A stretch of DNA of 49,190 nucleotides, counting the filler, from Sphacelaria rigidula (taxonomy: Eukaryota), in NCBI GenBank assembly GCA_964200075.2. It is 3 parts of 3 records of this genome, joined end to end, with 100 filler letters (N's around TTAATTAATTAA, not from the genome) between each part and the next. Parts side by side here need not be neighbours in the genome. Positions count along the whole stretch, not along the records: positions 32,873 to 49,190 come from CAXNAA020001395.1; 2 more parts are not named here. The stretch is one strand, 5' to 3'. Both the position numbers and the translations under genes were made by a program. Below, piece by piece: positions 1 through 49,190 of the stretch; positions within the stretch are counted from its first letter, which is position 1; each line of letters starts with the position of its first letter. The notes beneath the pieces are model-generated. The model ran no database searches, had not been told where the DNA came from, and saw only the letters and a program-made list of their open reading frames with translations.

Positions 1-119
1 GGAAAACGTTCTGTAAGATTCTGAACGATAGAGTAGGAACGATGCTAGAAAAGGAAGACAAAATCAGCGAGGCACGATATTTGACGTTATCTACAAGCTT
101 TCTTTTCTCACTGCTCAAC

Positions 120-500
120 GGTTCGCACACTACCAGCAGACGCCTTGGCGCGCTGGGGGCCTCGTCTGCGTGCCATCTCGGACACTGCGCGCCTACAGTA
201 CTACATGCCAGTGTTGTACAAGCACAACTTTGAGCGGCACCACCAATTGATTCGATTTCAGCCGGCTTTCTTCACCTACTCCCACCGCACATGCGACCCT
301 CACCTCTCTGCACACTTCGCAGCTGACTACAATTTGTAGTCCGCTTGATGGGACCTTGTCGAATCGCAGAGCTACGTGGATTGAAAGACGCGCGTTGATC
401 TGCAGATTACCACGATGTGTCATAGTAGGCACAACTCGCGATACTTCGGCACCTGAAACGGGCTGAAGTAAAGTGGGCTTCTTGGGCGACCCAGCTTGTA
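120..500. repeat. Diverged copy of the internal segment 20075-20420, ending in a TIR-like CCCAGCTTG|TA
   Basis: Shared blocks such as CAGACGCCTTGGCGCGCTGGG, ATCGCAG.GCTA, GATTACCACGAT.TGTCAT and GCGATAC.TCG in the same order. Confidence 0.75.
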
Positions 501-1114
501 ATGGGAAAGTTTCAGACGCCCCTTTTTCTTTCTCTTTCTACACCACCGGGAAAATTCATCGCGTGAAATAGATCAATATTGTATAGCAGTCTTCCCCCGT
601 GATGTGTATGAACATGGAGCATTCGAAGAATATTTTTTTGACGGAAAATAATGTCATTCGGTCGTCGTCTGAGACGGCAGAAACAGAATTGCAAGGTAAC
701 CTACAAACGTTGTCGATCTGGTGTTACAGAGTACCGAGGAAAGGGCTGTGTCTGTGTCCGAGCAAAAGTTTTGGGCGAGCATGAGGAGACGATGCAGTTC
801 TAGACGGGAACTGGATCTTTTTCTCCCAGTATGTCCAAAAGTGGGGAATGCCTATTTCGTAGGGAAACGAAATTCAAATCGACTAACGATGAGAAGACAT
901 GGAGGCGGGCTCTTTTCCGTACAGGGCCAAAACCCTATTTTCACATGCAATTTTTTTCTTGTCTGTTTGAATTGTACGTGAGTATGCCGAGACTCACGCT
1001 GTCTGTACACAGTGTGCTTCTGATCCACCCCTATGAAAACACGAGCGATATTTGGTTCTCTTTCCTTTTCTCTTCTTTTTGTTCTCGGGGTGGGGGACTG
1101 GACGGGTCGGGCAG

Positions 1115-4100
1115 GATTCGATTGAGCTGCACGACGCGAAGAAAACATACGACAGGGTGTTCGACCCGTCCGCCACGCAGCAAGAGGTCTTCCACTACGT
1201 TGCAAAGCCTCTCGTCAAAGGTGAGGGTTATTCGCGTTTCACGGTCGATAACATCAACACCTCCTCTCCCCCACCCCCGCCCGCCTGCCCGCCTGCGCGC
1301 ACGTGCGCGTTTGTTCAAGGAGGATTTGATGTATTTGGTCATCCTCCAGAAATTAAAACCGGTGTGGACCCATGAGCATATCCGCGAACTCGAGCGTGAA
1401 ACGTATTCCTCGCTTCGTGTTCAAGCCATACTCGTCTTTGCAATTGATGTCGCATACTATGTGTTATACCCGATAATGCATCAAAATATCACCCCATGTG
1501 TCGGAGATCCTTGGTCCGTGAGGTTTGCTAATTGGCTTGGAGCCTTCGAATTCGGGGGGGGCGATGTTTCCTCTGAAATCACTATATAAAGGAGGCGTCT
1601 TTGTGTATACCACGTAGGCCGTCATACCTTACGGTAGAACCGTAATGAGCGTCCAAATGTTGGCGGCGTCTCTATTAGGAGTAGGAACGGCGCCTCGTCT
1701 CGAAAGAGATCTGTGGGAAATGGTCAAATGACTCGGGCAAACAACAAATGAGGACGCCCCCTCCCCTCCTCGCTCTCTCTCTCTCTCGAAATTTCGTGTT
1801 GCAAAGGTCACCACCCGGGGGTTGCGTATACTTTGTTTGACTTTATAGCTAGTGATGACATCCTTCCGCCTATATCACGGTTTTCAAGGTCGATTGCCTG
1901 TCAACGGAAGTACCCTCCAGTGCAAAGCGATCCTGCGCAGCAACAGATCTCGACGCAATATTTTCCGTGAAGAGTTAGCTTTCGGTGCTACTGAATATAT
2001 TAGCACCGTGCAGTGTGTAACAGTAGAGTGTGACACTCGCAGTACGGGAAAGTTCATCTCTGGAAATGTTGTTCAGGGAGTTATATTCAGCGCACGATAC
2101 CGGTCTGAATCATCGGGTGAATATGGTGTAACCGACACTAAGTTTTCTTCTTCAAGCTAGCTTTTTAGATAAATGGTATTATGACTGTGGGTCTGGTTAT
2201 GTCGAATATGAATTAAAAAAAATGTTCTTACGCGGTACCGCCTTTTCCCCCGCCGGTTGCCTGTTTTCGCTTCTTTTTTTCTTGTCCATGTTCCGCTGTG
2301 GTGGGATGACACCGGCGTGTGACTGCTTCTCCCGGCCAATCGATGTGTTGCGTATTATTCGCCAAATGGAAGAGCTGTTCAATGGATACAACGGAACAAT
2401 CTTCGCGTATGGGCAGGTAACATGATCGCGTACATCCTAACGTTTTGAACAAGCTTGTTGAGATATCGACCCTAGCACCGCGCACTACTTTGTCTTTTGC
2501 TGTAGAAGATATGCATGGTCTCCGCCCCCTCCCCCGGTGATCTAAATTCAAATGGTACAACTGACACCATTGAGGCGAGAGTAAACGCCGGTCCAATTCC
2601 CGCCAGATGCATATAGTTCGGTATCTAGTCTACTCACTGTCGTTGAAAGCATGAGGACGTGGGTAGAAAATAGAGTCTGTGCTGTTGGCTGAGTTTGTTG
2701 GACGACAAGTCAAGGCGGTGCGCGGGAGGAAGTGAAGTGTACAGGGCGCGTTAAATTGTCAGGGTTGTGTTCTGCACGGATATACCGGGTAAGAGAAGGG
2801 TATTAACAGAGGTACAAAGGGAGGTGTTTCATCGGCAAATACCCTTCCGAATCATTACCATGCGGGATTGTTGGGAACAAGGCTCGATGCCCTGCAGAAC
2901 CATACCGGAATGTTCGGTACACATCTAGGTATGATGTTTTATGACATGCCAACCAGGAATCCCTCACTTCCGGCTATAAAAATCAAGTGAAAATACCTCA
3001 AATATATATGTATGTGAATATATGTGAATATGTACGACCGTGCGACTGAACACCATTGGACGCAACATATTCGAAGGGGGGAAAAGTTTGTGATATATCT
3101 GTCGGTCAAGAAGCTAACCCATTGGGCGCCAAACACGGCCTTGTTCATCTTTCCACGTCACCTAAGTTATCTGAATTTCGACATCGATCTCTAAACCGCG
3201 GACCCCCGTTCGCTTCGGCCCTTCACATTCGAGCTGGACCGACCTAGTTTTTCCTTCTTTTTTTCCTCAGTATCCCGTACTGTATTTCGCGTCGTGACAC
3301 AATGTGTCAAAATTTCAGCGTCTAAACTCATCAGATTCGGGCTGTGTCTTAGCACACCTTTTGTCGATCGAAAAAGTGCGGTGGCAAACAAAAACTCCGA
3401 TCTGACAGGCCCTGATTTCAACCATCTTCAAAATTAACGACGGTGGTTTAAATTACGACCCATCAGATCGGGAGTTATTTTGTTTTCCACCGCATTTTCT
3501 CGATCGAAAAGTAATGTGCCAAGACGCGCCCTCAGCCCCGGGTCGCCTGTCTATCTTCCGGGGAAGAAAAAAAAATGTTGGCCAACCCAGCTCGTATAGC
3601 GGTAAAAGTACGTCAATTCTTCCGAACCCTTTCCACTTCTGTTCTTCTGGCCGGGGGGGGGGGGGGTTCCTCCGCAGACGTCAAGCGGAAAGACTCACAC
3701 AATGGAAGGACCTTCGATTCATGACCCCGACCTGGCCGGTGTGATTCCTCGCACTGTACGGGAGATCTTCGAGTGTGTAACGGAGGCGTCGGACAGCGTG
3801 GAATTCGTCATAAAGGTGACAATCGTGTAACCGTTTTGTTTTTCGATGCTGTCACAGGAAGCGTGATTCATTTCTCTGTTGTGATAACATTGCTGCTTTT
3901 TTTGGCTTCGTCCCAGTTTTTTGTGTCGTCGCTGGGTCCCCTTCCCCTTTTTTCCGGTAAAGATTGGAAATCGTGGTCAATTCGAAAAGTGTATCGTAGG
4001 AAGGAATGTTCCCATTCCGTCGTTTCGCGTTTTCCGGGCACCCCAATGTCTCACCGTACGGCTGAAAAAAGTGTTTTCTTGACGGACACTTGTGAGAATT

Positions 4101-4828
4101 TGTACTTCTCATGTCGTGGTTCCCACGTCACCCTCCCCCTTTCATGACAGTAGATCTTACGAAATGCACGTGAATGATGGTTGTTGCTTGATTTTTCTTC
4201 ATTTCAGACTGAACAAAGTTCTGAGAAAGTTCATGGTCTGGGGCAGATGAGCAGTGGTGAGCAGTAGACCCAGCTCGTCCAGAACGTGTTTTGGTCCAAG
4301 ATCGGCTGAAAGGCGTCGGTTTGAGCTCTGGCAACGCACACTGTCTAGGGTACACTTGCACGCCCCTTGCGCAAGGGTTCTCGGTATGCCTTGGTCCGGT
4401 TAGGGTTACGGTTGGCGGCATCTCTAGTATCAACCATTATTTACGTGCATTTCCTCAGGTCCCCGCTTTCGTGAAGGTCTTGGAGGTTTTGTAAGAATAA
4501 ATATTTCACGCCGGCCAGCGGTTGCAATTTTGCATTTTAATTCAGATATCTTTTACGTGTGTTGGGACATCGAACCAACTATCGTTGTAGGAGATCTTCC
4601 GTGAGTTTGAACACTGCTTCAGAGAGTATCCACCATTTATTTTGGCCCCCAGCATGTTGGTGGGAGCCGGGATTTGAAGGCGGGACCTTGTAAATGTGAA
4701 GCGTACGAGCTATTTCGTGATATCGCCAGAATGAAAAGGTGATTCCGTGACGGACACTCGTGGGAATATGTCCCTTCTAGATGGTGATTCCCGCATACTT
4801 ACCCATATCCACCGTCGGAAATAACGTG

Positions 4829-4892
<64 letters not shown>

Positions 4893-7800
4893 CACCAATT
4901 TATCTTGTTATTTTGTATTTTTTAATACATGAAGCGCTGTCCGAGATCGCTCATCACGTGTTGATCCTCAAATAGTGGCCTCTTTTTTCTTGTTCTCATG
5001 TCCCGATGTTAATTGTGCGGCAGGTTTCCTATATCGAGATCTACATGGAGAAGATTCGGGACCTGCTGGATAGCTATCAGACCAAGGTGAAAAAATTACT
5101 GTACAACCATTCATTTGCGTTTGACGTTCGAAAACGATCCCGGCTGGCTTCACCAAACCATCGCCGGAAGCAAGGTTGGGACTTACTCTCACCGCAGGCA
5201 ATGTGGATCTGCACGAAGTTGCATTTGGTCACTTTGTTAATAGGGGTAAATTTTGACCGTGATATGGTTGGCCGAGCCGAACACATCACCAATGCATGAA
5301 GCCAATTACACCTGGGAAAAACAGTCCAATGGCCTCGAACATTACCCCACCGCGTTTGATCCCTTTTGAGGGTTGGCATCGCTCGGCAACGACGCTTGAA
5401 AACACGGTACTGCACTGCGTATGCTAGGCAGCAAGATTACCGGATTTGTTTTTGTTCTCGCTATTCTTGGATTTTTTTGCAGTAAGCATCATGTCGTGAT
5501 GCTGGTCGAGTGAGATCATATTCTGCGGGGTTGAGAACTCGAACTCTGCGTAAAAGGGGTGATCGTGCTACCTAGTGTTGATACGCTAAGACACCCATGA
5601 GGCTGTGTGTAACCCGTGTCTATCTCTGGAAACCCAGGGAAGGGTTCCGAGAATGATGGTGCTGGCTTCAACCATATTCTCAGCGCTCGTATTTTTGGTT
5701 TATTGGTTAATGAATCTCTCTAGCGGGAATGAAGCCCAATAACGCCCCTCCTCAGAGGGCCGACCAAGACGATGGCCGACGTCCTTTTACGTGCAAACTG
5801 CTGCACATGTTTTCATGGATGGGTCATTCTCCACACGTGTGTCTGCATCATGGTGGTGTGTGCCTGTCTGGGTGTATTGTGATTGTCCTTGTGCTTGTGC
5901 TTGTGCTTGTGCTTGTGCTTGTGCTTGTGCTTGTGCTTGTGCTTGTGCTTGTGCTTGTGCTTGTGCTTGTGCTTGTGCTTGTGCTTGTGCCTTTGTTTTC
6001 CCAAAGGTGAACCTTCCCGTGCGGGAAGACAAGAAGAGAGGCGTTTACGTGGCGGGCGCGACGGAGGAGTATGTCACCAGCGCAGACGAGGTATGGCACC
6101 GGTCCCGCACGCGCGCGCTAGCGAAAAATTCCACGTACTTCTTCTTGTCATTTTATTATCGCACTTTAACTGACCTCCCAGGGATCCAGCCGTGGTCGCA
6201 TGATGGACGTACCCGAGACACAACAAAACTGGAACACTTGCTGGAGAAGATGTAGAACAGAACGACATGGTAGACTAAGGTGTACGAAAAAAAACGCCTT
6301 GGTATAGCGCAGAGCCTTCTCCATGTGGGCAATGTCAACTATTTAAAAACATCGTTCTATATCTCTTTTGTTCACCAGGTTCCTTTAGGAATAGTATTGC
6401 AGGCTGACAGTCGGGAGCTGGTTGGCATGGAGACCGGGCAGTCCTTTTCTTAGAGGGGCGTCGGAGAATGCTACCCTGATCAACCATGCGTGTGTGGACA
6501 GAAAATTTCTTGGACGGGCATTTCGATACGTTCGATTAGTGGAATAATTATATTATGTTCCCCTTCAAGTCGCCCAATATCGCGCACTGGGTGAGATCAG
6601 GGAATTTTCCACTACTCCCACGACCGGTGGCTTTTTGAAGTGCACGATAAAAAGGATTTTGCGACAGGTCCATGTCATCTCTATTGCGCTGTCGGGTATA
6701 GCTAGAACGCTGCACTCTGTGCTCTTGTTGTAGAACGCCGCGCAAAGCTAGGAACAGCGCAGGAGACTGTGCGGTGGAGAGCGATGCACACACATACAGC
6801 GGTTGTTTTAGCCACTGACGAACGTTTTATTCAAGGTACAGTCGCAATGGGTTACAGTCGCACATGTGGACTGATGTGACGTGTGAAGCATTGCATGCTC
6901 GAGGTATGCTAGCACACAGGCAGCATGATCTCGAAGGCACGGGCAGAAAGCTGGCTGGCGTGCATCCCTTGCTGTAATAATGAAGACTTTGACCGCTAGT
7001 GCAGGCGATCTCTTGAAACATCACCTTCATTTTTTCGAGATAGATCGCCCCGGTGGCTCAGTTGGTAACCTCGAAACCCTTTGACGGTTGTGTCGTGGGT
7101 CCGAACCTCAGTGCAGTCACACGATCTGTTTTTTTTTGTCACGCCATGCCCACCAGTCGAGAACGACAATGCCGTGGGTACACAAAATTCGACTCCATGG
7201 TCGACAAGGGAAAGGGATTGTTCAACCTCTCTCGCCATAAAAAAAAGGCAAGCACCGCAGGAGAAGGGTGGAGAACTAAAACTAAAACAAAGAAGAAAAT
7301 CTCGTGTGATGGTCTTTTTCCTGTGTGACCCCGGCTGATGCACACAATGATGCCGATCCAAGAGATCGTCTGCCCTGATGGTCAAATGGTTGAATCTCGC
7401 ACTCTACTGAAGTGGCTCGGCGGAAATGCGATTGTACCCGACTTGGCTCAAAGTCGGTCAGGGATGTTTCCTCCTCTGGATTTTTTTTTTGAAAAGTTCG
7501 GATTTGCTTGTTGGTGTAAACAGGCGCGCTGTTTCGCTTGAAGAACAATATTTCGGAAGCCAAATAGAGTAAAGGGCGATTCCAGACGAGGTTGGGGGAA
7601 TGCGGAGATGGCCGTCAGGAATTTAACCCTTCGACACCCTGGACAAAAGATTCTATTGTACAAAAAATGTACTGAGTACAGTATGGAATCTAGTGTCTAT
7701 TACATTAGGCGCAATAGTCGATACTGTACGCAGTACAATTTTTGGCTGTATATTATATTGTCCATGGTGTGAACCCTTCGAGCTCCGGCAGATTCACAGC

Positions 7801-10800
7801 CATATCTGGCCATACGACGAAATAGTACATTTTCCCTCACAGCGTGTGCGATAGCGACGGCGATATGATGAGTGCAGCTTGACCCTTTGACGGAGAGCGA
7901 TGGCCCATTTGTGAATTGGCATCACTCCCACCTGAAAAGGAAATAAAAATGATGCCGATTCAAAAATGGACCGCTGCTCGTAGTGGAAAGGGTTAATTAA
8001 CCCTTAGACCACGGTGCGAGTAGTCCATCTTGATCACGCATACTTTTTTCAAGTGAAAATTGATGCCAATTCAGCAGGTGACCTACCCTCGCGTTGTACG
8101 GTAAGGGTTAACCAGGCCGTTTTCATCCCTCACGGGAGAAGGGGCACGTGATGCACGGGAGAAGAGTGAAGAGGAGCCAGGAGACAAACGATCGTCTCGT
8201 GGGAAAGGGCGGTGATGATCTCAGAATATCGCATGCAACACATTGTAGTACCCGCGGGTGACAATATTTTGATGCCTGATGAGAACCACCTGGAGACTGA
8301 TATTCAGGAGGTGATGAAAAACGTCCGCGGTGATTCGTTGGAGGTTCCCGGGATGATGCCAGAACAAGAACAGAAACGTCATCACCCGGGCATGCCACTA
8401 AGGAGGTGTTATTCAGCGTAACCGCGGTATGCTGTGTCTCGTCAGTCTGGTGTTTGTTTCTCTTTCGTCTTGATTTTTTTTTCTCGAGTTGCCGTTACAG
8501 GCTGATTGGAGCAAGAAACCACCCGCGTACGTAGTCGAAAGTCATTTCCCACGCCGTTGTCGAGAGTCACGAAATGAAATTTCATGTGCGTGTTTCTGAA
8601 GGGAGACCCAAGGTCGACCATATCTTGCAGTCCAGAACTTCGCCCGGTTTATGACCGATTTCTTGGGGTCCTCGGCCGACATGGGGCAGGCGCAAAAATG
8701 AAGAAAAAAACGAGTGGAATCCGGACATACCAGACACCGACGACCTTGAGCGTTTCGTGAGGAACACGCATATGAAGATGTAATTTTCCAAACTCTCGAC
8801 GACGGTGTGAGAAGTGGAGCAAAAATGTGAAAATGTTCCGAAAATGTGTTGCGGACTGATTCACGAGGACCGAGAACCCTTTAAATCACATACTCTGATA
8901 ACTTGTTCCTAGAGTCAAGACCGATGTCTTCAGTGTTCGACACCGTATAATCAAACTATTTTACCAGGTTCCACTATCTTTCAGGGGTCCCCGGTTAGTT
9001 CAGGTGGTCGGGGGCACCTCTAGAAAACAGTAAAATCGAGTCAAGGGGAAAAACATGACTTCATTGCAATCAACGCACTGGTGAGCTCGGCCGTCGGTCA
9101 GGAACGTGTGTGCGAAATATGTTTTCCTCATTTCAACAACCTGTGGAGGTCGTGTGACTCCCGGTGACGGTAGCAGCCGTCGAAGGTGGCCGATGATTTT
9201 CCTCGTGTTGTGTACTCAGGGATCGACCGTAAGTTGGGGGGTTAGGCAGGTAAATCAATCGGGAGAGCTCGACGATCGCGAGCGAGTTATCCAGAAGTAA
9301 TCCCCACGGTTAGCCAGCAGTTCGCTGGAAAGATCCCTGTTATCTTGGGGTCCCAGATCCGGCTGCGCATATCTGGGAGTTTCGGGGCTTCCGGGAAGTA
9401 CCCCTGCAACAGCCGTTCACTACGTTACACGTCATGAAAAGAAGTCTCCGCGCACATGCCAAAATGACGATCTCCACAAACCCACCCCAGGAAATGTAGC
9501 AAACGTAGAATTGCTCCAATTATGTTGGCGTATGATGGCAGGAATTCCGCCGGAAGGGGTGAAATCGAGTGAAGGGGAGAAATATTCGTGCTTTCTCACC
9601 TCGGGACTCGTTCAGGAACACGTGAGCACAATGTCAGTGTCTTTCACTTAGAAAGCGGCCCGAAGATTCGAGCAAGCGTGAAAATATTTCGCGGATGTTT
9701 TGGCATGTAATGAGCAGGGACCCCCAACAACAACCCGGTGAAACCAGTCGAACGAAGGAACACCCAATCATAGGCGGCGTTGAACACCATTTAGCAATAT
9801 CTACGTGAATCGTTTTTTTGCTGAAGTAATGCAAACGGCCTGGGGAACGGACCGAGCGGGAAAGTGTTGCGCGATTGTAAGAGGGTATGCAGTGAGGTTG
9901 GCGGAGGCGAAAATTGCGTTCCTCCGGCTTCGAGTGATACCAAACTGTATACTGTAGATGACTCGAACTCTTTTGGCCAGTCTCGAGAGCGTTTATCTCA
10001 ACATTGGTGTAGTCTGCGAATCGCCCTCCGCCCTGACCGCGGCCTTGTGGGCTGGATGCGCTAGGCTGTTGATCGTGCACGTGGACAACCAGGGTAGTCC
10101 ATCTGGATCGTGGATACTCTTTTCAGTGAAATCAAAGATAATTCAAGTACACAGCTATGTGGCGCATCTACAAAAACACGACCTCCGAAAACCAATAACG
10201 CCGCTGTTTTCGGAGATTCCACCTATCTTAATTCCCACAGTGTGCTCCTTGAGGCCACCTGTTTGGCATGCCCCTAGTAGCACCCCACAATGGCCGGGCG
10301 GTGGGAAGGAAGCCATGTCACTTTGCTCCTCACGTTTACGACTGACTAAGGAATATTTACCGACTTGGTTTGTCTGGATCTACTTTCTTTGCGTGAAGAA
10401 AGACACTGTCCGAGTAAAGTTGGGTGTTTTCTGGCTAAGGGGCGTTATTAACGAGACTTTCGGTTTACAGACTTTCTCGACTTTTTCGGAAAAATTGAAA
10501 GTTTTTTTCCTACCCCCCCTTGAGAAGAAAAAAAAAAACGCTGGAGGATAAAAATCGATGGATCTTCGGATGAAGCTGTGGTAACAGTCTTGGATTCATC
10601 TTATGCCTGACCTGGAGAGTTTTTTTTTTCCCATTTTTTGGGAAGAAATCCACCGTTCGAACGAATGAAATCGTGATCCAACTCATGTTGATCATCTGAA
10701 CGAATCAGTCATGCGATTCGTTCATCATTTATGATTCGTACATGTTTGAGAGTGGTGATTCGTGCGAGACACCGCCGAACGTACATGCTTCCTACCTTCC

Positions 10801-13800
10801 TTTTATACGCCGTCAATCATGGGCACACATTTATCCCCATGAGTTCATGTGGGATGAATCGTGAGACATTATACCCGCGCCTTGTTTCGTGCGGGATTAA
10901 TCATGTGTAGATGTTGCCCACCCTTTGGATATGCGGGATGAATCGTACGTACATGTTTCCCACCACACACTTGTTTAACAGTTGTAATCGTCCACGGTTC
11001 GGACGAGTCATCGCCGTTTCGAATCACCAAATTCACGATTCTCCCGGCCTGGTTGCTTGAAGGAGAAGAACAAGTTTACCGCTGATGAAAAAAGTCTCCA
11101 CGCAATTTTGCGCCGTTCTAAGTGCCTGGGCTGCGCGTACCTGGGTTGCAACGCTGAAAACAAGGCCTAAGGATTGATTCATACGGTACGAATCAATCAC
11201 ACTGAGATCAAGTAATTTCGAGACGAATCATGGATTCGTTTGCCCCTTGCAATCGTCGGTACACGTTCTTCACCCGTCAGTTCATACGACTTGAATCGCA
11301 TGTACATATCTTCCACGTGTTATTCGTGCGAGATGAATAAACCATACATTTTACCCATTCTTCAGTTCATTCGGGATCAAAGATGGACACATTTTCCCCA
11401 CTATTCATTTGTACGGTATCAATCGTGAGTACATGTTTTTGCCACCTGTCATTTCATACGGCGAGAATCTCATCTACATCTTTCCCATCCATATTTCGCG
11501 TGAGATGATCGAACTGTACATGTTTTCCACCTCCCATTTATACCGGATAAATCATGGGTACTACATGTTCCTCACCCTCGAGTTCATGCGGAATTGATAT
11601 TGAGTATGTGTTTCCCGCAAGTGATTCGTACATGGACCATGATCCAATCGTGTTTGCCAATCCTGATTCGAGTTACACAACCGGGAGCGTGCTCATTCCC
11701 AGCCCATGATTCGTGCGGTATGACCTTGAATATATAACTCCACCATCCATGATTCGTACCGAATGACTGTTTGCCTTATGATTCGCACTCAACTCTCATG
11801 AGGAGTCAACTCGTATGAAGTCCGATTCGTTCGAACCGTGGAAAAGTCGAAACTGTCCGAAAAAAAATTAGATATCGTCTGGAACACATGTTCCGTTAAC
11901 CCTTTTGAGAGCGGACCCCCACATCAACGAAGGATTAACACCTTGTTTGCATGGGGGGGCCTTTTGTGAACGGGCATCATTTTCTGTCGCTTTTCAAGTG
12001 AAAATGATGCCCGTTCACGAAAGGTCCGCGCCCTCAGTTTGTCCACCCCGGTCTCACAAGGGTTAATAACGCCCCTAACCAGTCCGGAGTTATTTGCTCC
12101 CGTCCAACCTTGCAAGAGTATGATTGTCTTGCGACCACGACTGCATTCGTCGGCGAGCAGTCAGTGTTGTACGATCAACCAATCCGTAAATCCATCAATG
12201 GAGAGGGCGCAGTGGTGCAATGATTCACGTCGAGCCATCCCCGTCCTCGTCCCCTTTCCTCTCTTTTTTGCCAGTTGATCGCCGTGATGGCGGCCGGAGC
12301 GAAGAACCGAGTGACCGCTGCAACGGGCATGAATCAGGGTTCTTCCCGCTCTCATAGCGTCTTCATCATTTCCCTTCAGCAGGTGACTGACTACTGGGGT
12401 TACAGAAACACGGAACGATCTCGTGTGTGTGTGTGTGTGTGTATTCCGGTTGCTGTCCAGGTGGGGTACTTTCTTTTGTCAAGCCGAGTCATGCCCACGA
12501 GACATGTGATCAGATATTCTCCGTAGATCCTGCGGTCACGCAGGCTGTTCACTAAAGAACTCCAAGAGAGGAATGCCGTATGCTGGCTAACTGGCTTTTA
12601 GCAACAGTAGGCACCGTGCCCTTGACGGCGGCGGTAGTCGTACCAGCACGAGCGCTCACTCAACTCTCAGGTGTCTCGTTGCTTCGACGGTCTAGCTCTA
12701 TTTTATTCAATGGACTCCGCCGTAAAGGGTACGGTGCTTATTATTGCTGAAGGCCAGTGAGCCAGGATACGGCAAACCTCTGTTGGCTTTTTTTCGTAAA
12801 CGGCCTGTGTGACCGTCGGATCTATCTTCGATCACACATGACAATGTTTTCGTGAGATTAAGAAGCCAGCTTTGATTCAGGGTGGGTTGTGTTGTTTGCT
12901 CTAACTTAACCACTTTTTCATTTGTGTGTGTGCTTTTCTTCGCCTCTAACACTATCGTGTGCTTATAGCTACACGTGAGCGTCCTGATCAGGGATATCAG
13001 AGGCTTCAGTGGCAAGCTACTGGAGAACGCGTATCGGGCCTCATATAAGGCCCGGAGAGGCATTTCAGAATCGTTCCTCACTCTCAATCTCACGAACACA
13101 TGTTCTATATATATATCGTGTCTCTCTAATCGCGTTGTTTTGGCTGTGTCTTCTCATAATGCAAGACGCGTGTGTGGCACCCCAGTTCGGTCAGTGAGCG
13201 TGACAAAACATGCATACGTAGACGGGGTATGTTGGGGTGGACATTATATACCTTTTCGAGTCTAGCTTCCCTTAGTGTTGGTCAGTAGGAGAGAGCACGT
13301 GTACCGGCAAGGAATGTCCGCAAATATATTTACTCTCTTTTGTAGTCCGACCCCCTCAATGTATGTCGGCGGACACATTTTCAAGAACCTTGAATCAAAC
13401 TGACCCCAATATATATATATGGCATCGCGGGTTGTGTTGCGTCGGAAGTGTCACCCTCATTTGTTCTTGCCTCGGATTCAATCTGGCCTCCTGCGTTTAT
13501 GTCTGTCGCACCCGCGTGCGCGCGTGTGTGTTCTGCAGCGCGATGTTAACGACAGCAGTACCAAGACAGGGATGTTGTTTCTTGTGGACTTGGCGGGTTC
13601 GGAGATGGTGAAAAAGACACACGCCACGGGCAAGGTGAGGAAAACCCCGCAGGACGTTGGCGCAAGGACTTACGTGACTAGCACACCCTGGACAAAAAAA
13701 ATACTGTCAACAAGTGTACTGTCTACAGTATCGACTTTTGCACCTATTGCCGCAGACAATATATTACATACTGTACCCAGTACATTTTTTGACAAAATAA

Positions 13801-15408
13801 TCTATCGTCCAGGGTGTGGTGGTCAGCACATCCTGGGTAAAAGATTACATTGCACCCGTCGGACAGTTGATGAGCTATCTAATATAGTTGATCGAAGAGG
13901 ACTCCCAGATGCCGTGTCCAAAACGCATACGACACGTGACAGCAGGGTCCGAGAAGTCAAAGCACTACCTTCGCGATACTCCGTGCGCTCGGCGTCCAGC
14001 GCTGTACGGTGTAAATAATATATAAATATTAGATATTAATTAACTAAAGGTTGGATGGTTGGTTGGATTTTATTTTTTGGACAAGAGAAGGATAATATAT
14101 GGAATAAGAGACCAAATAAGCTAGCTCATTTCAGGATCAGTATACTAACAACAAGTAATACTCAGGTAGTTCATGGGCTGTGCGACGTGTGTTACATTGT
14201 CAAGAGAGTACTGCGTATAGTACCGGCTATTGCGCCTAATGCAATAAACTATGGACTCCATACTGCACGCAGTACACTTCTTGACGTGATCTGCTGTCCG
14301 AGGTGGGTTATTGTAGAGCATGTGTATATGTGTATAGTGGAGATATACGAATGAAGGGAAGAAGGCGGTTTGGAAGTTGTAAATAAAAACACGCCTCTAG
14401 CAACGTGAGGGAAACCCCGCAGGATATGTATACGAAGATGTACGTCATTTATGAGGATGGACGAGGATGTGTGCAGTGCGCAGACGGACGTAGGGGTATG
14501 GTTGATCCAGAGTGGTTCAAAACACACGCCACCGGTAAGGCATCGGCCCGAGGACATGCGTGATTCGAACATGTGTATTAGCACATACGTGGGTAAGGTA
14601 TGAAGGACGTGGAGGAAGCTGTTGGTGCCACTGTAGAGTGAAGCGATGGCGCGCGTGGTGGCTACGACGTACATAAGGACGTACATGGAAGATATTGTGA
14701 TGTGGTGCCCATGTTCGCGTAGTGGTCAAGCCTACATTGCGTGTGTCTCTTTTTTTGTATCCACCAGCGGAAAAGTAGGAGTGGAAGTGGTGGTTTAGGT
14801 GTACTGTTTTGGTCTGTTCATCACGTTTGGGCTACCTGGATGTATGAACTTGATACCTGTGATTTGTCTCTCCCCCCCCAGTCATCTTGTTCCGTTCGAA
14901 AGGGATGCGTGGTCAAAGGTCAAACGACCAATGAGGATGCCCCCTTCCCTCCGCCCCCACCCGCGCTCCCTCTTCCCGTGCCCCGTGATATCCTCTCTGT
15001 ATTTCCCCAGGTTGTGTTCTGTAGGGTATATCGACTGATTGACGGTATTCACAGAAGTATGTAACAGGTGTTTGATCGGTGAGTGACCTTCCGGACCATA
15101 CTGCCGTGTTCGATACACATATCGGTATTGTTTATTATAGTATGCTCACCAAAAATCCCGCACTTTCGGGTATACCCCCATATAAACAGAAGACAACCTT
15201 GATGTTTCTTTTGGGTTAGACTCTGTACCTGTCTCTCTGATCTGTCGGTCGCACACTCTTGTCCTGTGCCATCGTCTTTCAGGTTCTGGAAGAGGCAAAG
15301 ACGATCAACAAGTCTCTGTCGGCGTTGGGGCAGGTGATCAATGCCCTCACGGATGAGAAGAAGCCGCACGTGCCTTATCGAGACTCGAAGCTGACGCGAG
15401 TTCTTCAG
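1115..15408 (+). CDS. Kinesin motor domain, kinesin-1 (KHC/KIF5)-like; partial spliced gene (5' exon not identified, 3' part lost at the linker)
   Basis: Eight AG/GT-bounded, phase-consistent exons (765 nt, 255 aa): 1115-1220 ([17 protein letters not shown]), 2373-2416 ([14 protein letters not shown]), 3678-3815 ([17 protein letters not shown]-loop GQTSSGKT), 5024-5086 ([15 protein letters not shown]), 6007-6090 ([12 protein letters not shown]), 12275-12382 (switch I NQGSSRSH), 13539-13634 (switch [10 protein letters not shown]), 15283-15408 ([27 protein letters not shown]). [13 protein letters not shown] is typical of kinesin-1. Confidence 0.95.
3230..3594. mobile_element. MITE with CGAGCTGG termini and internal inverted repeats
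   Basis: CGAGCTGG.. at 3230 and ..CCAGCTCG|TA at 3594. Internal arms TCGATCGAAAAAGTGCGGTGG..AAACAAAAACTCCGATCTGA and TCAGATCGGGAGTTATTTTGTTTTCCACCGCATTTTCTCGATCGA are inverted. Confidence 0.7.
4831..4892 (+). repeat. (ATT)20 microsatellite
   Basis: Perfect trinucleotide run in kinesin intron 3. Confidence 0.98.
5888..5989 (+). repeat. (CTTGTG)17 microsatellite
   Basis: Perfect hexamer run ending 17 nt before the exon starting at 6007. Confidence 0.98.
7633..7771. mobile_element. hAT-like MITE with 8-bp TSD
   Basis: TIR (G)ACACCCTGGACAA / TTGTCCATGGTGTG with a perfect 8-bp direct repeat AACCCTTC at 7625-7632 and 7772-7779. Confidence 0.75.
7883..8107. mobile_element. Two back-to-back piggyBac-like MITEs (7883-7992 and 8001-8107)
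   Basis: CCCTT...AAGGG ends separated by TTAATTAA. The second is flanked by TTAA on both sides. Both carry the TGATGCC(G/A)ATTCA motif. Confidence 0.75.
10649..11842. mobile_element. TIR element containing degenerate ~42-bp tandem repeats
   Basis: TCCACCGTTCGAACGAAT / ATTCGTTCGAACCGTGGA (17/18 inverted), flanked by AAA on both sides. Interior units approximate AATCGT..GTACATGTTT.CCAC...TTCATGCGGGATG at ~10735-10965 and ~11251-11800. Confidence 0.7.
11900..12062. mobile_element. piggyBac-like MITE
   Basis: TTAA|CCCTTTTGAGAGCGG ... CCGGTCTCACAAGGG|TTAA with internal inverted arms GTGAACGGGCATCATTTTC / GAAAATGATGCCCGTTCAC. Confidence 0.8.
13682..13818. mobile_element. Second copy of the CACACCCTGGAC-TIR MITE family
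   Basis: Perfect 12-bp TIR CACACCCTGGAC / GTCCAGGGTGTG with an interior similar to 7633-7771. A third, end-degenerate copy lies at ~14200-14280. Confidence 0.75.
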
Positions 15409-16337
15409 GTGTGTATCGAGTATTGAGCACCGTACCGACAGTGGACTGTTTTTTTGTGTTTTTTTTTTTCGGTGATGAAGGAGAACTGACTGCTTGTCGT
15501 TGACGTGGGTTGACGTCGATTGGTGGGCGATTGCCGCACATGAATTATCTGATCTGAGCTGTTTTGTAGTGATCTACTGAAGTGTCGCACATGAACTGAT
15601 TTGATCGTGATCGGTCTCGATTGTCACACAAGAATTGACCTGATTGCAGTCCATTATGAGCATCGCGCATGAAGTGACCCATCCCACTTCGACTCGAGTC
15701 TCGTTCACATGCTATTTATAGACTTAACCCTAGGGAAGGAAAACGGAACCCTCGCTATCAGCTCGCAGGTTTTGCGGCTACTCGACGACGGAAATACATG
15801 ACTGAAAAAGACTTGGGTTTGATGTGGATGATGATGTTCTCGGGTCTTTCACTACGCTTGCAGTTCCAATGCCTCCCCCACTGTGAGCACGCCGTACGCG
15901 TCCTGGAAGGCGCCAATTTGAGGCAAAACAATTCAGCACTTTCTCGTGTGCATATATTGCATACATGTCCTTTGTTCGAGGGTATTCGGTCTGCCTTGGC
16001 CATAGCGTTGGCGCTGGCATTTGGCGTTCGGCGTTTGGCGTTCGACAAAAACATGATGTGTCCAACCATGATTTTTTGTCGCCGGGCTCGTGAAAAATCT
16101 CCCCCTTGATACCGAAGCTATAACATGGGAAGGAGGAGCTACATATACAATACCTATTTGGAGGAGTTGGTTGGTTTATCACTTCATTAGCTTACCGATC
16201 ATTCGGTTCGTTGTTGTTTTTGGAGATGTAATCTTTTTTTCTCGGAGGGGGGGGGGGGGGGGGGGGGGGTATTTTTTTTTTTTTTTTTTTTTTTGTTTGT
16301 CCTTTGACCCCCCCCCCTTTTCGAGCGGGAAGTTCTT

Positions 16338-16437
16338 NNNNNNNNNNNNNNNNNNNNNNNNNNNNNNNNNNNNNNNNNNNNTTAATTAATTAANNNNNNN
16401 NNNNNNNNNNNNNNNNNNNNNNNNNNNNNNNNNNNNN
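16338..16437. other. Assembly linker/gap
   Basis: 100-nt N block with central TTAATTAATTAA (stops in all six frames). Confidence 0.97.
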
Positions 16438-16659
16438 CAAAAACAACGGTGCCCCGTCTCAAAAGGGATGGGGGGTAAATGGTAAAACAAATAAGGAAAG
16501 CAAAAAAAAAGTACGCCCCCCCCCCCCCCCACCAACAACAGCACCTTTATTCGAAGTGTCAGGTCCTATTTATCAATTCTCGATGGAGAGGTCACCGAGG
16601 ATAATTCCCCGTCGCAAGTTTTGGGATAAGCAAGCCTCTACTGTGGAACAATCGACTAA

Positions 16660-16790
16660 CCCTTTGGGAACTAGACCCCCCTAGAGAGTGCTGATTTTTG
16701 TTTCGGGGAATCGGCATCATTTTCAAGTCAAAATTATGCCGATTCACAAAGATTCACAAAACAAAAATCAGCACTTTAGATCCCAAACGC
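16660..16790. mobile_element. piggyBac-like MITE (same family as 36450-36588)
   Basis: CCCTTTGGGAACTAG...TAGATCCCAAACGC|TTAA, closely similar to 36450-36588. Confidence 0.75.
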
Positions 16791-18254
16791 TTAACCTCAC
16801 TAGAAGTGATCGAAGACGTACCGCAAAATACGTCAGGTAACAGCCCCATGATATCATTTTCAGTCTCGCTCATTCTCAACGACTGCAGTGCTACAAAACA
16901 TGAAATAGTGAAATTAATACCTCGTGCCGTTACAAGACTCTGGTGGAGGTCCGTATACGCGTATTGTCTGCTGGTGGCACTGCATATTTCTTTCCTGCGG
17001 GGATTACATATCTTCATCATCTACGAGTATTACAGACTGTGATTACTATTCCGAAATGTTTACATTCTTCTCTCACGTATCCCCCCGGATAGCAGATCGT
17101 ACGCCTCATCTTCATCTAACCACGGCATGTCTCTAATGCTGTTGTATCCACCTGTCATGATCAATTGGTGAGATGTATATTCTGTTCCGAAATGCACATC
17201 GTTTTCAGGCTGGTGTTCAAGGCCCGAATTTTACTCAGCAGCAAATACCTGGTAGTACCTACCCAAGAGTTGCACTCATGGTATCATACTGATCGTCAAT
17301 GGCAACTGAAGAGGGCGATATAGCCAGATTTTATGTAAGGCCGAAGCAGTGACGCCAAAGGCCAAAAGGTTCGTCAACAAATCGGCGGCCTTTAGACTGC
17401 TCTGAAATTGAAAATACGGATTCCCGTCATAGTATTTACCCAGTCTCCAAATGCTTCAATCCGTAGTAGCCACCATCAGCTCGGGAATCTAACGGGAAAA
17501 TAATAAATGGAAGCGGTTTTTAAAGGATCGAATCATCCCTCAAACCGTGGTATTTCGGCGAAGTGGGGTTTTGGCGTCAACAGACTTCCTCTGATGATAT
17601 GCACAAGGCAGACCCAGAATGCCTCTCGACGGTTTCCATTCTATCTGTCCTGAAAAAGCTCAAAACGCCCTCAAAGTTGACAGTTCGGTAGGTATTGGTG
17701 CTCCAAATAGAGTAATGCAGTTTGAAAAATATCTCATTGTTCGCCCGGTTTTGACCGGCTTCCGGGGGTCCCCGTGTGAAGGCCCGCAGAAGCCGCTAAT
17801 GTTTCAAGACAAAAGTAGTGATGTACACGTTGTCGAGTAGCCCAAGGAACAACTGTAATATTTTTCGTTGCGTAACACGAAAAAGTGATGCGATGGGTCG
17901 TTTTGACGCTCGACATACACGAAAAGTCGCTTGATACTAAAATCAAGTACGAGCTGGGCCAGCCTAGAAGCAGATTTGGAGTTTGCGGGCATATTCGCAA
18001 TTTAGTACTTGGAGTTGGACACTGAAAATTGTTGTCGACAATCGAAAGGGCATGAAGAAAAAAAATCTCATGCATGGACCCAAAGATATATATATATATA
18101 TATATATATTTGTGAGTTAACGGCATTTCACTAAAACCAAAAAACTGAATGTATATTTCGAGGTTTCATATGGATGTTTGTGTTGACGCTATCTCAGTAC
18201 GGTATACAGGCTGGGCCGGCCAAGACCCAAGTTTGTGGTTTGCTGACCCCATAT

Positions 18255-18478
18255 CACCTCAACTTTGCTAGTTAGACTTCGAAATTCGGTACGGAGGAAA
18301 AATAAGGCATGCTAAAATGCTGTCGCTCCGGACGCGCAGTTTTTTCTTGATCAGTATCAGAAAAATACCGTTAACCCACGAAAAAAACAAAATCTGCGCG
18401 TCCCAAGCGACATCGTTATAGCATACCCTATTTTTCCTCCGTACCAAATTTCAAAGTCTCACTCGCAAAATTGAGGTG
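18255..18478. repeat. Long imperfect inverted repeat (~90-bp arms)
   Basis: CACCTCAACTTTGC..GAAATTCGGTACGGAGGAAAAATA..GGACGCGCAG versus CTGCGCGTCC..TATTTTTCCTCCGTACCAAATTTC..GCAAAATTGAGGTG. Confidence 0.85.
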
Positions 18479-19416
18479 AGACGAGGCGATTTAGAAACCG
18501 GGTAGGGCGAAATTCGGAAGATTATTTTCCAGGTCGTTTACCGGCCCAGGTTTGGTACCTGTTCTTTGAATCCTCGTGTGGGACCTCGCTAGGCCATAAA
18601 ACCCACCAAAAAAAGTGGGGAATGTTGATCTATATATATATTTTTTTTTACTTGCTTAGGACGCTTTAGTAGAGTTAAGACCATATTTTCACGAGAAGGC
18701 CCATACCTCTGCCTCCAAAAAAAATTAAGGGTCCATTTTTTTTTCCAACATGCCTTTGCAATTCTCCATGATAAGTTTCAAATCTCAATTGTTAAAATTG
18801 AGCTGAAAAGTGAGATGAGGTCCGAAAGCGTTGTCCATTTTCCCTTGAAACCCCCCTGAAAAAACAAGAAAAAATAAGAAAAAAATGGAGAAGAACTAAA
18901 AACTATTATTTTTTTCTTCATCATGCACCAGCGATTCTCCAAACGAAATTTCAAAGCACAACTCTCAAAAACTGAGACGCAATATCCAGACTTACTACAT
19001 GAAGTGCCTCTGCTCAAATATATCGATTTTAGTATAGAACCTTATGTGCGTCATAGCTCGAGACAGATGAAGAGTTAGGCAAAAGTGCACGTATCGACCG
19101 TTTCCCCCGTGCTACAGGAAATGTCCACACCAAAAATTGTCATCATCCGCTGTATATATCGTTCGAGGTTTCATACAGACTCAAGTATGGACGCTATCTC
19201 CGTACGGTGTATAAATGACTAGACATGGGATTCAACCAACGAGAAAAAAATGGCCCAGACTTGAAAACACATGTGCACCTTCTCCATGATCAGACGATTA
19301 CTACGATATGCAGATCACGGCCCAACTCGTCTATGTCGATAAGATATGGCTTTGAGAGCTTAAATCACATTTCATCTAGGCCGGCCCTCCCAAGATGCGA
19401 ACAGGAATGGTGACGC

Positions 19417-19689
19417 GCGAGTCATGGGCTCAATTTTGAACCGTTTTCGACGAAATTATGACGATGTACAGGACGTATGTGCGAAGACACAAACTTGTCC
19501 CCCTGAATTTTTCCTTCTTCGTGAGTAATTGGCAATTTTGTTCCGAAAACTGTTCTGAAATATCTCGTCGCCAACAGCTCACGAAGAAGAAATAATTCAG
19601 GGGGGGAAAGGTTGTGTCTACGCACATACGTCCTGTACATCATGTCAACATTTGATCGGAAACGATTCAAAATTAAGCCCATGACTCGC
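19417..19689. repeat. Foldback/MITE hairpin, with a second diverged copy at ~19775-20030
   Basis: GCGAGTCATGGGCTCAATTTTGAA / TTCAAAATTAAGCCCATGACTCGC and GATGTACAGGACGTATGTGCG / CGCACATACGTCCTGTACATC are inverted pairs. Confidence 0.85.
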
Positions 19690-21232
19690 AGCATTTTGTC
19701 GACAACCAGTTCCTGTTGTGTGTGGAAATGGACCTGCCATGAATAATTCAAACGCAATTATGCTGTTCAATTTCAAGTTGTTTTCGATGAAATTTCAACA
19801 TGATGTGCAGGACGTATGTGCGAAGACCCCTTATTACCTAATTACCCCCCCCCCCCCTGTTTTTTCTTCTTTTTCTTCGTGAGTTATTGGCAATTTTGTT
19901 CCGAAAAAACTGTTCTGGAAATTTCCGTCGCCAATACTTCACGAAGAAAAAAGAAAAAAAAACACATGAGAAAAGAATGGATATTAGCACATACGTCGTG
20001 TACATCGTGTCAAAATTTCATATTGATCGTCTCGTCTTCTACTTTCGGCCCAGAGGTCTCCACAAACTGCTCGTTGCTTCGCACACTACTACCAGACGCC
20101 TTGGCGCGCTGGGAGCCTCGTATGCGTGCATCCTTAGAAACTGCGCATGTAGTGCGACATGTGTTGTTGTACAATCGCAGCTTGTGCGGCACCACGCGGC
20201 ACAACCGACTGTAACCGAGAATCCAATTTCAGTCGTTTTTTTGGCTAATTCCGCCGCACATGGTACCCTCGACTCTCTACCTTTCGGCACTTGACTACAG
20301 TTTGGTATTTCGTTCGATGAGACCTCGTCGGATCGCAGTGCTATATGAATTTGAAGACGCGCGCTGATTTGCCGATTACCACGATATGTCATGGTAGCCA
20401 CAACCCGCGATACATCGTCAGTTAGAACGTGCTGAAGGAAAGTGTGCTTATTAGGCGGCCCTGCTCGTGGACATGGAGGTTAATCATCGAGAAAAAATAT
20501 TGGCCCAGACTTTTGGGAAGATGGGCACCTTCCCCTTGATTGGGCGATTGATACGATACGTGGACCGCGGCCCAACTTGTCTGTGTCGATGAGATGTGGC
20601 TGTGAAAGCTTCTATCCGTTTCAAGGCTGGCCCAGCTCGTAGTCAGGAGTTTGTACATTTCAAGCTCACTCCATCGCACAAGAGCGAAAAGGCTCACGCC
20701 GGTTCTTGGACGTGGACCATTGAATATTGCACCTGTATTGGACATCACGAAAAAATGAAGAACGAGGTTTTTGTGCTGGGCGTGTGATCCCCTTGAACCC
20801 TGGGACCCCCGATAACCAGCGAAAAGAAAAAAAATCATCGCTGTTCGGAAAGTTTGGTAGTGCCCGTTGGTATGTGTGCGCAAAATTTTAAGTACCTCCA
20901 AGAAACGGCGTGACCATTTGTCGAGGAAAAAAATTCGGGACATGAGCGTGAACCAGCCTGGTCCTCTCCTTCATTTCATCATGACGAGCGCACACTGTGC
21001 GTGTGAGGTCAATTCATCCAGATGTCTTCAGGGTTCTTGCTGTCTACCTTTGCGGCTGTTCATCTATCGTACCAGTAGGCTCCGAAACTGATTCCGAAAT
21101 GTCCATCATCACTTCTCCCCCATAAACCACGGGCAGCGAACCTTACGCATTTTCTTTGTCTAACCACCGCAAACCTCTCATTTATCGTTGTTTCTATCTT
21201 TGCTAATGCCGATGCTGATGTTGGTAATGCAG

Positions 21233-24200
21233 GACACAGACGAAATTGGGTTTCGCGCCGGGGATATGATCCGGGTGCTGGAGAGGAAAGGGGATTGGTG
21301 GAAGGGATCCATTAACGGCAAAACCGGTCTGTAAGTGCGCCCCATACCGTTCGCCTGGATGGGCTCTGAGTGATCAACCAACTGTCGTACATCAACTGAT
21401 CCGCCTCACACCCAGTCTTGGTCATAGTATCTAGGTGGGCGAACGGAAACGTTCGCTGAGGTATCGGAAAGAGGTACATAATGGAAAATGACAAAACGAA
21501 CACGAGAAAATGCCGCGAGCTAAGAACCGGTACCGATCCCAAGGACAATTCTGACAGACCCTTGTCGGGGCTTGTACAGCTTTTGTAATGCAAGTTTTTT
21601 TAATATAATTTTGGTCGATATTTTAAGGCTGCTCGTCGTGAAAAAGTGTTGAAAACGATATGAGCAGCACGTCCTGAAGTCGAGCTGTGGGCTCTCGGAG
21701 GATCGCGTCTTTTGATTTCCCATGGGGAGCGTGCTTTGTTTGGCCGAATGTTGTGAGTTGACGAAGTCGTGGGCGCACATGGCGCGCATGCTCTCATAGC
21801 GTACCGCCTCCAACAGAGTGCATAGCTGCAGATCATTTTTACGATCGGGTTCCTCGACTTTTCAGTCTGCCCCCGCGGTAGCCTCATTTCATGTATTGGT
21901 TCATTGTCGTCACCCCTTCACCTTCAACCCCTCCCCCCGAGAGATCAATTCATCCCTCCTTCGGTACACGTCTTGCATTTTGGTATCGCGGATTCAATCA
22001 TGACTATCACCACTCGCGCTCCATGTAGACCCTCGTCCAATGAGCTTCGGTTGCTATTGAAGTCCTCATTGTCAACTACGTAAATCAGACACCTTATTCG
22101 AAAATGGAGACATTCGTTTCTGTTGGGAGCCATTTGCACGTTCTTCCGACCTAATTTGATACGAGTGTCGCAGTTCAACCACTGGGGCGCGGCGGCAATG
22201 TTTTCGCACCGCCCCTACTGCGGCTCGTGACAGTCTCGTGGAGTTTGGCGATACTGTAGGCAAGGAAGGCCATAGTAACACGCTCATTCGCCCAAACTAT
22301 TTCGCGTGTTTCATTTCCCCGACCAATACGATCGCAGCGGGCTAACCTGGTTGAGAATCCAAGTTGGGGTTTTGTTGCAGTCCAGCTCGTGTGGGTGCAA
22401 TAGCGGTCATGACGAACAGGATGGGTGCGCCCTGTACGCCTTCCTTGTATCCCACTATTATTAGTATTGCCGTTGACGGTTACACCAGCGGAGATACATT
22501 TTCAACTGCAGAGGCTCTTGGGTCGTGATTCACGACTTCTACGACTAGCTCAAGAAAATGGTCACGCCGAACAGTCGACGTCCACCAGTAGATTCAGAAA
22601 GTGCGACGACTGAGAGTCGACTTGTAGGAATATTTTTGGGAGACGACGATGAAGAGTCGACTTCTACGACTAAATACGATAAACCAGGGGCAATCCAGAG
22701 GGGAATCCTTCGCCTCTTGGTCGCAGTTGTTGGGCGTGTGAAACGTGACCAGCAGAAGATCCGATCTACGTGCGTCGCAATGGCCTAGTGATCCCGGACC
22801 CCCTTTTTTTGCCTTGAGGCGTTGTCTCTTTCGCCAAAAAATGATTGCGAACCCCCGGCGGGGGTAGATAAAAAGGCGGCCTGGTGGCGTATAGGCAATG
22901 GAGGAGTGAATGCATGGGCACCAACAAATGCAATAAATGCAGCGGGCCTTTTATCGTTGACGTTGCCAGCTTCAAAACTTGAAAGCCCTCTACGGCTCCA
23001 TCATTGAGCGAAACTGCAACGGTCAGCTACCGTATCCACCACATGCTCGAAACTCCTCCGATTTCCAACATACGCAGGTTCCCCAACAACTATGTGCAAC
23101 GCAAGGTAACACCCCCGCCAGCAGCCGTGGGACCACCCCCCGTCCCCATCGTCTCGCAGCGTCGAGTGAGTCATGCTACAGCCGCGACCGAAGCTCCAGC
23201 GTTAACCGCCGCAGCGCGTGCCCGAAGCACTCGCAATACAGGTGTGGTTGGGTCGTGGCGATACTTTTCAGACTTTGAGTATGTGGAAGGTTGGCGAGGA
23301 TGATGACAACGACATGGTGCACGGGAAGTTTGGAAACTAACTGTGGAAATGGTCTACAACAAAGCTTTTGAAACTCGAGTAGGTATCGCGCGCGGAATTA
23401 CTTTGATATATGTATTTCCCCCCTGAAAGCGGGGATCCCTGTATCATGTTCTGGACAAGGTCGTGCTAAAATTTGCTATCCTGCGACGGGAGGGGGGGAA
23501 CTGCCCGACTCACTGTCGCCTGCGCTGAACTGTTCCGAATTGGCGGCCGATCATCACCCATGCCGCGACATGTAACCGTCTCCAACACATAACCTGAAAT
23601 GCAGGACTCTCCTCCCCTAGGAGACGTGCTACGATGGCCGCTACCGCGGCTCCACCAGCCCCGTCGGCTGTCCCCGTGGCCGCCCCGCCTCAACCGCCAT
23701 CACCGACGAGAATAGCCGCCTTCGCACGCCCGCAGTCGGCCACTGCACACCGGATATTTCCCTCGCGAACTACGTCGCCGACCGTTTCGGCGCCTCCGAT
23801 ACCGAAACCCGCCGGTGAGTGTTGAAACTCATGTACAACATATGGTGATGAGGTGTCGTAATCATTGTTGATAAAGTAATGAGTAACTAACTGATTTATC
23901 GCACATGAAGTTGCTGTTGCCGTTGCCATTGGCATGGGCACTATTAAGCCAGCTGTGGTAACAAGATGGACGTCTAGCCACAGGTGAATTAACGGAAACA
24001 GGAAGGATACTCGAAAAGAACAGCTGACCTGAAGGAAATCAAAACGGAAGAATAATAAGCTGATAAGGACGTTGTTCAGGCTGTAGAGTAGTTCACAGCT
24101 AAAATAGGAGATTTCCGTAGTTATTTTGCAGTCGGGGATATTCGGACATGTTTTCGCGTGCCACCGCTCATCCCAGTGAACGTTCGATCCCAAAGTTTAG

Positions 24201-26148
24201 GGATCGGGAGATACTAGGCATCCCCTCCACATTCCGAAACATGATCACATCTATGCTTATTCCTGAACTACCTACGGAATGAACGGTTTTCGGGGGTCCT
24301 GAGACTACCCAGCCCCAGGTTCTGACCCTTGAGTATTTTTGCTCAATCGAAGCAATCCCAATCGTCTTCGTGGAAAAATTAGAGTTATCTCTTCTTCTAA
24401 GTTATACCTTTTCATTGGGCTAGAGCCGAACAAGTGTGTGCTTCGAACCGGTGACGGTCGATAACACGCCCTGATGAACAGGGTACTTACGCCGTATCAC
24501 CCCGACAACACCAATTGAGGATGGTGTTCTGAGCACGGCCTGCTTCTATTTCCAAAATCGTTAGACGCGAGGACTGTCAAGCGCCAAGGACGGATACTAC
24601 ACGAGTAAATTCAGAAGAGTACTCAAAAGCGAAAATTACCCTACCGAGCTCTGCATAGCACAGGCGAGGGTGAACCAACTCCGATCGATCTCATGACTGA
24701 TTTCACGGACCCTTATTATTCTGTGTTTACCTATTATTTGTGCTAGAGCGGAAGAGAAACATGTTTTGGACCAGAAACGACCAATAACACCCCCTGTCAT
24801 TTCAGGTCCGAAGCCGTTTAATATTGAGCGCAGCGACGGTTTTTGTGTCGGAATGTGAAGCAAATGCCTAGTATGTCGACCCCCAAACGTTGGGATCAAC
24901 CGCTCGGTGGGATGAGCGGTGGCACGCGTAAAAAAAAATGGAAAAAATCGCCGATCGCGAAAAAATGACGGAGGCCCCCTATTTCAGATGTAAACTAATA
25001 TACTCCGGAGTAGTTGCATACGATCCATGCCTAATGAGAACGCACTTCCTGTATCGTTTTTTTCCTCCATCACACAGCGTTTCCTTTTGTGGTTTTTTTT
25101 TTAGGGCTGAGCTACTGTAGATATGCGTCTACATTCTGTTGGTGTTTGTTCCGTGTCGATTCCATCCCATGACAAATACCTGCGAGGAGGCACCCGCTTT
25201 CTTATATCTAAGCACACTGAGACAATTCGTGGGACAGGGTCTCTGCATCATCCCCCGATTTTTCAGGATCTGGCACTTCCGTCGTAGAACACAAGAGTAT
25301 CATGATCATGGGTAGTGCAGGAGGTGCGGTCGTGTGAAACATTCTTGTGTAGGCATGGCATGTGATCATGTACTGTGTATATTGTATGTGTATCAAACGC
25401 GTAGAAATGTGCTGAAGTCGCAAAAAGTGGCTGATGCGTGCAGCGCTTTCAGCTGAATTCTGACCACCATGGCGTTTGCGGTTCATCCGCCCTCCCCCGA
25501 TTTTGTCGTGGTTTTTCAAGTCGTCCTCTCCTTTCTCCCGTGGTGTATATAGTGTTTGGTGCGTTATGTTTCATGATGCGGGGTGATTTCAATGTCGGCA
25601 GCGCAACTGGATTATTGTACCTTGTTGGTAGCCCTACGACACTATTAGGCAGTGACATCGCCAGGTATCAAAGCGTACCTTCATGTGGGCTGTACAGAAA
25701 AGGCTCAACATGCATGCGGGCGCACGTGTGATAGTTCATCAAACGTTGTCTCCACATGAAATACCTCCACAAGAAGCAATGTTGGAGGTGGTGTTTTCCA
25801 AGCTATCGGAGTGTTGTGTTGTACTGTACAAATATCATAAAAATGTCATACTCAACGGTTATCCTCTTTGTCATGTTCCAAACCGTGACCGCAGGTACAG
25901 TGTCTGCAGCATCACTACCGCCGCCCCCGCCTCCACCTGTGGATGGGTCCCCACCTCGCTCTATCGCGGCGTCGGCATCCAGCGGGAGCCTTATCGTAGC
26001 GCCCGGTAGCATGGCAGGCGCACGGCACGGGACCGTGCTTGCCTCTCCAACCACGGTGCAAAAATCAGCGAAGGGGCTGTTTACCGGAGCACGGAATGCT
26101 GTAGGTGTTGGCGCTATTCCAGTTGTGGGAGCTGGTACCGCGCCGTGA
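21233..26148 (+). CDS. 3' part of a gene encoding an SH3 domain followed by a proline/alanine-rich tail
   Basis: Phase-consistent exons 21233-21330 (DTDEIGFRAGDMIRVLERKGDWWKGSINGKTGL), 23078-23241 (FPNNYVQ...), 23605-23814 (Pro/Ala-rich) and 25895-26148 (PPPPPPP...GTAP-stop). The SH3 signature WW..G.FP.NYV is split across exons 1 and 2. The N-terminal SH3 strand exon was not found. Confidence 0.85.
24086..25117. mobile_element. ~1-kb TIR element, possibly Tc1-like
   Basis: Perfect 21-bp inverted pair at 24155-24175 / 24908-24928, extending imperfectly to ~50 bp. Outer ends TA|GAGTAGTTCA and TGAGCTACTG|TA are tentative. Confidence 0.55.
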
Positions 26149-26648
26149 GTTTTTAGGCGCACAGTAGCGGCTCGCTGCTAGGAAACATTGTTTTGAGCCC
26201 GGAACCCAACCTTAGTTCGTTTTCTCACCCGTAATATACACGGTGTATCTTCGTTTGTTTTTTCGTTACATTTTCATCCCCGCTCCTTTGTCGGAACGTC
26301 TCCTTGGTCTGACGGGATTGACCTATCCCTGTTTCGCGGTATGTATTCATTCTACTCGCGTCCTCACGTGTTTGAGGATGGAAATCAGATCCTTCTCGAG
26401 AATCGAAAAAAAGTGCATTTTCCGGATTCCGAACCCGCGATGTGCCGTCCTGACCGTTTTCAGCGATCCCTTTTAATTCAGACCACCGGGGCGCGGCAAT
26501 GTACACGTAGATCTTGGAACTGTCACCGAAGCAATGGTTCAGCCTGATTTTCCAGGCTATGTCTCAGACAACGCAAAGAGTCCAGCCCTGGTCTCTCTTG
26601 AGCTGCCGATGTGATGAGCGTGTGCTGGAATGTTTGAAAGAGTCGGCT

Positions 26649-29600
26649 ATGACGTCTTTTCTGCAAAAAATTCCTCCTCCTGCTTGTTGGGCGTTCGCCT
26701 GGCAAGGTCCCGAAAAGTCGGGGTATATCATGCAATATTTTGTGCTTTGCTTTTTCTGGGGGATGGTGGTTGTATCTTCCGTAAGTTGAGGGCGTATATC
26801 ATCGCCACCCTCGATCGTGAGAACAATTTTTGGGGCGTTGATTCCCACGGGGGTGATATCCATCATCCCCTCCGATGATGGTGCTTGTGGCGTCGAAGCA
26901 CTGATCACAAGAAGGTGTTTGGAAGGGGGATGATAGCCGGGTGGGTGTTCGTTTCAGAAAGGAAATGTAAAAGGACTCCGCGAGAGGAAGCAGCGGCACG
27001 TTTGTCGGAAATGTTGACCAAGCTCACCAGGGACAAATGAGAGCTTTTTTTCTCTCGTGATATCGTTCTGTCAATTATCCAGCTCATGTCCCGTAAAGGC
27101 TTACTGCCAGTATCCTCCTTTTTTACGCTTGGCTGTTGCTTCTCTGAGAGTGATCGAAGACTTTTGCAGTGTTGAACCATTGCTAATTTTTTGCTCTACT
27201 CCTGGCGTTAACCCTTTTGGGACTGGGCCTCTAGAACGACCAACGAGGCTGGTTAGGAATTACGTGTCCTCCATATGCATGAAACAGTGGCTTCATGTTG
27301 CTGAAAATCAACGAATGTATGTAACGGCAGACTTCGATGAAGACCGAAAGTTTCATGCAACCTATTTTCAGGTACAAACTGTCTTTACTATGGTTCGGGT
27401 GTTGTACGCATCAGGCAATGTACAGATGTATCAAGCAGTATCAATCGCGATGGACACTCACCGGCCCATGTCTGGAGTTTGTGTATCGAAACTTTGTGTG
27501 GGCCGTGGCTAGGGCATAACTGACAAGACAAAGTGGGTCAGGTTGATTTTTTTTCTTGTCTTCACTGGCTTAGGGCGTTTTAATAGAGAAACGACCATTT
27601 TTTTTTTCCAGCATACCTGTATGGTTCTTTCTTTTGGGTTTCAAATCACAATTATAAAAAGTGAGCTGAAAAATTGAGATGAGCCCCAAGAGTAGTGTTC
27701 ATATCTCCTCAAAACTGCCCTACAAACGGAAAAAAAATAATGAAAGAGATGTTTCTTCTAGCTCAATTATGCACCATTGGTTCTCCATACGAAATTTCAT
27801 AGCATAACCCTCAAAAACTGAGACGCGATATCCAAATTGAGTTCATCTAGTGCCTCTGCTCGTAATATATTGATTCCAGTATAGAAACTGATGCTAGCCA
27901 TATCTCGAGATGGATAACGAATTAGGTGAAAGTGAGGGTATCCATCGTCTCCCCGTGCTTCAGGGAATGTTCACCAAAAAAAATCGTCATCCGCTGAATG
28001 CATCGATCGGGTTCCATATAGATTTTCGTGTCGACGCTATCTCCGTCAGGTATAGGAATTACTAGCATGGGTTTGATCAACGACAAAATATCGACCCAGA
28101 CTTTTGAGCAGATAGGCACCTTTCCTTGATTGGATTATTCGTACGCTATGCGGATCATGGCCCAACTCGTTGTGTCGATGAAATATTGCTTTTAGAGCTT
28201 GAACCTGTTTCTAGGCTGGCCCAGCTCGTAGTATCAACTTTTTTTTTTCGCAATGTCTCATATGAAAAAGAGGGGGGGGAATGATGTCACCGACAGGAGG
28301 TACCGTTTTCACTTATTTGCCTTGATCTATCTTGTGCTGCTGTGAGGGTCACAATCACGCGCCCAATGCAAGCTTCGATCCCTGTTTGATCACCGTTTTC
28401 CCCCTCTCCTTCGCTTCCCTTTTTGGCAGTGGTCCTAAGCCGATGTGGCGAAAGTGGGCATTTTCAGACATAATGGCAGATGCCTACATGCGAAAGCGGG
28501 AGAGCAACCACCCGGACCTGATGGCGATGGCGGCTAGTTGTGACTTCGTCTGCAAGGCTATGGGTTCTCTTTCTCAGGTGCGTTTATGTGCTGTGCGTTT
28601 CGTGTTGGATGTAGTGCTTCGTTGCGCATTCATCCAGCGTGCTGCTGTTTGGCCCTGTTCTCTGGTTTTCCTCTGCGGTTTGCGTGGGTTTGGAAAGACA
28701 GATGGAAGCAGTGCTGCTGTCGCTCTCGGATAGTGCCGGTCGGCAATCTATTTACTGTTTTCTCGTTGCGTCGTCACCCCGCTCCCCCCCTCCCCCTGGA
28801 CACATGTTTTAATTTCTCGTGCCTTCAGGGTGCAAACTTGTTGATCTTTTCTCGTGAATGCCACGCATGATTCTGAATGATTGCCCCGCCTCTTACCCCG
28901 TCAGCGCCCCCTCGGCGAGATAAACCCCTTTCGAAGAATATGCCTTGGGAAAATATACCAATATACCATATTTCTGTCGGAACCCCGGCCGTTATTTGTC
29001 TAAATTTGCGGTGGAGATGGATGCTTCAAGGGAAGCGGCGGTAATGTTTTTGCCCCGATCTCCCGTCGGAGTGATGCCAGGCCTTGTTTCTGGAGCATTG
29101 GGCGGTCACCTCCTCTCCCACCTCCGCACTTTCCATCACGCCGCGATTTCCTCGCAAAGCTTGCGCAAGTAGGATGAAGCTTAGCCCCATGCTTGGCCAC
29201 CTTGTTGCTTTTTACCCCGTACTTGGTATAAGTTATTGGGTCCGCCACTACTCAATACTGATACGGAATGAAATCTTCCGCATTTTTTTGCAGGTGACTC
29301 AAAGCCCGATTCAGCGCGCGTTGCACCGCGTTTTGGAGGAATGCGGGGAGATCTGCACCAAGCTCCGTCCTGGAGCCGGGGACAATCAAGCATTTCTGAT
29401 GGTAAGCTACTTCGCTTGTGTTTCCTTGCTTCATGTCGATTACAGCATAGCAGTCTAGCAGTTTTACCATCCATCATTAGTCTCTAATGACTTCCTACAG
29501 ACAAAGGTCAGTTTGCTGTCGAAATCCGAGAAGCCAGCGTTTCGTCTTTTGCTTGATTTTAGAGTCCGCCTATTCTGGCGTCATTTCGTTTTTTGAAGCT

Positions 29601-32213
29601 CTCTGAAGCCATCATTTCGTGTTGATGTGGTTTTACAGTGCATACTTGTCGCCAATGGTCTTTCAAGCAGTTCACTGGACAGTAGGGTGCGTTCTGTTTC
29701 TGTCCGGGTGTGGCATACTATTTGCTTGCCGCCTTGTGTTCTGCTTAGGCGTTGTGGTGTTGTAATGGCTTTTCCTGTGCCCGTTGTTCCGCGTCTCAGG
29801 GAACCCTTCGACCACATGGGCATTAAGGCGTTTTGTGACTACAGTTGGAATCGGCCTCATATTCACTTGATCATGTCCATTTGATGATTGTTAGAAACGA
29901 GATAGAATCGTAAGAAACGAGGTAACGGCGTAGGACGACTAGCGTTCCATCGCTTTTGTTTGAATATTGTCTATTCTCGGGACAGGGCTTGAACACGGTG
30001 AGCGTGTTTTGATCTCGCACGCATATATTTTCCTGTGTTGAGCTGCCGCAGCGTTTATTTCATCATGAGCGATGGCTATATGCAACAGCTTTTCCCGTAT
30101 TTTTCAGATTTGAAATCCGAATTTAATCGACATCATCAGTGACGGTTTTCTCACTTTTCGAATCGGCGTCATTTTCACTTGAATCGGCATTGTCTGCATC
30201 ATATCAGACAGGACCGTGAGGTCAGCTCATTGCCGTCGAACATTCAAATATCACTTATTCTTCCTCTTTCGGGTCGAACGGCATTGTGGGCCTATCTAAA
30301 AAAACGTGAAAAAGCGCTGCTCTCGGGTCTTGTGACCGTACCACCTATTATAGTAACCCTCGGCGGTTTCGCTGTCCAGGCCAAGAATGCCCGAATAGCA
30401 ATACAGAGCAGTAGGGTGAATGAAGTACGGCACGGTAATACAGCACACACAGGCGCAGACAGTACAGTTACACAACGTGAGCCGTGGTGTCTCATCGTGT
30501 ACCTTGACACGGTCAGGTTTGCTTTCCGTCGCTACTCCCGCCTAAATATACTGTCGATCCTTTGGGCGTGTCGGCGATAGCCGCCGAACCCTTGCACACA
30601 CATATGTACATGTATATATATATATATATTCCTCTCTAGCGTATCGTCAGTGACACCCCGCCTACCCTCCGTCCTCGGAACGGGCCCTTAGCCTTGAGGG
30701 ATACGCCCACCTCTCCCATCTTTCCCATATCTCTCTCGATGCTTGTCTTCATGTTTCCTGTGGAGCGCTGATTGGATCAGTACTTACCGCAGCTCACCTC
30801 ATTTTGTTGGACGGAAGAAACAAGAACAAACTCGATAATCAGGATTCAAACTCCCACACACTCCGGCTGATACTGATGCTGATGTCTATTTCAATCGGTG
30901 GACCGCGTCGGCAATTTCTCCACCTACGCGTACACCGCCTGCGGTACTCACCGCCCTTTGTCCCTTTGTCCCACCTACTCCCGTGACATCTTATTTCCTT
31001 CCCACCCCATGTATTGGATAATTTGCCGTTAAGTACGCTTTTTGGCAAAACCTGTCGTCATCCGCTCGCAAGAGGAAAAAGGTCTGTGTCCGTCATGTCG
31101 TGGAGCGTCGACATTACTTGTAGTACTATTGGTATATCCCGTCCCAATCCTGAAAACCTCTCAATTGTGTAAGTGTTGCATTCCATTCCATTCCCCTTGC
31201 ACCGGGCTCGCGCTCCACTCCAGCGTTGGTTGTCCCCTTGACTTCATCCAACCCGCTAAAATATTGATTTTTTGCGGAGATCGGGGTGAGGCACGAGTAT
31301 GTGTACAACTTAGTGTTCGGAGTACCGTGAATATTCGGCAGTCTCTTTTTTTGCAGTGACGAGTCATTCCGGCAGGAAAAGTTGCCCTGGAATATTGCCC
31401 TTTATGAGGTATCCCAAGGCATTCGACCTTTTTGTTGTTGTTTTTGTTGTTGTTGATGATGTGGGCAGTCGATACCACAAAGTACCCCAGGATAATGAGT
31501 GTTGGGGCCATTCTGAAATCCTGGGCAATGTCTTCCTATGCAGTCGATTTCCTCCAAGCATACAGCAATACAATACTACGTAGCATCCTTTTTCGTTCAG
31601 TCGATGCGACAGGCACCCGGGAGTACCCCGCGTTCTAGGCTACACGAACATGCCCAGTTTTTTCAAGTCTTTTTCTTTCATAAATATCCATAGTCATCCT
31701 CGAAAACTCCGTATTTGCCCCTCGACAGCCTTCGGAAGGTACTTGACGCGTTGCGAGAGGGCAGATAATGATAATCAAATACATGCCAGCGCTAGGGTGT
31801 CGTTCCGAAACGGTTTGGGCTAGCAAGCTTTGAAGCTTTCTGTCATGCTTCGTTTGATTTGCCCAGAACGCTGTCGACGTGATCACATAGTTCCAAAACG
31901 ATTGAACAGCATGTCATGTTTCACGGGCGCAAACCATCAACGAGTGCATATCTCTATCTCCCCCCTCCATCCTTTGTCGTTTTCCCTCTCATTATCCCAG
32001 TTCCTGAACCTATGGACACACAGGATCCGAGAGCTAGGACCCGGGGAGCTGACCATGGCGCCGTGCGGCTGGATACGGACGGATGGTTCAGGCCATGCCG
32101 TGATTGTGGTGGTATTGCGCCGAGAGGCGGATCTTTATTCCGTGTCTATTATCAACCCTTGCGGTGAAGGAGCGGGGTATCATGCAAGGGAGGCCGACCC
32201 AGCGAAGGGAAAG
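26649..32213 (+). CDS. 5' part of a spliced gene, uncharacterised protein with a papain-like/deubiquitinase-like motif; truncated by the linker
   Basis: Exons 28430-28577 (GPKPMWRKWAF..AASCDFVCK..), 29294-29401 (VTQSPIQRALHRVLEECGEIC..) and 32001-32213 (FLNLWTHRIRELGPGELTMAPCGW..GHAVIVVVLRR..SIINPCGEGAGYH) have canonical splice sites and consistent phase. A tentative ATG exon 26649-26722 fits the phase. The function call is inference. Confidence 0.7.
27560..28228. mobile_element. Partial copy (right end) of the same TA-flanked TIR family
   Basis: Colinear similarity to ~18650-19385. Ends in CTAGGCTGGCCCAGCTCG|TA at 28211-28230. Confidence 0.7.
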
Positions 32214-32772
32214 GTGGTGCATCGTGTGACTGTTGTTGTGTTTGACGAAGGCACTACATTAATATTTTTTTGTTCGTGTATACGTGTAAATCCACTTGTA
32301 CATATCGCATGTGTTCTTGTTTGGTTGCGTATTTGAGCCGAAAATGATTGCGGCGCAGTAAAAGGATAACACTGCCGTCGGCTCTCACCCTCCGTAGCAA
32401 TTGCAGGCTGCCTAGGCGATGAAAGGTGTTACAATACTACCATCAGTGCGCATTTGCCACGATTACAGGCTTTCCTGACTCTTGGCATCACTCAATTTCA
32501 CACGAAAAAATTCACATATTTCTTCTAATTTTTTTCCCAACGTATTTTCTTCCATGGCAAATGAGAATCGGACCTGGTTGGCTTCTGTTGCGAATCGTTC
32601 TCAGATTCCGCCCGCGGGACAGGTCGATTCCATCCCTTCGCTACAGCCCGTGAACATGGCGTTCCTAAACAGGGACCCGCCCTCTCCCCCCCCCCTCTTC
32701 CATGAGGCAGTGTATAAGCTGTGGCTGTCTCGGGAAGTGGCGATACCAAAAAATAAAGCAACTCATTGTAGG

Positions 32773-32872
32773 NNNNNNNNNNNNNNNNNNNNNNNNNNNN
32801 NNNNNNNNNNNNNNNNTTAATTAATTAANNNNNNNNNNNNNNNNNNNNNNNNNNNNNNNNNNNNNNNNNNNN
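32773..32872. other. Assembly linker/gap
   Basis: Identical 100-nt N block with central TTAATTAATTAA. Confidence 0.97.
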
Positions 32873-33635
32873 GACCAAACCTCCTACAATGTCCCCTAGC
32901 TCGACTCTGTACACGAGTCACCCTACCCATCCGGGCGTCGGTCCTCTTCATCCCCCGGTTATGCACGCCGCAAATCCCCCAGAGTACTTGTGATTTGAAT
33001 GGGGTTTCCACTCGACGATGTCGCCCTTTCGTCGTCCCGGACTACGAACCACGGCGTGCCCCGGCTACCCACCGGCATGTATTCGTCCACGCTACAATCT
33101 GACCGGATGGTTTTACCAAAGAAGTTACGATGATCGCAAAAATCGCAAAAAATAAATAAATGTTTTTTTCACTCAATTTGTTATAAAACTCGCATCCTGA
33201 TAAAATAAAATAAAACCATCCGGCGAAGTCGTAGCTCTCGTCTTGGCGTGTAGATGATGCCAGAAATTGCATCCCAATCGATGGTCTTGGCAATGAGTTA
33301 TCAGGGCAACAGTTTGGGCTATGAGCGCGAAAAAGTGCCTTCAACCCTCGCCGGTTTCCATAACACGCGAAAACCTCTGTCCAACGGCCTCAGAATAGAT
33401 GACACCCATGAATGACTCTTGATAGTGCAGATGGTTGAGATATGTGGAATGTTCGACAGGTGTAGAATTTGAACCTTCGACCGAACCCCCAGCAGCAAGA
33501 ATCATCTTCGCGACCTCGCAGCAGCGAACATAACAAATTATAACACGAACCCTAACCATAGCCACAACGAAGGCATACCGAGAAGCCTCGCCCAAGGGAG
33601 GTGCAACGTCTTCCCTGGTCGAGGCGTGCGTTGCA

Positions 33636-34233
33636 AGACCTCAAATCGGTGCCCCAGGCGCCGATTTAGACAAAAACGCGTTCTGGGCACGTTAGGAGCA
33701 TGCTAGGAGCACAGCCCCCATGAAAGGTCCGGGTTTCCGATTCCACACGAAGATCAAGATGGGCCAACTCACCCTCCCGAATGCTGAAGTATACTGCGTC
33801 AAGACGACACAAAAAACAGCATAAAGTCGTCGGCCCACTTTCGCTGAAGCCTCACCGGTGCATTAATGTCTTTCAGTGGACCCACCCGTCTTGAGACACG
33901 CGTCTGTTGTATCAGCACTGGTGGGTGAAGGACGACGGTTTGTTTTAATTCCCTCTTGGAAAACAATATTCATGAAATGAAAAGCCATGCCCGCGGAACA
34001 ACAAATACACTTGCACAAGGCGAGCCATTCATCCGTCAAAAATTGTGCAACGATGGCATCCGATAAATCAAGCTCCTCAAAACATGACGAGTTGGTCGAC
34101 CATGATATTACTTGATTTGAGTGTCTACAACCAGAATCGGAATTTGAATAGGGCTGACAGTCCCGTGTGATCCTCGGGTGCGCAGAACGCGTTTTCGTTT
34201 AAATCGGCGCCACAGGCACCGATTTGGGGTCTA
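33636..34233. mobile_element. ~600-bp element with ~55-bp imperfect TIRs
   Basis: AGACCTCAAATCGGTGCC..GGCGCCGATTTA..AAAACGCGTTCTG.GCAC versus its reverse complement at ~34178-34233. Confidence 0.7.
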
Positions 34234-36449
34234 CCAAGGGCTCACTTTGTTCAGGGAATGTATATACCGCCCTTGGCGGAGGGTTCTCGGTGTGCGTTAG
34301 GTTGGGTCAACCCAACTAGCCTTCTTGCATTCCAGCGTATCGCAAGCGCGGACGAAAAGCGACGCAGTGGCGTGTAATAGATGAGGAACAACGGAAATGA
34401 CGGTAGGGTTCTGATTTTAGAGTGTACTTGACTTTTTCTCGATATGATTTTGGATCCATGCCGTTCTCTCCCGATGACGTGAGGCACAATTCACCCCACG
34501 AGCCTGGATAAGCCCCAGTAGTCGGTATGTTCTTGTCTGTTCGTGATATTAGCCGGTGACACTTTTCTTTTGCCTTTTTTGAGGGGGTCAGGCACGCCCA
34601 TAATGGTAGTATAGTGAAGTACGCAGCACTTTCAAACAACAGACAAGGCCGCATTGTGAAGATTTCTCAACATACCACCCATAACGGTGGTGCAAGACAA
34701 CATGATCTCTAACGGAATGGCAATGCAGCCAGGTGTGGTACTGCTTGTGCGCTGTAGACCACGAATCGTTCCCATCGTCTTCTTACAGCTGAAGCTGACA
34801 CGAGTGAGGAAGTGAACCCAAGGCAACGTCGTGTACCCGCCGTGCATTAATTTTTTCACGCAACACAACCAAGCGAATGCTGATACCATGTCGGCGTCAG
34901 GAAGGTCTTCTGATCGCGATGCCAAGCTTTTCTACTTCGTGAATAGTCCATTTGATAAGCATGGCAGTTATGATGGATTACCTACTTTGCTCGCTAGGGT
35001 GTATTGATTTTGGACTGGCCGTGACCATGGTGGTGAAGGTGGGCGTGTTTTTTTTTCGTTCCGCTATGACCTCTGAAGAGGAACAACGGTTTGCAGACTG
35101 AAAAGGTGTGAACGGCACTATGACGCTGAAAAAATCGCTCTGAAAAAAAAATCAGAGTGGAATGTGCACCATTACCGGCTATTTTTCCTTCCCCTTTGAC
35201 TCTGAGATACGAAAAAACGTTTTCCAAGACTCTCTATCATCAACAATACCTGGGTATGGAGTATCACCCGGTTATGACCTCAATACTACCCAATTTCAGG
35301 TGAAGTTCGGTATGATTTCAACAACCTACCCAAACTAGTGGTAAGCCGCGGCTGACGCACGTGGTAGCAGTGCCGTAAGTATCAAGTATCCCGCGGCCGA
35401 TCTGGGGTGCGTGGAGGTTTCGAACTACAAAGCGAAGAACAAACAAATGATCCTGGCACTAGCCATAACTTATCGATAATATAAGATAAGAAATTCCAAT
35501 CCCACGGCTAACCGTGACCACTACGAAAGAAGAAAGGAGGACTCATCGTTAGGGATGCTCATGGGCGGGTCGAGGGGGGGGGGGGGGGGGGGGGGCGGTG
35601 TTTGGCCTCCGAAGAATGTCCGGGCTTTCGGGAAACATTTACCGAAGACGACCACTTGTTCGTTTCCTTAGATGCACTTGATTCTAGACTACATCCTTGA
35701 CAGGCGGAAATTTTGCATTAAGGTGACGCCCCCCCTCTTCAGACGCCGCACACACCTACACACCGCCGACACATTTTGGGGTTGGACCGCTTTTCAAGTG
35801 CTTCTCAAGGTTCCCGTCAAAAGCTACATTTTTTTCAGGGTATGCCCATTGTGGGGCATACCCTGAAAAAAAGGAGGCTACATCCGATTGCATTCCAATT
35901 CAAAGCACACTGCGCGAAAGGAGCGCTCGAATCGTATATGTCGCCGAGGATAACTGGGGGGTCAAAGTCGGTCCCTCAGAGGAGTCTCCCGAACAACCCT
36001 CCGTCCTCAACAAAAGCAAGAGGAAAAATAGCACAGAGAGTAGTGGGGAGGAAACGTCGGAGGGGAGGTCTGAGTTGATGGGTGAGTATGGGCCTGTGTG
36101 AACCGAACAAAAATGAGCACGTCGTGATGATGATAATGATTCTGTTTTTTTCGTGATTTATTCATCTTTCGTCCTTCCGATTGGTTGCCCGCCAGCTGTC
36201 AACCAACAATAATGTAGACCCGGTCCAACCGACGCCATTTTCGAACCCACCCGCGCAGAAGAGAGGGGGCACACCATTTTGTACCCACTCGCGCACGAAA
36301 GAGCCGGTAGATAGCGCAGGCCACGGCACGCACACCCACAACACACCTCACACGCGCACATACACAGACCGACTACCACTGGCTAGCGGAAGAAGCCAAG
36401 AGATCATACAACTGAGAACGGCTCAACAAAAAACGCACACGAAAGGAAA

Positions 36450-36588
36450 CCCTTTGGGAACTAGACCCCCAGGGGGTGCTGATTTTTGTTTCCGTGAATC
36501 GGCATCATTGTCAGTCATTTTCAAGTCAAAACAATGCCGATTCACAAAGACCCATAAAACAAAAATCAGCACTTTAGTTCCCAAAGGG
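36450..36588. mobile_element. piggyBac-like MITE
   Basis: Perfect 14-bp TIR CCCTTTGGGAACTA / TAGTTCCCAAAGGG|TTAA with internal GAATCGGCAT / ATGCCGATTC arms. Confidence 0.8.
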
Positions 36589-37580
36589 TTAACCCAAACA
36601 TCTACCTTGTTTGAAGGAAAAGAGATTCAAAACCGCATGACTCTTGCTTTTATATCCATACCGACTACAAGGCCGGAGTGTGTTCACCGTTGTTCCTCTC
36701 CATCATTTAGTTTGCGGGTGGCCGGGAGGGGGTTCGCCTCTACGGTGAACACACAATAACTGTTCTGGCATGATGACCGAAGACGCGGGGATGATTGAAC
36801 AAAATCAAGTATTTGAGTACATGGATATATACACAGTACGTACATGTGTCTTGATTCAAAGACAACAGTGCAACAGTGGTCTCGAACACCCGTACACAGT
36901 ACCTCCCGTGCAGTGCTGTCTCTACCACAGTCTGCACCACACCGTCCACTACTACTGCCTGTATTGGAAACGATGCTGCGCGGTGTATGTTCGCTGCTGT
37001 GCTGTCATCCCATCTACTTTGGACGCCAGTTACACCTTTTCCCGATATATTAAATATGATGAGGGAGCATCAGCCGGGGTCAATCAGGAGGACGGCAAGT
37101 TTTTTTTCTTGTGTGTGTGAGGAATTAACGGTAAGTAATTGACGAAATGAACACTGGAAACAATGAAAATGAAGATAATGATAAACGTGGTATTGATCAC
37201 TTTCAAGAGGCGGACGCGGCCGCGCGCAACACCGCGGGGTGACGGCGGGGTTGGATACTGCACCACCAGCGACAATAAAAGAAAGAGGGCTCCCCGCGTA
37301 GAAATGCTTTGAGGTTTTTGTTCAGCTACGTTCACCACACCTTCATCGTCTTAATTCAATTTCAACTACTATACTGCACGTTCGAAACTCATAGGGTAGG
37401 GAGGTGAATTATCCTCGTTCTCTCTTCTCCGTGTACTACTGTTGTTATCTCTGCGTAGTTCGGGTGATGCAGCGACGACTACGGGTATGAGCGACGAACC
37501 AAACATGGTACGAAAAAAATGGAAAGGAGGCCGATAGATCAGCTGGTAAAGGCGGCGACGGTCCCATGGGTACGGGTCAA

Positions 37581-37665
37581 ATTATATAACGCATACACTA
37601 TTTTCAAGTAATTCAATTTAAATTATTTGCAGTCCCTCTACATTATATAACGCATTATATAACGC
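37581..37665 (+). repeat. Three copies of ATTATATAACGC just inside the left end of the Dada-like element
   Basis: Exact 12-mers at 37581-37592, 37642-37653 and 37654-37665. Confidence 0.85.
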
Positions 37666-37955
37666 AAACTTGATTTTAGTATAGACTCCGTCACACTTGT
37701 GTTTACCGGTCTTCTGGTCCCCGCAGCCACAGTACAGTACCGTGCTGCCCGTGCGGTATCCAGGAGAAAGAACATTGCCGCAGCGCAGTACCTAGGACAA
37801 TGGTCTCCGCACAACTGATGTTTTGTTTATTCTTGTGTGGGATAGTGTACCCAACGTTCGTTTTGAGCGTCGCCGTGCCCGGCGTGGGGTTGTGCTGGCC
37901 CGCGTTGATGTTGCAGAGTCCATTTGGTCTTGGCTTGCTGCTACTTGCTCTACAG

Positions 37956-40900
37956 TGCAGCTTTGGAGACGGTGCCAGCAGGCAAGAAGCACCACCGACA
38001 CCGACTCCAACACCTAGGTTCATACCTGCTACTAACCCCTATGCTCCAGGAGTACCGTCGAGCAGGAAGTCTCCCAATCCCAAAAAGTCTGCGCGCAGTA
38101 ATAAGGGCAGGTCGAAAAGTAGTGCTCCCAAAACTGCTACTGGTAGCACTAGCAAAGGCGGCCGCCCACCTGGGGTGCCCAATGCACCTAGGACCAAAAG
38201 GGCCTGGTGCGAACAAAGATGGAGGTTCACAGCAGAGTTCGTTGCGCAGCTTTTTTTCCAGTGGCAGCGATGATAACGCAGCGGGCGATGGTTCTCGAGC
38301 AATGCGGGCGGATACGGAAGGGCAGGAGGGATCATGTTCTGCTTCAAGCTGCAGAGAGAATCCAGGGCAAGGCGCAAGTGCAGGAGACGGAGCAAATGAC
38401 GGCGGAAAGAGAGAAAAGAGGAATGCCAATGACGGGGGGGAAGCAGGAGGCGGCGAAAGGCGTAAAAGAAGCGGCGGCTACGGTGGCAGCACCGCGGAGC
38501 CTGCAGCGCTCGAACGCAGTAGTGCAAGCAGCGGTACAGGTGCTCCCGGAAATATAGGACCATCGCTACGCCTCTCGCAAGTCCAGTCTGCATGGGTACG
38601 CGAGGTCAAAGCTAAGGTGGACGCAAGCTTTGCGCACGAGCGTGGGGGCGTTGTGAAGAAAGATTCTGGCAGGTTCCCGTATAACGGGGGATGGGCTATT
38701 CCACCGCTGCCTAGTGCGCAACAAGGCTCAGGTAGGACATAAAGGTTCGACACCTGTCCGTTTGCGGAAGCCTAAATATAAACAGTACACGAGTATTTCC
38801 ACAGTAACCACGTTCTTGCCCACTCTGTGCAAGAGTGCGATGTGCGTATGTTATCGTATCACCGATTGGGCACCTTCTAGGTTTTGTTGCTTGCACTTGA
38901 TGCTTTCAAAACGCGCAGAACTTCACCATGTACTGTGTTGAGCTTGCCATCTGTAAAGTATTTTGCAAATGTAAGCGTACAAGTGCTCACCCTCTGTGAC
39001 CTCGCTTCTACTGTTCGCCGTGCTACCTGTCCCCAGGTCCGCCGCCCGTCAACCCCTTTTATCTAAAAAGGGTGTTTTTGTGGATTCCTGAATTCATCTG
39101 GCCCGAGATCAAGCACATACCTTGCCCCACTTGTGGAGGTGCTGGGGCGTCGGACGGTTGGAACCGGCAGCAGCCGAGACGAGTTTTTCTCGAGGATGGC
39201 ATCTGCTATCTCACAGGCTACAGGTACAGCGGAGCGGTACGATAGGCGTGAGGGGTTTCTGCGTTGCTTACTTTTGAAGAGCTTGCTTCTCGTGCGTTGG
39301 TGTGCATCTTCGAGGGATGATGAATGATTCAACTACCGATTTTCTGTGCTCCCGCTGCATCGTTCATATGTTTGATATACCTGTGATACGTGCAAGAAGG
39401 CGAACGGCGACAAAAGACCGACTGATCCCGGGTACAGAAATTGGTCATTTAACGCTTGGGACGACGGGGTGTTGGCTCGCCTGCCTCCTTTCATCGCCAA
39501 CGAATTCCCCTTCATCTTGACAAGGAAAAGTGGCATTTCCAAGGCCGTAGTGGATCGCTTAACGGACGACTTGCTCAATGGAAAGGGTTTTTCGGCGGCA
39601 GCGAGATTTATTGCCCAGTCTCACCACACGACGTACATGGACCGGTACAAGAGCTATATCCACCTTGCCAACTATCGCAAGAACAACATCCACGGGTTCT
39701 TCGAACGACGGGGAGGGGGTGGAAGTGTGCCAAAGTTTGGGGGGTTCGGCGACAGATAGGGCTTCAACTGCGCCGTCCCATCAGATGGATATCTACGAGA
39801 TGTATGGCGTCGGTGGTTCCACGACATTCCCGTCATGCATGTGAGTAATGTTTTTTCCTCGGCGTACGAACGACCGATATCGCGGTAATTTTCGTTGCCC
39901 TGCTGCGACTTGAATTTTCTCCCGCATAGCCAAGGTCCATACGCTGTCGTGCTCACGATTTGATGCCATCTTCTTGCCGCCCAGTCTCAAGTTTCCGTGG
40001 CCGCGCTGTTTCAGGTCGATGGCCGCAGTTGGACCAGAGAGGAATACATCCAACGTAGGGGGCAAATGATGGATGGAGTCATTTTGGCAGGTGACGCCTC
40101 CTTCAAGTATGCCAAAATCATCCGGCTAGTGCCTGGATACGGGTTGCAGCATACGCGACCTATCCACGGAATCTTCACCATCATGAACGAATACGAACAG
40201 GTGACGCTTCCTTTCTCATTGACTTGTGTCGTTTGTGCCAACTTCCAGCCGGTCAGTAGCTGTTGCTCTGCTGTAAACGTCTCGTTTCACACTATGCCGC
40301 TAATATCCAGTTGAACACGGTACACAATTTTTTGTGGTGTCGAACTACACGCTTTTGTGCAGGTTGTGTTTCAGAAGGCGATGAAAACTGCATCTGTACA
40401 TGATCTCAAGAACGACCTCAAAAGCCTCTTCGTCAACCGCTACATAGGACATGGGTTCAAGCTACCGGTCTTGTTTAGCACAGGTGATAAAATGTCAAGG
40501 GGCATTTTGTGTTGCTCGAGTATGTGTTTCTTGCTGCCACTGTCCAGCTTTGGGGGGAAATTGTATTTGATTTTGCTCTTTCGGTGCTGGCAATGTTCGT
40601 TTGACGGCTGTTGACACAACTACGTTTCCCCCGTCCGCTGCACAGACGAGTGTTGTCAGGATCGTCTCATGTTCGTGGCTATGTTCCGGGAGATCGAAAT
40701 TGAGACGGGGGTTCGGTTGTACGAGGCAGAGGAAGAAGACGTGAGCCACGAACGCGCACCTCTGCCCGCGCTAGCACTACCAGATGATCCCGAAAAGATC
40801 CCGGTCGTCGCTTGGGATAAGGACGCCATCAACCATGCGGTGATCCAGCTCCGGCGTGGGTGCGAGAGTCAGGGAAATGTGTTGGGAATGGACTGCGAGT

Positions 40901-43900
40901 GGGAGCCATCGTTTGATGGAAGCCCAGAAACTCCGGTTTGTACAATCCAACTTGCCCTACCAGACGGCGCGACGTTTTTGTTTCACTTGCAACGTGGTGT
41001 AATCAAGACAACCACTGCCAATTTCAACGGCGCCCTCAAAAACCTGCTAGAAGATGCCGGCATCGCAAAGGTGATTATGCAGTATGCGTTCTAACGTGCC
41101 ATCCTTTTCCACCATGGAGCGCCTACGTAAATGGTGGTGACTGTCAACATGAAGATTTATATCCGCTGTTCGACCCTTGTTTTTGCCTCACTTCATTTTA
41201 GTGTATAACATTTGTCAGGTCGGGGTCGCTATCAAGGCCGACGCCACACGCCTGGAAAAACATTACGGCGTCGAAACTGCCAACGTACTGGACCTTCGCT
41301 CGTACGCGCGATCATGCTGGGTGACTGTGCTACCTCGAGGCCTTGCGGGGATGGTGCACGCGGTGTTAAAAAAGACCCTCTCGAAAGAGCCGGCCGTGCG
41401 TTTCTCTGTGTGGAGCGGCCGTCAGCTCAGCACTGCACAGGTGAGATTTGCTTGAGAGCCACCGCGAGGTACCACAAGTGACGCGTACTCGGTGTTTTTG
41501 CTGTTTCTTGAACAATGCTCCTGTCATCACGGATATCCTGCTCTTGCTGCCTCCATTTCCCCCCCTCCGTCGCCGTTGAAGGTGAAATACACCTGCTTAG
41601 ATGCGTATGCCTCCGTGCTTCTCTTTCAAGAGATGGGAAAGTTCAGGGACTCCATCCTGAACCCTGCTCCCAACTGTTTAGAGTCCGGAGTGAAGGTAAG
41701 AAACTTTACTGCGTAATTGTCCATTTTGTGCGAGGTGTAAGGTTCTGTCGGCGCGTTTTGTTCGTGCCCACACTATTGTCTAAGTTTACATCACTGTTCG
41801 TCCTCTCTCTTGAAAAATCATCATCCAATATCCTAGGTGAGACTCTACACCAAGAATCACGCCGAGTGCGTGGGTGTGGGCGAGGTTGTCGTTTCAGATG
41901 ATGCCGACAGGTGGCTTCAGCTGATGCATGGTACGGCAAGTAAACTCCTGACGCTTCGGGGGATACATAAGCAGCAGGTGCGGGTGGTGGTTAGAATCAC
42001 GGAAGCCCTCCGACCAGAAAAGTACACACTGCACAAAGAATATCCTCCGGCGGCAGCGTCGGACTCCGCGCGACCAACCGTGAAGGAAGTGAAGGATGGC
42101 GACGGATTTACCCTGTGGGATGTGGCTCACCTTCGCCTCCTTTCGGACCACAGGCCCTTCACGGGTGCAGCAAACGCATGCGATCCACATGTGTCGAGTG
42201 CTTACACCGACGGTGACTTCTTCGAGCAGCTAATACTACCACCCCGCGTCGTACGTCTAGGTGAAAGTTCATGATGATGTTAACACGATTGTCTGTATCC
42301 CGTCACACACTCCGGCTGCCCATCGCCGCTCTTGACGACCTTTGTTTTGTAACTCTCGCTAGCACGTCTGTTTTCTTGGTTCCACAGGGGATGACAACGA
42401 CGATGATGATTATGATGACGCGGACGACTATGAGACGTGGTCAGACTTCTCTGACAGCCGGGGCAAGCTGGACTGCAGCAACGAAACTGCTGATGCTGTG
42501 GCTAACGAGGTCCGTCTACTCACTCTTGCGACGTGTGTATATATATACACATATTTCTTGCGATCTGAGTTGCGTTTCCGGCCTCTCTTCCTCTGCTCGA
42601 CCTCATTTATCGCGTGCTGTGGTTCTTATTTTGCGACACGGTTGAACAGGCTTATGGAGAGAAGGTGTTTTCAGTGCGCCTCGACCTATTCCATGCGCTG
42701 AATCGCATCTCTCGCGTTATCAAGAAGAAGCATGGCGCGTTCCGGCCGTTCATGGCACGCCTTCGCGATGCCTGTTTTCTCATCAACAAAGAAGACATTG
42801 AACAGGCAAGTACCACTACCTGTATGTATCGTGCGCCGCGCATCCATCCTTCAATAGCTTCCTTCTCTTGATCGTTGATAGAGGTTTGTCTCATCAATTT
42901 TCCAACCGCTCCTCCGACCCAGGTGGAAGAAATGCTGATGAAGCGCGGCTGTAGTGCTGATGAGGTGGCAAAGATGAAAGAAAGGGATTGGTCCTTCTTC
43001 CTCAGGCACTGCCGCCGCCGTGTACCGCCAAGGGATCAGTTACTGGAGCGATTTGACAAAGCTGTTGAACAGTTCGGTTCTGTCGTGGACAGCGACTCCG
43101 GAGAGCCACTACTTCGTCCCATTGGCAAGGCGGCTGTCGATAGGCTGCGCAAGCACATTGTTGCGGGCTGTTTGAGCGATCCAGACGGCGTGGCAATGTA
43201 CTATTCAACGGGCAAGACCCGGGACGGGCTTGCTAGCTTTCGCTGTGTGCGGGGCACCAATGCCACTGAGGTGAGAACGTAGACACACCTTTTTTTCATT
43301 GACGGCGGAGCTGCCAAGCTGTGGTAATGTCTGTGTGTCGGCTCAGTTATTGCTAGCTGCATTTTTGTTACCCCCGTGAGAAATCATCGAAGAACATCCA
43401 CTACTGGATGCATTTTGTTATGTATGCTTGCGTTGGAGATGGTTCCAACAACAGAGACGCCTCTTTCGCGCACTTTTGCCTTTCCGTGTCATGACACCAG
43501 GGCTATCATCGCTATCTGCGGACCTTACTCGCTTCGTGCTGTGCGTCTCCGGCGATTGCGCATTCCATCCTGCTGGAGTTTAATTATCGGTGGAACATGA
43601 GGATGGCAATGGCAAACAGATACCTACCCGAAGAATACGGGGGGCACTTCAACCAGTTCGACATAGAAGTCGTTCAGCGTGTGACTGACCAGTGGTACCC
43701 AGACAGCCCTCTATTTCCAGACTGGCCTGCTGCTATCGATTGTGTAGACACAGGGGAGAGAAGTGGGCTTGCTCGAAGCGTGTGGGGTGGGGGAGGAGAG
43801 GGTTCGGAGGAGGGAATGAACTTAATTCAGGAAGGTTTTATCGGGGAACTCCGCGACATTGGTAGCATTCGTGAGCCGGTGCCGTTCGCAAGGCTCACCC

Positions 43901-44751
43901 ACTCCACCAAGCTCTACGCGAAATTGACAGGCGCTGGTCTGCCGGAGCTCCCGGTGGCCACGCCGGCAGAGAAATGGAAGTTTGATACAGAGCTGCGGCA
44001 TAACTATTTCCAGCACGGAGATCTCATGGGGAGGCAGCAGGTGTATCAACGTCTCAACTTTGATGCTTGGGCTGTGAAATGGAACGAACACTGCTCCAAG
44101 ATTGAAAAAGGCGTGATACCGCACGAGAATATCAACCGCAAGACAGCGAAGCAGCTGGAAACGTACTACGAGGAGTTCAAGACTCGGGTAAATTGCACGC
44201 TGACGATGCAGCCTGTCAAGCAAGGGAACGCCAACCTCAGAGCTCAGCTTCAGATTCCGGCGCCGCCTGAGGATTTTGCGGACTCTGTAAGCCGCGCGCG
44301 GCCTTTGCCTCTTCCTCGCCGTCAGACCTGGCAACAGCAGGGTGGGTCGACCTCACAACGGGAGGGTGAACCGTCTGGGAGCAACCCCGGGATAGTAGTT
44401 GGCGTAGGGGGGACTGCGGAGCCAAAATCTCCTGTGCCAGTTGCGGGAGGAGGTGCCGCCGGTGGTTCGAGTAGTGGAAACGCCAGCACAGCGAAGAACA
44501 CCGCACGGCGGCGAGGGCAGAAAACCTGTCAAGAGTGCGGGCACTTCAGTATGATCGGCATTTACGCCAGGAATCATCACCCCAGGCTCGGCAGCGGTTG
44601 CAGTGTAGACGAAGAAAAAAAGAGACTTGAAAACGAGAGGTTGGGCAGGAAAGATCGCCGCTATAGCGACAAATGCATGTTCCTCCCATGCGATTGTGAT
44701 GACTGCCGGACTGCTTTAGCTGCGTACAATGCGAAATTGAAGGGAGACTGA
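37956..44751 (+). pseudogene. Dada-type DDE transposase with inserted DEDDy 3'-5' exonuclease, spliced, disrupted
   Basis: Exons ~37956-38731, 39037-39223, 39375-39840, 40015-40200, 40363-40483, 40646-41070, 41219-41440, 41582-41695, 41837-42260, 42388-42509, 42650-42805, 42923-43270, 43501-44751, all phase-consistent from 39037 on. Motifs: CPTC..CDTC; D1 in LAGDASFKYAK (40093); D2 in FSTDECCQDR; DLFH (42683); E in RGTNATEGYH (43268); C-terminal CQECGH. Lesions: in-frame TAG at 39757, TG instead of AG acceptor at 39373-74, and a probable frameshift near 38195. The start codon is uncertain. Confidence 0.85.
40800..41640 (+). other. DEDDy (DnaQ/WRN-like) 3'-5' exonuclease domain within the transposase
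   Basis: Exo I VLGMDCEWEP (D 40891, E 40897), then TIQLA, Exo II KVGVAIKAD (D 41240), W..RQLSTAQ and Exo III KYTCLDAY (Y 41588, D 41600), spread over three exons. All catalytic residues are present. Confidence 0.9.
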
Positions 44752-45212
44752 GTGCGTGTTTTGGTCAAAGTATCTATAGCTCTTTCTCCACGGTCATATT
44801 TTCTGGCTAAGAGAATGATGTGTCGCCCTCGACGGCACATTTATGGGTTTCATGTGTAGGATGCTCTGAACGTGTGTAACATGACAACTTACGAGTACAG
44901 TAGTATTAAATATGTAGGATTGGCAGTGTAAATGAGGAGTTTCGGGTTTCATGAGTAGCACAAGAATAAGTACATCAGCTCCAGTATAGTAGCACATGTA
45001 TGTTGGGTTGTGGTCCCTCGCTCTGCGTGTACTCTAAATATTGGTTTTTCTCGTCTGTATTACCCATACATGCGGTATCCAATGCTTCCTGGAGTCGGCA
45101 TCCCATCGGAGGTCGTACATGTTTCTATCAATAATTGATGATGAGGTGATGACTGAGGTATCTATGTTTGACAAATAGTTTACACGGTCATTTCTACACA
45201 CATATATTTATT

Positions 45213-45645
45213 CCGACATCCACAGGCACATGCACTTCGCTTGTCATGCACAAACGCGGTGGTTCCACACGTGCGCACAGCACACGCACACAGCATGGGC
45301 GCCTGGCGCTGGAGAATGGAGCACGACACGGCCTACGCACGTGGATATTGGCCCCCAGGGTTCTCCCGTTTTAGTTTGTAGTTGATCTTGAATGTACTGA
45401 CTCGAGTACTCATGTTTCACGGCTACTTTGCGCCTTCTATTCTATACGCTATATACTTCTAGTGCGCAAATGTTTTTAGTATGCTCTTGTTCCGACATCC
45501 ACAAGGAATATCGCATTTCGCTCACCATGCACAAACGCCGTGGTTTCACACGTGTACGCAACACATGCACACAAGATGAGTGCCTGGGGTCAGGAAAATG
45601 GAGCATGGCACGAGCCATGCGCGTATAATTTGGCCCAGGGCTCTC
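45213..45645 (+). repeat. Diverged ~150-bp direct repeat pair inside the right end of the Dada-like element
   Basis: TTCCGACATCCACA..CATGCACAAACGC.GTGGTT.CACACGTG..AATGGAGCA..GGCCC..AGGG.TCTC occurs at ~45213-45365 and ~45490-45645. Confidence 0.8.
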
Positions 45646-46294
45646 GCGCTTCGCGCGAGAGTTTAATTATTTTATAACGACCCGTACCCATGAGCTCGGT
45701 GCCTGGCAGGTCGATTGAAGCAAATATGAGAAAACGTGGTGAGAGGCGAGCACACGCCACTATAGCGACCGTGTGCTAACTGCGTGAACGAATGGGGTGG
45801 CCTGGCTCTGGAGCCATTTACAGCTCTTTTAGCGGACGATTGATGATAAAATCGTACTTAGGGTGCCACCTTTGAAGTTCAGACCAGCTACTTGTACAGT
45901 CACCGCTTATATTGCACATACTGTACTGTAGTCCTGCTACTACAGTATACTGTTGCACTCCCTGCCCGTTCTCTCGGGGGAACGCTTCAACTCTCCTTCT
46001 ACAGTGTTATTGCCGTAGTACCGTACCACTGATCTGGGCGATCTCTCAAGGGATGACAGCAAGCTTGTTAATTACCCTTCTTGTGCGGTAATTGTGCCTT
46101 GTCGACGCACAATCGCGGTGTAGATTATTGTGACTGGTGCTTCAGAGAGGGCTGACAACCAGAGCTGAGGCGAGCTGCTGGATGTGTTGCATGACAAGTT
46201 TGTTGGAAAAAATATGCCAGAATTTTGACTCGGATCCACCCCAGTCCAAACAGTCAGGCATATCTAGGGAGGGGCCAGGCCTGCGGTCCTTTAA

Positions 46295-46393
46295 CCCTTC
46301 GACCGCGAGAGTAGTCTTTCTGGAATCATGCACACTTTTTTTCACTTGAAATTGATGCCGATTCAACTGAAGACTAACCTCGCGGTCTGAGGG
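46295..46393. mobile_element. piggyBac-like MITE (same family as 8001-8107)
   Basis: TTAA|CCCTTCGACCGCGAG ... CTCGCGGTCTGAGGG|TTAA. Confidence 0.85.
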
Positions 46394-49190
46394 TTAATCC
46401 CACTCCAAAATCAAGATTTCCGCTGTCGACCGTCCAGGGACTTTTATCCTCCACTTACTGACCAACCTTCCTTCGATCATCCCAAAAATGATCAACTCAT
46501 GTACAGTAGATAAACTGTGCAAGCGATGACTGACAACGGAGAAGGTAGTATAAGCGCAGAGGTCTTGCCTTGGATGGAAGGAAAACGATTTTGAGAGCAG
46601 CCTGAACGGAAAGCAGAGCGCGCGACTGACGGCAAAAAAGTTGTAAAAGATGAGGAAGCTGCAACAATAATCGCGCGGTTGGAGTCGGGAATTTCTGACC
46701 CCAACAAACGTGAGTGCGACGGTCCCGCAACTCCGACATCCTGTACGGCCCCTGCCAAACAAGATCTTCTCTTGCTCTCCCGACACCATCTTCTCTTGGC
46801 AGTAACAGAACCTCCTCTATCGCTTCCTAAGGGATTCGATGGTTTCCTCCACATCATTCCGGTGGTGTTTACTCAATACCACTCTCAAGAAAAGAAATCG
46901 TTCGCTCGACGACGGCAAGAAACTTGAACTTACAACCTGACCACAGGAGTAAAAGGTTTTTTCATGGAGCTCAAAGTACGGGCTTCTGTCATCACGTTTG
47001 CGGGTACGATGTCATCGACCGCGTCGGTTTCGCTGATACTTGTGCTTGTGGTGAGATCCGCTGACTGGACCAGATTCCCAGAGTAACGACAGTCAGTAGT
47101 TGCGCCGCCCGCGTGTACAGTACAAGAACTGGTCCGCCAGATTCAACTTACAATCTACATCATCCAACTAATAATACATCACGGCATGCAGTCAACGACA
47201 GTGGTTTGACGTGTCCTTTCCACTTACATGGCAAAATATTCCACAAGTGGGCTGCTTTCCCTGCTTTCCCCTGCTGCAGCAGCCGCTTGGCAACGCGTTG
47301 CAACCGTCGCAGGTCTGGTGTCAGTAACATGTTTCGATCCAAATTTCCACCGACACCGTTTGCACTCTCTGCTCACTGCGCCGATCCCTCCGAATTGAAG
47401 CGCGAGGGTGCCCGGAGCGCTCACCAGAGTGGAAAATAGCGCCCATACCAGTGTTGTCCAGCACACCATGCAAGAGCGGCACCCGAGCGCACTGCTGTCT
47501 GTATTGCTGGTGTCCACTATACTGAGCAAATGCTATACAATTTGCAATCAATAGACTCGAGCATTCTTCGAAATGGAAGTGTGTCATTTGCCAAGCAGCT
47601 GTATTTTTGGTCGTGTTCTATTTTCGGAGGTTCAAATCTTTGGATACATGAATTTTTGGTCGTGTTCTTGTGGATCCACAAGAACAGGGCGAATACTGGA
47701 AAGATTTGTTCATGGGGACGTTTTTTGCTGAAAAGATTCATGTGAACTGTTGTGAACAAAGGGTATGACTCTTGCAGCTAGAGTTGCTAGAGTCATACCC
47801 TTTGGTTGTGAATCCTGAATCATAATAATATGCATGTGTGAGCCAATGCGCTTGACTTTCAGCGTAGTGTGCCCTTGTGATTTTCCCCCGAAGGCCCCAA
47901 TCACGTACTACTCGTGTTATCTATATTATGGCGATCGACTCCAGGGAGGTTGTTGTTTGACGTGTTCGCGGGCATGTAGTGATCGTGGGGCAAAGCAATG
48001 GCACGCAGCTGCTGATGCTTTCATCCAGACCGACCCTCCGGATATACACCACGTAAACAGACGAAATTGAAGCAGAAAGTTGTTAATAGTGTTTTTGCAA
48101 ATAGCACGGCAGTTGATCGTCCAGGAAAGCGAGAAGGCAGCGCCACGAGCAGAGGTGACCATCAGCCGTCATCCTCTATCCCGCGTTTGAGGGCACCACG
48201 TCGCCGAGCGGCGCCCATGGAAAGCGTAGCGTGGATAAATCAGATATTTGTTCTGATTCCATTCATGGTCCGTGTGTATGTGTGCACCGAGGGGATTCTC
48301 CAAGCTAACCCAGCCCCATCCGCATACTCTGGGGAGGTATATCCCACCTGTGCAGGAAGACACCACAAGCTACCGATTGATTTGTACCGAGCCGCGGTGG
48401 GCTGTGAAGATTATATACTAAATATCAAACAGATGCGCCCAAGATCGCAGCCTGCGGTACCCTGGGCTCGTAGTACAGTGCGCCCATCTATGCCGCCGCT
48501 TTCCCAGTGATCGTTGCTATGCTGACTGTTCCGTCATTCGTGAAGAAAGACGTTACACGAGGCTATAGATTGAGAGCGCCTACGCGTCACCACACAGCAC
48601 CAACTATGTGACTCTATTACACATCACCAGGAAACTCACAGAACCAATTTGTTGACGTATTGGTGAAATTTATCGTGTTGGTGTGACGGGCAACACCAGT
48701 ACAGTACAGTACAGTACAGGGAGTAGTACTGTCGGACTGTCCGTCATGAGGCGGCAAAATTGTGTCATGCATGGTGCAGAAGACGCCGGGCCCAGAAATA
48801 AGAAAATTACATCGACTCCAGAAATTAGATTATTTTACGGCTGTGAACTGGCGTCTCTGGTCAGTTTGACCTGGTCGCGCCAGCGGCCAGTTAAAAACTG
48901 ATGTATTTTCCCAGTTAAGCAGCGTCGCCGGTTAAATAAATGGCGACACATCAACGGCGAGCAGTGAAACTGCGAGCCTCAACGCCCCCCCCCCCCGGCT
49001 GGTTGAGCGGCAAGAAAAAAATGCGATACTTAGCTTGTGCGCTCACTTGAAAAATATTTCCCTATCGTGGTGTCTATAAACCTGTCACGAGAAAAGACAA
49101 CGTGAGTCATCACTAGTTGGGGTCCTAGGGCTGAAGCTCTCAGGAGCAGGGCGGCGCGTGTACTGCGCCAAGTTGATAGGGGGTTTTAGT

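Follow-up and report, generated by a model that had tools for sequence, protein, structure and literature searches.

A probable Dada-superfamily transposon with an exonuclease inserted in its transposase in the brown alga Sphacelaria rigidula

Does the gene that couples a transposase core to a WRN-like exonuclease in Sphacelaria rigidula serve the alga itself or a mobile element, and in the latter case, of what kind? We examined it within a window of 49,190 nucleotides, by which we mean the whole stretch of DNA presented here. It is very probable (about 0.85) that positions 37554 (or 37556) to 45703 are a single copy, of about 8.15 kb, of a Dada-superfamily DNA transposon, from a Dada lineage with a 3'-5' exonuclease inserted in the transposase; superfamily and lineage are proposed jointly, and the assignment is made by published description. 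Dada is a known, little-studied kind of mobile element. Since this architecture was published in 2013 for Dada elements of Ectocarpus and Laccaria, the window copy is a further member of that kind, not a new one.

Gene model and protein architecture

The transposase gene lies on the + strand in 13 exons, from 38041 or 38182 to 44751, and splices to 1532 codons from the ATG at 38182 or 1579 from the ATG at 38041. Eleven of its 12 introns are GT..AG in the spliced model. The original prediction of 13 exons, a protein of about 1600 residues and a given order of motifs was borne out, with each motif at its place:

38041..38731, + strand: exon 1; start uncertain (ATG 38041 or 38182), N-terminus poorly conserved, basic or low-complexity
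39037..39223, + strand: exon 2; first CxxC (CPTC, 39123-34); DUF6729 match begins, 18.5 bits
39373..39374, + strand: place of the intron-2 acceptor; TG here, AC in a second copy
39375..39840, + strand: exon 3; second CxxC (CDTC, 39382-93), rest of DUF6729, 25 bits; holds the stop below
39757..39759, + strand: in-frame stop TAG; Q in the closest homologue
39985..40200, + strand: exon 4; first catalytic D (GDASFK, D = 40093-95)
40363..40483, + strand: exon 5; ends within the codon of the second catalytic D
40646..41070, + strand: exon 6; second catalytic D (DECC), then the exonuclease's first half, including ExoI (DCEWE, 40891-905; D 40891-93, E 40897-99)
41219..41440, + strand: exon 7; ExoII (IKAD, D = 41240-42); PF01612, 21.1 bits
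41582..41695, + strand: exon 8; ExoIII Y-x3-D (YTCLD, 41588-602; Y 41588-90, D 41600-02)
41837..42260, + strand: exon 9; conserved extra segment between exonuclease and DxxH
42388..42509, + strand: exon 10; acidic low-complexity linker
42650..42809, + strand: exon 11; beta strand and DxxH (LDLFH, 42680-94; D 42683-85, H 42692-94)
42930..43270, + strand: exon 12; helical insertion domain and catalytic E (GTNATE/GYH, E = 43268-70)
43501..44751, + strand: exon 13; end of the catalytic domain, helical C-terminal region, CCHC cluster 44527-44610, stop 44749-51

The product thus begins with a CCCC zinc-finger/DUF6729 region (C-x2-C-x32-C-x2-C), continues with an RNase H-like D,D,E core and a C-terminal helical part, and ends in a CCHC cluster (C-x2-C-x11-H-x8-C). 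Counted from ATG 38041, the triad is D485, D561 and E1163, the codon of the second D (TDECC) being split by intron 5 (40483 plus 40646-47), and the DxxH signature opens the helical insertion domain of the core. A WRN-like DEDDy exonuclease and, after it, a conserved stretch of some 140 residues are inserted past the helix that follows the second D and ahead of the strand that precedes DxxH; this exon-9 stretch matches no known family, gave no Pfam match in a scan of the window's ORF pieces, and is also present in homologues P0157, P0158 and P0162. Once spliced, the model aligns collinearly with P0020, a full-length homologue from a chytrid (model 218-1565 on 351-1715, 31% over 1439 columns) that carries a C-x2-C matching the CDTC of exon 3, and with P0051 (27% over 1245 columns). 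Among named homologues, the nearest come from brown algae and include two E. siliculosus proteins; named animal Dada were not reached in our word-index and full HMMER searches.

The two Pfam families expected for this protein were both matched. Four of 13 window ORF pieces have matches, each alone below its cut-off: two to DUF6729 (18.5 and 25.0 bits) and two to PF01612 (11.7 and 21.1 bits). Of 18 homologues scanned, 16 carry PF01612 (14 above cut-off), as do 6 of 7 in a further set, and DUF6729 lies above cut-off in P0020 and P0164. Counted on the non-gap rows of a homologue alignment, the first catalytic D is conserved in 15/15, the second in 18/18 and E in 24/24; DxxH in 26/26 (D) and 25/26 (H); and the exonuclease residues in 24/25 each (ExoI D and E), 26/27 (ExoII D) and 23/23 each (ExoIII Y and D). 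Against PDB sequences, the profile of this alignment retrieved the WRN exonuclease (E 8.9e-50) and EXD2 (5e-33), with no transposase among the matches listed. The exonuclease resembles WRN, EXD2 and Nibbler/Mut-7 (DEDDy, PF01612) in both fold and sequence, with all five DEDDy residues and 33% identity to the mouse WRN exonuclease; it differs in sitting inside a transposase catalytic domain, whereas WRN-type domains are helicase-joined or stand-alone.

For the fold we relied on a predicted structure of the closest homologue, P0001 (mean pLDDT 60.3), confident for the exonuclease (84-97) and only moderately so for the DDE core (about 50-85). The model matches the WRN exonuclease with Z 26.0 (rmsd 2.0, 186 residues aligned) and the ISCth4 transposase of the IS256 family (6xg8_A) with Z 10.9 (rmsd 3.6, 212 residues), the only one of the 50 structure matches listed that is neither an exonuclease nor a polymerase proofreading domain. 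The latter match spans the exonuclease insert, model residues 94..766 falling on chain residues 166..390, within the catalytic and insertion domains described for ISCth4 (165-407, with D175, D241, C262xxH265 and E348; PMC7780238); the agreement is one of aligned ranges only. On those ranges the model is consistent with the predicted RNase H-like DDE fold. ISCth4, as described in PMC7780238, shares a DDE core and a helical insertion domain opening with C/DxxH; it differs in being bacterial, 401 residues long, devoid of exonuclease and zinc fingers, and mobile by copy-out/paste-in with 8-bp duplications. The likeness is one of fold, without sequence similarity detected among the profile matches listed.

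Ends, copies and insertion site

The following features delimit the element and its surroundings:

37518..37553, no strand: left flank; part of a repeat whose other copies pass directly into the right flank (element-free site)
37554..37578, + strand: left terminal inverted repeat, 25 nt, imperfect, with a perfect 14-nt core at 37565-78
37581-94, 37642-55 and 37654-67, + strand: subterminal direct repeat of 13-14 nt in three copies (a 12-nt period of 2.2 copies was also called)
45208..45651, + strand: a unit of about 165 nt present twice in diverged form (76-80% alike), period about 280 nt, in the non-coding 3' part
45679..45703, - strand: right terminal inverted repeat, perfect core 45679-92; the element ends at 45703
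45704..45709, no strand: right flank; candidate second copy of the target-site duplication, compared with 37550-55

The terminal pair (37554-78 and 45679-703) has 80% complementarity over 25 nt, and its exact 14-nt core occurs nowhere else in the window. By itself, the 14-nt repeat is only mildly unlikely by chance: 10 of 200 dinucleotide shuffles of 36500-46700 hold some exact inverted repeat of at least 14 nt with arms at least 5 kb apart. However, contigs of public runs break or bridge at 37554/55 and 45703, independently of the repeat search; the predicted 14-bp repeats are real. The left terminus is at 37554, or at 37556 if the duplication is read as 6 bp; this duplication is imperfect, agreeing at 4 of 6 positions as 6 bp and 3 of 4 as 4 bp. 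The subterminal direct repeats may be transposase-binding sites.

Other copies sharing these ends, which the original prediction called for, were found in the public-read contigs. Element-free joints run from 37517 to 45709 (runs X1 and X4), from 37517 to 45708 (X6) and from 37550 to 45705 (X4). Loose contig ends occur at 37554/37555 and, behind 45703, in 7 (X1) and 12 (X4) contigs with diverse continuations. Summed contig depth, which does not equal copy number, is about 4000-4950 over 37300-37881 (about 4000 over its left part, 37300-37590) and about 1850-2900 over 45448-45738; that of the interior, to be read with the same caution, is about 27 (X1) and 14-17 (X4). The element ends belong to a multi-copy family, and many shorter relatives in the same genome have in common about 140-330 bp of the left end and the last 44 bp. 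A second copy, about 8% diverged, is also seen in the contigs, and head-to-tail element junctions carry 6-nt spacers. The element had been proposed to be a site-specific integrase. We found no tRNA or Rfam small-RNA gene at the insertion site, and other copies have varied sequences to their right, which leaves site specificity unsupported.

Comparison with described Dada elements

Kojima and Jurka described Dada elements in 2013 as 4.7-11 kb long, with introns, CCCC and CCHC fingers and a DDE plus DxxH transposase, and reported a DEDDy exonuclease lying after the second D and ahead of DxxH in Dada-1_ES (Ectocarpus siliculosus) and Dada-1/2_LB (Laccaria bicolor) (PMC3706591). The original prediction's account of this work is accurate, and its choice of class is supported, our element matching these exonuclease-bearing members by description in its introns, both fingers and inserted exonuclease. 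Its length falls within the published range, and the host of Dada-1_ES is likewise a brown alga. What the window adds to Dada-1_ES and the Laccaria elements is a set of ends, an element-free site and multi-copy shorter relatives; the copy itself is defective. The names Dada-1, in place of a Dada-tX or Dada-U6, suggest in our own reading that those elements had been given no target.

The fish elements Dada-U6, Dada-U1 and Dada-tL/tA share the DDE and DxxH motifs and both fingers at similar spacing (C389/C394/C429/C432 and C1359/C1362/H1372/C1381 in Dada-U6_DR), as well as short subterminal inverted repeats; Dada-U1 copies arranged head to tail lie one duplication length apart, the counterpart of our 6-nt spacers (PMC3706591). 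However, fish Dada as described there have no exonuclease and no repeat at the very termini, their subterminal repeats being 7-9 nt, whereas the repeat here reaches the termini, its 25 nt including a perfect core of 14. Insertions of the fish elements are confined to U6, U1 or tRNA genes and create 6-7-bp duplications, and every Dada with defined ends in that source sits at a small-RNA gene, in contrast to the present site, where none was found and the duplication is ambiguous.

State of the gene and competing readings

The window copy cannot make the full protein, and its transposase gene is dead, because of a TAG at codon 374/421 (39757-59, +, exon 3) and the loss of the intron-2 acceptor, intron 2 (39224-39374) ending in TG instead of AG. 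'Near-complete', the earlier description, therefore stands for the DNA but not for the gene, with its at least two disabling defects. The TAG, the TG end and the uncertain exon-1 start had not been mentioned before. Transcription of the locus, with at least partial splicing, is seen in contigs of public runs, among which X7 contigs match exon 1 at 100% over 38221-38696.

Could the copy nevertheless be intact and autonomous, the TAG and odd acceptor being assembly errors or tolerated? The catalytic motifs are all intact in the spliced model despite the defects, and intron 12 (43271-43500, GT..AG) is spliced out in one X6 contig. Yet the TAG recurs in the X6 contig that spans 39424-39870 with 0 differences and stems from another study than the DNA-like public runs; this contig reads through the exon-3 donor at 39841, another (39250-39451) reads through intron 2, and the second copy, with AC at 39373-39374 (39373 T>A, 39374 G>C), has no AG there either, which makes intactness most improbable. 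The same stop and lost acceptor weigh against a host gene, in which a domesticated transposase and its WRN-like exonuclease would act in DNA repair, immobile, with an inverted repeat due to chance. Homologues annotated 'conserved unknown protein' or 'similar to Werner syndrome protein', an interior at 1-2 copies in the reads, the shuffling result and the domesticated Dada genes of cyprinid fish (PMC8869645) would suit such a gene; we still judge it very unlikely, given that element-free sites and loose ends coincide exactly with the ends of the repeat, that a multi-copy family has these ends in common and that a second copy, diverged by about 8%, exists.

The likeness to Dada could also be convergent architecture in another C/DxxH superfamily (Mutator-like/IS256-like, hAT, P, Kolobok) or an unnamed sister, which seems improbable to us, if less so than a host gene. 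This likeness is drawn from published descriptions; the sole transposase among the 50 structure matches listed is of the IS256 family, which is MULE-related (PMC7780238), and near-terminal repeats without a small-RNA target are unlike fish Dada. However, no MULE, hAT, THAP or other transposase Pfam was matched on the window pieces (E up to 1), in 18 homologues (E up to 0.01) or in 7 more (E up to 0.1). Target-site duplications measure 9-10 bp in MULEs and 8 bp in hAT elements, neither of which suits the 4-6 bp read here. DUF6729, the exonuclease between the second D and DxxH, and the CCCC and CCHC fingers agree with the Ectocarpus Dada report (PMC3706591).

For a Dada element of this lineage, family knowledge suggests that the finger and helical domains would bind the subterminal and 25-nt terminal repeats, and that the DDE site would cleave the ends and link the 3'-OH groups to a target cut with a stagger, which would create a short duplication. 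The exonuclease may act by trimming 3' ends or flaps, whether at the ends of the transposon or at the gap, a role already proposed in 2013 (PMC3706591). The window copy is a good specimen of an exonuclease-bearing Dada with newly defined ends; what it adds is a dead yet transcribed copy, near-terminal inverted repeats, a site without a small-RNA gene and 6-nt spacers between head-to-tail elements.

Gene model and motif order

The element at 37554 (or 37556) to 45703, whose gene lies on the plus strand, was originally predicted to be a Dada-type transposon with a DEDDy exonuclease between the second catalytic D (D2) and the DxxH motif of its transposase. Motifs, fold and family matches all uphold this class, and the Dada classification is well supported, the match being on protein architecture as described for Dada. 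Between 37.9 and 44.75 kb the plus strand carries a row of open pieces in changing frames, the fragmentary ORF picture of the original prediction. We built a gene model using as guide P0001, the closest homologue (a partial protein of 835 amino acids from the brown alga Hapterophycus canaliculatus, 58% identical over the exonuclease exon), together with other homologues and GT..AG sites. The spliced model has 13 exons and 1579 codons (from the ATG at 38041) or 1532 codons (from the ATG at 38182).

Exons of the gene model
38041 or 38182 to 38731, plus strand, exon 1 (start unsure)
39037-39223, plus strand, exon 2
39375-39840, plus strand, exon 3
39985-40200, plus strand, exon 4
40363-40483, plus strand, exon 5
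40646-41070, plus strand, exon 6
41219-41440, plus strand, exon 7
41582-41695, plus strand, exon 8
41837-42260, plus strand, exon 9 (conserved segment after the exonuclease)
42388-42509, plus strand, exon 10
42650-42809, plus strand, exon 11
42930-43270, plus strand, exon 12
43501-44751, plus strand, exon 13

Several full-length relatives are collinear with the model: the chytrid protein P0020 (1722 amino acids; model residues 218-1565 against 351-1715, 31% identity over 1439 columns), P0051 (27% over 1245 columns), and likewise P0158 and P0162. In the spliced model all the motifs stand where they had been predicted, including the D at 40093-95 and the E at 43268-70, and all five DEDDy residues fall between D2 and DxxH.

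Motifs of the spliced model
39123-34 and 39382-93, plus strand, CPTC and CDTC of the N-terminal CCCC motif
40093-95, plus strand, catalytic D (D1)
40483/40646-47, plus strand, catalytic D (D2), codon split by an intron
40891-93 and 40897-99, plus strand, exonuclease ExoI D and E
41240-42, plus strand, exonuclease ExoII D
41588-90 and 41600-02, plus strand, exonuclease ExoIII Y and D (Y-x3-D)
42683-94, plus strand, DxxH signature motif
43268-70, plus strand, catalytic E
44527-44610, plus strand, C-x2-C..H..C of the C-terminal CCHC motif

In a 27-row alignment of the family, counting non-gap rows, conservation is complete for D1 (15/15), D2 (18/18), E (24/24), the D of DxxH (26/26) and the ExoIII Y and D (23/23 each), and nearly so for the H of DxxH (25/26), the ExoI D and E (24/25 each) and the ExoII D (26/27). 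The CCCC arrangement of Dada is present in the sequence, both CxxC pairs recurring in P0020; together with the CCHC motif it forms the putative zinc fingers expected of a Dada protein.

The copy itself is dead. An in-frame TAG at 39757-59 occupies codon 421 (374 from the second ATG), where P0001 has Q in a well-aligned block, and the acceptor position of intron 2 (39373-74) reads TG instead of AG; we placed the end of this intron just before 39375 because the second CxxC pair is conserved and present in P0020 too. The other 11 introns have GT..AG borders. The reads also contain a second copy, about 8% diverged, which spans 37749-39688, the 5' third of the gene, with several 1-nt indels relative to this copy (23-24 differences in the 282 nt of 39407-39688, for example) and AC at the intron-2 acceptor position; over 40500-45400 no such copy was seen in read contigs at 90% likeness. 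A PCNA-box-like (PIP-box-like) Q-x2-L-x2-F-F in exon 1 (38233-38256) was discarded: it occurs near the N-terminus in none of the 12 homologues of at least 1300 amino acids, the homologue P0059 having one unrelated match at residue 1238, and it is probably due to chance or limited to this lineage.

Signs of transcription come from two sequencing runs, X6 and X7, which are RNA by guess, no run with the sequence and recorded as RNA having been found. One X6 contig joins 43270 directly to 43501 across GT..AG borders, precisely intron 12 of the model, and supports the guess. Exons 1, 2, 3, 6 and 13 find 100% identical contigs in X6 and X7, and other contigs continue without splicing through intron 2, over the TAG and beyond the exon-3 donor. 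A further X6 contig (depth 2.7) skips 38349-39120; the skipped stretch is bordered by CT..AC, equivalent to GT..AG on the minus strand, and is not in frame with the plus-strand gene. This skip (38348-39121) may come from antisense RNA spliced over exons 1-2, or from a variant with a deletion.

Family matches and predicted fold

The Pfam families anticipated for this protein are matched, although each window piece singly falls below threshold: DUF6729 on 39000-39245 (18.5 bits) and 39376-39759 (25.0 bits; cut-off 27), and the exonuclease family PF01612 on 40615-41094 (11.7 bits) and 41153-41455 (21.1 bits; cut-off 23.6). The other nine of the 13 pieces scanned gave three unrelated weak matches (E 0.02-0.13) and six blanks. 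Among homologues, PF01612 scores 56.9 bits in P0001 and is found in 16 of 18 proteins scanned (in 14 above the cut-off), only two short C-terminal fragments lacking it; six of seven further homologues also have it. DUF6729 exceeds its cut-off in P0020 (31.0 bits) and in another homologue, P0164 (56.2 bits).

An HMMER search with exon 13 returned 190 proteins at E<=0.001, 81 at E<=1e-10 and 19 at E<=1e-30. Named relatives come from brown algae (Ectocarpus species including E. siliculosus, Pylaiella, Laminaria digitata, Sphacelaria and Hapterophycus) and from chytrid fungi (Blyttiomyces, Siphonaria, Phlyctochytrium and a Chytridiales species), the closest including two E. siliculosus proteins. 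Cluster look-ups for 20 proteins gave only brown-alga and chytrid names. These relatives show the exonuclease-bearing lineage to be widespread among both groups. Word-index searches did not reach animal Dada, returning only stramenopile, Logan and EukProt proteins. An Atlas search gave scores of 0.89, 0.84 and 0.75, all below 0.9 and hence leads only; the lowest-scoring lead is a chordate cluster, 19% of whose members have DUF6729.

The AlphaFold model of P0001 has a mean pLDDT of 60.3 and a pTM of 0.45, with 84-97 in the exonuclease and about 50-85 in the DDE core. Foldseek against the PDB retrieved exonucleases only (WRN, E 2.9e-14, TM 0.83), and in a wide structural search the WRN exonuclease reached Z 26.0. 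The predicted domain is a DnaQ-fold DEDDy 3'-5' exonuclease of PF01612, WRN-exo-like. The transposase core, absent from the Foldseek list, was found by the wide search: ISCth4, an IS256-family transposase (6xg8_A), stands at rank 37 (Z 10.9, rmsd 3.6, 212 residues aligned, model 94..766 to chain 166..390) and is the only entry among the 50 matches listed that is neither an exonuclease nor a polymerase domain. In the excerpts of PMC7780238, its catalytic and insertion domains span 165-407, with D175, D241, C262xxH265 and E348; this range corresponds to D97, D176, D572xxH575 and E725 of P0001, the agreement being one of aligned ranges, not of a residue-by-residue superposition. The RNase H-like DDE fold that the original prediction called for is thus matched, at the level of the model and by aligned range, to the DDE/CxxH core of ISCth4. 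The exonuclease and the exon-9 segment therefore lie inserted within the RNase H-like domain, between the post-D2 helix and the strand leading into DxxH.

ISCth4 appears to be the nearest structural relative, sharing the core fold while the sequence families do not match. No MULE or IS256 Pfam family was found in the window pieces, the 18 homologues or the seven further ones, and a PDB sequence (profile) search returned no transposases; what MULE and IS256 proteins share with this protein would be the fold only. The exon 13 model has a mean pLDDT of 74.3, and its best structural match (Z 5.9; TEAD, Myb/SANT and homeodomain-like three-helix domains, residues 124-255) lies below noise level and was set aside.

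Elsewhere in the window, Pfam detected no other transposon genes among 59 other long ORFs. Their sole match was a sub-threshold kinesin motor domain (PF00225, E 9.6e-5, 21.9 bits, cut-off 29.3) on the piece at 13404-14015, which probably belongs to a host kinesin gene as one of its exons. At 35574-35595 there are 22 consecutive G.

Ends, copies and insertion site

The 14-nt inverted repeat predicted to flank the gene is present and exact (37565-78 and 45679-92), with no third occurrence in the window. It is the core of a 25-nt pair, 80% complementary (37554-78 and 45679-703), and starts 11 nt in from each terminus; the 11 positions outside it match at 6/11, first three bases included. An inverted repeat of this kind is held by 10 of 200 shuffles, and by itself is only mildly unlikely.

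Other copies of the ends or flanks are lacking inside the window, and public reads supplied them. Nine runs from three studies contain the stretch or part of it, four of them with half its sampled words or more, and we aligned to the window the Logan contigs of four runs, X6 and X7 and the DNA-like X1 and X4. Summed depth, which is contig depth and not copy number, is about 27-60 (X1) and 14-44 (X4) over the interior (37882-45447), where long X1 contigs show 0 differences, and rises up to about 4000-4950 over 37300-37881 and 1850-2900 over 45448-45738. Because the aligned contigs number 415 (X1) and 443 (X4), mostly at 90-99% identity, the element ends belong to a multi-copy family.

Contigs have loose ends before 37554/37555 and behind 45703 (7 in X1 and 12 in X4, agreement 0.4-0.5, hence varied right flanks). 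Element-free contigs, skipping the whole element, link 37517 to 45709 through 38 diverged letters equivalent to 37518-37554 (depth 54 in X1 and 30 in X4), 37517 to 45708 (X6) and 37550 to 45705 (X4). Two further contigs run head-to-tail, from the right end ...GCC (45703) across a 6-nt spacer to the left end GGC... (37554). These three kinds of contig therefore set the termini at 37554 (or 37556) and 45703. Many contigs arrive at 45659/60 from another interior (25 in X1), and others part from the left-end sequence past 37600 or 37696; hence there are shorter relatives that have in common about 140-330 bp at the start and the final 44 bp. As to a target-site duplication, 37550-55 and 45704-09 are alike at 4/6, and with the symmetric termini 37554 and 45703 a 4-nt match (3/4) is the only one adjoining both ends.

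Joints from 37679 to 37843 and from 37704 to 37845 reveal other copies without about 140-163 nt at 37680-37844, either an insertion in the left end of this copy or a deletion in the others. The non-coding 3' part contains two units of about 165 nt, 76-80% alike (45208-45371 and 45487-45651, period about 280 nt), at single-copy depth in the reads, unlike the last 44 bp. A metagenome scan for 16 nt of the terminal repeat hit 115 loci; none resembles the ends or flanks beyond those 16 nt, and they were dismissed as chance.

No small-RNA gene (snRNA or tRNA) is recognisable at the insertion site. Rfam gave 0 matches at gathering score over the whole window and three, all irrelevant, at E<=10 over 36500-46700; ARAGORN found no tRNA in the window, nor in the sequence made by joining the two flanks. 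In the left flank, a weak pair resembling an A box and a B box was picked out by eye and rejected as evidence. Does the missing target speak against membership of Dada? Its absence says more about habit than about superfamily, since small-RNA insertion is stated, in the excerpts of the 2013 paper by Kojima and Jurka (PMC3706591), for Dada families with definable ends only. The left flank (37300-37553) is itself multi-copy in the reads, with a summed depth of about 4000, much as the element's left end, against only about 190 for the right flank (45739-46000), and the right flanks of other copies differ. This left-flank repeat has no Rfam or ARAGORN match; that it is a brown-alga RNA gene so far undescribed, serving as target, is an unlikely reading.

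Relation to Dada and possible mobility

As far as the excerpts of PMC3706591 go, Dada proteins combine a DDE transposase with DxxH, CCCC and CCHC fingers and introns, and the elements have a 6-7-bp duplication, 7-9-nt subterminal inverted repeats, no terminal repeats, and U6, U1 or tRNA genes as targets. Every protein feature of that description is shared here. In contrast, the repeat is longer and reaches the ends, the site is without a recognisable small-RNA gene, and the duplication is ambiguous (4/6 or 3/4). The same excerpts state, as the original prediction had said, that in Laccaria and Ectocarpus Dada a DEDDy exonuclease lies between the second D and DxxH, and that it 'likely' processes cleaved 3' ends; our protein has this domain in the same place as Dada-1_ES and Dada-1/2_LB, with all catalytic residues. 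They also report tandem Dada copies with one duplication between them. The excerpts of a 2022 fish paper (PMC8869645) make no mention of exonucleases. In the literature on the Dada transposase exonuclease or on DUF6729 we found no biochemical study, in agreement with the original description of the class as biochemically uncharacterised, and the 2013 paper is the sole one there to treat the exonuclease. The element is a defective further copy of a known class, about which it changes nothing.

By analogy with the copy-out/paste-in IS256 elements and ISCth4, exonuclease-bearing Dada might move via joined ends. The head-to-tail contigs would then be junctions of circles or tandem dimers, and the built-in exonuclease would resect the flanking strand, forming or resolving such junctions. 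We regard this proposal as unlikely, with about one chance in ten.

To our knowledge, no DNA-transposon superfamily other than Dada has been reported to target multicopy small-RNA genes. A transposase with a proofreading-type exonuclease inside its catalytic domain is unusual, and could reveal how the processing of ends is linked to strand transfer. The copy is dead. The value of the locus lies in what it adds for the exonuclease-bearing lineage: concrete, defined termini, a site free of the element, short relatives that form a family, and junctions in head-to-tail order.

What the first reader, a model, noticed from the sequence alone, without database searches (positions are those of the whole stretch)
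37526..45720. Empty site rebuilds a tRNA D-arm / Pol III A-box
Seen: the left flank is ..AGGCCGA-TA-GATC-AGCTGGTA and the right flank is CTGGCA-GGTC-G.. Collapsing CTGGTA/CTGGCA as a 6-bp TSD gives TA-GATC-AGCTGG(T/C)A-GGTC-G. That is a 4-bp stem (G-C, A-T, T-G, C-G) with an 8-nt AG..GG.A loop, the geometry of tRNA positions 8-26. No anticodon arm or GTTCRA T-arm follows, so the target is an A-box mimic or decayed tRNA, not a working tRNA gene. Inference: specificity may come from reading the A-box sequence or hairpin itself rather than from Pol III machinery.
Basis: partly seen in the sequence, partly recalled or inferred. Interest (0 to 1): 0.75.

Follow-up and report, generated by a model that had tools for sequence, protein, structure and literature searches.

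The report
Dada transposon in tRNA-like site
An 8-kb Dada-type DNA transposon of a brown alga sits inside a short stretch that looks like the first third of a tRNA gene, which fits this family's published habit of aiming at tRNA genes and is a modest extension, not a surprise.

Summary
Between them, at 37549-45702, lies an 8,154-bp Dada-superfamily DNA transposon. It has a multi-exon DDE transposase on the + strand with an inserted DEDDy 3'-5' exonuclease. Its closest relatives are Ectocarpus, Hapterophycus and Laminaria proteins. It has no terminal inverted repeat but carries a 14-nt sub-terminal one.

Dada elements are already known to make 6-7-bp duplications and to insert site-specifically into tRNA and snRNA genes, often inside the A box (PMC3706591, PMC8869645). 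The 5/6 duplication CTGGTA/CTGGCA is at chance level on its own. The tRNA-like left flank and the D-stem continuation on the right are not.

No tRNA is called on the rebuilt site. The hairpin is unstable as DNA, so sequence reading is more likely than hairpin reading. The target was a tRNA 5' stub or mimic.

Only one copy could be examined because no eukaryotic DNA collection was open. The exact ends, and whether this is a family-wide specificity, remain unproven. The insertion register (tRNA nt 16-21, not the published 8-13) and the brown-alga lineage would be new.

Verdict: new member of a known kind.

The parts
37528..37548 (+). Left flank, tRNA-like nt 1-21: acceptor-like AGGCCGA, T8 A9, D-stem GATC, D-loop AGCTGGTA
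   Evidence: sequence; the pattern has 2 hits against 0.05 expected; 14/21 identical to the decayed tRNA-like locus at 7047, P about 1.3e-4.
37543..37548 (.). Proposed left copy of the target-site duplication, CTGGTA (tRNA nt 16-21)
   Evidence: It matches the right copy 5/6, which is chance level on its own.
37549..45702 (+). Dada-superfamily DNA transposon, 8,154 bp.
   Evidence: The size lies within the 4,666-10,979 bp given for complete Dada elements (PMC3706591).
37565..37578 (+). Left sub-terminal inverted-repeat core CATGGGTACGGGTC, 16 nt inside the proposed end
   Evidence: I1: 25 nt, 80%; only 2 matches in the window at <=2 mismatches, 0.28 expected; score 29 against a null maximum of 28.
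37581..37667 (+). Three sub-terminal direct repeats ATTATATAACGCAT/A, likely transposase-binding sites (inference). A TTATAAAA relative adjoins the right repeat core.
   Evidence: D3, D5.
39000..39756 (+). N-terminal zinc-finger region (two exons) with CPTC (39123) and CDTC (39382), matching DUF6729
   Evidence: DUF6729 at 18.5 and 25 bits, below the cut-off of 27 because the domain is split by an intron; coordinates.
39757..39759 (+). In-frame TAG where homologues have Q or E, so this copy is probably inactive (or the base is an error)
   Evidence: FGGFGDR*GFNCAVP against ..DRQGFNG.. and ..DKEGFNG...
40081..40116 (+). First catalytic D motif, ILAGDASFKYAK
   Evidence: this column is D in 43 of 44 relatives.
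40642..40665 (+). Second catalytic D motif, TDECCQDR
   Evidence: D in 49 of 49.
40756..41674 (+). DEDDy 3'-5' exonuclease inserted in the transposase (three exons): MDCEW, LDLRSY, YTCLDAY
   Evidence: PF01612 at 21.1 bits on one exon. P0002 reaches 56.9 bits. D 54/54, E 54/55, Y 58/58, D 58/58. WRN exonuclease 2e6l, E 6e-13, TM 0.86.
42677..42706 (+). DxxH motif, RLDLFHALNR
   Evidence: D 58/58, H 57/58.
43244..43530 (+). Catalytic E motif split by an intron: CVRGTNATE (43244-43270) and GYHRYLRTLL (43501-43530)
   Evidence: E 56/56, H 55/56.
43498..44751 (+). Last exon, with the C-terminal CCHC-like finger (CQECGH at 44527) and the stop codon
45208..45651 (+). About 280-bp tandem duplication in the 3' sub-terminal region (45208-45371 and 45487-45651, 76%)
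   Evidence: D1, D2, D9.
45679..45692 (-). Right sub-terminal inverted-repeat core, 10 nt inside the proposed end
45703..45713 (+). Right flank: proposed duplication copy CTGGCA, then GGTC-G (tRNA nt 22-26)
   Evidence: the pattern is rare, 3 hits in about 98 kb.

Best explanation
The 8,154-bp insert is a Dada-superfamily cut-and-paste DNA transposon of the exonuclease-bearing lineage known from Ectocarpus and Laccaria. Its host is a brown alga or a close relative.

Its DDE transposase recognised a short double-stranded DNA sequence that looks like tRNA nucleotides 1-26 (acceptor stub, A box, D arm). It cut inside the D-loop and left a 6-bp duplication, CTGGYA, at tRNA nt 16-21.

The target was not a working tRNA gene. 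It was a tRNA 5' stub or a chance mimic of the motif the transposase reads. Recognition is by primary sequence, not by a DNA hairpin and not through Pol III factors.

What is shown: the element's identity and the tRNA-likeness of the flanks. What is inferred: the exact ends, the duplication and the mode of recognition. This copy carries one in-frame stop and is probably no longer autonomous.
For: Element identity:
- The closest proteins are Ectocarpus and Hapterophycus products carrying PF01612, and Ectocarpus sp. 8 and Laminaria products.
- tblastn lays their motifs on + strand exons in the order D, D, exonuclease, DxxH, E, CCHC. That is the arrangement PMC3706591 (read in full text, parts 1-3) describes for Dada of Ectocarpus and Laccaria.
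- The catalytic columns are conserved in 58 relatives.
- The P0002 model has D97 on a strand, D176 after a strand, and D572xxH and E725 at helix starts.
- The exonuclease matches WRN exonuclease.
- There is no terminal inverted repeat but a 14-nt sub-terminal one.
- The element has introns, and 8.2 kb lies in the published size range.

Target:
- Searches show the flanks are tRNA-like beyond chance.
- The literature gives 6-7-bp duplications, tRNA targets and hot spots at the A box, with occasional insertion into non-tRNA look-alikes (PMC8869645 sections 3.1 and 4.2).
- The hairpin is unstable as DNA.
- The transposase reading frame is nearly intact. The insertion is therefore fairly young, and a full tRNA on the right side should still be recognisable if it had been there. 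This last step is inference.
Against: - Only one copy could be examined.
- The duplication is imperfect and at chance level by itself.
- The sub-terminal repeats lie 16 and 10 nt from the proposed ends, whereas PMC3706591 reports equal distances for Dada-U6 and Dada-U1.
- The published A-box-targeting lineages duplicate nt 8-13, not 16-21 (PMC8869645).
- No tRNA model scores either flank, even at E<=10.
- The exact 19-nt D arm occurs in no tRNA among its 12 matches in 185,579 prokaryotic genomes.
- A faint B-box-like word (6/9 at +43, P about 0.05) hints at a decayed whole tRNA rather than a mimic.
- The left flank resembles the left terminus at a borderline level (p=0.064). This would fit an extra, decayed end copy.
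Confidence: 0.6

Rival explanations
1. The tRNA-like pieces belong to the mobile unit. They would be relics of an ancestral target that the element carries along, and the true junctions lie further out. The 'rebuilt D arm' would then say nothing about this insertion site.
For: - PMC8869645 section 4.2 and PMC3706591 report that Dada-tA and Dada-tY insertions carry 'replacement' flanking hexamers, thought to be ancestral target sequence transposed with the element.
- The distances from the proposed ends to the sub-terminal repeats are unequal: 16 and 10 nt.
- The left flank resembles the left terminus at a borderline level (p=0.064).
- A 9/11 direct repeat, AGGCCGATAGA / AGGTCGATTGA, lies outside the proposed duplication.
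Against: - The published carried-along sequences are 6 bp, not 21 plus 11 bp.
- The 9/11 repeat and the flank-terminus similarity are both within chance.
- No further inverted repeat was found outside the proposed ends.
Confidence: 0.15
2. The left flank comes from a real tRNA gene or pseudogene and the right flank is unrelated DNA. The two were joined by one-ended or aberrant transposition, or by a later deletion. On this view, CTGGCA-GGTCG on the right is a coincidence.
For: - PMC3706591 describes 8 of 12 Dada-tL_DR copies with the target tRNA on one side only, and proposes one-ended transposition.
- Beyond nt 26 the right flank shows no similarity to the tRNA-like locus at 7047 (9/60).
- No tRNA model hit was found on the right flank.
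Against: - The right-flank pattern (at least 5/6 of the duplication followed by a 4-nt D-stem complement) is rare: 3 hits in about 98 kb. That is about 1-2 in 1000 over the plausible end positions (my arithmetic).
- The weak B-box-like word sits at the right distance.
Confidence: 0.15
3. The tRNA likeness is chance. The element inserted without target specificity and the reader chose the register that looks best.
For: - The duplication alone is at chance level.
- ARAGORN and Rfam call nothing.
- The rebuilt 19-mer is not a tRNA D arm in any of its 12 prokaryotic matches.
Against: - Searches show that a 14-nt A-box/D-loop pattern abutting the end of a member of a tRNA-targeting superfamily is far rarer than chance.
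- The register is fixed on the left by where the tRNA likeness stops.
Confidence: 0.1

Closest known systems
Dada-1_ES (Ectocarpus siliculosus) and Dada-1_LB / Dada-2_LB (Laccaria bicolor), Kojima & Jurka 2013 (PMC3706591)
   Same: [quoted passage not shown]
- An intron-containing gene and a brown-alga host.
- The closest database proteins are from Ectocarpus.
   Different: - Identity to the Ectocarpus proteins is only 38-64%, so this is a different family or species.
- The paper names no target for Dada-1_ES. Only elements with clearly definable termini were assigned targets.
- I could not compare termini, because Repbase, the figures and the supplements were not available.
A-box-targeting Dada lineages: Dada-tY, -tK, -tN, -tR, -tS of fish and Dada-tIA, -tIB, -tY, -tG of Perkinsus marinus (PMC8869645, PMC3706591)
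   Same: - Site-specific insertion inside the 5' part of tRNA genes, within the Pol III A box.
- A 6-bp duplication.
- Recognition attributed to primary DNA sequence.
- Occasional insertion into non-tRNA look-alikes.
   Different: - Those lineages duplicate tRNA nt 8-13 (for example TAGCTC followed by AG). Here the proposed duplication is nt 16-21, in the D-loop.
- Their transposases lack the exonuclease insert.
- Their targets are intact multicopy tRNA genes. Here only nt 1-26 are tRNA-like.
Dada-U6 and Dada-U1 (PMC3706591)
   Same: No terminal inverted repeats but short sub-terminal inverted repeats, and a 6-bp duplication.
   Different: - Their sub-terminal repeats are 7-9 bp, lie at equal distance from the duplication, and recur in the target gene.
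- Here the core is 14 bp, lies 16 and 10 nt from the proposed ends, and has no significant copy in the flanks.
Elements that find tRNA genes through Pol III factors (TRE5-A of Dictyostelium, cited in PMC3706591; Ty3 of yeast, recalled)
   Same: They associate with tRNA genes.
   Different: - These are retrotransposons that land at a distance from the tRNA gene through protein-protein contacts.
- This element sits at a fixed position inside a tRNA-like sequence that has no working gene around it.

Membership tests
Dada superfamily (Kojima & Jurka 2013) | DDE catalytic triad plus a DxxH motif after the second D | tested here: met
   The motifs are present in window exons. Across 58 relatives the columns are D 43/44, D 49/49, DxxH D 58/58 and H 57/58, and E 56/56. 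Their placement on the secondary structure of the P0002 model fits an RNase-H-like core. The fold search was dominated by the exonuclease and did not test the DDE fold itself.
Dada superfamily | N-terminal CCCC zinc finger and C-terminal CCHC zinc finger | tested here: met
   CPTC (39123) and CDTC (39382) lie within the DUF6729 matches. CQEC-(12 or 13 residues)-H-(7 or 6 residues)-C starts at 44527. The spacings differ somewhat from the zebrafish positions quoted in PMC3706591.
Dada superfamily | 6-7-bp target-site duplication | tested here: inconclusive
   CTGGTA/CTGGCA matches 5/6, but 28 such pairs occur near the ends against 25.2 expected. Support comes only from the D-arm rebuild. There are no other copies to check.
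Dada superfamily | No terminal inverted repeats; short sub-terminal inverted repeats | tested here: met
   A 14-nt core lies 16 and 10 nt inside the proposed ends, with nothing inverted at the very ends. The distances are unequal, unlike Dada-U6 and Dada-U1.
Dada superfamily | Site-specific insertion inside a multicopy small RNA gene | tested here: inconclusive
   The flanks are tRNA-like for nt 1-26 but are not a tRNA gene. With a single copy, specificity cannot be shown.
Dada superfamily | Direct sequence homology to a named Dada transposase | not testable with these tools
Indirect support: the nearest proteins are from Ectocarpus, with the architecture the paper describes. The Atlas lead points to Basidiomycota and Mucoromycota clusters carrying exonuclease plus DUF6729, and to a Chordata DUF6729 cluster at TM 0.46.
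Exonuclease-bearing Dada lineage (Ectocarpus, Laccaria) | DEDDy DnaQ-like exonuclease between the second D and DxxH, with all catalytic residues kept | tested here: met
   25 of 26 long relatives carry PF01612 and 16 of 26 carry DUF6729 at E<=1e-3. Those 26 are P0002 plus 25 of the 150 listed hits, which I picked for length.
tRNA gene (as the target) | Cloverleaf with anticodon arm, T arm and acceptor pairing | tested here: not met
   - ARAGORN found nothing on the rebuilt site at any of the five option sets tried, including lowered score thresholds.
- Rfam at E<=10 found nothing on either flank.
- No acceptor complement or T arm lies nearby.
- Only a 6/9 B-box-like word is present, at +43.

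The most novel reading that the evidence does not exclude
Brown algae harbour an exonuclease-bearing Dada lineage whose transposase reads the tRNA A-box/D-arm DNA sequence and cuts in the D-loop (nt 16-21), eight bases downstream of the register used by every A-box-targeting Dada described so far. It can do this at isolated A-box look-alikes with no tRNA gene around them. That would show that neither Pol III factors nor a complete tRNA gene are needed for targeting.
Probability: 0.25. Interest if true: 0.45.

Novelty: new member of a known kind. Interest (0 to 1): 0.35.

Why it matters
Dada is the one DNA-transposon superfamily reported to have strict specificity for multicopy small RNA genes, and it has been proposed as a basis for targeted gene delivery (PMC3706591).

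Targets are documented for fish, a few invertebrates and Perkinsus. In the papers I read, the exonuclease-bearing lineage of brown algae and fungi has no assigned target. A verified tRNA-D-loop target in a brown alga would extend tRNA targeting to that lineage. It would also add a second insertion register within the A box.

An insertion into a 26-nt stub would help delimit the footprint the transposase needs. On present evidence (one copy) it is a lead, not a result.

Tried and rejected
- **Other copies in the window.** There are none. The 14-nt core has only its two matches, the rebuilt 19-mer has no match at <=3 mismatches, and the self-BLAST shows no second copy.
- **Other copies elsewhere.** A scan of genome contigs (prokaryotes only) with transposase profile A1 gave 26 pattern matches, none confirmed. 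The flank logo and the empty allele therefore stayed unchecked.
- **Is the rebuilt D arm a bacterial or organellar tRNA D arm?** It has 12 exact matches in genome contigs and 0 of 12 lie in a tRNA. My arithmetic puts chance at about 9 matches.
- **tRNA remnants nearby.** One B-box word lies inside the element at 38744, as expected by chance. The acceptor complement TCGGCCT has 5 hits against 5 expected, none of them placed suitably.
- **Hairpin reading.** The DNA hairpin has +1.1 kcal/mol. The minimum free energy is -0.5 and -1.3 kcal/mol, against shuffles at -2.2 and -2.6.
- **Flanks as extra decayed end copies.** By eye they looked similar to the terminus. The alignment test gives p=0.064 and 0.098, so I did not accept this.
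- **Flanks and the locus at 7054 as one repeat family.** They share only unrelated small repeats with TTAACCCTT ends.
- **Symmetric ends.** Placing both ends 10 nt or 16 nt from the repeat core gives no duplication (my reading).
- **Pfam on 63 ORFs outside the element.** Only weak kinesin fragments were found, and nothing in the immediate flanks.
- **Literature.** 'DUF6729' gave 0 papers. 'Dada transposons' plus 'exonuclease' gave only the 2013 paper and one unrelated paper. 'Dada' plus 'brown alga' plus 'transposon' gave one relevant paper, PMC12477816. I saw one passage of it: a table listing 1 Dada family, 15 copies and 1 intact copy in Ectocarpus, with no target.

Full report
**1. Observation**

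In tRNA numbering:
- T8 is at 37535.
- The D-stem 5' strand GATC is at 37537-37540.
- The loop AGCTGGTA is at 37541-37548.
- On the right side, GGTC-G supplies nt 22-26.

ARAGORN and Rfam (gathering thresholds) find no tRNA anywhere in the window.

**2. What lies between the flanks**

*Coding content.* Stop-to-stop ORFs on the + strand carry pieces of one multi-exon gene. Pfam gives DUF6729 on two exons and the 3'-5' exonuclease family PF01612 on another. All three matches fall just under the curated cut-offs because introns split the domains.

*Nearest relatives.* The 418-aa last exon finds three longer proteins, all with PF01612:
- P0001, Ectocarpus sp. CCAP 1310/34: 38% identity, 98% coverage.
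- P0002, Hapterophycus canaliculatus: 68% identity over 24%.
- P0003, Ectocarpus siliculosus: 64% identity over 15%.

A near-length search adds five proteins, among them one unnamed at 71% identity, Ectocarpus sp. 8 (50%) and Laminaria digitata (45%). The host is therefore a brown alga or a close relative.

*Motif order.* tblastn of P0001-P0003 against the window lays out the exons. With it gives this order:

| Motif | Sequence | Start |
|---|---|---|
| Zinc-finger pair 1 | CPTC | 39123 |
| Zinc-finger pair 2 | CDTC | 39382 |
| First catalytic D | ILAGDASFKYAK | 40081 |
| Second catalytic D | TDECCQDR | 40642 |
| DEDDy exonuclease | MDCEW, LDLRSY, YTCLDAY | 40756-41674 |
| DxxH | RLDLFHALNR | 42677 |
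| Catalytic E, split by an intron | CVRGTNATE / GYHRYL | 43244 / 43501 |
| CCHC-like finger | CQECGH | 44527 |
| Stop codon | | 44749-44751 |

*Match to the published family.* This is the arrangement Kojima & Jurka describe for Dada (PMC3706591; I read the main text, parts 1-3 of 4; figures and supplements were not available):
- a DDE triad with a DxxH motif;
- an N-terminal CCCC finger and a C-terminal CCHC finger;
- introns, and a length of 4.7-11 kb;
- in Ectocarpus and Laccaria only, a DEDDy exonuclease between the second D and DxxH.

*Family size and architecture.* A library-wide phmmer search with P0002 finds 4,783 representatives at E<=1e-3 and 182 at E<=1e-30. I picked 26 long members. 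Of these, 25 carry PF01612 and 16 carry DUF6729.

*Conservation of catalytic columns.* In an alignment of P0002 with 57 of the 150 listed hits, chosen by length, the catalytic columns are nearly invariant.

*Structure.* An AlphaFold model of P0002 on that alignment has pLDDT 77 and pTM 0.63. It puts the first D on a strand, the second D just after a strand, and DxxH and E at helix starts. Its exonuclease domain matches WRN exonuclease (2e6l, E 6e-13, TM 0.86). The fold search did not reach the DDE core.

*Atlas look-alikes.* These are leads only: fungal clusters with exonuclease plus DUF6729, and a chordate DUF6729 cluster.

*A likely inactivating change.* One in-frame TAG at 39757-39759 replaces a Q or E of the homologues. 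This copy is probably inactive.

**3. The ends**

- No terminal inverted repeat exists.
- A 14-nt core, CATGGGTACGGGTC, is inverted at 37565-37578 and 45679-45692.
- It is followed inward by palindromic TTATATAA-type repeats.
- This matches the 'sub-terminal inverted repeats, no TIR' description of Dada-U6 and Dada-U1.
- No other copy or fragment of the element is in the window.

**4. Is the rebuilt D arm more than chance?**

*At or near chance:*
- The duplication alone. 28 pairs of 6-mers with at least 5/6 matches lie within 60 nt of the two ends, against 25.2 expected.
- A rival 9/11 direct repeat, AGGCCGATAGA / AGGTCGATTGA.

*Beyond chance:*
- A structural D-arm descriptor occurs once in the rebuilt window, at the junction, against 0.365 expected over the whole rebuilt window.
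- The left-flank pattern TRGNNNAGYTGGTA has 2 hits against 0.05 expected.
- The other hit of that pattern, at 7054, heads a decayed tRNA-like unit. It has a B-box-like word 7/9 at +44 (P about 0.007) and a T-run at 7129-7137. Neither ARAGORN nor Rfam calls it.
- The Dada left flank matches the first 21 nt of that unit 14/21 (P about 1.3e-4). The right flank does not match it at all (9/60).
- The right-flank pattern, at least 5/6 of CTGGTA followed by a D-stem complement, is rare: 3 hits in about 98 kb.

I conclude that the target carried tRNA-like nt 1-26.

**5. Beyond nt 26**

The likeness stops after nt 26:
- ARAGORN finds no tRNA on the rebuilt site at any of the five option sets tried, including lowered score thresholds.
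- Rfam at E<=10 finds nothing on either flank.
- No acceptor complement or T arm lies nearby.
- Only a marginal B-box-like word is present, 6/9 at +43, P about 0.05.
- The exact 19-nt D arm matches 12 places in the prokaryotic genome collection, none of them a tRNA.

**6. Mechanism**

The published view is that Dada transposases read primary DNA sequence:
- Insertions are at fixed positions inside targets.
- Related lineages have similar target words.
- Five fish lineages and four Perkinsus families duplicate tRNA nt 8-13 within the A box.
- Occasional insertions hit non-tRNA look-alikes, and flanking hexamers are sometimes 'replaced' (PMC8869645 abstract and sections 3.1 and 4.2; PMC3706591).

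The present case fits that view. As DNA, the D-arm hairpin is unfavourable (+1.1 kcal/mol) and the site folds no better than shuffles. A hairpin-reading mechanism therefore has no support.

Because the transposase gene is almost intact, the insertion is probably young. An intact tRNA 3' part should then still be visible if it had been there. This favours a stub or mimic as the target, but it is inference.

**7. Rivals**

- The tRNA-like pieces may travel with the element.
- The right flank may be unrelated DNA joined by one-ended transposition, as for 8 of 12 Dada-tL_DR copies in PMC3706591.
- The whole likeness may be chance.

None of these can be excluded with one copy. The borderline similarity of the left flank to the left terminus (p=0.064) and the unequal end distances keep the first rival alive.

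**8. Comparison and novelty**

The element is a member of a known superfamily, and tRNA A-box targeting by direct sequence reading is already in print. Three things would be new:
- a target for the exonuclease-bearing brown-alga lineage, for which the 2013 paper assigns none;
- a D-loop register, nt 16-21;
- insertion into a 26-nt stub.

My literature searches found no report of a target for brown-alga Dada. The Ectocarpus TE survey PMC12477816 lists 1 Dada family with 15 copies and 1 intact copy; I saw that one passage only. Supplements of the Dada papers and Repbase could bear on this and were not visible.

**9. What stayed unchecked**

Noticed in passing
window 16338-16437 and 32773-32872: There are two identical joiners: 44 N, TTAATTAATTAA, 44 N. 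These are six-frame-stop scaffold linkers, so the window spans at least three contigs of a scaffolded assembly.
   Followed up: partly
window 7047-7137 (+): A decayed tRNA-like unit. It has acceptor-like GCCCCGG, the A-box/D-loop TGGCTCAGTTGGTA, a B-box-like GGTCCGAACC at +44 and a T-run at 7129-7137. Its D-stem 3' strand is lost right after nt 21. ARAGORN and Rfam do not call it. The word GATAGATC directly precedes it and also occurs in the Dada left flank.
   Followed up: partly
window 39757-39759: An in-frame TAG in the transposase where homologues have Q or E. Otherwise the exons read through.
   Followed up: yes
window 46291-46405, 7870-8111, 7622-7635, 36494-36548: Small repeats of about 100 bp with TTAACCCTT...AAGGGTTAA ends and an internal GATGCCGATTCA palindrome. 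They look like miniature inverted-repeat elements and lie near both tRNA-like loci, but are unrelated to the Dada element.
   Followed up: no
window 45208-45371 and 45487-45651: An approximately 280-bp tandem duplication (76% identity) lies inside the 3' sub-terminal region of the element.
   Followed up: no
window 18736-19364 / 27599-28203; 110-499 / 20066-20468; 16658-16796 / 36448-36594: Dispersed repeats of 72-84% identity, unclassified. No Pfam domain was found on ORFs there.
   Followed up: no
window 1037-1372 and 13404-14015 (+): Weak kinesin motor-domain fragments (15.6 and 21.9 bits, below the cut-off of 29.3). They may be exons of a host kinesin gene.
   Followed up: no
window 5905-5989: A microsatellite of GTGCTT units.
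   Followed up: no
window 37468-37518: By eye, the left flank holds two degenerate look-alikes of the left terminal sequence (GCGACG...CATGG-TACG and TACGGGT). The alignment test gives p=0.064, so this is not established.
   Followed up: yes
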